Shown here piece by piece: positions 1 through 41,652 of a DNA stretch of 41,652 bases (within the stretch, counting starts at the first letter, position 1; each line of letters opens with the position of its first letter). A program made the position numbers and the translations under genes. The DNA lies in contig CAYUHZ010000002.1 in the NCBI GenBank assembly GCA_964444625.1, positions 3,338 to 44,989 of the forward strand, in the 5' to 3' direction. Under the pieces are notes generated by a model, which was not told the DNA's origin, did not search any database, and saw only the letters and a program-made list of their open reading frames with translations. Origin of the DNA: an uncultured Gammaproteobacteria bacterium (GTDB lineage: Bacteria > Patescibacteriota > Patescibacteriia > Patescibacteriales > GWC2-42-12).

Positions 1-209
1 TCACTAAACACGCCGAGAATAAATTTGAGTTGCTAAATAAGCACGGTGTTTATCTCACCAAAGAACAGATTGAAAATGCGGTAATCAAACCGGATAAAGT
101 CGTCAGAAAAAACGGTTATTTTTTTGTAAAAAAAGAGGAAATAAAAGTAGTTTATAAAAAAGAAGGGGAGATTATTAGAATTATTACTTTTTATCCCGTG
201 AAGAATTAA
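1..209 (+). CDS. 3' part of a DUF4258-like small protein (putative toxin-type partner); the 5' end lies outside the window
   Basis: Frame 3 is open from the window edge to TAA at 207-209. It translates ..TKHAENKFELLNKHGVYLTKEQIENAVIKPDKVVRKNGYFFVKKEEIKVVYKKEGEIIRIITFYPVKN, which fits the DUF4258 pattern. It is absent from the ORF track because it has no start codon in the window. Confidence 0.55.
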   Translation, partial: TKHAENKFELLNKHGVYLTKEQIENAVIKPDKVVRKNGYFFVKKEEIKVVYKKEGEIIRIITFYPVKN

Positions 210-298
210 TTTTATAATTTTTAATTTTATAAATAATTTCTAAATTTAAAATTTTAAATATTAAAAAATTATTTATAAAATTACAAAATTCAAAAATT

Positions 299-511
299 AT
301 GTTTTACGATAACGAATCAAATATCCTTTCTTGGGAAATTTCCAAAGACCCGATCAGCCACGCGGCGGAATTCGGCAGCTTTATCATTCATTTATCAAAA
401 AATAAAAAACCGGTTCTGATCGAAGTTTTGGACGCGTCAAAATTTATCGGGCAAATGGAAAAACTAAATAAGTTGGAAAAACTGGGCAAAATTTCATTGG
501 AGACAAACTAA
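299..511 (+). CDS. DUF2283 (YuzE-like) small protein, putative antitoxin-type partner of the upstream gene
   Basis: 70-aa ORF. MFYDNESNILSWEISKDP..FIIHLSKNKKPVLIEVLDASKF matches the DUF2283 pattern (YD.e.D.l.i......vi.d....g.ivGIEildAS). Confidence 0.7.
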   Translation: MFYDNESNILSWEISKDPISHAAEFGSFIIHLSKNKKPVLIEVLDASKFIGQMEKLNKLEKLGKISLETN

Positions 512-557
512 CGGGAATTAAGAATCAAGAATTAGGAATAATGGAAATTGTAAAAAC

Positions 558-587
558 CATAATTCATAATTCATAATTCATAATTCA
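558..587. repeat. Tandem heptamer (CATAATT) x4 plus a partial copy, ending 10 nt before the porB start
   Basis: Direct reading: cataatt cataatt cataatt cataatt ca at 558-587. Confidence 0.9.
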
Positions 588-596
588 AGATTTCCT

Positions 597-1538
597 ATGC
601 TAGGCAAAAATCAAAAAACGGCTATAACCAAAGGTTGGACAACTGTTAAAACGCCCCTCCTCGCTCCTGGCCATCGCGCCTGCGCCGGCTGCGGACAGAT
701 GATCGCCGCCAGAACGGTCATAGAAACTCTGGGACAAAATACCATTATCGCTAATACTACTGGTTGTCTGGAGGTTACTACCTCCCCCTTCCCGGAATCA
801 AGCTGGGGCGTTCCATGGATTCACTCTCTGTTTGAAAACGCTTCCGCCGTAGGGTCTGGTATTTTAGCCGCCCTAAAAAAACAAGGCAAGGACAAAGATA
901 TAAAAATTCTAGCTCAAGGCGGAGACGGTGGCGCTTTTGATATCGGCTTTGGCCTGATCAGCGGGATGTGGGAAAGAAATGAAGAAATAATCTATGTTTG
1001 TTACGACAACGAGGGCTATATGAATACCGGCGCGCAAGCTAGCGGATCAACTCCTTGGGCGGCTAACACTTCAACTACTCCCTCGGGCAAAGCCTGTGAT
1101 ATTGACGGCATCGGCTCTCATCTTTTTAAAAAAGATATGATAGCAATCGCTCTGGCCCATGGACTTAAATACGTAGCTCAAACTACTGTCGGTTTCCCTC
1201 TTGATATAATTGATAAAATTAAAAAAGCCGCCGCAACCAACGGCCCCTCCTATGTGCAGATTCTCGTGCCATGCGTTCCTGGTTGGAAAATTAACCCAAG
1301 CCAAACAATTAAACTAGCAAAGCTTGCCGCTCAAACTGGGCTCTGTCCAGTGATTGAATATACCGAAGGTAAATTAACCGGAGCTATGAAAATACCGGCA
1401 AAACAGCCATCAATCGAAGAATATCTCAGGCCACAAGGAAGATTTAAGCATTTATTCAGAGACGAACGCGGCAAAGAACAATTAGAGCACATTCAAGAGA
1501 TAGCCGATGAAAATATCAAAAAATACGGATTAAAATAA
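597..1538 (+). CDS. porB: Pyruvate/2-oxoacid:ferredoxin oxidoreductase, beta (TPP-binding) subunit
   Basis: 313 aa. N-terminal PGHRACAGCG cluster-Cys motif. TPP motif GGDGGAFDIGFG...YDNEGYMNTG. No alpha, gamma or delta subunit gene is adjacent. Confidence 0.88.
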   Translation: MLGKNQKTAITKGWTTVKTPLLAPGHRACAGCGQMIAARTVIETLGQNTIIANTTGCLEVTTSPFPESSWGVPWIHSLFENASAVGSGILAALKKQGKDKDIKILAQGGDGGAFDIGFGLISGMWERNEEIIYVCYDNEGYMNTGAQASGSTPWAANTSTTPSGKACDIDGIGSHLFKKDMIAIALAHGLKYVAQTTVGFPLDIIDKIKKAAATNGPSYVQILVPCVPGWKINPSQTIKLAKLAAQTGLCPVIEYTEGKLTGAMKIPAKQPSIEEYLRPQGRFKHLFRDERGKEQLEHIQEIADENIKKYGLK

Positions 1539-1695
1539 TCATAAATTATCCAACAACTTTTTAGAAATCCAATTCCCAATAGAAAATCGAATTTTTTTAC
1601 TAGTTAAAATGCGTTGGCTTCTTTGAAACAGGAGCGACCGAACGCTTATTTGCATTACGCAAATTAAATTATTTTTATATAGTCGATTCTTATAT

Positions 1696-1742
1696 AGAAA
1701 CAAAAAACCGTTCTGGCTTTGCCTAAACGGTTTTTTGTTTCT
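1696..1742. terminator. Bidirectional intrinsic terminator between convergent porB and rpoC
   Basis: Perfect 16-bp inverted repeat agaaacaaaaaaccgt / acggttttttgtttct with a 15-nt loop. The A/T runs give U-tracts in both directions. Confidence 0.8.
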
Positions 1743-1763
1743 ATGTCTAAAAGAACAAATTAA

Positions 1764-4700
1764 CTATTTATACTTATTTTTATTAAACCCGGTACCAGCA
1801 GGAATCGGACGACCAATGATAACATTTTCTTTCAAGCCCTCTAGTCTGTCTATTTTACCCGTTAAACTGGCGTCAATCAGCACCCTGGCGGTCTCTTGAA
1901 AAGAAGCGGCTGACAAAAAACTGTTGGTAGTGAGTGATGATTTGGTAATTCCCAAGAGCAACAATTCCCCTTTAGCTTCTTTTTTGCCGAGCTTTTTAGC
2001 TGCTACATTACTTCGGTCAAAAACCGCTTTTTCAATAATTTCACCCGGCAACAAGTCGGTTTCCCCCGCGTCAATGATGTACATTCTGGAAAAAACCTGC
2101 CTGGCGATTATCTCAATGTGTTTATCGTTTAACGGTTGGCCTTGAGAAGAGTAGACATATTGAATTTCCTTAATAATGTATTTTTGGGTGCTCAATTTGC
2201 TCTTCAGTTTATACAACTGCTGCAAATCAAGACTGCCTTCTGTCAGTTGATCTCCAATTTTTACTTCATCGCCATCTTTTACCCAAATGCCAAAACCCTT
2301 GGGAACAATAAACTCTTTAATCCTCTCCGCTTCGGTTGTTACCTTGATATATTTATCTTCTAGTTTTACTTTACCGCCACGTTTAGCTTTGAAAAATTTA
2401 TCTCCTACCGAAAAAAGGTCCGCTCCCTTGGGACATTCGGAGCCGTCTTCCACTAAAATTTTAATTTCCGGCTTTTTCTTGTTTTTATTTTCCAATTGCC
2501 ACTCCTTAACACCTTCAGCGATGAAATACTTGTCCGCATCAGTGCCTTGATAATTTATCTTAATAATTTTAGCCTGAGAATTGCTAACAATGGTTTTGCC
2601 TTTTTCGTCTTCAATCACCCGCTGGCCCGTTTCTACCGTCACTTTGCCTGCCACATCAGCTACAAAAGCTTTTCTTTTTGGCATGCGGCACTCAAAAATC
2701 TCATCTACTCTGGGCAAGCCTTGGGTTATGTCTTCTTGGGCCACGCCTCCGGTATGGAAAGTTCTCATTGTCAACTGCGTTCCTGGTTCGCCAATTGATT
2801 GAGCGGCTATAATGCCGACAGCGGTACCGAGCTTAACTTCTTTATTGTAAGCCAAGTCATAGCCATAACACTTGGCGCAAACTCCCCTGTTCAATTTACA
2901 TGATAAAACCGACCTGATCTTGGCTTGACTGATATCCTCTTTGGAAATTTGAACAAAAATTTCATCAGTAACCAATACGCCTGATTTAGCCAGTACTTTA
3001 CCCAAGGAATTCACCAAATCATCAACCAAATAACGTCCAACAGTTCTTTTTGCTACGGTCAAACCCATTTCTTCGCTTTCTTCCTTGGTAATAGTCAATC
3101 CTTCGCTATCCTGGCAATCATCTTCTGTAATAACTACGTCTTGGGCCACATCTATCAAGCGCCTGGTCAAATAACCGGCATTGGAAGTTCTTAAGGCGGT
3201 GTCTGATAAGCCTTTGCGAACGCCATGGGTGGCGATAAAATATTCCAAGACATCAAAACCTTTTTTAAAATTACCCTTTACTGGCAATTCAATAATTTCA
3301 CCGCTAGGCGAAGTAACCAAACCTTTCATTCCCAAAATCTGGGTAAGCTGCGCCCAACTGCCTCTGGCGCCAGATTCAATCATTGAATAAACCGGACCAT
3401 CTTTAGATAAACCGACTTTGCAAATATCAGTTACCCGCTCTCTTACTGAAGTCCACAGTTCAATTATTTTGCTGTATCTTTCGCTATCGGTCAACAAACC
3501 ATCGTTATATTGCTCTTGGATTTCATCGGCTTGGAAATTAGACTGTTCGATTAATTCTTCTTTATCTTGCAATCTAGGCAGATCATCCATGCCCCAAGAC
3601 AAACCGCTCCTGGTTATATAATTGAAACTAACATCCTTAAGTTCGTCCAAAAAATCCACCGTTCGTTCTTCGCCGTAAAAATGCAAGCAATCCTTAACAA
3701 TGCTTTTCAGCTTTCCCTTGCCTACCACTTCATTCACATATTTTAATTTTTCCGGCAGGACATCGTTAAAAATTATTTTACCGATAGTCGTTCTAACAAG
3801 TTGGCCATCATCAAATTTGACCATAATCGGCTCTCGCAAATCAACTTTATCCAAACTATAGGCATATTTTGCTTCCAGCAAAGAAGAAAAATGTTTTAAT
3901 TCTTTGTCGGCTTTGGCGGTCGCTTTTTCACTAGTCACATAAAACGTGCCCCAAACTATATCTTGCCCGGGAGCAACCACCGGATCTCCGGTAGCTGGTT
4001 TTAACAAATTGTGCGAAGCCAACATCAAATCACGGGCTTCCGTTACAGCCTCTTCCGTCAACGGGACATGAACCGCCATTTGGTCTCCGTCAAAATCAGC
4101 GTTAAAGGCAGCGCATACCAAGGGGTGTATTTGAATGGCTAGACCCTCGATCAAAACAGGACGGAAAGCCTGAATGCCCAGACGGTGAAGGGTTGGAGCG
4201 CGATTCAACAAAACAAACGCTCCCTTGATAATCTCTTCTAAAATATCCCAAACCTCATCGTGGCCGGCTTCAATATAACGAGAAGCGCTGCGCACATTAT
4301 GGACAATTTCTTGTTGTATTAGTTTGCTGATAATAAAAGGCTTAAATAACTCCAGCGCCATCCTCTTCGGCAAACCGCATTGGAATAACCTCAATTTCGG
4401 GTTTACCACGATTACGCTACGTCCGGAATAATCGATTCTTTTTCCTAATAGATTCTGCCTGAACCTGCCTTGCTTTCCTTTGAGCGAATCAGCCAAAGAC
4501 TTGAGCATTCTTTTTTGCCCGGTTGAAGCCACCACCGTCTTACCGTGCCTGACGGAGTTGTCAATCAAAGCGTCAACCGCTTCCTGCAACATTCTTTTTT
4601 CATTGCGGCAAATAACTTCCGGAGCGTTTAATTCTACCAACTGTTTCAATCGGTTATTGCGATTGATGATGCGGCGATATAAATCATTGAGATCCGATGT

Positions 4701-5708
4701 GGCGAAACGTCCCCCGTCCAAAGGAACCATCGGACGTAAATCAGGAGGAATTACTGGCACCACATTTAATACCATCCACTCCGGCCTGATATTGTTGGCT
4801 TGTAAATTTCTTAACAATTTCAAACGACGGATCAACTTGTCTTTTTTGGAATCTATTGCTTCACCGGTTAATTCTTGTTCCAGCTCTCCGATTAATTTAG
4901 GCAAATCAATACGTTCAAGCAATTTTCTTACCGACTCGGCTCCGATACCGGCGGTAAAAATATGGCCATATTTCAAGCTTAAATTTTGGTAATTACTTTC
5001 AGAAATAATTGTCAAAGGCTTGAGTTCTTTTAACTCTTTCAACGCTTGGTCAAAGGCCTTGTCCAGGTTATCAATTTTTTCGTCCTTGGCTTGCTCCAGG
5101 GCCTCAATTTCTTTATTAACTAGCTGATCTATTGACAACTCGTCCTTGCCTTGTTGCATTAATTTGCCTTTCTTGCTCTTTATTTCTTGGGTCTGCCTGG
5201 AAAAATCGCCTTCAATGCTTTTTTTCTTATTTTTGTATTCCTGTTTTACTTGTTCGATAGTCGCTTGCCTTAATTCTTCATTTACATCGGTAATGATGAA
5301 ACTGGCGAAATAAACCACTTTTTCCAAAGCCTGCATAGACAGATCGAGCGCCAAACCGATCTTAGAAGAAATACCGCGCAAAAACCAAATATGCGTACAT
5401 GGGGACTGAAGGGTAATGTGCCCCATTCTTTCACGACGAACTAAGCTGCGAGTTACCTCCACTCCGCATTTATCGCAAATAATACCCTTATAACGTATCT
5501 TTTTATACTTACCGCAATAACACTCCCAATCCTTTGACGGACCAAAAATTCGTTCGCAAAATAAACCGTCTTTCTCTGGTTTTTGCGTGCGATAATTAAT
5601 GGTTTCCGGTTTGACAACCTCGCCATAAGACCAGCTTAAAATATCGTCAGGCGATGCCAATTTTAATTTGATGGCATCAAAATCGGTAGTTTTTATTGGA
5701 TTCATCAT
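1764..5708 (-). CDS. rpoC: DNA-directed RNA polymerase subunit beta'
   Basis: 1314 aa. Zn-finger CYCGKYKKIRYKGIICDKCGVEV, catalytic NADFDGDQMAVH, trigger-loop and bridge-helix regions recognisable. Confidence 0.98.
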   Translation of the reverse strand: MMNPIKTTDFDAIKLKLASPDDILSWSYGEVVKPETINYRTQKPEKDGLFCERIFGPSKDWECYCGKYKKIRYKGIICDKCGVEVTRSLVRRERMGHITLQSPCTHIWFLRGISSKIGLALDLSMQALEKVVYFASFIITDVNEELRQATIEQVKQEYKNKKKSIEGDFSRQTQEIKSKKGKLMQQGKDELSIDQLVNKEIEALEQAKDEKIDNLDKAFDQALKELKELKPLTIISESNYQNLSLKYGHIFTAGIGAESVRKLLERIDLPKLIGELEQELTGEAIDSKKDKLIRRLKLLRNLQANNIRPEWMVLNVVPVIPPDLRPMVPLDGGRFATSDLNDLYRRIINRNNRLKQLVELNAPEVICRNEKRMLQEAVDALIDNSVRHGKTVVASTGQKRMLKSLADSLKGKQGRFRQNLLGKRIDYSGRSVIVVNPKLRLFQCGLPKRMALELFKPFIISKLIQQEIVHNVRSASRYIEAGHDEVWDILEEIIKGAFVLLNRAPTLHRLGIQAFRPVLIEGLAIQIHPLVCAAFNADFDGDQMAVHVPLTEEAVTEARDLMLASHNLLKPATGDPVVAPGQDIVWGTFYVTSEKATAKADKELKHFSSLLEAKYAYSLDKVDLREPIMVKFDDGQLVRTTIGKIIFNDVLPEKLKYVNEVVGKGKLKSIVKDCLHFYGEERTVDFLDELKDVSFNYITRSGLSWGMDDLPRLQDKEELIEQSNFQADEIQEQYNDGLLTDSERYSKIIELWTSVRERVTDICKVGLSKDGPVYSMIESGARGSWAQLTQILGMKGLVTSPSGEIIELPVKGNFKKGFDVLEYFIATHGVRKGLSDTALRTSNAGYLTRRLIDVAQDVVITEDDCQDSEGLTITKEESEEMGLTVAKRTVGRYLVDDLVNSLGKVLAKSGVLVTDEIFVQISKEDISQAKIRSVLSCKLNRGVCAKCYGYDLAYNKEVKLGTAVGIIAAQSIGEPGTQLTMRTFHTGGVAQEDITQGLPRVDEIFECRMPKRKAFVADVAGKVTVETGQRVIEDEKGKTIVSNSQAKIIKINYQGTDADKYFIAEGVKEWQLENKNKKKPEIKILVEDGSECPKGADLFSVGDKFFKAKRGGKVKLEDKYIKVTTEAERIKEFIVPKGFGIWVKDGDEVKIGDQLTEGSLDLQQLYKLKSKLSTQKYIIKEIQYVYSSQGQPLNDKHIEIIARQVFSRMYIIDAGETDLLPGEIIEKAVFDRSNVAAKKLGKKEAKGELLLLGITKSSLTTNSFLSAASFQETARVLIDASLTGKIDRLEGLKENVIIGRPIPAGTGFNKNKYK

Positions 5709-5739
5709 ATATTGATTATAGAAATTTGTTAGCTAATAA

Positions 5740-8700
5740 TTAAGGCTTCTCTTTTTTTTCTTCGCTGGGGCTGAAATTAGCCTGCTCGGAAAATATGTTA
5801 GGAGGCCTTTCTTCTTCTATCTTTTCCAATTCTACCAAATTGCCCTCGGCATCCAATAAGCTAACATCCAAACACAAACCCTTTAACTCCCGTATCAAAA
5901 CGTTAAAAGATTCCGGCACGTTCAATTTTTTTATCTGCTCGCCCTTGATAATCGCCTCATAGGCCTTGCTTCTTCCCGGCACATCGTCGGATTTAATTGT
6001 CAAAATTTCTTGTAAGGTATGGGCTGCGCCGTAGCCTTCGAGCGCCCAAACTTCCATTTCGCCAAATCTCTGTCCGCCAAACTGGGCTTTGCCGCCCAAG
6101 GGCTGTTGCGTGATCAGAGAATATGGGCCGATTGAACGTTGGTGTATTTTGTCTTCAACCATATGATTCAATTTCAACATATACTTGTAGCCAACTGTGA
6201 CTTTATGCTCAAAAGAATCGCCAGACTTGCCGTTATAGAGGGAAACCTTGCCGTCTTCTGGCAAACCAGCCTTCGCTAACAGCTGTTTAATATCTTCTTC
6301 TCTTATGCCGTCTAACGACGGAATAGCGACTTTGATGTTTAATTTTCTCGCGGCAAAACCTAAATGTGTTTCCAAGAGCTGACCCAAGTTCATGCGAGAA
6401 ACAATACCCAAGGGAGACAGGACGATATCAACTGGCGTACCATCTTCCATATAAGGCATGTCTTCAATCGGCACGATTTTTGAAATTACACCCTTGTTGC
6501 CATGACGACCAGCCATCTTGTCTCCGACCTGAATTTTTCTTAAATTCGCCACTGTTACCTGGATCGACTGAATCACTCCGGCCGATAGCTTATCGCCTGC
6601 TTCTCGTGAAAAAATCTTCACATCAACCACTTTGCCATGTTCTCCGTGCTCAAGGTACAAAGAGGAGTCGCGGACATCTTTGGCTTTCTCGCCAAAAATG
6701 GCGCGTAACAATTTTTCCTCAGCCGAAAGCTCAGTTTCGCCTTTCGGAGTGATTTTACCCACCAAAATATCTCCACTTGAAACTTCAGCGCCGATCCTCA
6801 CAATCCCCTTTTCGTCCAAATCTTTTAATTTTTCGTCGCCAATATTGGGAATATCGCTAGTCACCAGCTCTGGACCAAGCTTGGTGTCGCGTACGTCAAT
6901 CGTATAATCTTCTATGTGAATCGAAGAAAAAACATCGTCTCTAACCAATCTTTCGGAAATAACAATCGCATCTTCGTAGTTAAAGCCCTCCCAAGTCATA
7001 AAAGCCACCAATACATTGCGTCCGAGCGCCAATTCGCCTTTATCAATAGCTGAAGCATCGGTTAAAACTTCGCCTTTTTTTACTTCTTGGCCTTTAAAGA
7101 CAATCGGTCTTTGATTGATGCAAGTTGATGCGTTGGATCGTAAAAATTTATTCAGTTTATAACACTTGCTCTTATCGTCTTTATCTCTCACTTCAACGCA
7201 AGAACTCTCTACTTTTGAAATAATTCCGCCTGATTCAGCAAGAACAATATGTCCGGAATCACAAGCCGCTTTCATTTCAATGCCAGTTCCGACAATGGGC
7301 GACTCGGCAGAAATCAGAGGCACCGCCTGACGTTGCATATTAGTTCCCATCAATGCCCTGATGCCATCATCATGCTCTAGAAAAGGTATCAACGAAGTAG
7401 CAATCGAAACAATTTGATTGGCGGCAACACCGATATAATCAATATTGCTCACATTATCGATTGATGGTTGCCCGTATTTTCTGACTTCTGTTTTTTCTAC
7501 CAAAAAATAACCGTTATTATCGATCGGGGTGGTAAAAGAGGCGGTGATGCATCTTTCTTCTGCGAATGCTTCTAAAAATACAATTTCATTGGTAACTATG
7601 GGCTTAATCGGTATGGTTACATGGCCCAATTTTCGTTGCAACTCTTCGGCGGCTTGCCTGGTAATTATTTCGCCTGCCGCAATAAGAAGTTTCCCGGGCT
7701 GACCGTCTTTAATTTCAAATATATCTTCTCTAGTAATTTTATTTGTCGTGATCTCTGGATTATTTTCAACGTCATGCAGCACAACACGATATGGCGATTC
7801 AATGAAGCCATAGCTATTTACTCTGGCGAAACTTGCAAGATGACCGACCAAGCCAATATTCGGGCCTTCGGGAGTGGCAATTGGGCAAATGCGCCCGTAG
7901 TGAGTGGTGTGAACATCGCGCACTTCAAAACCAGCTCGCTCACGAGTCAGTCCGCCCGGCCCCATAGCCGATAATCTCCGCTTATGCTCCAATTCCGCCA
8001 AGGGGTTAGTCTGATCCATAAATTGAGATAACTGTGAAGACATGAAAAACTCCTTGACCACGCTGATTACCGGTCTAGCGTTAATCAATTTATTCGGAGT
8101 TAAACTGTCCAGATCGATAATGCTCATCCGGTCTTTGACGATTCTTTCCATGCGCGCCAAACCGACTCTAAATTTGTTTTGAATCAATTCACCGATTGCT
8201 CTGACACGGCGGTTGCCCAAATGATCGATATCATCTTCTTTGCCTTGAGTAATATTCAGCCTAATAACTTCGGAAATAATAGCGATTAAATCTTCGCATC
8301 GCAAAACTCTGGTTTCTTTGTTGTTTGGAATGTCAAAATTAAATCTTTTATTCAATTTATACCGGCCGACTCGGTCAAAATCATAGCGATCAAAGCGGAA
8401 AAACATTGAATGGATCAACTGCCTAGCGTTATCGGAAGTGGCTAAATCACCCGGCCTGATTCTCTTGTAAACTTCCTTCAAGCCCTCGGCTTCATTTTTA
8501 GCAACATCCTTGGCAATAGTGGAATTAATATAGCTAGTCTCGCCGTCAAGATCCACTTCTTGAAAAAGTTGCTTCAGCTCTTCATCACTGGAAAAACCGA
8601 AAGCTCTGAGTAAGGAAGTGATAGCCACTTTTCTCTTGCGATCAATTCTCGCCCAAATCACATTGTTGGAATCGGTTTCTATTTCAACCCAAGCACCTCT

Positions 8701-9180
8701 GTTGGGGATAATCTTCGCTCCATAGTATTTGCGCCCCTTGATAAATTCTGAAGAAAAAATAACGCCCGCGCTACGTATCAGTTGAGAAACAACCACTCTT
8801 TCAATGCCGTTTACGATAAAAGTTCCGTTCTTTGTCATCAAAGGAAAATCGCCCAGAAAAACTTCCTGCGCCAACGCTTGCTCGGTTTTTTTGTTTACCA
8901 GCCGCGCCTTGACCCTCAGCGAAGCTTCAAAAGTTATATTTTTCGCCTTACATTCAGCTTCGTTGAATTTTGGCTCGTCTAAATAATAATCTTCCAAATA
9001 TAACTCTAGATCGCGACCGATAAAATCGGTGATCGGAGATATTTCGTCAAACAGATCGGCCAAACCTTCGTCCATGAACCAACAGTAAGAATCTTTTTGT
9101 ATCTCTATCAAGTCAGGCAATGGCGTACTGACGGTTGTTTTGGCCAGATACTGCCGTGGATTAATTTTCGTTTGTGACAT
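5740..9180 (-). CDS. rpoB: DNA-directed RNA polymerase subunit beta
   Basis: Conserved blocks present: GPNIGL, MGTNMQRQAVPL, NYEDAI, GRHGNKGV and others. The ORF track starts at a TTG at 9207. I prefer the ATG at 9180 (MSQTKINPRQYL), so the start is uncertain by 9 codons. Confidence 0.96.
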   Translation of the reverse strand: MSQTKINPRQYLAKTTVSTPLPDLIEIQKDSYCWFMDEGLADLFDEISPITDFIGRDLELYLEDYYLDEPKFNEAECKAKNITFEASLRVKARLVNKKTEQALAQEVFLGDFPLMTKNGTFIVNGIERVVVSQLIRSAGVIFSSEFIKGRKYYGAKIIPNRGAWVEIETDSNNVIWARIDRKRKVAITSLLRAFGFSSDEELKQLFQEVDLDGETSYINSTIAKDVAKNEAEGLKEVYKRIRPGDLATSDNARQLIHSMFFRFDRYDFDRVGRYKLNKRFNFDIPNNKETRVLRCEDLIAIISEVIRLNITQGKEDDIDHLGNRRVRAIGELIQNKFRVGLARMERIVKDRMSIIDLDSLTPNKLINARPVISVVKEFFMSSQLSQFMDQTNPLAELEHKRRLSAMGPGGLTRERAGFEVRDVHTTHYGRICPIATPEGPNIGLVGHLASFARVNSYGFIESPYRVVLHDVENNPEITTNKITREDIFEIKDGQPGKLLIAAGEIITRQAAEELQRKLGHVTIPIKPIVTNEIVFLEAFAEERCITASFTTPIDNNGYFLVEKTEVRKYGQPSIDNVSNIDYIGVAANQIVSIATSLIPFLEHDDGIRALMGTNMQRQAVPLISAESPIVGTGIEMKAACDSGHIVLAESGGIISKVESSCVEVRDKDDKSKCYKLNKFLRSNASTCINQRPIVFKGQEVKKGEVLTDASAIDKGELALGRNVLVAFMTWEGFNYEDAIVISERLVRDDVFSSIHIEDYTIDVRDTKLGPELVTSDIPNIGDEKLKDLDEKGIVRIGAEVSSGDILVGKITPKGETELSAEEKLLRAIFGEKAKDVRDSSLYLEHGEHGKVVDVKIFSREAGDKLSAGVIQSIQVTVANLRKIQVGDKMAGRHGNKGVISKIVPIEDMPYMEDGTPVDIVLSPLGIVSRMNLGQLLETHLGFAARKLNIKVAIPSLDGIREEDIKQLLAKAGLPEDGKVSLYNGKSGDSFEHKVTVGYKYMLKLNHMVEDKIHQRSIGPYSLITQQPLGGKAQFGGQRFGEMEVWALEGYGAAHTLQEILTIKSDDVPGRSKAYEAIIKGEQIKKLNVPESFNVLIRELKGLCLDVSLLDAEGNLVELEKIEEERPPNIFSEQANFSPSEEKKEKP

Positions 9181-9543
9181 AGGTTTATTATTGCGCCCTA
9201 ACCCCAAACCTTGAGTGAAAAAATTTATCCGAAATAAAAAACCTCATTTGCTTTTTGCAATGAGTTGAATCTATTTCTTTAATTTAAGAGGTCTGCGACC
9301 AAAACAGGAGTTTTTTTAAACACTCTTTTGGAACTTAATAAATAAAGCGGGCAAGAAGCATGGATTATTTTGCAAATATTTAATAAATTAAAATTTAAAA
9401 GAAAAAATGTAGAAAAACAAAAATCAGCTAACTAGCGAATAAACACCGTGTTATTTCAGTTTCTATTTTTTATTTATGATATATTTAATACTAATGTTTT
9501 ACAAATCTTAATTTATACTAACAATATTTTTTTTGCTTGTCAA

Positions 9544-9567
9544 GGGGTTGTATTAGGGGTTGTATTA
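9544..9567 (+). repeat. Perfect tandem direct 12-mer GGGGTTGTATTA x2, 12 nt upstream of the secE-operon -35
   Basis: ggggttgtatta at 9544-9555 and again at 9556-9567. G-runs are rare in this AT-rich spacer. Confidence 0.9.
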
Positions 9568-9579
9568 GTCAGTAAAGTA

Positions 9580-9608
9580 TTGACAAAATTTACCTATTAA
9601 GATATTAT
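9580..9608 (+). promoter_or_regulatory. Sigma-70-type promoter for secE-nusG-rplK-rplA
   Basis: TTGACA (9580-9585), 17-nt spacer, TATTAT (9603-9608). It lies ~60 nt upstream of the secE ATG. Confidence 0.6.
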
Positions 9609-9667
9609 TATAATAACAATCAAATAAGCGGCCGCCAAGGCTGTTTTTTAATAATCAATAAATATAT

Positions 9668-9868
9668 ATGGAAAAAATAGTTAATTATATCAAGGCTTCA
9701 ATCGAGGAAATGAAAAAAGTTACCTGGCCGACTAAAAAAGAGACTTACAACTATACCATGTTGGTTATAGGCATTAGCCTGGGTGTAGCGGTTTTTCTGT
9801 GGGGTTGCGACAAATTATTTGAATTTGGCCTGCAATACATCATAACTAACCAAACTCTTTTTAATTAA
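9668..9868 (+). CDS. secE: Preprotein translocase subunit SecE
   Basis: 66 aa. IEEMKKVTWPTKKET followed by a single TM segment. Position directly upstream of nusG. Confidence 0.9.
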   Translation: MEKIVNYIKASIEEMKKVTWPTKKETYNYTMLVIGISLGVAVFLWGCDKLFEFGLQYIITNQTLFN

Positions 9869-9911
9869 TAAAAACTACCTGCGATTTGGCAGGAAGCTTT
9901 TACCATTTTTT

Positions 9912-10457
9912 ATGGCAAAACAAGTACTAAATCAAGGCAGACGCTGGTATGTGCTTCACACCTACTCCGGCTATGAAGAAAACGTTTCCCAAAATTTGAA
10001 ACAAAGGATTGAATCGATGGATATGGAAGACAAGATTTTTAATATATTGATTCCGACTGAAAAAAAAATAAAAATTAAAAACGGCAAGAGAAAAGTGGTG
10101 GAAGAAAAAATATTCCCAGGATATGTTTTGGTGGAAATGGTGGTTACCGATGATTCATGGTACGTTGTGAGAAACACCCCAAACGTTACTGGTTTTATTG
10201 GCACCGGCACCATACCAACGCCGATTTCCGACCATGAAGTGAAGGAATTGCAAAAACGAATGGGAGTTGAAGAGCCGAAATTCAAAATCGATGTTAGCGT
10301 CAATTCGCCTGTCAGGGTAATCGATGGACCTTTCAAAAACATGGACGGCAAAGTGATTGATATTGACGAAGCAAAAGGGAAAATCAAAATTTTGGTTTCA
10401 ATGTTTGGTCGTGAAACTCCGATTGAATTGGATTTCCTGCAAATTAAAAAGATTTAA
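9912..10457 (+). CDS. nusG: Transcription termination/antitermination factor NusG
   Basis: 181 aa. RWYVLHTYSGYEENV NGN motif, FPGYVLVEM, and a C-terminal KOW (VIDGPFKNMDGKVIDID). Confidence 0.95.
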   Translation: MAKQVLNQGRRWYVLHTYSGYEENVSQNLKQRIESMDMEDKIFNILIPTEKKIKIKNGKRKVVEEKIFPGYVLVEMVVTDDSWYVVRNTPNVTGFIGTGTIPTPISDHEVKELQKRMGVEEPKFKIDVSVNSPVRVIDGPFKNMDGKVIDIDEAKGKIKILVSMFGRETPIELDFLQIKKI

Positions 10458-10530
10458 ATTAGAATTATATTAATATTGTTTATATCCGTCATTTTGCAAT
10501 GAGCTTCTACGGCATATAAATTCGAAAAAT

Positions 10531-10965
10531 ATGGCAGTTAAAAAGAAAAAAATAAACGCTAAAATAAAGCTACAAATACCGGCCGGACAAGCAAATCCAG
10601 CTCCTCCAGTCGGTCCTGCGCTGGGACAGCACGGCGTTAATATTCAAGAATTCTGCACCAGATTCAACGAAAAGACCCGCGATAAAATGGGAGATATTAC
10701 TCCGGTAGAAATAACGGTTTTTGAAGATAGAACCTTTGACTTTATCTTGAAAATTCAACCTGCTGCCGAATTGATAAAAAAGGCAGCTAAAATAAGCAAA
10801 GGTTCGGGCAAGCCGAAACTGGAAACTATCGGTTCAATTACCAATGCTCAATTGAAAGAAATAGCCCGGACAAAAATGGCCGATCTCAACGCCAATGATA
10901 TTGAAGCGGCAATGAAAATTATTGCTGGAACAGCCCGGCAAATGGGAGTAGAAATAAAAGATTAA
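10531..10965 (+). CDS. rplK: 50S ribosomal protein L11
   Basis: 144 aa. [30 protein letters not shown] is the canonical L11 N-terminus. Confidence 0.97.
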
Positions 10966-11030
10966 TAAAATAATAATTTGTAGGACCTGGGTTTGCAGAT
11001 TGGCAAGCCAAGGGCTCGCACCACGAATAC

Positions 11031-11684
11031 ATGGAAACACTATTCGATAAAAATAAATTATATTCACCAGAAGAGGCTATCGCTTTGACAAAACAACTAG
11101 CCAAAGCCAAATTTGATGCTTCAGTTGAACTGCATGTCAGGCTGGGAATTAACACGAAAAAAAGCGATCAGCAAATCAGGGCGGCGGTTAGCTTGCCTCA
11201 TGGTACCGGTAAAACAATCAAGGTGGCGGCTTTCGTGCCAGCGGATAGAGAAGCTGAAGCCAAACAAGCTGGCGCGGATTTGGTCGGTAATGACGATTTG
11301 ATTGCTGAAATAAAAAAAACCGAAAAAACTGACTTTGATGTAGCCATCGCAACTCCTGATATGATGAAATCATTGACCGTGATAGCCAAAATTCTTGGCA
11401 CCAGAGGATTGATGCCTTCACCAAAAAACGAAACTATTACTACCAATCCCGCTAAAACCATTGCCGAACTGAAAAAAGGAAAGGTTAGTTTCAAAAATGA
11501 TGATACTGGGAATATTCATGTAGCTATCGGAAAAATTTCTTTTGGCAATGATAAATTGCTGGAAAATTTTCAAACCATGATCGAGATGATCAAGAAAATC
11601 AAACCAGCAACAGCCAAAGGGTCATATATAAAAAACGTTTCTCTCAGTTCTACCATGGGCCCCGGAATCAAAGTCCAAAACTAA
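11031..11684 (+). CDS. rplA: 50S ribosomal protein L1
   Basis: 217 aa. FDASVELHVRLGIN, LPHGTGK, ATPDMM..L..LGTRGLMPSPK. Confidence 0.96.
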   Translation: METLFDKNKLYSPEEAIALTKQLAKAKFDASVELHVRLGINTKKSDQQIRAAVSLPHGTGKTIKVAAFVPADREAEAKQAGADLVGNDDLIAEIKKTEKTDFDVAIATPDMMKSLTVIAKILGTRGLMPSPKNETITTNPAKTIAELKKGKVSFKNDDTGNIHVAIGKISFGNDKLLENFQTMIEMIKKIKPATAKGSYIKNVSLSSTMGPGIKVQN

Positions 11685-11696
11685 CCAAAATTGCTA

Positions 11697-11727
11697 AAAA
11701 GCGTCGCTTATAAAGTGACGCTTTTTT
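11697..11727 (+). terminator. Intrinsic terminator after rplA
   Basis: aaaagcgtc / gacgctttt stem, 11-nt loop, then a T6 run. Confidence 0.75.
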
Positions 11728-11750
11728 ATAAAAAAATTACCTTTAAAAAG

Positions 11751-11779
11751 TTGCCGAAATACAATCTTTTTGTTAGAAT
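11751..11779 (+). promoter_or_regulatory. Sigma-70-type promoter for the thymidylate gene cluster
   Basis: TTGCCG (11751-11756), 17-nt spacer, TAGAAT (11774-11779). Confidence 0.55.
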
Positions 11780-11818
11780 AAAAACACTTAAGTGGATAAG
11801 TAATTTATTAATATCATA

Positions 11819-11849
11819 AACAAGGAGAAAATTTTTACCTTGTTTTTTT
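11819..11849 (+). promoter_or_regulatory. Terminator-like hairpin inside the 5' leader of the dCMP deaminase gene (possible attenuator)
   Basis: aacaagg / ccttgtt stem with a 12-nt loop, followed by TTTTT. It sits between the predicted -10 and the coding start. A second hairpin region (ccaaaa/ttttgg or alternatively ccacc/ggtgg) follows at ~11852-11878. Confidence 0.4.
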
Positions 11850-11896
11850 ACCCCAAAAACCACCTCTGTTTTGGGTGGCAAGCGGTTAATAACACT

Positions 11897-12472
11897 ATGC
11901 CTGAAGAAAAATACCATCGTCCCTCATGGGATCAATATTTTATGGAAATCACCAAAATGGTAGGCAGTCGCGGCACTTGCGATCGCGGACGTAGCGGTTG
12001 CGTGATTGTCAAAGATAAGAGGATTATCACTACCGGCTACGTCGGTTCGCCGATAGGCTTGAAACATTGCGACGAAGTGGGGCATGAAATGCACACCGTT
12101 ACCCACCCTGACAGTAAACAAACTAGGCATTGCATCAGAACAGCCCATGCCGAACAAAATGCCATTTGCCAAGCTGCCAGATTCGGCATCTCGTTAGACG
12201 GGGCTACTATTTATGCCAAAATGACCCCTTGTTATGCCTGTGCCAAAATGATTATCAATGCCGGAATAAAAAGAGTTGTCTGCGAATTGGATTATCATGC
12301 CAGCGCTAGAAGCAAAGAAATTTTCGCCGAAGCCGGCATTCAATTTAATTTACTTTTTCAGCAAATAAACACCTATCGGGATATGATCCCAAATGAAATC
12401 AGTCACTTGCCCGAAATCCAAACAGAAAGCCTATCTGAAAAAAACTTACTTTGCGAAGAAACTCCTTTTTAA
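11897..12472 (+). CDS. dCMP deaminase (CMP/dCMP-type zinc deaminase, ComEB-like)
   Basis: PSWDQYFMEI..RGTC, HAEQNAI, and PCYACAKMIINAGIKRVV (H-A-E and P-C-x-x-C zinc motifs). An alternative TTG start at 11840 lies 12 nt after an AAGGAG. Confidence 0.9.
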   Translation: MPEEKYHRPSWDQYFMEITKMVGSRGTCDRGRSGCVIVKDKRIITTGYVGSPIGLKHCDEVGHEMHTVTHPDSKQTRHCIRTAHAEQNAICQAARFGISLDGATIYAKMTPCYACAKMIINAGIKRVVCELDYHASARSKEIFAEAGIQFNLLFQQINTYRDMIPNEISHLPEIQTESLSEKNLLCEETPF

Positions 12473-12479
12473 TAATCCT

Positions 12480-13034
12480 ATGACCAAAAAACTGGTAATT
12501 GGCCTAGTCGGAGAAATTGCCTCCGGCAAAGGCACTGCGGTAAATTACTTGGAAGAAAAATATCAAGCCTCTGCTTTCCGTTTCTCCACAGTTCTCCGTG
12601 ATGTTTTAGAAAGGCTTCATCTGGAAATTAACCGTCAAAATTTACAAACAATTTCTCTGGTTTTACGACAAAATTTTGGCGACAATCTCCTTGCCAAAGC
12701 CATAGCTAATGATGCGAAGAATGCCAACAGCCAATTGATCGTCATTGACGGCATCAGACGATTAACAGACCTAGAATACCTCAAATTACTGCCAGAATTT
12801 AAGCTAGCCTATATTACCGCCTCTCCGGAAATAAGATACCAAAGGCTTATCAAACGTTCGGAAAATACTGACGACAAGAATAAAACCTACCTGCAATTTC
12901 TAAAAGACCACCAAGCAGAAACCGAATTGGCGATTCCCCAAATAGGTCTCCAAGCTGAATATTTGCTTGATAATTCCGGATCAATTGAAGCGTTAGAAAA
13001 AAACATTGATTTATTGATTGAAAAATACCGCTAG
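12480..13034 (+). CDS. P-loop nucleoside/nucleotide kinase-like protein (CoaE/UPF0200/dNMP-kinase-like); substrate unknown
   Basis: Start taken at MTKKLVIGLVGEIASGKGT (Walker A). VIDGIRR motif typical of this small-kinase group. The longer ORF-track start at 12393 overlaps the deaminase gene and is unlikely. Confidence 0.7.
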   Translation: MTKKLVIGLVGEIASGKGTAVNYLEEKYQASAFRFSTVLRDVLERLHLEINRQNLQTISLVLRQNFGDNLLAKAIANDAKNANSQLIVIDGIRRLTDLEYLKLLPEFKLAYITASPEIRYQRLIKRSENTDDKNKTYLQFLKDHQAETELAIPQIGLQAEYLLDNSGSIEALEKNIDLLIEKYR

Positions 13035-13056
13035 TTGATAATTAGCATACAAGGAG

Positions 13057-13080
13057 GAGTGCAGAGTCTGCGCTCTTTTT
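13057..13080 (+). terminator. Intrinsic terminator-like hairpin between the kinase and tmk-dut genes
   Basis: gagtgca / tgcgctc 7-bp stem (one G-U pair), loop gagtc, then T5. Confidence 0.5.
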
Positions 13081-13091
13081 AATGTAATCTT

Positions 13092-14333
13092 ATGCAAAAC
13101 ATCAAAGAAATAATAAATACAACATTCGGTAATTCTGATGACGCTCAAGTTCAAAATTACGGCAAATTTATTGTGATTGACGGAACAGACGGAAGTGGCA
13201 AAGCCACTCAATCTCAATTACTTACTCAGAGGCTGTTTAACGCTGGCCTCCAAGTAGAACTGGCGGATTTCCCTCAATATAACACCAAATCAGCCGGTCT
13301 GGTGGAAGAATACCTTTCTGGTAAATACGGCACGCCAGAAGAGGTCGGACCGTACCGCGCTTCTATTTTTTATGCCTGTGACCGCTACGATGCGAGCTTT
13401 AAAATAAAAAAATGGCTAGCAGAAGGTAAAGTGGTAATTTCCAATCGTTATGTTACCGCTAACATGGGGCATCAGGGCGGGAAAATAGATAACAAATCAG
13501 AAAGAAAGGCATTCTTTGAATGGCTGTACCGAATTGAATACGAACTGTTTGATATCCCCAAACCTGACTTAAATATCATACTGCACGTAGAGGCAAATAT
13601 TTCACAAAAACTCTCTCAAACCAGAACAAAGATAGATTGGGCGGGAAAAACCAACGATATTCACCAAGATGACTTAAATCACTTAAAAAACGCCGAAAAA
13701 GTTTATTCGGAAATTGCTGATAGTTTTCCCAATTTTTCTTTAATCAAATGCACGCGCGATGGGCAGATACTCACTCGTGAAGAAATTAACGACTTAATTT
13801 GGCGTGAGATTATTGGCGTGATCGCTCCTTTAAGAAAGCCCTTCCATGCTCCTAATTTTAAAAAGCTCTACGAAGAAACAATCAACCATTCGGTTGATTC
13901 GGCGGATAACTTAATTCTAAAAGTTGAAAAACTCTACCCTTTCGCCAAATTGCCGACCCGAGCTTATGATTTTGACGCCGGTTTAGATCTTTATTCTTGC
14001 GATTATTACTCTCTGTTGCCTGGAGAAAAAGCTCTAGTTAACACTGGAATAAAATTAGCGATACCAGAGGGCAGAGTTGGTTTAATCTGGGATAAAAGCG
14101 GACTTGCCAAATCAGGCATTCATACTATGGGCGGAGTGATTGACGCAGGATACCGGGGGGAAATCATGGTCGGTTTGATTAATTTAAGCCATGATATCTA
14201 CAATATTAGTCCCGGACAAAAAATCGCTCAAATGTTATTACAAAAAATTGAACTGCCGCAAATTGTCGAAACAAACATCGATGATAAAACAGCCAGAAAC
14301 AACGGTGGCTTCGGCAGTAGCAGTTTGTTCTAA
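13092..14333 (+). CDS. tmk/dut: Fusion protein: thymidylate kinase (N-terminal) plus dUTP pyrophosphatase (C-terminal)
   Basis: 413 aa. The N-terminal part has FIVIDGTDGSGKATQ (Tmk P-loop) and ISNRYV..N..HQ. The C-terminal part has LPTRAYDFDAGLDLYS, GVIDAGYRGEI, GQKIAQM and RNNGGFGSS, which correspond to dUTPase motifs 1-5. Confidence 0.9.
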   Translation: MQNIKEIINTTFGNSDDAQVQNYGKFIVIDGTDGSGKATQSQLLTQRLFNAGLQVELADFPQYNTKSAGLVEEYLSGKYGTPEEVGPYRASIFYACDRYDASFKIKKWLAEGKVVISNRYVTANMGHQGGKIDNKSERKAFFEWLYRIEYELFDIPKPDLNIILHVEANISQKLSQTRTKIDWAGKTNDIHQDDLNHLKNAEKVYSEIADSFPNFSLIKCTRDGQILTREEINDLIWREIIGVIAPLRKPFHAPNFKKLYEETINHSVDSADNLILKVEKLYPFAKLPTRAYDFDAGLDLYSCDYYSLLPGEKALVNTGIKLAIPEGRVGLIWDKSGLAKSGIHTMGGVIDAGYRGEIMVGLINLSHDIYNISPGQKIAQMLLQKIELPQIVETNIDDKTARNNGGFGSSSLF

Positions 14334-14366
14334 GATTTATTAATAAAAAAGATTGCTTTTAAAAAT

Positions 14367-15770
14367 ATGGAAATAACACCCCGTGTTTACGCCCTAAAAG
14401 GACTCCCGCCAGAAGTTGTGGCAGTCGCGTTTGCCAAATGTTCTCGCTCTCCTCTGCCATTTGATCAAATTGCCAAAGAATTGACCGAAGCAAAATCAGC
14501 TGATTTTCATGAAAAATGGGTAATCAATTACGGGCACGCCTCGGTAGCGGAGCATGCCTGCCTAAATTTAGCAATTGAAGACGTATCGTTACTGGCGGTT
14601 GAATGCTTGCAGTCAAATCGTCTCGCCTCTTTTACCGAAAAATCATCCCGCTATCAAATCTATGATCGCGAAAGAATTTTTATACCAAAAAATATTGCGG
14701 CCGATCAAGAATTAAAAGATATTTATCAGGGCGCGGTAAATCAATTATTCGATGTTTATGAAAAATCAATAGAACCAATCAAGCAAGCGATCTTTCGCCT
14801 TTATCCCAATAAGGATAATGAACCGGAACAAGTTTGGCAATCAAAAATTAAATCAAAATGGATTGATATCTGCCGTTTCTTACTGCCCAACTGCGTATTG
14901 GCCAATCTCGGCATGACAGCTAACGCCAGAACTTGGGAATACGCCATAACGAAAATGCTGTCGCACCCGCTGCAAGAAGCAAGAGAGCTCGGACGTGAAG
15001 TTAAAAAAACCACCCTAGCCATCACGCCAACCTTGGTTCAATTCGCCGAACCAAACGAATATTATATTTTGAACGAACAATATCTAATGAATAAAGCCGG
15101 CAATATCAGCCTGGAAGATTCAAATAATAATTTCAATTCCGATCAAAAATTGTCCGTCGAACTGATTGATTATGATCCTGCTGGCGAGGATAAAGTTATC
15201 GCCGGACTTCTCTATAAATACCGCGCTATTTCTTTTATTCAAGCCTTGGATTATGCAAAAAACATGGGTGTCGGGGAAAAAGAACAGCTATTCAAAAATA
15301 TCCTAGAAAAAGCCAGAAACTACTATGACAAGCCGCCACGAGAGCTAGAATATCCTTATTACACTTTTGATTGTTTGCTTGACCAGGGAGCTTATTACGA
15401 CTTAAAAAGAAACCGGATAATGACGCAAACTCCTCAAATTCTGCACGGCCAATACGGCTTTTATACTCCGAAAATTTTTGCTGAAGTTGGTTTGGGAAGA
15501 GATTACCAGAACGCCATGGAAAGAGCGCACAACGCCTGCCAAACCTTAGCGAAAAAACATCCTTACGAAGCGCAATATCTGACAACCAAGGCCACTGCCC
15601 GAAGATTTATTATGAAAATGAATTTGCGCGAAGCGTTTTACTTCATTGGTTTGCGCAGCCGTAAGTCAGGCCATTTCATGTACCGCAAAATAGCGCGGAT
15701 GTGCTATGAACATATTGCCAGAGTTCATCCGCTAGCCGCCAAGTACATCATGGTTGATAAAGAAAAATAA
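14367..15770 (+). CDS. thyX: ThyX-family (flavin-dependent thymidylate synthase) protein made of two tandem ThyX-like modules
   Basis: 467 aa. Module 1 has GHASVAEH and SNRLASFTEKSSRY, which aligns to RHRxxSxxxxSxR. Module 2 has FDCLLDQGAYYDLKRNR and MNLREAFYFIGLRS. Confidence 0.8.
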   Translation: MEITPRVYALKGLPPEVVAVAFAKCSRSPLPFDQIAKELTEAKSADFHEKWVINYGHASVAEHACLNLAIEDVSLLAVECLQSNRLASFTEKSSRYQIYDRERIFIPKNIAADQELKDIYQGAVNQLFDVYEKSIEPIKQAIFRLYPNKDNEPEQVWQSKIKSKWIDICRFLLPNCVLANLGMTANARTWEYAITKMLSHPLQEARELGREVKKTTLAITPTLVQFAEPNEYYILNEQYLMNKAGNISLEDSNNNFNSDQKLSVELIDYDPAGEDKVIAGLLYKYRAISFIQALDYAKNMGVGEKEQLFKNILEKARNYYDKPPRELEYPYYTFDCLLDQGAYYDLKRNRIMTQTPQILHGQYGFYTPKIFAEVGLGRDYQNAMERAHNACQTLAKKHPYEAQYLTTKATARRFIMKMNLREAFYFIGLRSRKSGHFMYRKIARMCYEHIARVHPLAAKYIMVDKEK

Positions 15771-15778
15771 AAAGCGTC

Positions 15779-15826
15779 AAAACCCCGTATTTATACCAAC
15801 AAACCAGTGCAAAGCGGGGTTTTTGC
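15779..15826 (+). terminator. Terminator-like hairpin after thyX
   Basis: aaaaccccg / cggggtttt stem followed by T's. The loop is long (27 nt), so confidence is moderate. Confidence 0.45.
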
Positions 15827-15855
15827 TTGCTTAATAAATATTTTTGCGATAAAAT
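15827..15855 (+). promoter_or_regulatory. Sigma-70-type promoter for gatB
   Basis: TTGCTT (15827-15832), 17-nt spacer, TAAAAT (15850-15855). It lies 23 nt upstream of the gatB ATG. Confidence 0.55.
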
Positions 15856-15878
15856 AAAGCGATATAACAATAATAAAT

Positions 15879-17399
15879 ATGGAAAATAAATACGATGTTA
15901 TTATCGGACTAGAAATACATGCGGAACTAAAAACAAGGACAAAAATGTTTTGTACTTGCGATAATAATGCTACCGACAAAGAGGCAAACACTACCGTTTG
16001 TCCGATTTGCTTGGCCCATCCCGGCACCCTGCCAGTGCCAAACCTACAAGCGATTGAGTGGACCATTTTGCTGGGCTTGGCGCTTCATTGCCAAATAAAT
16101 AAATTATCAAAATTTGACCGCAAAAATTATTTTTATCCCGATCTGCCGAAAGGATACCAAATATCGCAATTCGACCTGCCGATTGCTTATGGCGGTTATC
16201 TGGAAGTAGCTAATGAAAAAATAATGATCACGCGCATCCATCTAGAAGAAGACACTGGAAAATTGCTCCATCCGGCTGGTAAAAATTATTCCCTGGTAGA
16301 TTACAACCGAGCTGGAACGCCGTTGATTGAAATGGTTACCGAACCGGTGATCCGCGACGCTACGACTGCCAAAAATTTTTGCCAAGGTTATCAGCAAATT
16401 TTGCGCTATCTAGGAATATCTGAAGCCGACATGGAAAAGGGAGAGATGCGCTGTGAGGCTAATGTCAGCATTCAGGAAAAAAATCGCTGGGAATATCTTG
16501 ACGGCCAAATCAAACCGAAAGAAAATTATCGCCTCAATCCCAAGATTGAATTAAAAAATATTAATTCCTTCAAAGCGATGGAGCGCGCTATCGACTATGA
16601 AATAAGGCGCCAAGAGCAAGCTTTAGCTGATGGAGAAAAATTATTACAAGAAACGCGAGGCTGGAACGACGACAAATCCATAACCTTCAGCCAAAGAATC
16701 AAGGAGACATCAGCTGATTACCGTTATTTTCCCGAACCCGATATACCACCGCTGGCGATAAACGATGAATGGATAGAAAAAATAAAAGCCAACTTAGTTG
16801 AACTGCCCACAGATAAAGCCAAAAGATTTCGCGACGAGTATCTATTCAGCCAAAATGAGGCCAAGATTCTTGCTCAAGACAAACCACTTGCGGATTTTAC
16901 CGAACAAACCATCTCAGAACTATGTTCATGGATTATCGCCAACGGAGACGATTGGGAAAGACAAAAAAACAAACTTGCTAAAATCACCGCTAATTGGCTG
17001 ATAAATGAACTATTCAAGCACCTTAAAGCCGAAGGTCAAGACGTTAAAAATCTAAAAATCACCCCGGAAAATTTTGCCGAACTTGTTTGTTTGATTTACC
17101 AGGGAAAAATCAATTCTTCTGCCGGTCAAACAATTCTTGCCGAAATGTTCAAACAAGGAGGCGATCCCACGGATATAATGTCTGACTTGGGATTGGAGCA
17201 AATTGATGACCTGACCCAACTTGAAGTAATCATCGAGGGTATCGTTGAACAAAACCCGAAACAAGCCGAACAATTTCGCCAAGGAAAAGAAAATATTTTA
17301 CAATATTTTGTCGGACAAGCTATGGCAGCCACCAAGGGCAAAGCGAATCCAAAATTAGTTTTAGAATTATTAAAAAAAATCTTATTTCTTAAAAATTAA
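15879..17399 (+). CDS. gatB: Asp/Glu-tRNA(Asn/Gln) amidotransferase subunit B
   Basis: 506 aa. YDVIIGLEIHAEL, VCPICLAHPGTLP, RIHLEEDTGK, and a C-terminal YqeY-like tail. gatC and gatA are not adjacent. Confidence 0.96.
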   Translation: MENKYDVIIGLEIHAELKTRTKMFCTCDNNATDKEANTTVCPICLAHPGTLPVPNLQAIEWTILLGLALHCQINKLSKFDRKNYFYPDLPKGYQISQFDLPIAYGGYLEVANEKIMITRIHLEEDTGKLLHPAGKNYSLVDYNRAGTPLIEMVTEPVIRDATTAKNFCQGYQQILRYLGISEADMEKGEMRCEANVSIQEKNRWEYLDGQIKPKENYRLNPKIELKNINSFKAMERAIDYEIRRQEQALADGEKLLQETRGWNDDKSITFSQRIKETSADYRYFPEPDIPPLAINDEWIEKIKANLVELPTDKAKRFRDEYLFSQNEAKILAQDKPLADFTEQTISELCSWIIANGDDWERQKNKLAKITANWLINELFKHLKAEGQDVKNLKITPENFAELVCLIYQGKINSSAGQTILAEMFKQGGDPTDIMSDLGLEQIDDLTQLEVIIEGIVEQNPKQAEQFRQGKENILQYFVGQAMAATKGKANPKLVLELLKKILFLKN

Positions 17400-18329
17400 A
17401 AATTTTCTGATAACTTTTTCAATTTCATCATAACTATCAAGCCAAAATATTTTCCTCCCCTGCTTTTCCCAACGCCTGAACCAAGTCATTTGACGTTTGG
17501 CAAATTGTCTGATGGCAATATTCAATTGCTTAATCAGTTCTTCATAACAAATCTTTTTCTGCAAATACCTGCTTACAAAACGATATTCCAAACCGAAACT
17601 ATCAAGACGTTGCCAATCCAGGCCATTTTGGTGTAAATTTTCAACCTCTGATACTAGCCCTTGTCTTTCTAACCGCTGGCTCAATCTGTCTGCTATTTTT
17701 TGTTTTAGCTCTTCCCTATCGGGCGCAAGTCCAATCAATAAACAATCATATTTTGGATTCTGTTTAGAAATGTTTTTAATCTTATCGCCCGCCTTAAGGA
17801 TCTCTAAATATCTCACTAAACGACGTTTGTTTTTTCTATCGCTTTGACTTATTTTTTTTGCTAAATCGGGAGATAATTTTTTTATCTCTTCAAACAATGC
17901 TCTATCAGTTTTTTGTTCTAAGGTTTTCCGCCTATTCCAATCAGGGTTAACGGGGGTAAGCAAATAATTGTCAACGATAGCTTGCAAGTACAAACCGCTG
18001 CCACCTACCAAAATAGGCAATTTGCCGCGCTGTAAAATATCATCAATCGCCTTGAAAGCTAATCTCTGATAATCGGCTAAATTAAAATTCTGGTCAGGCG
18101 TTGCAACATCGATCAAGTAATAAGGCACGTGCGAAAGTTTATCAGTTTTTATTTGATACTCTTGTTTATCCTTACCCGTGCCAATATCCATGCCGCGATA
18201 AACTTGCCTGGAATCAGCACTGACAATCTCGCCATTAAACTTTATTGCCAAAGCAACGGCTATTTTTGTTTTACCGCTGGCCGTAGGACCGATAATTGCT
18301 ATTATTTTATTTTTATTTATTTTTTTCAT
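17382..18329 (-). CDS. miaA: tRNA dimethylallyltransferase
   Basis: 315 aa. IIGPTASGKT, SADSRQVYRGMDIGTGK, and GGSGLY. Its 3' end overlaps the gatB 3' end by 18 nt (convergent genes). Confidence 0.95.
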   Translation of the reverse strand: MKKINKNKIIAIIGPTASGKTKIAVALAIKFNGEIVSADSRQVYRGMDIGTGKDKQEYQIKTDKLSHVPYYLIDVATPDQNFNLADYQRLAFKAIDDILQRGKLPILVGGSGLYLQAIVDNYLLTPVNPDWNRRKTLEQKTDRALFEEIKKLSPDLAKKISQSDRKNKRRLVRYLEILKAGDKIKNISKQNPKYDCLLIGLAPDREELKQKIADRLSQRLERQGLVSEVENLHQNGLDWQRLDSFGLEYRFVSRYLQKKICYEELIKQLNIAIRQFAKRQMTWFRRWEKQGRKIFWLDSYDEIEKVIRKFLIFKK

Positions 18330-18390
18330 CTGAGAGTTGTTATTTAAAATTTTTAATAACTAACTATTTTATATAAATCCAATAATTATC

Positions 18391-19695
18391 TTATAATCCG
18401 CTATCTTGCTGTCTGCTGCCGACTAGGCCGAAGCTGGCGACCTGCCCTATCTTCACCATGACAAATTCTCCGGCTTTTATATTTTCCCCTGATTTTATTT
18501 TTACCACTTTATTAGTACCAGTTCTACCAAACCACTCTCCTTTTTTCCTTTCTTCCGCTAATACCTTGACTATTTTACCTAGATATTTTTCATTGTTTTT
18601 GAAAGCAGTTTTTTTCAGCTCAATATTCAAAATTTCTTCACGAATTTTTTTTTCTTTAGCGCTGACATTATCTTCAAACTTCGACGCTGCGGTGCCAGGC
18701 CTTGAACTGTATTGGGCCAAATAAGCCATATCAAATTGTGCCTGGTGAAACAATTTTTTAGAATTAGCAAATTGCTTCTTGTTCTCACCGGGAAATCCTA
18801 CGATAACATCGGTAGTTACTGCCAAATCAGGCATCAAGCTTTTCGCTTTATTTATTAAACCCAAATAATGGCTGGAAGTATAATGGCGATTCATTTTTTT
18901 CAAGATCTCATCGTCTCCGGATTGCGCCGGCAGATGGAGATGATGACAAACCTTTTGACAATTTGCCATCTTATTAATCATTTCATCGCTCATATCCTTG
19001 GGGTGGCTGGTAAAAAATCTGATCCAGAAATCTCCAGGAATATCATTGATTTTGCCCAGTAAATCCGAAAAATTAATATCCCTGCCGTTGATTCTACCTT
19101 GATAACTATTTACATTTTGGGCGATTAAATTGACCTCCTTATAACCGCGATCGACTAAATTTTTAGCTTCGTTTATTATTTCCTTGGCTGAACGATATAT
19201 TTCTTTTCCGCGAGCATACGGCACAACGCAATAAGAACAATAATTATCACAACCATTACCGATCGGGATGAAAGCGCTGAAATTTGAGGACATTTTCGGT
19301 TCAATTTTTAAATAGTCGCAACTGTTCTGATTATTGCTTCCTGGTCTTGTTGATAATGATTTTATCTTCGGAATATCCACTATGGGCAACCACTCGTCAA
19401 CCCATCTATCCAATCTTTTTTTTACATCGTCTCGATACACTAGGCAACCAGTTAAAATTATCTTCGCCTTTTTATTTCGTTTTTTGATTTCGGGAATTAA
19501 ACCGTAAGCCCGGTTTTCAGCTGATTGTCTGACGCCACAAGTATTAACAACTATCAAATCGGCCTGACTCCTTTCGTCAGACCGTTGGTAGCCGTTTTTT
19601 TCTAAAAATCCGGCAAATCTCTCGCTATCTGATTTGTTCATCTGGCAACCAATAGTGATGATATGGTATTTCTTGTTTGCCATGTCATTCTTCAA
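18391..19695 (-). CDS. miaB: tRNA-i6A37 methylthiotransferase (radical SAM MTTase)
   Basis: 434 aa. [16 protein letters not shown], radical-SAM [12 protein letters not shown], and a C-terminal TRAM domain. An alternative ATG at 19683 would remove the 11-nt overlap with dnaJ. Confidence 0.92.
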
Positions 19696-20803
19696 GCTGT
19701 TTTAACAACTCTTTTTGTTTTTTGTTTAAATTGGTCGGGGTTTTGACAATAATTTCCACCATGTGATCGCCTCGTTTTACTCCGCCAAAAGCGCCTCGCT
19801 GGTTTAATACTGGCACCCCCTTGGCGCGTAAAATAAAAACTTTTCCCGATTGAGTGCCTTCGGGAATTTTTAAAGAAACTTCGCCATCAACAGATTGTAG
19901 GTCGATTTTCGCACCCAAGGCTGCCTGAGCAAAACTGATTTCGGCTTTTGATAAAATATTATAACCATCGCGAACAAAATTCTTATCAGATAAAACTCTG
20001 ATTTTTAAATACAAATCGCCGCTAGCCGAGTTCTTGGCTCCAGCTTCCCCCTGTCCAGACAGGCGAATAGTTTCACCATTATCAATTCCTGCTGGAATTT
20101 TAACCTTTAGCTTGACGCTGTCTTTGGTCAAGCCGGATCCTTGGCAATGAGAACACTGATGAGTAAAGATTTTTCCTTCGCCCGAACAATCGGGACAAAC
20201 GATTTGAGTTTGAATAGTGCCAAAAATCGTCCGCTGAGACCTCATTTGCCTGCCCGAACCGCGACAGGCAGAACAATTTTCTGCTTTACTGCCAGGCTCC
20301 GCTCCGATACCTTGGCAATGTTGGCATTTAACTGTTTTGGACAGGGAGATTTCTTTTTCCGTACCAAAAACTGCTTCAAGAAAATCAAGAGTCAAGATTG
20401 CTTCAATGTCTTTGCCTCTCCTATTTCGGTTTGAACTTCTTTGTGAGTGACCGCCGCCTGAGAAGCCGAACATATCGCCCAGACCACCAAATAAATCCCC
20501 TAAATCATCAGCATTAACATTAAAACCATTGGTAAAACCGGAAAAATCTCGAAAACCATCAAAACCTTGGAACCCACCGCCAGCTTGAGCATGTTCAAAA
20601 GAAGAGCCAAATTGGTCATATTGAGATCTTTTTTTGGCATCTCCCAAGACTTGATAAGCTTCATTAATTTCTTTAAATTTAGCTTCATTGCCACCTTTTT
20701 TATCAGGATGATGCTCGTGGGCTAATTTACGAAAAGCCTTTTTGATTTCTTCTTGATTGGCGTTTTTTTCCACACCCAATGTTTTGTAATAATCCTTGCC
20801 CAT
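19685..20803 (-). CDS. dnaJ: Molecular chaperone DnaJ
   Basis: 372 aa. J-domain with HPD, a G/F-rich linker, and four CxxCxGxG zinc motifs. Confidence 0.97.
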
Positions 20804-20819
20804 AAAATATTGCTTTTAT

Positions 20820-21101
20820 TTACAGATGAAAACCGATTTCTTTGTCTATATTTTCCGCTTCTTTAATTTGGCCGAATTGTTCTTCATATCTTTTTAAATT
20901 TTCGTTCATCGCGTTAACCAAGCGCTTGAAATGGCCGGGACTGGTGATGACTTTTGCCACCACTCTGCCGGAAGGAGGCAGCACGTTGGAAAATACCAAT
21001 TGAAACTCTTCTTTATTGTGGTTAATATGGGCCAAATTAGCATATTCAGCTCCAGGGATACTATCAGCAATTTTTATTTCGTTGGGTTGTTGATTGGACA
21101 T
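20820..21101 (-). CDS. DUF3467-family small protein located between dnaK and dnaJ
   Basis: 93 aa. GAEYANLAHINHNKEEFQLVF...GRVVAKVITSPGHFKRLVNAMNENLKRYEEQFGQI fits the DUF3467 pattern. Confidence 0.75.
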   Translation of the reverse strand: MSNQQPNEIKIADSIPGAEYANLAHINHNKEEFQLVFSNVLPPSGRVVAKVITSPGHFKRLVNAMNENLKRYEEQFGQIKEAENIDKEIGFHL

Positions 21102-21111
21102 ATTAAATGTA

Positions 21112-21141
21112 TTTTGGCGGAGCTTTTAAGCTCCGCCAAAA
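21112..21141 (-). terminator. Strong stem-loop between dnaK and the DUF3467-dnaJ genes (partial terminator or attenuator)
   Basis: Near-perfect palindrome ttttggcggagctt tt aagctccgccaaaa, located 26 nt after the dnaK stop. Confidence 0.6.
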
Positions 21142-21166
21142 TTTTAACTTATATTAATATAGCTTG

Positions 21167-23086
21167 TTACTTTTTTTCTTCAAATTCACCTTCTACCGGT
21201 TCCTGTTTCGGGCCTTGGTCCGTTTGTTCCGCACCTGTCTGACCGCCAGATCCAGCCTCAGATTGAGCGCCAGGAGCGCTTTGAGCTTGCTGTTGGTACA
21301 TGGCTGCGCCTATTTTCTGAGCTACTTGATTTAGCTCATCCATCTTGCTTTTCATTTCATCATATTGATCAGAGTCTTTCACCTTCTTCAATGCTTCTAA
21401 TTTTTCTTCTAATTCTTTCTTGTCTTCCGGTTTCATTTTCTCGCCCGATTCCTTGATCAATTTTTCAGTTTGGAACACCACGGCTTCTGCCATATTTTTA
21501 ATTTCAATTTGTTCTTTTTTCTTCTTATCTTCATCAGCGTGAAGCTCGGCTTCTTTTTTCATCTTTTCCACTTCTTCCTTTGATAAACCGGAAGAAGAAG
21601 TGATGGTTATTTTTTGCACGCGATTCGTCGCTTTATCTTTGGCGCTAACATTCAAGATTCCATTGGCATCAAGATCGAAGCTAACTTCAACCTGCGGAAC
21701 GCCACGCGGCGCCGGAGGAATGCCATCCAAAATAAATCTGCCCAACGTCTTATTATCTGAAGCCATCGGCCTCTCGCCTTGCAAAACGTGAATTTCCACG
21801 CTACTTTGGCTATCGGCAGCTGTAGAAAAAATTTGAGATTTGGATGTAGGAATAGTGGTGTTTCTCTCAATCAAAGGAGTGGCGACTCCACCGAGGGTTT
21901 CAATGCCCAAAGTAAGCGGAGTAACATCCAAGAGCAACACATCCTTAACATCACCCTGGAGTACGCCCGCCTGGACTGCCGCGCCAAGGGCAACCACTTC
22001 ATCGGGGTTTACACCCAAGTGTGGCTCCTTGCCGAAAAATTCTTTTACTTTCTGCTGTACCAAGGGCATACGCGTCATACCGCCGACCATAATAATTTCC
22101 TCCAAATCGCTAGCTGTCAAACCGGCATCTTTGAGCGCCGCTTGACAAGGCTCAATGGTTTTCGCCACCAAGTCTCCAACTAATTCTTCCAATTTTGCCC
22201 TGGACATTTTCATTACTAAGTGTTTCGGTCCGTTGGCATCGACTGAAATAAAAGGCTGGTTAATTTCAGTTTCCATGGTGGTTGAAAGCTCAATTTTAGC
22301 CTTTTCCGCAGCTTCCTTGATTCGCTGCAAAGCCAGAGTATCTTTTGACAAGTCCAACCCTTGATCTTTTTTAAACTCACCGATAATCCAATTGATTATC
22401 CGCTGATCAAAGTCTTCTCCGCCCAAGTGGGTATTGCCGTTAGTTGATTTCACTTCAACCGTATCTTCGCTTACATCCAAAACCGATATGTCAAAAGTGC
22501 CTCCGCCCAAATCATAAACGGCGATCTGTTGCCCTTTCTTCTTTTCAAAACCGTAGGCCAAAGCGGCCGCTGTCGGTTCGTTGATAATTCGCTTGACCTC
22601 AAGTCCTGCAATCTTGCCCGCGTCCTTTGTTGCCTGACGCTGGGAATCATCGAAATAGGCCGGCACAGTAATGACCGCTTCGGTAATTTTTTCTCCGATG
22701 CGAGCTTCGGCGTCTGCTTTTAATTTAGAAAGTATCATCGCAGAAACTTCTTGCGGGGTATATTCCTTGCCGCTTATCAATACCTTCACTCCGCCGTTGG
22801 CTTTAACGATTTTGTAGGGCATAACTTTCAAATCTCGCTGTATTTCCTCATCTTCAAAACGACGCCCGATCAGCCTCTTGACTGAATAAACCGTATTTTC
22901 CGGATTGGTCACGGCTTGACGCTTAGCAGACTGTCCAACTAAACGCTCGCCATTTTTGGATACAGCAACAATCGAGGGAGTTGTCCTGGCTCCTTCTGAA
23001 TTCTCCAAGATCTTCGGCTGGCCACCTTCGATAATTGCCATAGCACAATTGGTAGTGCCAAGATCAATGCCTAATATTTTGCTCAT
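21167..23086 (-). CDS. dnaK: Molecular chaperone DnaK (Hsp70)
   Basis: 639 aa. [20 protein letters not shown], and VGGMTRMP. Confidence 0.98.
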
Positions 23087-23154
23087 ATTATTTTACTTTA
23101 TAATTTTGACTTTAAGATTTAAATCTAAAAATCAATGCTTAATTATATTAAATT

Positions 23155-23293
23155 CTTCCCGCTCACCGCACAAGCCTTGCCACTGATAATATCGGTATCT
23201 CCATACCAGCTTAATCTCGGCAGGAATTTGCGCAGTTAACGGGAAGCTTGACCCCCTATCTCGCTATTAAATAGAGATTTATCGGGGGTCAAG
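23155..23293 (-). other. Two adjacent GC-enriched stem-loop modules in the hsp20-dnaK spacer
   Basis: Module 1 has closing stem cttcccg (23155-23161) / cgggaag (23240-23246) with an inner ggtat-ctcc-atacc hairpin. Module 2 has a 10-bp stem cttgaccccc (23247-23256) / gggggtcaag (23284-23293) with an inner atctc/gagat extension. Module 2 starts 3 nt after the hsp20 stop and no U-tract follows it. Confidence 0.5.
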
Positions 23294-23295
23294 TG

Positions 23296-23730
23296 TTATT
23301 TTTTCTTAGTTTCAATCTTGATAGTCTTCGGCTTTGCTTCAGGAGCTTTTGGAATTATAATTTTCAATACTCCGTCCTCCGCCGCTGCTTTGGCGCTATC
23401 GCCCAAGACATGGGTCGGTAAAGGAATGCTTCGGTAGAAGCTGCCGCGCCTGATTTCTTTGCGGTAATAATTCTTGTCTTCTACTTCGCTCTTTTTTTCG
23501 CTTTCGCCCTTGATTGTTAAAACGTCATTTTCAATGGAAATATTAACATTTTCCGGATCAATGCCAGCCAATTGAGATTCGATGATGACATTTTCTTTGT
23601 CTTCATACATATCAACCGCGGGAACGAATCCGCTTTGGGCGCCGCGTAGAATCGGCGAAAAATCAGAAAACATTTTATCCATTTCTTCAAATTGTTCAAG
23701 AAATGGAGTCCATTTGATTAGTGGTGACAT
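23296..23730 (-). CDS. hsp20: Small heat-shock protein (Hsp20/alpha-crystallin family)
   Basis: 144 aa. PAVDMYEDKENVIIESQLAGIDPENVNISIENDVLTIKGE...GVLKIIIPK. Confidence 0.93.
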   Translation of the reverse strand: MSPLIKWTPFLEQFEEMDKMFSDFSPILRGAQSGFVPAVDMYEDKENVIIESQLAGIDPENVNISIENDVLTIKGESEKKSEVEDKNYYRKEIRRGSFYRSIPLPTHVLGDSAKAAAEDGVLKIIIPKAPEAKPKTIKIETKKK

Positions 23731-23799
23731 AAATTTATTCTCCTTTCACTACCAAATTTCAAAAAAATCCGGTAGTAATTAAAATTATAATTAAAATAA

Positions 23800-24471
23800 T
23801 TATTTTTTGGTTATATATACCGCTACCTTGGCCGGAATGATTACCTTTCCATGCAATTTATAGCCCGACTTTATCTCCTTGGCTACAATATTATCAAGCT
23901 TTTTATCATCCGTTTCCTCGTTATTAACCGCTTCCATGGTAAGATGGTCAAATTTTTTGCCGGTTGCTTCAATCTCCTCAACCCCAAAATTGATTAATAT
24001 ATCTTTAAACTGCTTGATAATATATTTTACTCCCTCTATCCAGCCGTTGGTATCGAGCTGTTCATTGGAATGGATCAAGGAAATCTTCATATTATCGTAT
24101 ACCGGCAAAATTTCCATAATAAAATTTTCGTTAGCGTACTTAGCAAATTCTAATTTGTCTTTGACAGTCTGTTTCATTAAATTTTGATAATCGGCCAAGG
24201 CTCGTTTAAATTTATCCTCAAAATTCTCCCTATCTTCATCAATTATCTCTGACACAAACTCAAATCTTGGTTTTTTTTCACCATCAACTTCAACGAAACT
24301 TTCAAAAAGTTTTTTCGGCCTTATCCAAATCTTTCTTTCACCAACGGCATGGTAGATCGCCATTTCTTCTTTTGTTTCGCTATTTACTCCTGTATATAAT
24401 ACTTGATAATTCTTATTTTTGTAGTGCCGATAGATACCGGGCTTGATTTCTTGATTTAATTCTTGAGACAT
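23800..24471 (-). CDS. grpE: DUF1653 domain fused to a GrpE nucleotide-exchange-factor core
   Basis: 223 aa. Residues ~10-74, GIYRHYKNKNYQVLYTGVNSETKEEMAIYHAV..IWIRPKKLFESFVEVDGEKKPRFEFV, fit the DUF1653 pattern. Residues ~84-221, RALADYQNL..ILPVYDN..FDHLTMEAV..GYKLHGKVIIPAKVAV, form the GrpE core. Confidence 0.85.
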   Translation of the reverse strand: MSQELNQEIKPGIYRHYKNKNYQVLYTGVNSETKEEMAIYHAVGERKIWIRPKKLFESFVEVDGEKKPRFEFVSEIIDEDRENFEDKFKRALADYQNLMKQTVKDKLEFAKYANENFIMEILPVYDNMKISLIHSNEQLDTNGWIEGVKYIIKQFKDILINFGVEEIEATGKKFDHLTMEAVNNEETDDKKLDNIVAKEIKSGYKLHGKVIIPAKVAVYITKK

Positions 24472-24497
24472 AGCTGTCTTGTTAACTGCCGGAAAGA

Positions 24498-25184
24498 TTA
24501 ATGTCTAACCAGCTGATTGTTTATAAATTTTACTAAAGCCAGATTTTTTTCATAGTTCATTCTCATCGGACCTAAGATCCCGAATAAACCGGTATGTTCG
24601 CCTAATTGGTATTTGGTTAAAATGGTACTGCAAAAATTTCCAAAAGGGTTGTTTGAACCGAGCATAATCTGAATCTCTTGAGGCAGTTGGTCAAAAATAT
24701 TATCAATAATCTCATCCACTCGATCAATCACCTCGGAGATGTCCATGATTAAATTGGATTGCGCGAATTCAGGCTGTGACAACAAATTGGAAATTCCGGT
24801 ATAATAGAGATTGTGGCGATGAAAAGCCCAAAAAACTGCGTTATTGGAAAAATGAGCCAAAACTTTTGCTGTTTGTTTGATGCCTGCTTCAGTCTGATCG
24901 GACATGGCTGTTTGCAACTGCTTGATTTCGACGGGACTTAATTTTTTTTCTATCAAATTATCAACAAAAAAATTATAAGCTTTTTCCGTTGGAATCCTGC
25001 CGGCCGAAGTATATGGTTGGGCAATGTAGCCTTCATCCTCCAAATCAGACATTTCATTGCGCACCGTAGCCGGAGAGATTCCTAAATTATATTTTTCCAC
25101 CACCAACTCAGATCCAACTGGCGCAGCAGTTTTGATATGTTCCTTGATGATTATCTGCAATAATTTTTCTTTCCTTTGTTCCAT
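24498..25184 (-). CDS. hrcA: Heat-inducible transcription repressor HrcA (short form, 228 aa)
   Basis: N-terminal wHTH APVGSELVVEKYNLGISPATVRNEMSDLEDEGYI..PYTSAGRIPT. C-terminal GILGPMRMNYEK. SD AAGGAAGAG upstream. Confidence 0.9.
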   Translation of the reverse strand: MEQRKEKLLQIIIKEHIKTAAPVGSELVVEKYNLGISPATVRNEMSDLEDEGYIAQPYTSAGRIPTEKAYNFFVDNLIEKKLSPVEIKQLQTAMSDQTEAGIKQTAKVLAHFSNNAVFWAFHRHNLYYTGISNLLSQPEFAQSNLIMDISEVIDRVDEIIDNIFDQLPQEIQIMLGSNNPFGNFCSTILTKYQLGEHTGLFGILGPMRMNYEKNLALVKFINNQLVRH

Positions 25185-25228
25185 ATAATTCTCTTCCTTA
25201 ATCTTTTACAATTTACAGTTTATCATTT

Positions 25229-25255
25229 TTAGCACTCAAGTGTCAAGAGTGCTAA
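25229..25255 (-). promoter_or_regulatory. CIRCE operator (HrcA binding site)
   Basis: Perfect consensus TTAGCACTC-N9-GAGTGCTAA (ttagcactc aagtgtcaa gagtgctaa), located 45 nt upstream of the hrcA start. Confidence 0.95.
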
Positions 25256-25333
25256 AAATAATTTTTTTTTATCAAAAATTAGCAAAAAAAATTGGCAATA
25301 TTACCAATAAAAAATTACTGCCAACAAATCACT

Positions 25334-27328
25334 TTATTTTATAAGCGTCTTGCTGCTGGTCGCTTGATCCTGGTTAAAATACCAATCAATGAACTCCCCA
25401 GCGACTGGTACGGCATTACTGCTTCCCTCTTCCCCTTCTTCTATCAATACAGTAATGGCAATCCGAGGCTGATCAAAAGGGGCAAAACCGGTAAACCAAG
25501 CGTGATTAGCTTTTTTGCTTGACCACTGAGCGGTACCAGTTTTTCCAGCAACTGCAACCGATAAATTTAATAAACTGCGCGCACTGCCAGAGGTAACTGT
25601 TTGCCTCATGCCCTGTCTGACAATATCAATATTCTGTTTTTTAATAAAATCTTTTTTAATAATATAATCGCCTTGGCCAAGATTTATTTTGTTGCCATTC
25701 GCATCAAGGATGTCTTTGACGATATGGGGGCGAAATAAAGTTCCGCCATTAGCAAAAAAAGCGGTGAAATTTGCGACTTGCAAAGGGGTAACCAACAAAT
25801 CGCCTTGCCCAATTGACACATGATAAGTATCGCCGATATACCAGGCTTCTTTTTTTATTTCTTCCTTCCATTTAGCGCTTGGCACGAAACCCTTTGCCTC
25901 GCCAGGCATATCAACTCCCAGTTGCGATCCTAGGCCGAAAAGTTTGGCATAATTTTCTATCCTTTCTATGCCCAAGCCCCTGAAATTATTATAACCGCCT
26001 CCGATATAATAAAAAAAAGTATTAACCGATTCTGCGATAGCTTTACTAACATTTGTTTGGCCATGCCCGCCAGCTTTCCAGTCGGGGAAAAACCACTGAC
26101 CGATTCTGATGCCACCGTTGCTTGGAATACTGGTGTTTTCGTTGATAATTCCATCCTCTAACCCGGCGACGGCGATAACGGGTTTAATAGTTGAGCCGGA
26201 AGGATATTCGCCATTGATTGCCCTGTTAAAAAGGGGTTTGTCTTGATTTTCAATTAACGCTTGAAAATCTTTCACGCTCATTCCGATTGAAAAACTGTTG
26301 CTATTGAAAGTCGGCAAATTGACTTGCGCGATAATTTCTCCGTTTTGCGGGTTTATAACTATTGCTACCGCTTTAGTTAAATTCAATTTGTCTAACTGGA
26401 CAGCGATGATTTCTTCCAGCTTGTTTTGCGCCGCAGAATCAATAGACAAAACTAGATCGTGGCCGTCTTGGGCTTTTTCCTGATTTATAACTTTTTTTTC
26501 CTTACCCAGGGCATCAACCTCGATTTGTTTTTTGCCATTAACGCCTTTCAATTCATTTTCCCAGAAATTTTCAATTCCCATTTTCCCCAGATAATCAATC
26601 AAAGAGTACTCCTGCCCAAATTTTGCTAATTCTTGCTCGTTTATTTTTCCGGTATAACCGATAATATGAGACAAGGATTGAGCTGAAAATAGATAGTCGC
26701 GCCTACTCTTGGTGGTTAGAATTACGCCCGGCATTTCGCTTGAAATCAAATAAAGTTTCATAGCATTGTCATAAGGGATGTTGTCAGCGATAAATAAAGG
26801 CTGGTATGAATCCAATGACCCCGGCTTAACTCGAGAAAGAAGTTCATAAATATTATCGGCGCTTGTTTCCAAAATTTTACTAACAGTTTCAATTATTTTA
26901 CCTTGCTCGGCAGGCTCGCTTGGCAAATCAGAGGGCACGAAATACATTAAAAAATTTGGAGCGTTCCTAACTAATGGTTGGCGGTTGCGATCATAGATCA
27001 CCCCTCGTTTTGCCTCGACCCGAACTATTCTAATTCGGTTTCCTTCCGCCAAATCATAATAATACTCTCCCTTTACAATTTGCAACCAAGCCGAACGAGC
27101 TATTAACATTGAAAGAAAGAAAAAAAACAACAGCGCTAATTTCGGCAATAATGACGAATTGAAATTCTTGCCAATCAGTTCAAAGTCTTGCGAATTTTGA
27201 GCAAAAATTTGTTCGGTCCAATTTAACCGATAGCCCAACTTCAACTTCTTGTCTTTATTGTTGCCTGGTTGTATTAAAAAGGGGTCGCCAGATTGCTTGC
27301 GATTTTTTTGTAAAAAAATATTAAACAT
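25334..27328 (-). CDS. mrdA: Penicillin-binding protein 2 (elongasome transpeptidase)
   Basis: 664 aa. N-terminal TM segment, PBP dimerisation domain, SGSTIKP (SxxK) and KTGTA motifs. Gene order mreBCD-PBP2. Confidence 0.93.
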   Translation of the reverse strand: MFNIFLQKNRKQSGDPFLIQPGNNKDKKLKLGYRLNWTEQIFAQNSQDFELIGKNFNSSLLPKLALLFFFFLSMLIARSAWLQIVKGEYYYDLAEGNRIRIVRVEAKRGVIYDRNRQPLVRNAPNFLMYFVPSDLPSEPAEQGKIIETVSKILETSADNIYELLSRVKPGSLDSYQPLFIADNIPYDNAMKLYLISSEMPGVILTTKSRRDYLFSAQSLSHIIGYTGKINEQELAKFGQEYSLIDYLGKMGIENFWENELKGVNGKKQIEVDALGKEKKVINQEKAQDGHDLVLSIDSAAQNKLEEIIAVQLDKLNLTKAVAIVINPQNGEIIAQVNLPTFNSNSFSIGMSVKDFQALIENQDKPLFNRAINGEYPSGSTIKPVIAVAGLEDGIINENTSIPSNGGIRIGQWFFPDWKAGGHGQTNVSKAIAESVNTFFYYIGGGYNNFRGLGIERIENYAKLFGLGSQLGVDMPGEAKGFVPSAKWKEEIKKEAWYIGDTYHVSIGQGDLLVTPLQVANFTAFFANGGTLFRPHIVKDILDANGNKINLGQGDYIIKKDFIKKQNIDIVRQGMRQTVTSGSARSLLNLSVAVAGKTGTAQWSSKKANHAWFTGFAPFDQPRIAITVLIEEGEEGSSNAVPVAGEFIDWYFNQDQATSSKTLIK

Positions 27329-27331
27329 AAT

Positions 27332-27868
27332 TTACTTGGTTCGGTTTACCAAAAAAAATGGCTTTAATCTTTGGCTGATGAAATTAAATAAATAGAAGAA
27401 AATAATGGTAACCAGAAGGTTGACTATGATTTGAAAAAAAACTGCCAAGAACATATCAATTAAATTTCTTGGCGAAAAAATCGTTTTACCTAAAAATACA
27501 TTAAGATAATTTATGGCGGAATTTAACAAGAAAAAAAACAAAGTTGAAAATGAAACCAGCGCCAAAAAAGTATAAAGCGAACGATTGGTAAAAAAATTAT
27601 TCAACAGAAAATAAGCAAATAAAGTTGTTGCGACCAATGCCAAGGTTAGCGAGCCAAAAGGCAAAAATGAAAAAAGATCTAATATTAATCCAATGAATAA
27701 CGCCCATAAAACCGCTAACTTAAAAGCAAAAGTCGCCAAGATAAAAACTAAGACAACTAAAACTATATTTATTTGACTAAACCAAACTGGCAAGCTGCTA
27801 ATAAGAGATAACTGTATCAGCCCCAGAAAACTGATTAAAAAAACATTGGCAAGAATTTTTCCTATCAT
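27332..27868 (-). CDS. mreD: Rod shape-determining protein MreD
   Basis: 178-aa polytopic membrane protein directly downstream of mreC. The call rests mainly on position. Confidence 0.75.
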   Translation of the reverse strand: MIGKILANVFLISFLGLIQLSLISSLPVWFSQINIVLVVLVFILATFAFKLAVLWALFIGLILDLFSFLPFGSLTLALVATTLFAYFLLNNFFTNRSLYTFLALVSFSTLFFFLLNSAINYLNVFLGKTIFSPRNLIDMFLAVFFQIIVNLLVTIIFFYLFNFISQRLKPFFLVNRTK

Positions 27869-27872
27869 AAAA

Positions 27873-28688
27873 TTATGGCAAAATCACCGAAATTACTATC
27901 AGACTATCCAAATTTATCAACGGCTCAATGGTTGCATCTTGCCATAGTTCATTGCTGGCCTTAGAAATCTGAGTAATTTTACCTATCACCAAGCCGCGCG
28001 GTATATTCTGCTCCAATCCAGAAGTGATAACAGTCTGGCCTTCGTTAATCAGATTATTTTGTGGAATAAAGTTCATTTTAACCGTCAAACCAAATTCTCC
28101 CTCGGCGATGCCCATAGTTTTTTCACTGTTTAAAACCGTAGCTGCGAGCTTGCATAAGGGGTTAGTTACCAAATGAATAATGGAAATATTATCTTTAACT
28201 TCGATGATTTTACCGATAATCATGCCTTGGCTGCTGATAGCGGCAAGACCCGGCACCAAACCATCGCTTGATCCCTTGTCGATAATTATCGATTGATTAC
28301 GGGCCATGATGCCTATTTTCCCGACGGATGAAATAATATTCCCCATAATGTACTTCTTTTCTGTTTTTTGAAAAAATTTAAGATAATTTCTTAGTTTTTC
28401 GTTTTCTTCTTCCAAAATTTGCAATTTAGCGTTTTCGCTTACCAGCTGATTAATCTGATTTTTCTGCTCGTTAACCAGCGCTGAAAGATCTCTTTTTTCC
28501 AATTGTCGGTTATAAAAAATCTTAGCCGATGAACCAAGCGAATACAAGCCTCCCGCCAATGGTTTGCTCAAAAAGCCAAAAAAAGCTTCAAGTGGAGCCA
28601 ACGCTCCGATTGATTGAAAAAAAATAAGCAGCGCGATAGCCGCTGCCATTACCCAAATAAATTTATTTTTTCTTTTGGGCATAGCCAA
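27873..28688 (-). CDS. mreC: Rod shape-determining protein MreC
   Basis: 271 aa. N-terminal TM, coiled coil (LVSENAKLQILEEENEKLRN), and beta-rich C-terminus with GLVIGKI. Confidence 0.88.
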   Translation of the reverse strand: MAMPKRKNKFIWVMAAAIALLIFFQSIGALAPLEAFFGFLSKPLAGGLYSLGSSAKIFYNRQLEKRDLSALVNEQKNQINQLVSENAKLQILEEENEKLRNYLKFFQKTEKKYIMGNIISSVGKIGIMARNQSIIIDKGSSDGLVPGLAAISSQGMIIGKIIEVKDNISIIHLVTNPLCKLAATVLNSEKTMGIAEGEFGLTVKMNFIPQNNLINEGQTVITSGLEQNIPRGLVIGKITQISKASNELWQDATIEPLINLDSLIVISVILP

Positions 28689-28703
28689 TAGTTTATTTGC
28701 GAA

Positions 28704-29747
28704 TTAATATTGATCGCTTGATGGCAGAGTTATCTTCTCTAACAATTGCGGATCGGCCAAAATCATGCCTGTTCCCCTGACAACGCAGGTCAGCGGGTCG
28801 TCAGCTACCCTAACCGGAATCTTGGTGGCCTGAGCAATTTCTTTGTCCAAACCGCGGAGCAAAGCCCCGCCTCCAGTTAATACGATACCTTGCTCATAAA
28901 TATCGGCTACCAATTCAGGCGGCGTGGTTTCAAGGGTAATTTTTATATTTTCAATGATTTGCCTGATCACGCGCGACATCGCTTCCCTGGCCTGGCCGTC
29001 ATTAATCTTCACTTCGCGCGGTAGTCCATTTAATAAATCACGTCCCCGCAAGGACATTTCCACCGCTTCTTTTAAAACCGTTGCTGAACCAATTTTCACT
29101 TTGATATTTTCCGCGACTTGATCGCCAACTAACATATTAAACTCTTCACGGACATACTGAATAATATCGTTATCTAAAGCATTGCCAGCCAAACGCAAAG
29201 ATTTCCAAGTTACGACTCCGCCCAACGATATTACGGCGATTTCTGTTGTTCCGCCGCCAATATCAACAATCATATTGGCATTGGCTTCGGTAATGGGCAA
29301 CCGAGCGCCAATAGCGGCTGCCATTGCTTCTTCTATCAAGAAAGCTCGTCTAGCGCCAGCTGATTTGACAACATCTTCAACCGCTTTCCGCTCTACTTCG
29401 GTAATATCTAATGGTATGCCGATTGCTACTCGCGGACGAGGTATTAAGGTAAAACTCTCGCTATGCACCTTGTCGATAAAATATTTTAACATTTTTTCCG
29501 TTACTTCAAAATCTGATATAACGCCGTCAACCAGAGGGCGAACAGCCTGAATGTGAGCGGGTGTTTTCCCCATCATTTTTTTGGCTTCTTCGCCCACAGC
29601 CAAAATTTCATCGGTCCGCATGTTAACTGCCACTACCGAAGGTTCATTGATTATAATTCCCTTATCTTGGGTGTGAACTAAAGTATTTGCCGTTCCTAAA
29701 TCAATCCCCAAGTCTTTGCTGAATTTTCCTAAAAACTTATTTAACAT
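28704..29747 (-). CDS. mreB: Rod shape-determining actin homologue MreB
   Basis: 347 aa. DLGIDLGTANTLV, VDIGGGTTEIAV, and LTGGGALLRGLD. Confidence 0.97.
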   Translation of the reverse strand: MLNKFLGKFSKDLGIDLGTANTLVHTQDKGIIINEPSVVAVNMRTDEILAVGEEAKKMMGKTPAHIQAVRPLVDGVISDFEVTEKMLKYFIDKVHSESFTLIPRPRVAIGIPLDITEVERKAVEDVVKSAGARRAFLIEEAMAAAIGARLPITEANANMIVDIGGGTTEIAVISLGGVVTWKSLRLAGNALDNDIIQYVREEFNMLVGDQVAENIKVKIGSATVLKEAVEMSLRGRDLLNGLPREVKINDGQAREAMSRVIRQIIENIKITLETTPPELVADIYEQGIVLTGGGALLRGLDKEIAQATKIPVRVADDPLTCVVRGTGMILADPQLLEKITLPSSDQY

Positions 29748-31012
29748 GCTTGTTTGGTATATTTTAACAACACGTTAATCAGTTCGTCAATTTTTATTTT
29801 TTCCGATTTATCGCTGTTGCGGCGCTTCAATTCGACGCAATCTTCGGAAAGGGTCTTTTCACTGACAATCAGGCGAAGCGGACAACCGATCAAATCAGCT
29901 TCAGCAAACCTCTCTCCAGCGCTGACATTTTCACGATCGTCATAAAGCACTTCGATATTTGATTTTACCAAAAAATTATACAAAAGATCGACAGTATAGT
30001 GAATTGAAGAATTATTATCCTTAATCGCTAGCAGATGAACCTGAAAAGGGGTCACTTCTTCCGGCCAGATGATTCCTTTATCATCGCGATTCAACTCTAC
30101 AATCGTACCCATCAATCTCTGCAAGCCGATCCCGTAACAACCCATGGCAACAGTTTGTTTGACTCCGCTTTTGTCTAAATAAGCTAAATCAAACGGAGCG
30201 GAGAATTTGTTCATCAGCTTAAAAATATTGCCAACCTCAATTGATTTTGCCTGCTTCAAATCTTTGTTGCCGCATTCGGGGCACGATTCTCCAACTGCTT
30301 CAATTATTTCTTTGTTGATCGCCACTTTACATTTATCGCATAGATAAATACTGTCTTCGCCGGCCGCGGTTAGAGTTTGAAATTCATGAGAATACTTGCA
30401 AAAAGCTCCGCCAGAGGCATAAGTCAAATAAGTCTTATCGCCGATACCGCAACGCCAAAAAATACTATAGTAAGCTTTTTTCATTTTTTCATAATAAATT
30501 TCCAAATCAGTAATATCGGCATGGAACGAATAAAGGTCTTTCATAATAAATTCTCGTCCTCTAATCAAGCCTGATTTCGCCCTTTTTTCGTAACGAAATT
30601 TATTTTGAAATTGAAAGATATGCTTGGGCAAATCCTTGTATGATCTGATAAAACGTTTAGCGAGCGGAACCACAATCTCTTCATGGGTGGGTCCTAACAC
30701 CATATTTTTATCTTCGCCTTCAAATCCCAAACACACCAAAGAATCAAAATTTTCCCAACGTCCTGTTTTTTCCCAGTTTTCTTTCGGTTGCAAGCTTGGC
30801 AGCAAAAGCTCCTGTCCGCCCATTTTAATCATTTCATCCCTGATAATATTTTCGATTTTTTTCTCCACCAAGAGTCCGAGCGGCAACAAGCTATACACTC
30901 CCGCCATCAATTTATCAATAAAACCACCACGATAAAGCAGTTTGGCGTTTAAACTAACCTCATCCTTCGGATCATCTTTGATAGTCTTGGTAAAAAATTG
31001 GGATTGTCGCAT
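29741..31012 (-). CDS. proS: Prolyl-tRNA synthetase, bacterial-type core without the INS editing domain
   Basis: 423 aa. MRQSQFFTKT..LLYRGGFI..GVYSLLPLG, motif 2 FRYEKRAKSGLIRGREFIMKDLYSFH, and motif 3 GCYGIGLQRL. A Cys4 mini-insert (CDKC..x15..CPEC) sits where INS normally lies. Confidence 0.93.
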   Translation of the reverse strand: MRQSQFFTKTIKDDPKDEVSLNAKLLYRGGFIDKLMAGVYSLLPLGLLVEKKIENIIRDEMIKMGGQELLLPSLQPKENWEKTGRWENFDSLVCLGFEGEDKNMVLGPTHEEIVVPLAKRFIRSYKDLPKHIFQFQNKFRYEKRAKSGLIRGREFIMKDLYSFHADITDLEIYYEKMKKAYYSIFWRCGIGDKTYLTYASGGAFCKYSHEFQTLTAAGEDSIYLCDKCKVAINKEIIEAVGESCPECGNKDLKQAKSIEVGNIFKLMNKFSAPFDLAYLDKSGVKQTVAMGCYGIGLQRLMGTIVELNRDDKGIIWPEEVTPFQVHLLAIKDNNSSIHYTVDLLYNFLVKSNIEVLYDDRENVSAGERFAEADLIGCPLRLIVSEKTLSEDCVELKRRNSDKSEKIKIDELINVLLKYTKQAC

Positions 31013-31095
31013 AAATTTAGAAAACTAAGATTAGCAATAAATTCGCTATTCTGTTTTTATTAAAATTTAATTTATAAAAGTGGATTCTATCTACT

Positions 31096-31124
31096 ATTGT
31101 AATTAAAAAAAGCTAAAAAGTCAA
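31096..31124 (-). promoter_or_regulatory. Sigma-70-type promoter for proS-mreBCD-PBP2
   Basis: On the minus strand: TTGACT (31124-31119), 17-nt spacer, TACAAT (31101-31096). It lies ~85 nt upstream of the proS ATG. Confidence 0.6.
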
Positions 31125-31169
31125 AAAAGTGTATTTGTGGCTCTACAATAAATAGTGTGGCGGAAAGCC

Positions 31170-31236
31170 AAAAAGCAGCGGTAAAATTAGCTTGAATATC
31201 GAGTTTCTCAACTCAAAGCTAAAATTAAGCACCGCT
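31170..31236 (-). terminator. Long nested hairpin plus U5 on the minus strand, closing the upstream accessory unit before the proS promoter
   Basis: Three nested stems: agcggt (31177-82) / accgct (31231-36), agctt (31189-93) / aagct (31216-20), and gagtt-tctc-aactc (31201-14). On the minus strand GC then TTTTT follows (plus-strand A5 at 31170-74). Confidence 0.5.
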
Positions 31237-31509
31237 TCTATGAAAAAAATGTATCAATGAAATGCTAAATTTGGCTCCAATGATAACGTTTTGTATTATA
31301 TCAAATAAGCCATTCTGTTAATTTTCAATTGAACATATTGGCATCATCTAACAATATTTCGTTCCGGTCAATAAACTCTTCTTGTATTGTGGCAGTGTCG
31401 CTAAACTTTAAGCAAAATTCAAAAATAACCGCTAAAATTAGCTTTTTAAGCGTTAAAAAATCTAAAAAATTAGTGCTAATGTTAATCATTGGCGACAGTC
31501 CTATATAGC

Positions 31510-31543
31510 AAAAAACCAATGGTATGAGAAACGTTGGTTTTTT
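31510..31543. terminator. A/T-flanked hairpin, bidirectional terminator-like
   Basis: aaaaaaccaa (31510-19) / ttggtttttt (31534-43) with a 14-nt loop. Confidence 0.45.
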
Positions 31544-31554
31544 GTATTTATATC

Positions 31555-31923
31555 AAAAAACCCGCGCCGTTAAAAACAAACGCGGATCGGGCAGGGTGCA
31601 CACCCTGTATTGAAAAGAGTGAAAAGCGACCCTGCAACTCAAAAATTTTCAGGAAAGCGGGCCGATCGGAAGGATATTTTCTATTCTTCGGTTTCGATTC
31701 CTCTGAATCGCGATTGTCTTCTCAGGCGTGTTCTTGGAACGACGCGGAGATCTGGCTGAGTATCAAAGGAAACGTCTTTCCTAATGCATTCAAAGGCGAT
31801 TCTTCTTTCTGATTTCATGCACAAGAGGGGGGGGAGAAGAGGCGCGCCAGGAGGGGGACTCCTTGCCAGCCGATCGCGGAAATAGCGCCGCTTTCAACGG
31901 GGGTTAGCGCCTCTTCTCTTTTT
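31555..31923 (-). ncRNA. Candidate structured noncoding RNA of unknown class (GC-rich, ORF-poor, hairpin-dense island); strand assignment tentative
   Basis: Sharp rise in GC compared with its flanks, and no ORF of 60 aa or more on the minus strand. A perfect 12-bp stem gagaagaggcgc (31834-45) / gcgcctcttctc (31907-18) encloses sub-hairpins aggag-gggga-ctcct and gcgg..ccgc. Further hairpins are cgattc-ctct-gaatcg and aggaaa-cgtc-tttcct. On the minus strand it ends in a ccgcg/cgcgg hairpin plus U6 (A6 at 31555-60). It begins 5 nt after the stop of the upstream minus-strand gene. It matched none of the RNA classes I could test by eye. Confidence 0.5.
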
Positions 31924-32274
31924 TTATTTTTCTGGATAAGGTTCTACCAAGAGAACGCCATTCAAAAATTTAAGCCAGACGCTGTTTCCCAGGTAAAACG
32001 AGTTGCTTTTCTTCTTCACATGCTCCGGAATGGTCACGCGGAAAACTGTGAACCTTCCTTGTTTACTTGTTCTGACCTTGATCGCCAGATATTGTTGCCC
32101 TGTTTTTTTGATTGGCTTCTTGAAAGCAATCATCAAGCACCCGTCGCAACCTCTTTGGCTCAAAAACACTTCTTGTTCATCTATAATTTTTTCTCTCCTG
32201 ACAATCTCTGGTGGTATGGTTAGTCTGTTTTTAATATCAATTCTCGCTTTGTTCTGATAATAATAAATAACCAT
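31924..32274 (-). CDS. Orphan MraZ-like / tandem AbrB-SpoVT-fold small DNA-binding protein
   Basis: 116 aa from the ATG at 32274. A perfect AGGAGG sits at 32287-32282, 7 nt upstream. Two half-repeats resemble the MraZ DxxxR units: ARIDIKNRLTIPPEIVRR and TSKQGRFTVFRVTIPEHVKK. It is not next to rsmH, ftsL or ftsI. Confidence 0.65.
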   Translation of the reverse strand: MVIYYYQNKARIDIKNRLTIPPEIVRREKIIDEQEVFLSQRGCDGCLMIAFKKPIKKTGQQYLAIKVRTSKQGRFTVFRVTIPEHVKKKSNSFYLGNSVWLKFLNGVLLVEPYPEK

Positions 32275-32323
32275 CAATTAACCTCCTTTAATGCTGGATA
32301 TAGTATAATGATCTGTTTGCATT

Positions 32324-32351
32324 ATCTTACCAAAAAACCAAAAACTGTCAA
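32324..32351 (-). promoter_or_regulatory. Strong sigma-70-type promoter for the MraZ-like gene
   Basis: On the minus strand: TTGACA (32351-32346), 16-nt spacer, TAAGAT (32329-32324) preceded by TGG (extended -10 like). Confidence 0.6.
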
Positions 32352-32412
32352 GAAGCAGTCTTTCAAAGTCTCTTGAAGTTAAAATCTTCAAATGGAGCCT
32401 TTGTAAATTACC

Positions 32413-32430
32413 CTGCGGCAGAGACCGCAG
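32413..32430 (-). terminator. Weak terminator-like hairpin after secF
   Basis: ctgcgg-cagaga-ccgcag, located 53 nt after the secF stop. The U-tract is poor. Confidence 0.35.
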
Positions 32431-32482
32431 TGTGAATTATTTATATAACAACAACTTTCAAAATCATTGCTTAATTCACCCA

Positions 32483-33397
32483 TTATGCCCTTTTTCTCCC
32501 CCATTGCTCCCATAAAACAAGCAAAGGAGATGCCACGAAAACAGAACTGTATGTTCCGATAAAAATACCGAATGCCATGGCAAAAGCAAAAATCTTAATT
32601 GATTCCCCGCCAAAAAGAATGATAGCGCCAAGAGCCAGGATAACTGTCAAGGAAGTATTGATGGATCTAACTAAAGTCTGGTTGATGCTGGTGTTAATAG
32701 TGTTCTCAAAATCTTCGTTGCTGCGCGGCAAATTTTCTCTGATTCTGTCAAAAACAATGATTGTGTCATTGATTGAATAGCCCAGAACGGTTAAAATTGC
32801 GGCAACGAAGGGCGTGTTCACTTCTACGCCGAAAAATTTTCCCAATACCGCAAACAAACCAAGGGTAATGATGATATCATGAAACAAAGCGACCAAAGCG
32901 GAAATCCCGTACTTAAAAGAACTGACCGGCTTGGAAACTTGGCGAAAAACCCAGGCGATATAAATTAATATTCCCAGCAAAGCGAAAAATATGGCGTAAA
33001 CAGCCTTGCGCTTCAATTCCAAACCGATTGAGGGTCCTACTGAATCAAATCTCAATTCTTCAAGCTGATTTTCATTATTAATTTCGGAAGCTAGTTTGTT
33101 TAAGCTGGACATAATCGAATCCTTGATGGTCGGCTCGGTTTGTTGAAAGCGTAAAATTAAGGCGTTGGCATCTGACGGCTGTATAGACAAGCTATTTAAT
33201 TTCAGATCGGCTAGGCTCTTCTCCGCTTGCGCTACGGTTGGAACATGCTGACTAAACTTAACTTCAAGCAAACTTCCGCCGGTAAAATCAATTCCAAAAC
33301 GAAGACCCCAAACAGACAGGGCAACGATCGAACTAACGAACAAAACAGACGAAACCCCCAGCCAAATATTCCTTTGTTGAATGATTCTTAGGTTCAT
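32483..33397 (-). CDS. secF: Protein translocase subunit SecF
   Basis: 304 aa. GIDFTGGSLLEVKF, and an RND-like TM bundle with SINDTIVVFDRIRE. Confidence 0.95.
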   Translation of the reverse strand: MNLRIIQQRNIWLGVSSVLFVSSIVALSVWGLRFGIDFTGGSLLEVKFSQHVPTVAQAEKSLADLKLNSLSIQPSDANALILRFQQTEPTIKDSIMSSLNKLASEINNENQLEELRFDSVGPSIGLELKRKAVYAIFFALLGILIYIAWVFRQVSKPVSSFKYGISALVALFHDIIITLGLFAVLGKFFGVEVNTPFVAAILTVLGYSINDTIIVFDRIRENLPRSNEDFENTINTSINQTLVRSINTSLTVILALGAIILFGGESIKIFAFAMAFGIFIGTYSSVFVASPLLVLWEQWGRKRA

Positions 33398-33403
33398 ATG
33401 ATA

Positions 33404-35461
33404 TTATTTATTTTTGGCTACTCCGATCAGCCAATTTTTCTTTTCCAGCCAAGAGCTGGGTATAAGCTGCAAAAAATTCTTGGTTATAAAAATAGCGGAA
33501 AACATTGAAACCAGTACGCCGATAGTCAAGGTAATAGCAAAACCCTTAATCACGCTGGTGGAAAGTTGTATTAGAATAAAGCAGGTAATCAACGTGGAAA
33601 CATTGCTATCGCGAATTGACGGCCAAGCGCGCTTGAAACCCTCTTCCAAGGCCAAAGATAAAGGCTTGCCTCGCTGTATTTCTTCGCGTAATCTGGCAAA
33701 AATCAACACGTTGGCATCAACCGCCATACCGATAGACATGACAAATCCGGCTAATCCGGAAAGAGTTAATGTTATCGGCCACAACTTAAAAATTGCCAAA
33801 ACGATAATCGCATATGCCAATAAAGCAAAAACCGAAAGCAAGCCTGGCAGTCGATAGAAGAGAATCATAAACAAGGCCACCAACACAAATCCGATTAAGC
33901 CGGCCCGCAAGCTATTGTCTACTGACTGCTGTCCCAAACTAGCTCCGACCGTCTGTTGGCTGATAAGATTTATCGGCACTGGCAAAGCTCCGGCATTTAA
34001 ACGTTGCGCCAATAACTTTGCCTCCTCTACTGTGAATCTACCGGAAATAATCGCTTTGCCGTCTTTAATTTGCTCATTTACGGTGGGTATGCTAATCGGA
34101 TAATTATCCAAATAAATCGCCACCGGCTTGCCGATGTTTCTGCCGGTAATTTCCGAGAACATTTTCCCGCCTTCTTCGTCAAATTCCAAAGAAACAACTG
34201 GCGCTCCGTCATTAGGATCAAACTGGATAGTAGAAGTCTTTAAATTTTTACCGGTCAACTCGGTATTCTTCCAATCTGACTGCACGCCGGTAATGTCATC
34301 GGCGGTCTTGGTCTTGATCAGAATAACATTAACTTTATATTCAATTACCTGCCTTTCTCCCTGTTTGTGTATTAGATGATAACCAAACTGTGTTTCCACC
34401 ACATCAGAGATGGTGCCAACTTGCTGGCTGAAAACCGTTTTTTCAAAAGGTTCAACCATATCGCCGGCTCCGAACCAGCCCAATTCGCCATAATTATCCT
34501 GCGCTCCCGGTTCAGTGGAATTTTGCTTGACCAAATCTTTAAAATTATCGGTTGTAGCTTGAGCTTTAAGTTTGGTAATTTTTGCTAACGCCTCTTCCTT
34601 GGTTAAGCCGCTCTCGCATTTTTCCGCACTGGTAAAACAAACTAGCAAATGCGACGCTTTAGCTTCTTTTTCCTGCGCCTTGTCGTCAAAAGCGCTGGTC
34701 TTGATTCTTTGATCCGCTAATTTTAAAATAACAAAACCGGTTGAAATCCTATTTAAATCCTTGGTCGTTTCTCCTTTTTTAAGTTTAGCTGCTAAACCGA
34801 CATATTCGGGACTGGTTTTTTCAGTAAGCCAGCCCAAGTCGCCGCCATTAGCCTTACCGGAATCATCTTCACTGTATTCTTTGGCCAGAGCCGAGAAATC
34901 ACCTCCGGAAATCAATTTTCCCAGAACATTGGTGGCTTTTGCTTCGGCGTTTTCGTTATATTCATCAAGCTGTTTTTGCTCGTCGGCTGTCAACTCGCGT
35001 TTTTCAGTATTCTGTTCTTTGAATTCCAAAAGCGGAGTTTCGCCAATCATTTTGATGGCTTGATTGACATCTTTGATTCCCGCCAGCTCAACAATCACTT
35101 GAAAATCATCTCCGCTGCGATTAGTTTGGACTACCGGCTCGCTCACGCCAAAAACATTGACCCGACGCTCAATCACGTCGCGTACGCCCTCTACGGCGCT
35201 GGCGCGGTCGGCTGATTTAATAACGGAAACATCGGCTTGATAAACCAAGTGGGTTCCGCCCGACAGATCAAGGCCGAGTCGGAAAGGAATTTCTTTGACT
35301 TTCGGCAACAGCAACTCGTATTTGTTTACGACCTTGTTGTAATATTGGCCCGCGTCAACAAATAAGCCTACAACAGCTAAAATAATAATAAATACAAACA
35401 TCCACCAGACCCTACCTCTGGTTCCTGGCTGAAAAATTTTTTGAAAAATATTGTCTGACAT
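33404..35461 (-). CDS. secD: Protein translocase subunit SecD carrying parvulin-type PPIase module(s) inside its periplasmic P1 domain
   Basis: 685 aa. SecD blocks: LGLDLSGGTHLVYQ, GETPLLEF, KPVAIYLDNYPISIPTV, EEAKLLAQRLNAGALP, and GMAVDANVLIFARLREE. An inserted segment ASHLLVCF...GELGWFGAGDMVEPFEKTVF..VGTISDVVETQFGYHLIHK matches the parvulin signature. Confidence 0.93.
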   Translation of the reverse strand: MSDNIFQKIFQPGTRGRVWWMFVFIIILAVVGLFVDAGQYYNKVVNKYELLLPKVKEIPFRLGLDLSGGTHLVYQADVSVIKSADRASAVEGVRDVIERRVNVFGVSEPVVQTNRSGDDFQVIVELAGIKDVNQAIKMIGETPLLEFKEQNTEKRELTADEQKQLDEYNENAEAKATNVLGKLISGGDFSALAKEYSEDDSGKANGGDLGWLTEKTSPEYVGLAAKLKKGETTKDLNRISTGFVILKLADQRIKTSAFDDKAQEKEAKASHLLVCFTSAEKCESGLTKEEALAKITKLKAQATTDNFKDLVKQNSTEPGAQDNYGELGWFGAGDMVEPFEKTVFSQQVGTISDVVETQFGYHLIHKQGERQVIEYKVNVILIKTKTADDITGVQSDWKNTELTGKNLKTSTIQFDPNDGAPVVSLEFDEEGGKMFSEITGRNIGKPVAIYLDNYPISIPTVNEQIKDGKAIISGRFTVEEAKLLAQRLNAGALPVPINLISQQTVGASLGQQSVDNSLRAGLIGFVLVALFMILFYRLPGLLSVFALLAYAIIVLAIFKLWPITLTLSGLAGFVMSIGMAVDANVLIFARLREEIQRGKPLSLALEEGFKRAWPSIRDSNVSTLITCFILIQLSTSVIKGFAITLTIGVLVSMFSAIFITKNFLQLIPSSWLEKKNWLIGVAKNK

Positions 35462-35502
35462 AAAATAAAAAAACAGCAGTTTGTTAATTGCTTACATTTA
35501 GT

Positions 35503-35531
35503 ATTTTAGACTAAAGATTAATAAAAATCAA
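35503..35531 (-). promoter_or_regulatory. Sigma-70-type promoter for secD-secF
   Basis: On the minus strand: TTGATT (35531-35526), 17-nt spacer, TAAAAT (35508-35503). It lies ~40 nt upstream of the secD ATG. Confidence 0.55.
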
Positions 35532-35580
35532 GTAAAAATATTACCGCTAAAATTAAATAAAAAAGCTATTTTACTACAAT

Positions 35581-35611
35581 AAAAAATCGGGTCCAGATTA
35601 TCCTGAGACCC
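35581..35611 (-). terminator. Intrinsic terminator of secA, ~255 nt after its stop codon
   Basis: On the minus strand: gggtc(t)cag - gataat - ctg gaccc stem-loop, followed by GATTTTTT. Confidence 0.65.
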
Positions 35612-35773
35612 AGAAATAACAACTTATTTTTCGTTTTTGGGAAATTCATATTTTTATTTCCCGCAATAATTCTCTCGTCCAGCAAGGACTGCTAAAATTA
35701 TATTAGCCCTAGCGCTATCGTCGGATTGAGGCGGATTAGATATTGATTTCATGCAGTTCCGACGGTTTTTTCG

Positions 35774-35814
35774 CTACTCCCCGCAAAACTTCTTGTATTT
35801 TTTTCCGCTGCCAC
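35774..35814 (-). repeat. Direct repeat copy of the last 41 nt of secA (zinc-finger tail plus stop), lying in the secA 3' UTR
   Basis: 35774-35814 versus 35865-35905 gives 37/41 identity, including a 34-nt block with one mismatch. The copy reads GSGKKYKKFCGE-stop, against secA GSGKKYKKCCGK-stop. Confidence 0.9.
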
Positions 35815-35864
35815 GCCCTCCTAAAAGCGTGCGAGACTCAAAATTTTCAAGCACCTACCGTGCA

Positions 35865-38738
35865 TTACTTTCCGCAACACTTCTTGTATTTTTTTCCGCT
35901 GCCACACGGGCAAGAGTCATTGCGGCCGATCTTATTCCCTTCTTTGTCTTTGGCTTTTTCTTTTACCAAATCAACGGTTTTCGGCTGATTGGAAGATGGC
36001 TCTTGCTTGAAAGCCGAAAATGACCCGCTTTGCTTGTCCATTTCCTTGGCCGGAGCGGAAAGCACTTGCTGTCGATCAAGCAGGCTGGGCGAGAAAAACT
36101 GTCCTGCTTCCGCAATTTTAAAAATGCTATAAGCCACTTCTTTCTGAATGAGGTTGTTCAATTCGCTGTACAACCGATAAGCTTCGCGCTTGTATTCCAC
36201 CAAGGGATCACGCTGGCCGTAACCGCGCAAACCAATGCCGCGCCGCATATAATCAATCGCTTCCAAGTGCTCAACCCACAGCAAATCAATCGATCTTAGC
36301 AAAACCGATTTTTCCACCTGTTGCCAGTCCAAGCCGACTTGACTGATCTTATCTTTGATCTGGCGATAATAATCATCGGCTAGAGCGGAAAATTTCTCAA
36401 TCATGGCGGTTCTCGCCATCACTTTATCCAATTTGCCCGAATCACCGGTCAGATCGGCAATATCTGCTTTGACTTGCTCGTTAACGGGGAAAATAGTAGA
36501 CATGACTTGATTGATTTCTGCGATATTCCACTCTCTCATTGATTCTGCCGCTGTATGAAAACTGACAACCTGTTCTATCTCGTCTTCCACCATTTCTAAA
36601 ATTATTTTTGATAAAGTTTTTTTGTCCTGATTTTCCGTGTTTTCGCCAGCGGAAGATTCATTGTCAAATCGATCTTCCATTGGCGACTCCAACCTCTCTG
36701 ACAGCTCCAAGATCTCTCTGCGCTTTTTATAGATGCCTTCGCGATGCTTATTCAAAACATCATCATATTCCAACAAGTGTTTGCGAGTATCAAAATTGTT
36801 GCCTTCAACCTTCTTTTGGGCTGATTCAATTGACTTGGAGATTATATTGTTTTCAATCGGCAAGTCTTCGGGCACGCGCAACGTCGCCATGATATTCTTC
36901 ATCCGGTCACCGCCGAAAATTCTCATCAAATCATCCTCCATGGAGACATAAAACTGGCTTGATCCGGGATCGCCCTGGCGCCCGGCGCGCCCGCGCAACT
37001 GATTGTCAATTCGCCTGGATTCATGGCGTTCGGTACCGATAATATGCAATCCGCCGCAAGCAAGCACCCGGGCCCGTTCCTCCGCCCACGCTTCGTGTTC
37101 AGGCGAATCTTTGGCCGGCTCTCTGCCGCCTAACATAATATCAACGCCGCGTCCAGCCATATTGGTCGCAATCGTCACTGCGCCAACCTTGCCGGCATCG
37201 GCAATGATCTGTGCTTCTTTCTCGTGGTGTTTGGCGTTGAGTATCTGGGGCTGAACTCCTTCGCGCTCCAGCATTTCCCCCAGCAATTCGTTTTTTTCAA
37301 TTGATATCGTGCCAACCAGCACCGGCTGTCCGGTCTGATGAAGGCGTTTGATTTCCTGGATTACCGCCTTGAACTTCCCCATTTCACTGCTGTAAATCAA
37401 GTCATTGAGATCAAGCCTGGACATTGGCCGGTTAGTGGGAATTATAATGGTATCCAAATTATAGATCTTATAAAATTCTTCCGCTTCGGTCACGGCCGTA
37501 CCGGTCATGCCGGCCAGCTTGCGGTACATGCGAAAATAATTCTGAAAAGTAACGGTGGCCATGGTCTGTGATTCGCGTTGGATCTTGACGCCCTCTTTGG
37601 CTTCAATCGCCTGATGCAATCCTTCGCTATAACGCCGTCCATGCATCAGACGTCCGGTAAATTCATCCACGATGATCACTTCGCCTTCCTTAACCACATA
37701 GTCACGGTCGCGCTTGAATAAAGTCATAGCCTTCAAGGCCTGTTCAATATGATGAACATCTCTCATGCCCCCTTCGGCATAGATATTTTTGACTCCCATC
37801 ATTTTTTCCAGCTTGGCGATTCCCGACTCGGTCAAAGTCGAGGCGCGCATCTTCTCGTCAATATTATAATCCTCATTCTCCGCTAGGTGTTCTACCAATT
37901 TGGAAAAAGTGTAATATTTATCGGTTGATTCTTCGGCAGCGGAACTGATAATCAAAGGCGTTCTAGCTTCGTCAATCAAGATTGAATCAACTTCATCCAC
38001 GATGGCGAAATTTAGCTCGCGCTGAACCATTTTGGCCAAATCAGGCGACATATTGTCGCGCAGGTAATCAAAACCGTATTCGTTATTCGTGCCATAGGTA
38101 ATATCTGCTTGGTACGCTTCTTTTCGGGAAACCTGCCTCATAATGTCTCCGGTTTGAGATTTAGAAATTTCTTCATTGGAATTTGAAAATTGAAAATTAT
38201 TTGCATTACCCAATAAATGAGCGGCTTCGTGGGTAATGCACCCGACAGATAATCCAAGAAAGCTATAAATCATTCCCATCCACTCTGCATCACGCCTGGC
38301 CAAATAGTCGTTGACCGTGATCACATGAACGCCGCGGCCGGTCAAGGCGTTAAGATAGACAGCCAAGGTGGCGACCAGTGTCTTGCCTTCTCCGGTGCGC
38401 ATTTCAGCGATCTGTCCGCGATGCAGCACTATTCCACCGATCAGCTGGACATCATAGTGGCGCTGGCCGAGCACGCGCTTGGCTGCCTCGCGCACAATCG
38501 CAAAAGCCTCGGGCAAAATTTCCTCTAATGCCGATTTTATCATTTCATCTTTGTTTTCTTCCTGGCTGGCTTCTATAGCCTTAAAAACGCCTTGATATTC
38601 AAAGGTTTTGGAGCGCAGATCCTCATTGCTTAAGTTGGAAAACATCTCTTCCAAACCGTTAATTTTCTCAACTAGCAAACTGAGTTCGCTTATTGTCTTT
38701 TCGTTTGGATCGCCGAAAATTTTACTAAAAAATCCCAT
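35865..38738 (-). CDS. secA: Preprotein translocase ATPase SecA
   Basis: 957 aa. MRTGEGKTLVA Walker A, DEVDSILIDEARTPLIIS, TNMAGRGVDI, and C-terminal CPCGSGKKYKKCCGK zinc motif. Confidence 0.98.
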   Translation of the reverse strand: MGFFSKIFGDPNEKTISELSLLVEKINGLEEMFSNLSNEDLRSKTFEYQGVFKAIEASQEENKDEMIKSALEEILPEAFAIVREAAKRVLGQRHYDVQLIGGIVLHRGQIAEMRTGEGKTLVATLAVYLNALTGRGVHVITVNDYLARRDAEWMGMIYSFLGLSVGCITHEAAHLLGNANNFQFSNSNEEISKSQTGDIMRQVSRKEAYQADITYGTNNEYGFDYLRDNMSPDLAKMVQRELNFAIVDEVDSILIDEARTPLIISSAAEESTDKYYTFSKLVEHLAENEDYNIDEKMRASTLTESGIAKLEKMMGVKNIYAEGGMRDVHHIEQALKAMTLFKRDRDYVVKEGEVIIVDEFTGRLMHGRRYSEGLHQAIEAKEGVKIQRESQTMATVTFQNYFRMYRKLAGMTGTAVTEAEEFYKIYNLDTIIIPTNRPMSRLDLNDLIYSSEMGKFKAVIQEIKRLHQTGQPVLVGTISIEKNELLGEMLEREGVQPQILNAKHHEKEAQIIADAGKVGAVTIATNMAGRGVDIMLGGREPAKDSPEHEAWAEERARVLACGGLHIIGTERHESRRIDNQLRGRAGRQGDPGSSQFYVSMEDDLMRIFGGDRMKNIMATLRVPEDLPIENNIISKSIESAQKKVEGNNFDTRKHLLEYDDVLNKHREGIYKKRREILELSERLESPMEDRFDNESSAGENTENQDKKTLSKIILEMVEDEIEQVVSFHTAAESMREWNIAEINQVMSTIFPVNEQVKADIADLTGDSGKLDKVMARTAMIEKFSALADDYYRQIKDKISQVGLDWQQVEKSVLLRSIDLLWVEHLEAIDYMRRGIGLRGYGQRDPLVEYKREAYRLYSELNNLIQKEVAYSIFKIAEAGQFFSPSLLDRQQVLSAPAKEMDKQSGSFSAFKQEPSSNQPKTVDLVKEKAKDKEGNKIGRNDSCPCGSGKKYKKCCGK

Positions 38739-38784
38739 ATAGCATAGAAAAACACGCTACGGCGCGTTTTTTCTTTTATTATAA

Positions 38785-39621
38785 TCATTTGTTAAATGCT
38801 TCTGCGGCTGACTTAATAGAATAATATACCTCATCTCTTGATTGATCGTCAACTATTGTTTTGTTTTTCTGGCTTAGTATTGCCAAAATTTTGGTTTTGG
38901 CCAATTTGTATTTTTGCGCAATCTCATCTTTTCCTTGAAAAGTGGCATATCTTGCAAAAGCCTCAAATTGAACCAGCAACTCGTCTAATATCTGAAACAA
39001 AACCGGATGTTCGCTTAAATCTTTGTTTTTCTTTTCTAACCATAACTCGGCCAAACCTTTAATGGTTTTGATTTCCGTCCCGACTACGGCGCGGGGAGTA
39101 TTTTTTAACTCGCCACGAAAATTCATATTATCAGAAATAAAATATTTGATATGCGCCAATTTGCCGCGATCAATTTCATATTTTATTCTGCCAAATTTCT
39201 TTTGCGTATCTTGGTTAAATGTGGCGTCAAGTGCCAAGGCTAAATAAGAAGCTGAGCGGTCTTGGCCAATAAATTCAACTACAGTGTCAACGCCGTTTTT
39301 TATATCATCAAAGCGCGAGGTTTTGATGGTGAAAGTATTGTTGCCAAACCATTCCGCCTGCTCGATTGATTCAAAAATAATCGCTTCCAAAATCGTTGAA
39401 AGCCTTAATAATTCTTTTTGCTCCTGGCTAAGTTGGCGTTCAAACAGAATCTCTTTTTTATCTACATAAACTTGGTCATTTTCAATGTTACTCGCGCCGT
39501 ATAAATCGCCAAAATCAGTAATTTTTATTTCATACTCGCTTAACAGCTTTTGCGCTTTTGCGTAAGCCAAATCAATGATTTGCTTCTGCTCTAAATTTCT
39601 CAATAATAAATTTTCTTTCAT
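38785..39621 (-). CDS. Hypothetical protein (278 aa), no family recognised
   Basis: Long ORF tightly packed between hpf (7-nt gap) and secA (46-nt gap). Soluble and charged, with no TM segment and no motif I can name. Confidence 0.7.
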   Translation of the reverse strand: MKENLLLRNLEQKQIIDLAYAKAQKLLSEYEIKITDFGDLYGASNIENDQVYVDKKEILFERQLSQEQKELLRLSTILEAIIFESIEQAEWFGNNTFTIKTSRFDDIKNGVDTVVEFIGQDRSASYLALALDATFNQDTQKKFGRIKYEIDRGKLAHIKYFISDNMNFRGELKNTPRAVVGTEIKTIKGLAELWLEKKNKDLSEHPVLFQILDELLVQFEAFARYATFQGKDEIAQKYKLAKTKILAILSQKNKTIVDDQSRDEVYYSIKSAAEAFNK

Positions 39622-39628
39622 AATATTG

Positions 39629-39958
39629 CTATCTTGCTTTATTTCTTTTCCTGTCTATTTGCTTCTCTTTGTACTTTTTTATAATCAGCGCCATATGATC
39701 CTTGGCTTTGTCAATAGATTTGGATAATTCTTTTTCAGTCTTCTCCACCCGCAACAACTCTCCGGGCACAGCTAGATTGATTTCAGTCCGGTAAATCTCC
39801 CCCTTATTGTGGTGCTTGGTGGTCATTTCCAATTCAACGTCAGCGTTAGTAATTGCTATTTTACCTAAAAACTTCTCCAGCATGTCCATTTTTTTCTGAA
39901 CATACTGTTTATTCTGATCGGTCAATTCAATGTTGCTAGCATGAATATTGATTTTCAT
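39629..39958 (-). CDS. hpf: Ribosome hibernation factor, short HPF/RaiA type
   Basis: Start taken at MKINIHASNIELTDQNKQYVQKK... with the typical HPF/YfiA N-terminus, giving ~109 aa. The ORF-track start at 39988 would overlap rseP. Confidence 0.88.
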   Translation of the reverse strand: MKINIHASNIELTDQNKQYVQKKMDMLEKFLGKIAITNADVELEMTTKHHNKGEIYRTEINLAVPGELLRVEKTEKELSKSIDKAKDHMALIIKKYKEKQIDRKRNKAR

Positions 39959-39968
39959 AATTTTTATT

Positions 39969-41198
39969 TTAATTGATAAATTTTTCAAAAATTTGCTTGA
40001 GCGAACTGAAGCGAAGAATGTCTTTCATGGTTACGAATGCCACCAGCGCCATCAATAAAATAAAGCCGATATTATGAGCCACCGCTTCCACTTCGCGCTT
40101 AACCGGCGCTCCTTTGATTTTCTCAATCAGCAAAAAAATAATCCTGCCTCCGTCCAGCGCCGGAATAGGCAAAAAGTTGATAATAGCCAAATTGAGAGAC
40201 AACAGGGCGGTAAACTGCATCAGATAAATCACTCCCATGCGGGCGACTTGGCCGGTTACCACCGCGATGCCGACAGGACCGGATAAATCAGCGCTCACTC
40301 CCTGTCCGAGCAAGAGGCCTTTGATCAATTGATAAAACGCCACCAGAATCGCCCAAATCAGAATAAAGGTGGCTTTAACGCCTTCCCAAATGGCTAAATA
40401 CCATGGATATTTGACTATGCCGGTTTCGATTATAGCGATGCCGACTCCGCCCTTGCCGGTTTCTTCAATCACTATTGGCGTAATTTCAAGCGACAATTCA
40501 TCATGGCCTCTCGCCAACTGGTAGGTTAACCGTTGGCCGACTCGCTGGTCAACGTAAGCTTGCAATTCGGTATAAGCTGAAAATACCACTCCATCAATTG
40601 ATTTGATTACATCACCCGCTTTCAGCTGGGCAACAGCCGCCGGCGAACCAGGCATCACCTGCATCACTTGGATTTTTTTATCAGTCACTTGCGCACGTCC
40701 GTTCAAACCGTCCAGGGACTGAGGCAGGCCGATCATCATGCCGATAATTATTATCACCATTGCCAGCAAAACGTTCATGCTAACGCCGGCCGAAAGAATA
40801 AGAGAGCGTTGCCACAGCGGACGAGAGCCGAAACTGTCAAGATCGGTTCCATGATCGCCGTTTTCGCCCTTGATTTTGACAAAACCTCCCAAAGGCAGCC
40901 AATTAAGCGAATAAACCGTACCGTATTGGCGATCTTCGTCCTTTAATTCCGCCGAACCCTTGATCCGGCGCCAGTTATATTTGCCGTTTAGGCTTCTTTC
41001 GCCCTCGGCAGTTGCCATAGCCGTCCCATCGCGATTTTTCTTGCGCCACAACTGAAACCCGATCGCCCGAGGCGGAAAACCAAAACCGAATTCTTCCACC
41101 CGCACGCCAAACCGACGAGCAGCCATAAAGTGGCCAAGTTCATGGACGAAAACCAAAACGGATAAAACTAAAATAAATACTATGATAGTTAATAACAT
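39969..41198 (-). CDS. rseP: RIP site-2 zinc metalloprotease (RseP/M50 family) with a PDZ domain
   Basis: 409 aa. HELGHFMAAR (HExxH), LPLGGFVKIKGE, a PDZ-like segment (GSPAAVAQLKAGDVIKSIDG), and NFLPIPALDGG. Confidence 0.93.
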   Translation of the reverse strand: MLLTIIVFILVLSVLVFVHELGHFMAARRFGVRVEEFGFGFPPRAIGFQLWRKKNRDGTAMATAEGERSLNGKYNWRRIKGSAELKDEDRQYGTVYSLNWLPLGGFVKIKGENGDHGTDLDSFGSRPLWQRSLILSAGVSMNVLLAMVIIIIGMMIGLPQSLDGLNGRAQVTDKKIQVMQVMPGSPAAVAQLKAGDVIKSIDGVVFSAYTELQAYVDQRVGQRLTYQLARGHDELSLEITPIVIEETGKGGVGIAIIETGIVKYPWYLAIWEGVKATFILIWAILVAFYQLIKGLLLGQGVSADLSGPVGIAVVTGQVARMGVIYLMQFTALLSLNLAIINFLPIPALDGGRIIFLLIEKIKGAPVKREVEAVAHNIGFILLMALVAFVTMKDILRFSSLKQIFEKFIN

Positions 41199-41339
41199 GT
41201 GATATTAATTTTTAATTTTTAAATAATTTTAAAATTTAATTTTAGCTGATTCAATAATTAACTCCATAACATAGTTTTCAATTTTAGACTGTAGATAAAT
41301 ACAAGTTTTTAAAAAGTTTTTATTCTTTTTTGTTCGCTT

Positions 41340-41384
41340 GCCATAGGTTGGGCGATAAATTCCGTTTATCGCCCAACCTATGGC
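41340..41384. repeat. Perfect 20-bp inverted repeat with a 5-nt spacer (45-nt palindrome)
   Basis: gccataggttgggcgataaa (41340-59), ttccg, tttatcgcccaacctatggc (41365-84). No T-tract on either side, so it is not a canonical terminator. Confidence 0.95.
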
Positions 41385-41431
41385 TGTTAAATAGGTTATT
41401 TAATCCTGTTTTTTCCTCGTTCTTTACATTC

Positions 41432-41647
41432 TTATGCCGTTTTTGGGACTAAAAGGTTGGTTATCCGTTTCAGGTTGACTGCCAGATAAATCATTAAATT
41501 ACGCAAGCGCACCCGCCAACGACCCCTATGTTTTGCTTTCTCCAGACCGTGCCGGTTCTTGCTTTCCGAGAATTTCTGCTCGACTTTGTAACGTTGGCAA
41601 TGAACTACCTCGGGGCAAGCCCACGAGGTATCCCAAGGAAAATTTTT
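41432..41647 (-). pseudogene. C-terminal remnant of a DDE transposase (IS5/IS1182-like)
   Basis: The minus frame reads ..QRYKVEQKFSESKNRHGLEKAKHRGRWRVRLRNLMIYLAVNLKRITNLL..-stop, the typical C-terminal block R..vE..F...K...G......G...V.....L.A.A.NLKR. An in-frame TAA at 41650-41648 and the absence of a start codon indicate a fragment or a frameshifted gene. Confidence 0.55.
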
Positions 41648-41652
41648 TTATT

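Follow-up and report, generated by a model that had tools for sequence, protein, structure and literature searches.

What is a GC-rich island of about 370 nt doing in an AT-rich spacer, directly behind a small MraZ-like gene and upstream of the gene for prolyl-tRNA synthetase (ProRS)? The island occupies positions 31555-31923 of the window, by which we mean the whole 41,652-nt stretch (41.6 kb) that was analysed, and the preliminary description had put it forward as a structured RNA gene. Where spacers have 31% GC, as in this genome, a non-coding segment of ~370 nt that reaches 51% is what one classically expects of a structured RNA under selection. The sharp jump in GC on which that proposal was built is real: the GC fraction of the island is 0.507, against 0.306 for the other intergenic DNA and 0.416 for the coding DNA of the same window, and the island falls within the top 1.6% of all 370-nt segments of the stretch, which average 0.406. 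The distribution of homopolymers is also unusual. The G8 run at 31827-31834, which reads as C8 on the minus strand and adjoins the closing stem of the stem-loop described below, is the sole G/C run of at least 7 in 41.6 kb, with ~0.24 runs of at least 8 expected, and 3 of the 18 G/C runs of at least 5 in the window are G runs packed into a stretch of 77 nt. This run, the AACCCCC tract and the AGGAG-UCCCC-CUCCU hairpin were all found where the preliminary description had placed them. Its suggestions that the G8 run may be prone to slippage or contribute to a G-quadruplex are speculative.

The island is non-coding. It had been called ORF-poor, and this wording is only partly apt: a mechanically called 92-aa open reading frame on the plus strand (31534-31812) spans most of the island, but this frame carries no coding signal. 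All six frames of the island scored negative in a 3-periodic Markov model trained on the genes of the window, under which true-frame coding windows average +9.5 bits. The period-3 power of the island was 0.85, compared with a shuffle mean of 0.74, and lay under that of all 69 coding controls. Six-frame translations of the island searched against Pfam, NCBIfam, PHROGs and PADLOC, and by tblastn against plasmids, produced no credible match; one sub-threshold match of an island translation to DUF6302 was judged to be due to chance. A recognisable degraded gene was rejected on the negative six-frame searches together with the Markov coding score and the period-3 test, and frame scores, periodicity and protein-family searches thus agree with the non-coding character first ascribed to the island.

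By sequence comparison the island is a singleton and of no described RNA family. A search with the 4227 models of Rfam 15 gave no gathering-level match in the whole window. In sensitive mode, covering 31000-32400 with E values up to 10, only noise was returned; the best match, at 25 bits where 55 was required, fell on an AT-rich terminator outside the island, and neither RF01820 (RsaE/RoxS) nor RF00230 (T-box) was listed for the region up to this E value. ARAGORN found no tRNA or tmRNA, and integron attC, retron, T-box and RNase P motifs in the island were rejected on inspection by eye. The island had originally been compared by eye with a list of RNA classes and had matched none of them, and the covariance-model search of 4227 families up to E 10 gives the same result.

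Searches for relatives of the island itself were equally negative. Searches by nhmmer against 80 ProRS loci and then against 136 loci detected no relative of the island, and the whole insert described below, compared by nhmmer with 80 IS-carrying loci, gave matches to its transposase fragment only. By blastn against phages and plasmids the island gave nothing. Exact seeds of 16-21 nt from the island, scanned against metagenome, genome and viral collections, gave either zero matches or chance matches in high-GC coding DNA that had no extended similarity, and a covariance model built from the sequence of the three-way junction alone, run over 728 kb of CPR loci, matched only itself. A literature search found nothing relevant. 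Conservation of the island in related genomes, which the preliminary description had raised, was therefore not found among 216 loci, in phages and plasmids or in the seed scans, and the only close relative does not have the segment.

Comparison with this close relative delimits an insertion at the locus. ProRS places the organism in Patescibacteria, where the best GTDB representative is 61% identical, and the only closer ProRS relative among 5.8 billion proteins is 82% identical. The neighbours of the island all lie on the minus strand and are, in transcription order, secA (followed by a spacer), secD, secF, the insert that holds the island, proS, mreB, mreC, mreD and the gene for PBP2. On the contig of the closest relative (L081) the order is SecD-SecF-163 nt-ProRS, and ~1.35 kb is therefore lineage-specific here. 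Junction alignments show that L081 shares the proS promoter region (31126-31013 of the window) and the end of secF, and that ~31127-32470 is present only here. The insert contains the short MraZ-family gene, the GC-rich core and one and a half decayed 3' fragments of an IS481-family transposase gene. At its edges, terminal inverted repeats or target duplications were represented only by short AT-rich matches at chance level. The earlier reading missed this lineage-specific insertion, which with its transposase debris provides a non-functional explanation for the foreign-looking GC of the island.

The larger piece of debris, on the minus strand at 31245-31440, is what remains of an IS481-family (rve/DDE) transposase gene, namely a decayed 3' fragment that has lost its 5' part, and was identified by tblastn, profile and nhmmer searches. 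A faint Pfam rve_3 match in the AT-rich spacer was the first lead to it. Its clear part, 31390-31274 on the minus strand, reads 'TIQEEFIDRNEILLDDANMFN*KLTEWLI*YNTKRYHWS', with two in-frame stops. The fragment matched plasmid loci annotated as IS481 family transposase (tblastn, E 9e-7), and it is 62-79% identical to the transposases of IS copies in many Patescibacteria genomes (E ~1e-16). A profile of 43 full-length copies of the transposase matched it with an iE of 2e-16, and nhmmer detected DNA homology to the IS over ~31245-31440 with an E of 2e-16. The lineage of IS481 elements to which the fragment belongs is resident in Patescibacteria. Its protein identity to live copies elsewhere is as high as 79%, which suggests that the rearrangements that left the fragment here are not ancient.

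A second, more decayed partial copy of the same 3' fragment (copy B) was recognised, on weaker homology, on the minus strand at 31500-31575 by local alignment and by the same in-frame TGA. Its alignment score of 43 compares with 26.4 +/- 4.2 for block shuffles, none of 500 of which reached 43, and the diagonal offset of 251 has the top identity of all offsets (z ~4). Copy B holds the bidirectional hairpin described below, and both the 3' arm and the U6 in the terminator of the island come from it, so that the fragment and its partial duplicate not only flank the island but provide part of its terminator. Of the interval originally assigned to the island, the GC-rich core stands (31576-31923, read on the minus strand and defined by its composition, the negative coding tests and the lack of an Rfam match), whereas the leftmost ~20 nt (31555-31575) belong to this decayed copy. 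The rest of 31000-32500, including the core, matched neither the transposase profile nor the 80 IS loci; in this the core is unlike both the DNA of the IS-carrying loci and the 43 transposases. Two further weak matches, taken as a possible second transposase remnant, were rejected. One was a weak tblastn HSP at 32385-32308 (E 0.3-0.7) and the other an apparent N-terminal match over the mraZ-like gene; the 43-sequence profile, BLASTP and hhalign yielded nothing. Taken together, the transposase fragment and its partial second copy indicate that the spacer is a patchwork left by IS-associated rearrangement.

The gene directly upstream of the island lies on the minus strand at 31924-32277, with its stop codon at 31924-31926, and encodes 117 aa. 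It is preceded by the Shine-Dalgarno (SD) sequence AAAGGAGGT, as read in the sequence. Alone, the 117-aa protein has no Pfam match. An exhaustive HMMER scan recovered four short relatives and a profile search 25. The window protein keeps all family-invariant residues, and PF02381 was matched by 23 of the 24 aligned family members, the exception being the window protein itself. The family profile matched solved MraZ structures with an E of 8e-6. An AF2 model based on the alignment had a pLDDT of 88, and its top Foldseek match was MraZ 9sz7_K with a TM of 0.66; the single-sequence AF2 model (pLDDT 42) was of no use. These profile, PF02381 and structure matches show that the label MraZ-like, given to this gene from the outset, was correct. 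The gene resembles MraZ in its two (R)-[LV]-T-I-P half-domains, its profile match and its predicted fold. Its family differs from MraZ in being ~115 aa rather than ~150 aa long and in never standing beside rsmH or dcw genes.

The relatives of the gene have a constant home. In seven distinct lineages (L082-L096), comprising every relative for which context was available, the order is dUTPase, FolD, GatB, the mraZ-like gene and a small gene, followed by MiaA and MiaB in the opposite orientation. The small partner encodes a protein of 56-73 aa with the pattern CPxC...GNAL...C...GC and is often translationally coupled to the mraZ-like gene. The two form a conserved CPR module, consisting of a short MraZ paralogue and a zinc-ribbon protein and placed between gatB and miaA. 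In the window this site is empty: gatB (15879-17399, plus strand) and miaA (17382-18329, minus strand) are convergent and overlap directly by 18 nt (17382-17399), as established from the ORF coordinates and by tblastn with GatB and MiaA of the relatives. This overlap shows that the ancestral slot is empty and that the mraZ-like gene has been relocated. Whereas MraZ itself belongs to the dcw cluster and its short relatives stand between gatB and miaA with their zinc-ribbon gene, the window copy stands between secF and proS and lacks its usual partner.

With its promoter (see below), SD sequence and invariant residues, the gene looks as though it could be expressed in its new place. The position that the island occupies is precisely the one at which its relatives carry the gene for the partner protein. 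A zinc-ribbon HMM built from the partners in the relatives, run against all frames of the window, found nothing, and the idea that the island is a decayed partner gene, or a piece of miaA or gatB carried along, was rejected after negative HMM and tblastn searches.

To what extent does the island fold? The folding z-scores are relative to dinucleotide shuffles. On the minus strand, a predicted three-way-junction stem-loop (31826-31926) begins 5 nt past the stop codon. Its closing stem is a perfect 12-bp inverted repeat (I8; 31834-31845/31907-31918) and in the predicted fold encloses two nested hairpins, in agreement with the perfect stem and nested hairpins reported earlier. The minus strand of this segment has an MFE of -43 kcal/mol and a z of -4.37, with none of 200 shuffles equally stable, while the plus strand has a z of -2.90. 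In the junction UAACCCCC is predicted to be unpaired, and a UCCCC loop caps the AGGAG/CUCCU hairpin. Both the MFE and the centroid folds leave UAACCCCC, the UCCCC loop and the C8 tail without pairing partners, so the unpaired C-rich tracts noticed on this strand hold up as a prediction.

The remainder of the island is less ordered. On the minus strand the whole island has a z of -2.81 and its centre (31655-31760) one of -1.4; the plus-strand values are -1.37 and -0.1, respectively, and sliding 120-nt segments over 31600-31800 range from +0.3 to -2.0. In a central hairpin formed by GAAGGAUA and UAUUCUUC, one position is a G-U pair when read on the plus strand and an A-C mismatch when read on the minus strand. 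Only the three-way junction and the terminator zone are more stable than their shuffles, and the central ~200 nt are at shuffle level. The island had been described as hairpin-dense; this fits 31826-31926 and the terminator zone and does not fit the centre. The further step to a structured RNA gene does not follow, as it rests on composition and one stable domain while the middle folds at the level of shuffled sequence.

The putative signals for transcription point to the minus strand. A candidate promoter for the mraZ-like gene and the DNA behind it, TTGACA-16-TAAGAT with a TG element, was found by promoter scan at 32324-32351 on the minus strand (10/12 matches). At the other end, the predicted fold places a hairpin followed by U6 at 31590-31555, which would act as the intrinsic terminator of the minus-strand transcript, with its 3' arm and U-tract inside copy B. 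A simple terminator scanner did not list this hairpin, probably because its irregular stem is outside the stem/loop limits of the scanner. Next comes a bidirectional terminator hairpin (inverted repeat I16) at 31509-31544, inside the same copy, and then a third minus-strand terminator, a long AT-rich hairpin followed by U5 at ~31165-31236, upstream of the proS promoter. The last of these has a z of -3.18 on the minus strand versus -0.99 on the plus strand, and a sliding-window z of -4.8. The hairpin and U6 at the end of the island and the two additional terminator-like hairpins had all been proposed before, and each was found. The predicted proS promoter, TTGACT-17-TACAAT at 31096-31124 on the minus strand, was located by the scan and by alignment to L081 3244-3356. 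It is kept in this closest relative and marks the ProRS-side edge of the insertion at ~31127.

Promoter scanning found no internal minus-strand promoter in the island and no plus-strand promoter facing it; the sole plus-strand candidate, at 31271-31299, lies upstream of the bidirectional terminator. The minus strand is favoured because promoters reading through the region were found only on this strand, because the U-tracts follow the hairpins in the minus sense and because the minus-strand z-scores are stronger. This promoter and terminator logic, together with the fold statistics, leads us to take the island for the 3' trailer, ~370 nt long, that follows the relocated gene. The same logic also lends support to two tentative points of the preliminary description, the choice of the minus strand and the link to a 3' UTR of the MraZ-like gene.

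Our preferred reading, to which we give a probability of roughly one half, treats the island as non-coding DNA specific to this lineage, which today forms the 3' untranslated trailer (~370 nt) behind the relocated mraZ-like gene. The island is unlikely to be an RNA gene in its own right. Since it matches no known family, has no relatives on which conservation could be assessed and folds beyond chance only at its ends, an ordinary 3' trailer is the most likely explanation. In this model, transcription from the TTGACA/TAAGAT promoter would run through the mraZ-like gene into the trailer. The three-way-junction stem-loop 5 nt past the stop codon may serve as a 3'-end-proximal barrier or stabiliser and, approached from the other strand, may block antisense transcription. 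The hairpin and U6 at 31590-31555, with two backup terminators behind it, would end the transcript and insulate the essential proS promoter, which lies immediately behind them. On this view the high GC would reflect recent arrival in an IS-associated rearrangement rather than selection for RNA structure; a foreign-looking GC content is best explained in this way, as it requires no selection if the segment came recently. Like the long bacterial 3' UTRs known as mRNA-stabilising or insulating trailers, which carry a stem-loop close to the stop codon and intrinsic terminators, the island is on the same strand as, and directly 3' of, a gene that looks expressed, begins with a very stable stem-loop, ends in a hairpin and U-tract, and has no separate promoter that we could find. 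The putative trailer differs from them in being unusually long and GC-rich for its genome, in having no homologues and in lying in recently rearranged DNA.

The nearest competitor of the trailer reading holds that the island is a functionless relic, a foreign or rearranged scrap left by IS-associated events, possibly including a gene fragment decayed beyond recognition, whose hairpins are incidental to its GC content. The two differ solely in whether the stem-loop and terminators matter. A relic would fit a mosaic spacer that holds transposase remains and a locally duplicated piece, a centre that folds at shuffle level, the singleton status of the island and the loss, at this very position, of the partner gene of the relatives. 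Yet no frame has coding periodicity or protein similarity, the three-way junction, with its z of -4.4, lies precisely at the stop codon, and the neighbouring gene is intact in promoter, SD and family-invariant residues, which argues that the segment is not simply decaying; we regard a relic as possible but not probable. Less likely again is a trans-acting sRNA, whether derived from the 3' UTR or independent, which would base-pair through its C-rich tracts (UAACCCCC, the UCCCC loop and C8) with the G-rich SD regions of target mRNAs, as RsaE/RoxS does. The three tracts are clustered, the predicted fold of a very stable domain leaves them unpaired, the GC content is far over the spacer background, a minus-strand terminator stands at the 3' end, and the genome has SD-led genes (as with AAAGGAGGT). 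The island indeed shares with the C-rich sRNAs of Firmicutes (RF01820) several predicted unpaired C-rich motifs in loops and junctions. Those sRNAs, however, are ~90-120 nt long and have their own promoters, whereas the island is ~3-4 times longer, comes from another phylum and has no internal promoter that could be found. It also matched neither the RsaE model nor any other Rfam sRNA up to E 10, and showed no homologue in any collection searched, the closest relative being without the island. Its C-rich domain opens the trailer, with ~240 nt between it and the U6 terminator, which sets it apart from compact C-rich sRNAs, and anti-SD complementarity is generic and cannot discriminate among targets.

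The position of the island in the partner's slot could hint at a functional replacement, in which a lineage-specific, C-rich three-way-junction RNA in the 3' UTR would have taken over from the zinc-ribbon protein, perhaps by partnering the regulator, by acting as its decoy or by serving as an anti-SD sRNA; we consider this improbable. Less probable still is a plus-strand RNA antisense to the trailer. It would terminate with the 12-bp stem, lengthened by G-U pairs, and a U7 tract behind it (31834-31925). On this strand the stem is followed by TTTTTTT, with which G8 can wobble-pair, and the hairpin of GAAGGAUA and UAUUCUUC is better paired there, with its G-U in place of the A-C mismatch of the minus strand. 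But no plus-strand promoter faces the island, the only candidate (31271-31299) being cut off by its position upstream of the bidirectional terminator, the plus-strand z-scores are weaker everywhere, and the 92-aa frame of this strand has no coding signal. Finally, a diverged representative of an established RNA class (RNase P RNA, tmRNA, 6S, SRP, a proS T-box leader, a riboswitch, a ribozyme or an IS/TnpB-type guide RNA) would fit the ~370-nt size, the GC content and a position upstream of an aminoacyl-tRNA synthetase gene. This is the least credible of the readings and is already largely refuted. The window had no gathering-level Rfam matches and, in sensitive mode, noise of at most 25 bits, and ARAGORN reported no tmRNA. 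A T-box leader is contradicted by the proS promoter, which lies downstream of three terminators and is kept in the relative that lacks the island. Neither tblastn of the window with IS481 transposases nor Pfam searches of the neighbouring ORFs revealed TnpB, IscB, a reverse transcriptase or an intact transposase.

For the interpretation of similar loci, the trailer reading carries a caution: a GC-rich, ORF-free, hairpin-bearing island in an AT-rich genome may lie within transposon-scarred, recently rearranged DNA and need not represent a conserved RNA gene. If an RNA reading should nevertheless be true, the island would join the very small number of regulatory RNAs reported from Patescibacteria and would be a case of an RNA that stands in the slot of a protein partner. 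The findings made alongside, namely the CPR module of MraZ paralogue and zinc-ribbon protein, its relocation in this genome and the IS481 lineage of Patescibacteria, may prove to be of greater value than the island itself.

The spacer between the GC-rich island (31555-31923) and proS carries the remains of an IS481-family transposase on the minus strand (31245-31440), a decayed fragment that has lost its 5' part and is interrupted by two in-frame stops. The clear part of this fragment, at 31390-31274, shares 62-79% identity with IS copies in Patescibacteria MAGs, and the matching IS is present in multiple copies in several of these, e.g., JBMNFW01 and JBDRCJ01. A 64-aa hydrophobic ORF on the minus strand (31325-31519) returned marginal coding scores of 0.8-4.4 bits per 120 nt and is probably not a gene, because it overlaps the transposase fragment for the most part. 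The same stretch shows an old duplication, partial and in tandem, in which 31500-31575 pairs with 31245-31322 and 31164-31193 with 31415-31444, the copies lying ~251 nt apart. The duplication takes in the transposase fragment, and as the two copies have a TGA in common, it occurred after pseudogenisation.

A hairpin, CTGCGGTCTCTGCCGCAG, is found 3' of secF at 32410-32431. Its U-tract is weak, and it is therefore possible that some secDF transcription continues into the mraZ-like gene (31924-32277, minus strand). The contig of the closest relative (L081) carries another terminator at the same site after secF, stronger than the hairpin of the window.

Of the seven distinct relatives examined, five (L085, L089, L092, L093, and L095) share a conserved motif, GCAGTTCTTT(T/G)AGAA, in the 5' UTR of the mraZ-like gene, after the promoter and before the SD. 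This motif is probably an operator. The mraZ-like gene of the window instead has an inverted repeat, TTGAAGATTTTAACTTCAA, upstream of the -35 element (~32375-32393). In both the window (31022-31048) and L081 (3323-3349), the promoter and start codon of proS are separated by a stretch with a conserved near-palindrome, TAGC(G/A)(A/T)ATT(T/A)ATTGCTAAT, a candidate for either an operator or a leader element.

In the relatives' loci L082-L096, a short MraZ paralogue and a zinc-ribbon protein of 56-73 aa (CPxC..GNAL..C..GC) form a conserved CPR two-gene module, which in every case sits between gatB and a convergent miaA. In the gatB-miaA region of the window (15879-18329), the corresponding slot is empty, with gatB and miaA overlapping by 18 nt.

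Two long AT-rich spacers (GC 0.28-0.29) occur elsewhere in the window, at 9208-9911 (704 nt), upstream of two very large ORFs on the minus strand (5740-9207 and 1764-5708), and at 1-596 (596 nt); neither spacer matched any Rfam family. The GC maximum of the window, 0.58, is located within secA at 36800-37340, and translation of this interval identified the peak as the conserved motor domain of SecA. High GC in this genome is thus not specific to RNA genes.

Follow-up and report, generated by a model that had tools for sequence, protein, structure and literature searches.

A patescibacterial SecD protein with two parvulin-type domains inserted into its P1 domain

Analysis of a 41.6-kb stretch of patescibacterial DNA (41,652 nucleotides, hereafter the window) revealed a secD gene whose product carries two parvulin (PpiC) domains, D1 and D2, within the P1 domain. 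At least 401 genomes representing species of a Falkowbacteria-like clade share this contiguous architecture, and the counts out of 80 given below refer to the best 80 of these genomes. The explanation that we favor, with some reservation, is a SecDF motor bearing a D1–D2 parvulin unit in its P1 head, so that pulling, holding and first folding of a chain would reside on one polypeptide. A full-text literature search found no paper describing a fusion of a parvulin with SecD or SecDF, in line with the initial annotation of this DNA, which was unaware of any described SecD-PPIase chimera. The fusion is already held and automatically annotated in public databases. The features of the secD region are located as follows.

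32483–33397, minus strand: secF, 304 aa, directly downstream of secD (Pfam SecD_SecF_C, 203 bits, and Sec_GG)
33404–35461, minus strand: secD with the parvulin insert, 685 aa, a single unbroken open reading frame
33452–33970, minus strand: SecD transmembrane domain, aa 498–670 (Pfam SecD_SecF_C, aa 498–666; 3AQP alignment)
33971–34273, minus strand: P1 head core, aa 397–497, beginning at the invariant W397 (Pfam SecDF_P1_head, aa 398–495)
34310–34345, minus strand: trailing strand, aa 373–384, IEYKVNVILIKT (AF2 strand 373–383)
34349–34690, minus strand: parvulin domain D2, aa ~258–371 (Rotamase_3, 88 bits)
34703–34987, minus strand: parvulin domain D1, aa ~159–253 (Rotamase, 56.4 bits)
35009–35191, minus strand: N-terminal part of the P1 base, aa 91–151 (Pfam SecD_1st; Thermus SecDF alignment)
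35351–35413, minus strand: first transmembrane helix (TM1), aa ~17–37 (AF2 helix 14–36; canonical SecD topology from the matched Thermus SecDF structures)
35865–38738, minus strand: secA, 957 aa, upstream of secD on the same strand (so named from its full-length translation)

The open reading frame at 33404–35461 encodes a bona fide SecD. The whole 685-aa protein scored 378.9 bits (cutoff 244.4) with the secD model TIGR01129 over aa 62–663, and Pfam placed along it, in order, Sec_GG, SecD_1st, two rotamase stretches, SecDF_P1_head and SecD_SecF_C. The two rotamase stretches (Rotamase_3/Rotamase, E=1.5e-38 and 3.4e-34 in the whole protein) correspond to the two parvulin domains, both of which lie between SecD_1st and SecDF_P1_head and score above the Pfam thresholds. 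The database gene call, P0001, is a shorter gene of 665 aa that begins 20 codons after the start of the reading frame. Because M1, N4, P12, R15 and W19 are each conserved at 90% or more in an alignment of 45 homologues, we favor the ATG at 35461. Positive charges precede TM1, which puts the entire P1 domain, and the parvulins with it, outside the cytoplasm.

The remainder of the protein resembles well-studied SecD proteins. Like the SecDF proteins of Thermus thermophilus and Deinococcus radiodurans (3AQP, 5YHF, 5XAN) and like Escherichia coli SecD, it consists of a transmembrane helix, a P1 base and head, and a transmembrane bundle, and SecDF structures are its best PDB matches in both sequence and fold. 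The P1 head core aligns with residues 159–260 of Thermus SecDF. As in Thermus SecDF, the essential aspartate and a SecF partner are present: Asp582 pairs with Asp340 in the 3AQP alignment and is invariant in 45 homologues. Asp340 is needed for proton coupling in Thermus, according to published work on that protein. With Asp582 conserved and secF adjacent, the SecD motor is, to judge from sequence, intact.

Upstream of secD, we take the 957-aa reading frame to be SecA from its translation, which ends in what we read as the C-terminal zinc-finger tail, CPCGSGKKYKKCCGK. The other neighbors are housekeeping genes (mreBC, a PBP2-type transpeptidase and an M50 protease). An arrest peptide of the VemP/SecM type ahead of secD was considered and set aside, as the 400-bp spacer between secA and secD has only short open reading frames and no recognizable motif. 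When the window was searched with profiles of D1, D2 and the head, secD alone was matched, so that no second parvulin gene was found there.

The position of the insert is defined by two alignment blocks. SecD aa 57–149 align to residues 30–117 of Thermus SecDF (3AQP), and aa 401–679 align to residues 159–438. A 41-residue segment of the Thermus protein (118–158) is thus replaced by about 250 residues (aa 150–400), which hold the two parvulin domains. To our knowledge, no solved SecD or SecDF structure has a parvulin domain. E. coli SecD, whose alignment to the head core resumes at chain residue 323, would have a long non-parvulin segment at this site. The ETPLLEFKE strand (aa 141–149), in which E141–E149 are conserved in 77–80 of 80 species, closes the P1 base part, and we take it for the first strand of the P1 head. 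The insert is in a surface loop of the mobile P1 head, between LLEFKE and W397KNTELTG.

Structure prediction gave a consistent picture. The parvulin domains are confidently modeled by AF2 (pLDDT 81–92 by 10-residue block), while the pTM of the whole chain is only 0.37. The top Foldseek matches of this model are SecDF structures, with SurA and the PrsA PPIase also matched. Because the match to the isolated Thermus P1 domain (3AQO, TM 0.66) extends over 439 columns with a target of 221 residues, the insert appears in it as a single gap of ~218 columns. Pfam, the 3AQP alignment and AF2/Foldseek thus bear out the proposal, made in the initial annotation, of a SecD with parvulin modules in its periplasmic P1 domain, and they set the number of modules at two. 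The proposed interval, 34346–35008 (aa 152–372), is self-consistent and spans both parvulins, but the proposed length of ~215 aa is too short. The whole insert measures about 247 aa, including a conserved strand and linker (aa 373–396, nt 34274–34345) that the interval leaves out.

D2 is the more canonical of the two domains and comes closest to the PrsA/Par10 type. Scanned alone, it matched Rotamase_3 with 88.0 bits (threshold about 22) over profile positions 7–111, and its best NCBIfam matches are PrsA models. Foldseek also reported a match to the PrsA PPIase of Staphylococcus aureus (2JZV, TM 0.82, normalized by target), which presumably belongs to D2, the output being without aligned ranges. 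H271, E317, L327, M335, F339 and H362 map to Pin1 H59, C113, L122, M130, F134 and H157, and in pairwise alignment the position of Glu317 corresponds to Pin1 Cys113 and Par10 Cys41. Characterized parvulins have Asp or Cys at this position, and the PrsA equivalent is Asp. D2 therefore holds the parvulin active-site set with one conservative departure, Glu317 instead of Asp/Cys.

This site is strongly conserved. Every one of the 80 species has H271, H362, L327, M335, F339 and F359; at position 317, 73 of them have an acidic residue (Glu in 70, Asp in 3) and 7 have Gly, whereas pairwise identity over D2 as a whole is only 62%. Given this difference, a working catalytic or ligand site is expected rather than a spacer, and we count this purifying selection at the active site of D2 in favor of our preferred explanation. 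An alignment of 12 divergent insert sequences, mostly 38–56% identical to that of the window and 30% at the lowest, keeps both histidines throughout and always has an acidic residue at 317. From its sequence, we infer that D2 has PPIase activity. D2 also has a cysteine pair, Cys275/Cys282, in the loop that links strand 1 to helix 1. The pair is found without exception in 80 of 80 species, occurs in free-standing paralogues described below, and is absent from several distant lineages that keep the insert. Among the tandem-parvulin proteins closest to D2 is one from Rubricoccaceae, and this set of proteins is therefore not informative about CPR.

D1 is a parvulin by profile, as its match to Rotamase when scanned alone (56.4 bits, gathering score 21.7) covers profile positions 10–96. 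Both halves of the insert are thus significant in the HMM scan that the initial annotation had suggested, and the lower score of D1 agrees with its description of a degenerate first module and a near-canonical second one. The best NCBIfam match of D1 is the PpiD model NF008054 (57.4 bits), and the PpiD parvulin structure 2KGJ matches SecD aa 172–251. The parvulin active-site set is missing from D1: in the protein of the window it has neither histidine nor the canonical first strand and keeps only the Asp (D199). The position of the second His is occupied by V244 here and by Glu in 66 of 80 species. D1 appears to be catalytically inactive. Its mean pairwise identity across the 80 species is 0.50, the lowest among all domains.

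The missing first strand of D1 may be found on the far side of D2. The trailing strand at aa 373–384 is modeled with a parvulin-like pLDDT of about 85–90, compared with 64 for the LLEFKE strand. In most relatives it reads xSHI[FL]IKT, and 58 of 80 species have a His as residue 379; the protein of the window has N378-V379 where relatives have S-H. When the trailing strand is placed before D1, the Pfam Rotamase match reaches profile position 1 and gains 2–9 bits. The strand is kept in natural single-parvulin variants without D2 and is absent from the free-standing paralogues, which have an AKFE[IV]K strand ~10 residues ahead of the head core. D1 is thus probably circularly permuted, running from helix 1 to strand 4, then D2, then its own first strand. 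Such a permutation would place the two termini of the insert close to each other, a prerequisite for a domain that is inserted into a loop. Of the earlier picture of two parvulin-like repeats, the two parvulins stand, but a simple tandem repeat probably does not, since D2 seems to be nested in the permuted D1, whose first strand would follow D2.

We compared the insert with known extracytoplasmic parvulins. D2 is most similar to the parvulin of PrsA (Bacillus, Staphylococcus, Listeria), which likewise sits at the extracytoplasmic membrane surface and would be expected to share Sec substrates with it. Unlike PrsA, the SecD of the window has no lipobox and no N/C chaperone domain, and its parvulins are flanked by SecD P1; it scored 83.7 and 80.6 bits with the PrsA models NF002827 and NF002846, against 343 and 361 for membership, through the parvulin part alone. 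D1 recalls PpiD (with YfgM), its best family match and the source of the matched 2KGJ structure. Whereas E. coli PpiD stands alone in the inner membrane at SecYEG, where it has a transmembrane anchor and large chaperone domains of its own, the parvulin here is a covalent part of SecD and is accompanied by a second, apparently active parvulin. The match to NF008054 (73.4 bits against 493) is confined to profile positions 256–359 of 626. The order of a degenerate parvulin followed by an intact one is that of SurA, in which P1 is inactive and P2 active, and SurA (1M5Y) is the best two-domain PDB match, over SecD aa 161–372. In contrast to the SecD parvulins, SurA is a soluble periplasmic protein of diderms whose parvulins interrupt an N/C chaperone core, and the match to its model (NF008038, 66.2 bits against 394) is limited to the two parvulin domains.

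A further parallel is the dome formed by Mdp444/436/489 in Mycoplasma pneumoniae, another genome-reduced bacterium in which PPIC foldases are integrated with SecDF/SecYEG. A single PPIC domain of that dome keeps the catalytic residues (bioRxiv 10.1101/2025.04.25.650208; 10.1101/2024.09.05.611430). The dome differs in being a non-covalent assembly of large PrsA-like lipoproteins in Mycoplasmatota, compared with a domain insertion within SecD in Patescibacteria. A curated SecDF family, NF009585 (993 positions, aligned from aa 248), was considered as one that might already contain a parvulin and was rejected. Because D2 alone gave no match to it, we attribute the overlap to loose alignment over an insert that this family itself carries.

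The fusion extends well beyond the window. Each of the best 80 species genomes (80 of 80) has a match that covers the insert from end to end, in some cases on contigs of up to 1.27 Mb. Over 120 clusters, formed at 90% identity and drawn from NCBI, JGI, ENA and Logan assemblies, share the same module order. A mis-assembly or mis-called reading frame joining a parvulin gene to secD, which the initial annotation had named as a concern, has the later start of P0001 as its sole hint; given the single uninterrupted reading frame, these independent assemblies and the deep-branching SecDF fusions with the same architecture, we regard its probability as negligible. Collinear SecD or SecDF proteins are found in Gracili-, Abawaca-, Peregrini-, Magasanik-, Kuenen- and Buchananbacteria. 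Among the best 120 relatives of a distant member, all 120 have one or more parvulins between base and head, including single-chain SecDF proteins of 1010–1120 aa labeled Abawaca-, Peregrini- and Gracilibacteria. The SecD of the window is collinear with an Abawacabacteria SecDF, with 43% identity across D1, D2 and the trailing strand; D1 of Abawacabacteria SecDF falls below Pfam recognition. In some lineages a degenerate D1-type domain is present alone, without D2 (P0308, P0312, P0314). To judge from this distribution, the fusion arose long ago and has a broad range among CPR lineages; it is no rarity of one reduced organism.

The module also exists apart from SecD. There are free-standing, membrane-anchored paralogues that combine P1-head and parvulin domains, at least one of them encoded alongside a SecD-parvulin gene in a single MAG. 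The idea of genome economy put forward in the initial annotation is weakened by this related MAG with both genes, and the SecD fusion is not necessarily the sole foldase of the cell. A lipoprotein that joins a P1-head-like domain to parvulins would be a further form of the module.

Capture of the chain by the P1 head and its swing are established for the SecDF proteins of Thermus, Deinococcus and E. coli. In the mechanism that we propose, the P1 head would grip the chain leaving SecYEG and swing away from the membrane with proton flow as the drive, and the parvulins would ride on it. D1 would provide a larger surface for binding unfolded chains, and catalysis of prolyl cis/trans isomerization on the captured segment would fall to D2, such that the pulling, holding and first folding steps would all occur on one polypeptide. 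That the insert acts on translocating chains and couples folding to translocation, as the initial annotation had envisaged, is a plausible inference. Elsewhere the same job is done by separate parvulins that contact SecDF or SecYEG, namely PpiD, SurA, PrsA and the Mycoplasma Mdp dome. Cooperation of parvulins with the P1 head has independent support. In E. coli, PpiD has been crosslinked to Asp359 of the SecD P1 head, and PpiD and SecD cooperate non-redundantly (PMC7793623). AlphaFold models place the SurA parvulin domains P1 and P2 on the P1 head of SecDF (PMC9987972), and in Mycoplasma PrsA-like PPIC lipoproteins form the dome on SecDF/SecYEG (bioRxiv 10.1101/2025.04.25.650208, 10.1101/2024.09.05.611430).

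The parvulin unit could instead be a non-catalytic holdase or spacer that enlarges or repositions the binding surface of the P1 head, in which case prolyl isomerization would be irrelevant. This reading suits D1, the least conserved module, PpiD-like and without both histidines, and the PpiD parvulin domain and SurA P1 are themselves inactive parvulin domains. It also suits the lineages that have only a D1-type domain and no D2, and the Abawacabacteria SecDF, whose D1 Pfam no longer recognizes. Moreover, the parvulin PPIase activity of PrsA and SurA is dispensable in vivo, and their dominant chaperone function is independent of it. The conserved active-site residues of D2 may therefore reflect peptide binding, not catalysis. 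Against a mere holdase or spacer stand the canonical active-site and proline-pocket residues of D2 in all 80 species and the acidic residue 317 in 73 of 80, in a domain of 62% identity, and we consider this alternative unlikely, although it is the one to be taken most seriously.

A docking or regulatory role is considerably less probable. The unit would then dock onto one fixed partner, whether a cell-surface assembly, SecYEG/YidC or a stretch of SecD or SecF itself that contains proline, or it would gate the head, possibly through a Cys275-Cys282 redox switch. The cysteine pair does lie in the loop covering the active site, in 80 of 80 species and also in the free-standing paralogues, and CPR envelopes are generally known to be unusual. 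However, the pair is missing in several distant insert-bearing lineages, the housekeeping genes around secD suggest no partner, and the nearest sequence relatives of D2 are general PrsA-type foldases. We thus retain the motor with a parvulin unit in its P1 head as the best explanation.

Our findings are relevant to the annotation of this protein family, as NCBI names some SecD-parvulin proteins 'peptidylprolyl isomerase', and some SecDF fusions go under the name 'SecF'. We also suggest, tentatively and with more doubt than confidence, that CPR bacteria make much use of an ancient 'translocation-folding motor' in which the swing of P1 is mechanically coupled to a nested chaperone/PPIase unit, the module being also detachable. 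If this is true, the fusion would be a 'Rosetta stone', indicating that the parvulin chaperones PpiD, SurA and PrsA work directly on the SecDF head throughout the bacteria. Evidence that SecDF hands chains over to chaperones has so far been indirect (crosslinks, AlphaFold models and in-cell maps), and a conserved covalent fusion into the moving head is an independent evolutionary argument for hand-over at the P1 head. The fusion also offers a compact single-polypeptide system for structural and biochemical tests of hand-over, and it bears on how CPR bacteria with minimal genomes fold their surface and secreted proteins.

We located secD between secA and secF in the following arrangement:

35865-38738, secA, upstream of secD
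33404-35461, minus strand, secD, a 685-aa ORF with the parvulin insert
32483-33397, secF, immediately downstream of secD

The wider neighbourhood is of housekeeping character and encodes an M50/PDZ protease, a ribosome hibernation factor, a class II tRNA synthetase, MreB, MreC and a PBP2-type transpeptidase. As called in the database, secD (P0001, 665 aa) is 20 codons shorter at its 5′ end than the ORF from the ATG at 35461, leaving out 35402-35461. Because the longer SecD N-terminus (MSDNIFQKIF.P..RG.VW) is conserved among homologues, the longer ORF rather than the P0001 start is probably correct. The spacer between secA and secD holds a partial duplication: a 40-nt direct repeat (35775-35814 and 35866-35905, 93% identical) places a second copy of the secA 3′ end, which encodes the zinc-finger tail GSGKKYKKCCGK, 91 nt downstream, where it would read GSGKKYKKFCGE-stop within a short ORF.

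With 378.9 bits on the curated SecD equivalog model TIGR01129, the window protein exceeds the cutoff of 244.4, and its Pfam matches fall in this order:

Sec_GG
SecD_1st, aa 91-151
Rotamase/Rotamase_3, two stretches, E=1.5e-38
SecDF_P1_head, aa 398-495
SecD_SecF_C, aa 498-666

Searched alone against Pfam, the first half of the insert matched Rotamase with 56.4 bits (profile positions 10-96) and the second half Rotamase_3 with 88 bits (profile positions 7-111), in each case far in excess of the family's gathering score of about 22. The domain order and these scores bear out the proposal of the initial annotation that parvulin modules are inserted into the P1 domain of a SecD; the coordinates that it gave for the insert, 34346-35008, were correct but left out the last 24 residues. 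In an alignment to Thermus SecDF, aa 57-149 correspond to residues 30-117 and aa 401-679 to residues 159-438, so that about 250 residues stand where Thermus has 41. An AF2 run on a 45-sequence alignment gave a mean pLDDT of 75.6 and a pTM of 0.37. SecDF structures were the top Foldseek matches in the PDB; the isolated Thermus P1 domain matched with a target-normalised TM of 0.66 over 439 alignment columns (221-residue target), in which the insert forms a gap about 218 columns long. Foldseek also matched SurA and the PPIase domain of S. aureus PrsA (TM 0.82). PDB sequence and Foldseek searches found no parvulin in any solved SecD or SecDF.

All 120 best database relatives of the window protein, drawn from NCBI, JGI, ENA and Logan assemblies, combine SecD and Rotamase domains (61-77% identity); their sources list them, as SecD or for some of them as 'peptidylprolyl isomerase', under Falkowbacteria or Patescibacteria. 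A scan in which each GTDB species was represented by a single genome detected relatives of the insert in at least 401 genomes; the best 80 of these matches each cover the insert in full (50-68% identity), some of them on contigs as long as 1.27 Mb. An assembly artefact is effectively excluded. The top 150 matches among 50%-identity cluster representatives include about 25-30 clusters with the SecD-parvulin architecture, the remainder being ordinary multi-parvulin proteins without SecD parts. With the most divergent member, P0269, as query, each of the 120 best relatives carries one or more parvulins between the base and head of P1. Among them are SecD proteins with the labels Magasanik-, Kuenen- and Buchananbacteria and 32 single-chain SecDF proteins of 1002-1120 aa, some of them source-labelled Abawacabacteria, Peregrinibacteria or Gracilibacteria. 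The window protein and an Abawacabacteria SecDF are collinear, at 43% identity, through the first parvulin domain (D1), the second (D2) and the strand that follows. The simplest reading is a single insertion early in the CPR radiation. A few source labels fall outside CPR (Bipolaricaulota, Nitrospirota, Actinobacteria, 'uncultured Gammaproteobacteria'), probably through mistakes in binning or labelling; along its entire length, the 'Bipolaricaulota' protein shares 55% identity with a Magasanikbacteria SecD.

These genes are not annotated consistently. Some NCBI records call full-length SecD-parvulin proteins 'peptidylprolyl isomerase', 'SecF' is the name given to some SecDF single chains, and many 'binchicken' MAGs with a Patescibacteria-type secD-parvulin gene are titled 'uncultured Gammaproteobacteria bacterium'. 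The architecture also varies in size outside the window (P0308, P0312, P0314; P0334, P0369, P0385, P0394, P0412, P0413): some SecD variants of about 590 aa contain a single parvulin, of the degenerate D1 type, plus the trailing strand, and others of about 780-795 aa carry an extra 130-150 residues, with no domain assigned, between D2 and the head.

Of all modules, conservation is lowest in D1 (aa 159-253), where pairwise identity is 50%. Among protein families D1 matches the PpiD model best, and the PpiD parvulin structure 2KGJ is a match as well. It retains the Asp (D199), and the second-His position is Val in the window protein and Glu in 66 of 80 relatives. The N-terminus of D1 is without the canonical first strand, its Pfam match beginning at profile position 10. 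Since this central strand is indispensable for formation of the parvulin sheet, D1 must borrow one. From five indirect observations we infer that the borrowed strand is probably the trailing strand after D2 (aa 373-384) rather than the SecD strand LLEFKE. The trailing strand reads xSHI[FL]IKT, the parvulin first-strand motif, in most relatives, with His at position 379 in 58 of 80 species (Asn-Val in the window protein). Joined before D1 in silico, it let the Pfam Rotamase match begin at profile position 1 and raised the score by 8-9 bits (homologue) or 2-7 bits (window protein) over the native LLEFKE N-terminus. The AF2 model renders it as an 11-residue strand and places it in a confident block from about aa 161 to 390 (pLDDT 81-92), as against 64 for LLEFKE and 59-80 for the SecD base and head. 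The single-parvulin variants P0308, P0312 and P0314 run from D1 through a linker of about 20 residues, which replaces D2, to the trailing strand and head. In free-standing head+parvulin paralogues, an AKFE[IV]K strand is retained some 10 residues ahead of the head core and there is no extra strand, which assigns LLEFKE to the head. The probable order is thus head strand 1, D1 from helix 1 to strand 4, a complete D2, D1 strand 1 and the head core. Such nesting would place both ends of the insert next to each other, a condition for inserting it into a hairpin loop, and is also expected of a segment excised from a tandem-parvulin array and shifted by one strand.

These paralogues form a small family of about 280 aa with an N-terminal TM anchor, SecDF_P1_head and a D2-like parvulin with a CxxxxxxC loop. 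Further members are P0148, P0149, P0152 and P0163; the loci encoding P0273 and P0272 are:

7961-8806, head+parvulin gene of locus L081
8001-8846, head+parvulin gene of locus L083
603-1448, head+parvulin gene of locus L084

No parvulin gene besides secD was found within the 41.6-kb window. P0272 (contig CAZGKM010000001.1) comes from the same MAG, CAZGKM01, as the SecD-parvulin gene L005 (contig CAZGKM010000008.1), so the SecD fusion is not necessarily the cell's only membrane-proximal parvulin; this weakens the idea of genome economy raised by the initial annotation. Within about 6 kb, L081, L083 and L084 carry a resolvase gene, a restriction-modification gene cluster, an integrase gene and a Fic gene; L083 and L084 also have Zn-ribbon, TPR and trypsin-like genes after the head+parvulin gene. 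Outside the window, P0246 (604 aa, on a 5.5-kb Logan contig) is a probable lipoprotein (LTGC lipobox) with a weak SecD P1 base match, two strong parvulin domains and SecDF_P1_head, and without the SecD transmembrane domain. The protein resembles a P1 domain that has come away together with its parvulins, and its layout is comparable to that of PrsA.

In D2 (aa 258-371) the parvulin domain is complete. Alignment of D2 to human Pin1 and E. coli Par10 pairs its residues as follows:

His271, Pin1 H59
Cys275, Glu280 and Lys281, Pin1 K63, R68 and R69
Glu317, Pin1 C113, and Cys41 in Par10 (numbering with Met1)
Leu327, Met335 and Phe339, Pin1 L122, M130 and F134
His362, Pin1 H157

The PrsA residue equivalent to Glu317 is presumably Asp. 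With the Pin1 basic triad replaced, D2 is not a phospho-specific parvulin. H271, H362, L327, M335, F339, F359, C275 and C282 are each present in 80 of 80 species-representative genomes, in which residue 317 is Glu (70), Asp (3) or Gly (7) and overall pairwise identity of D2 is just 62%. Both histidines, and an acidic residue 317, also recur in all 12 sequences of a divergent-insert alignment (30-56% identical to the window's insert). Judged by this conservation, strong constraint acts on the active site of D2. Cys275 and Cys282 (34616-34639), seven residues apart, lie in the loop matching the Pin1 phosphate-binding loop; the pair is found in the free-standing paralogues, is missing from several distant CPR lineages, and may be a disulfide staple or redox switch over the active site.

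The parvulins lie outside the cytoplasm, in the mobile head of the P1 domain. In SecDF of other bacteria the P1 head is established to bind unfolded chains, and proton flow makes it swing. D582, the motor residue of SecD (Thermus D340), is invariant, and we take the IND and TLVRS motifs, read from the translation of the window's SecF, to be the counterparts of Thermus D637 and R671. A purely non-catalytic role as holdase or spacer is the main rival to an enzymatic one and seems rather unlikely; a docking or redox-regulatory role is much less probable still.

A full-text literature search, with subscription journals mostly outside its coverage, found no description of a SecD-parvulin fusion. 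The sequences and their Pfam matches became public with the GW2011 groundwater genomes; as far as can be told, the architecture has been visible in databases yet uninterpreted. Its components are all known ones, and that translocation may be coupled to folding is a current idea. PpiD can be crosslinked to the SecD head and works together with SecDF (PMC7793623), AlphaFold models place SurA parvulins on the SecDF head (PMC9987972), and in Mycoplasma PrsA-like PPIC proteins are found on SecDF/SecYEG (bioRxiv 10.1101/2025.04.25.650208, 10.1101/2024.09.05.611430). The reading that we favour, and hold to be reasonably likely, is that this SecD makes the partnership between parvulin and SecDF head covalent: D1 would add a binding surface for the captured chain, and D2 would work on that chain as an active prolyl isomerase.
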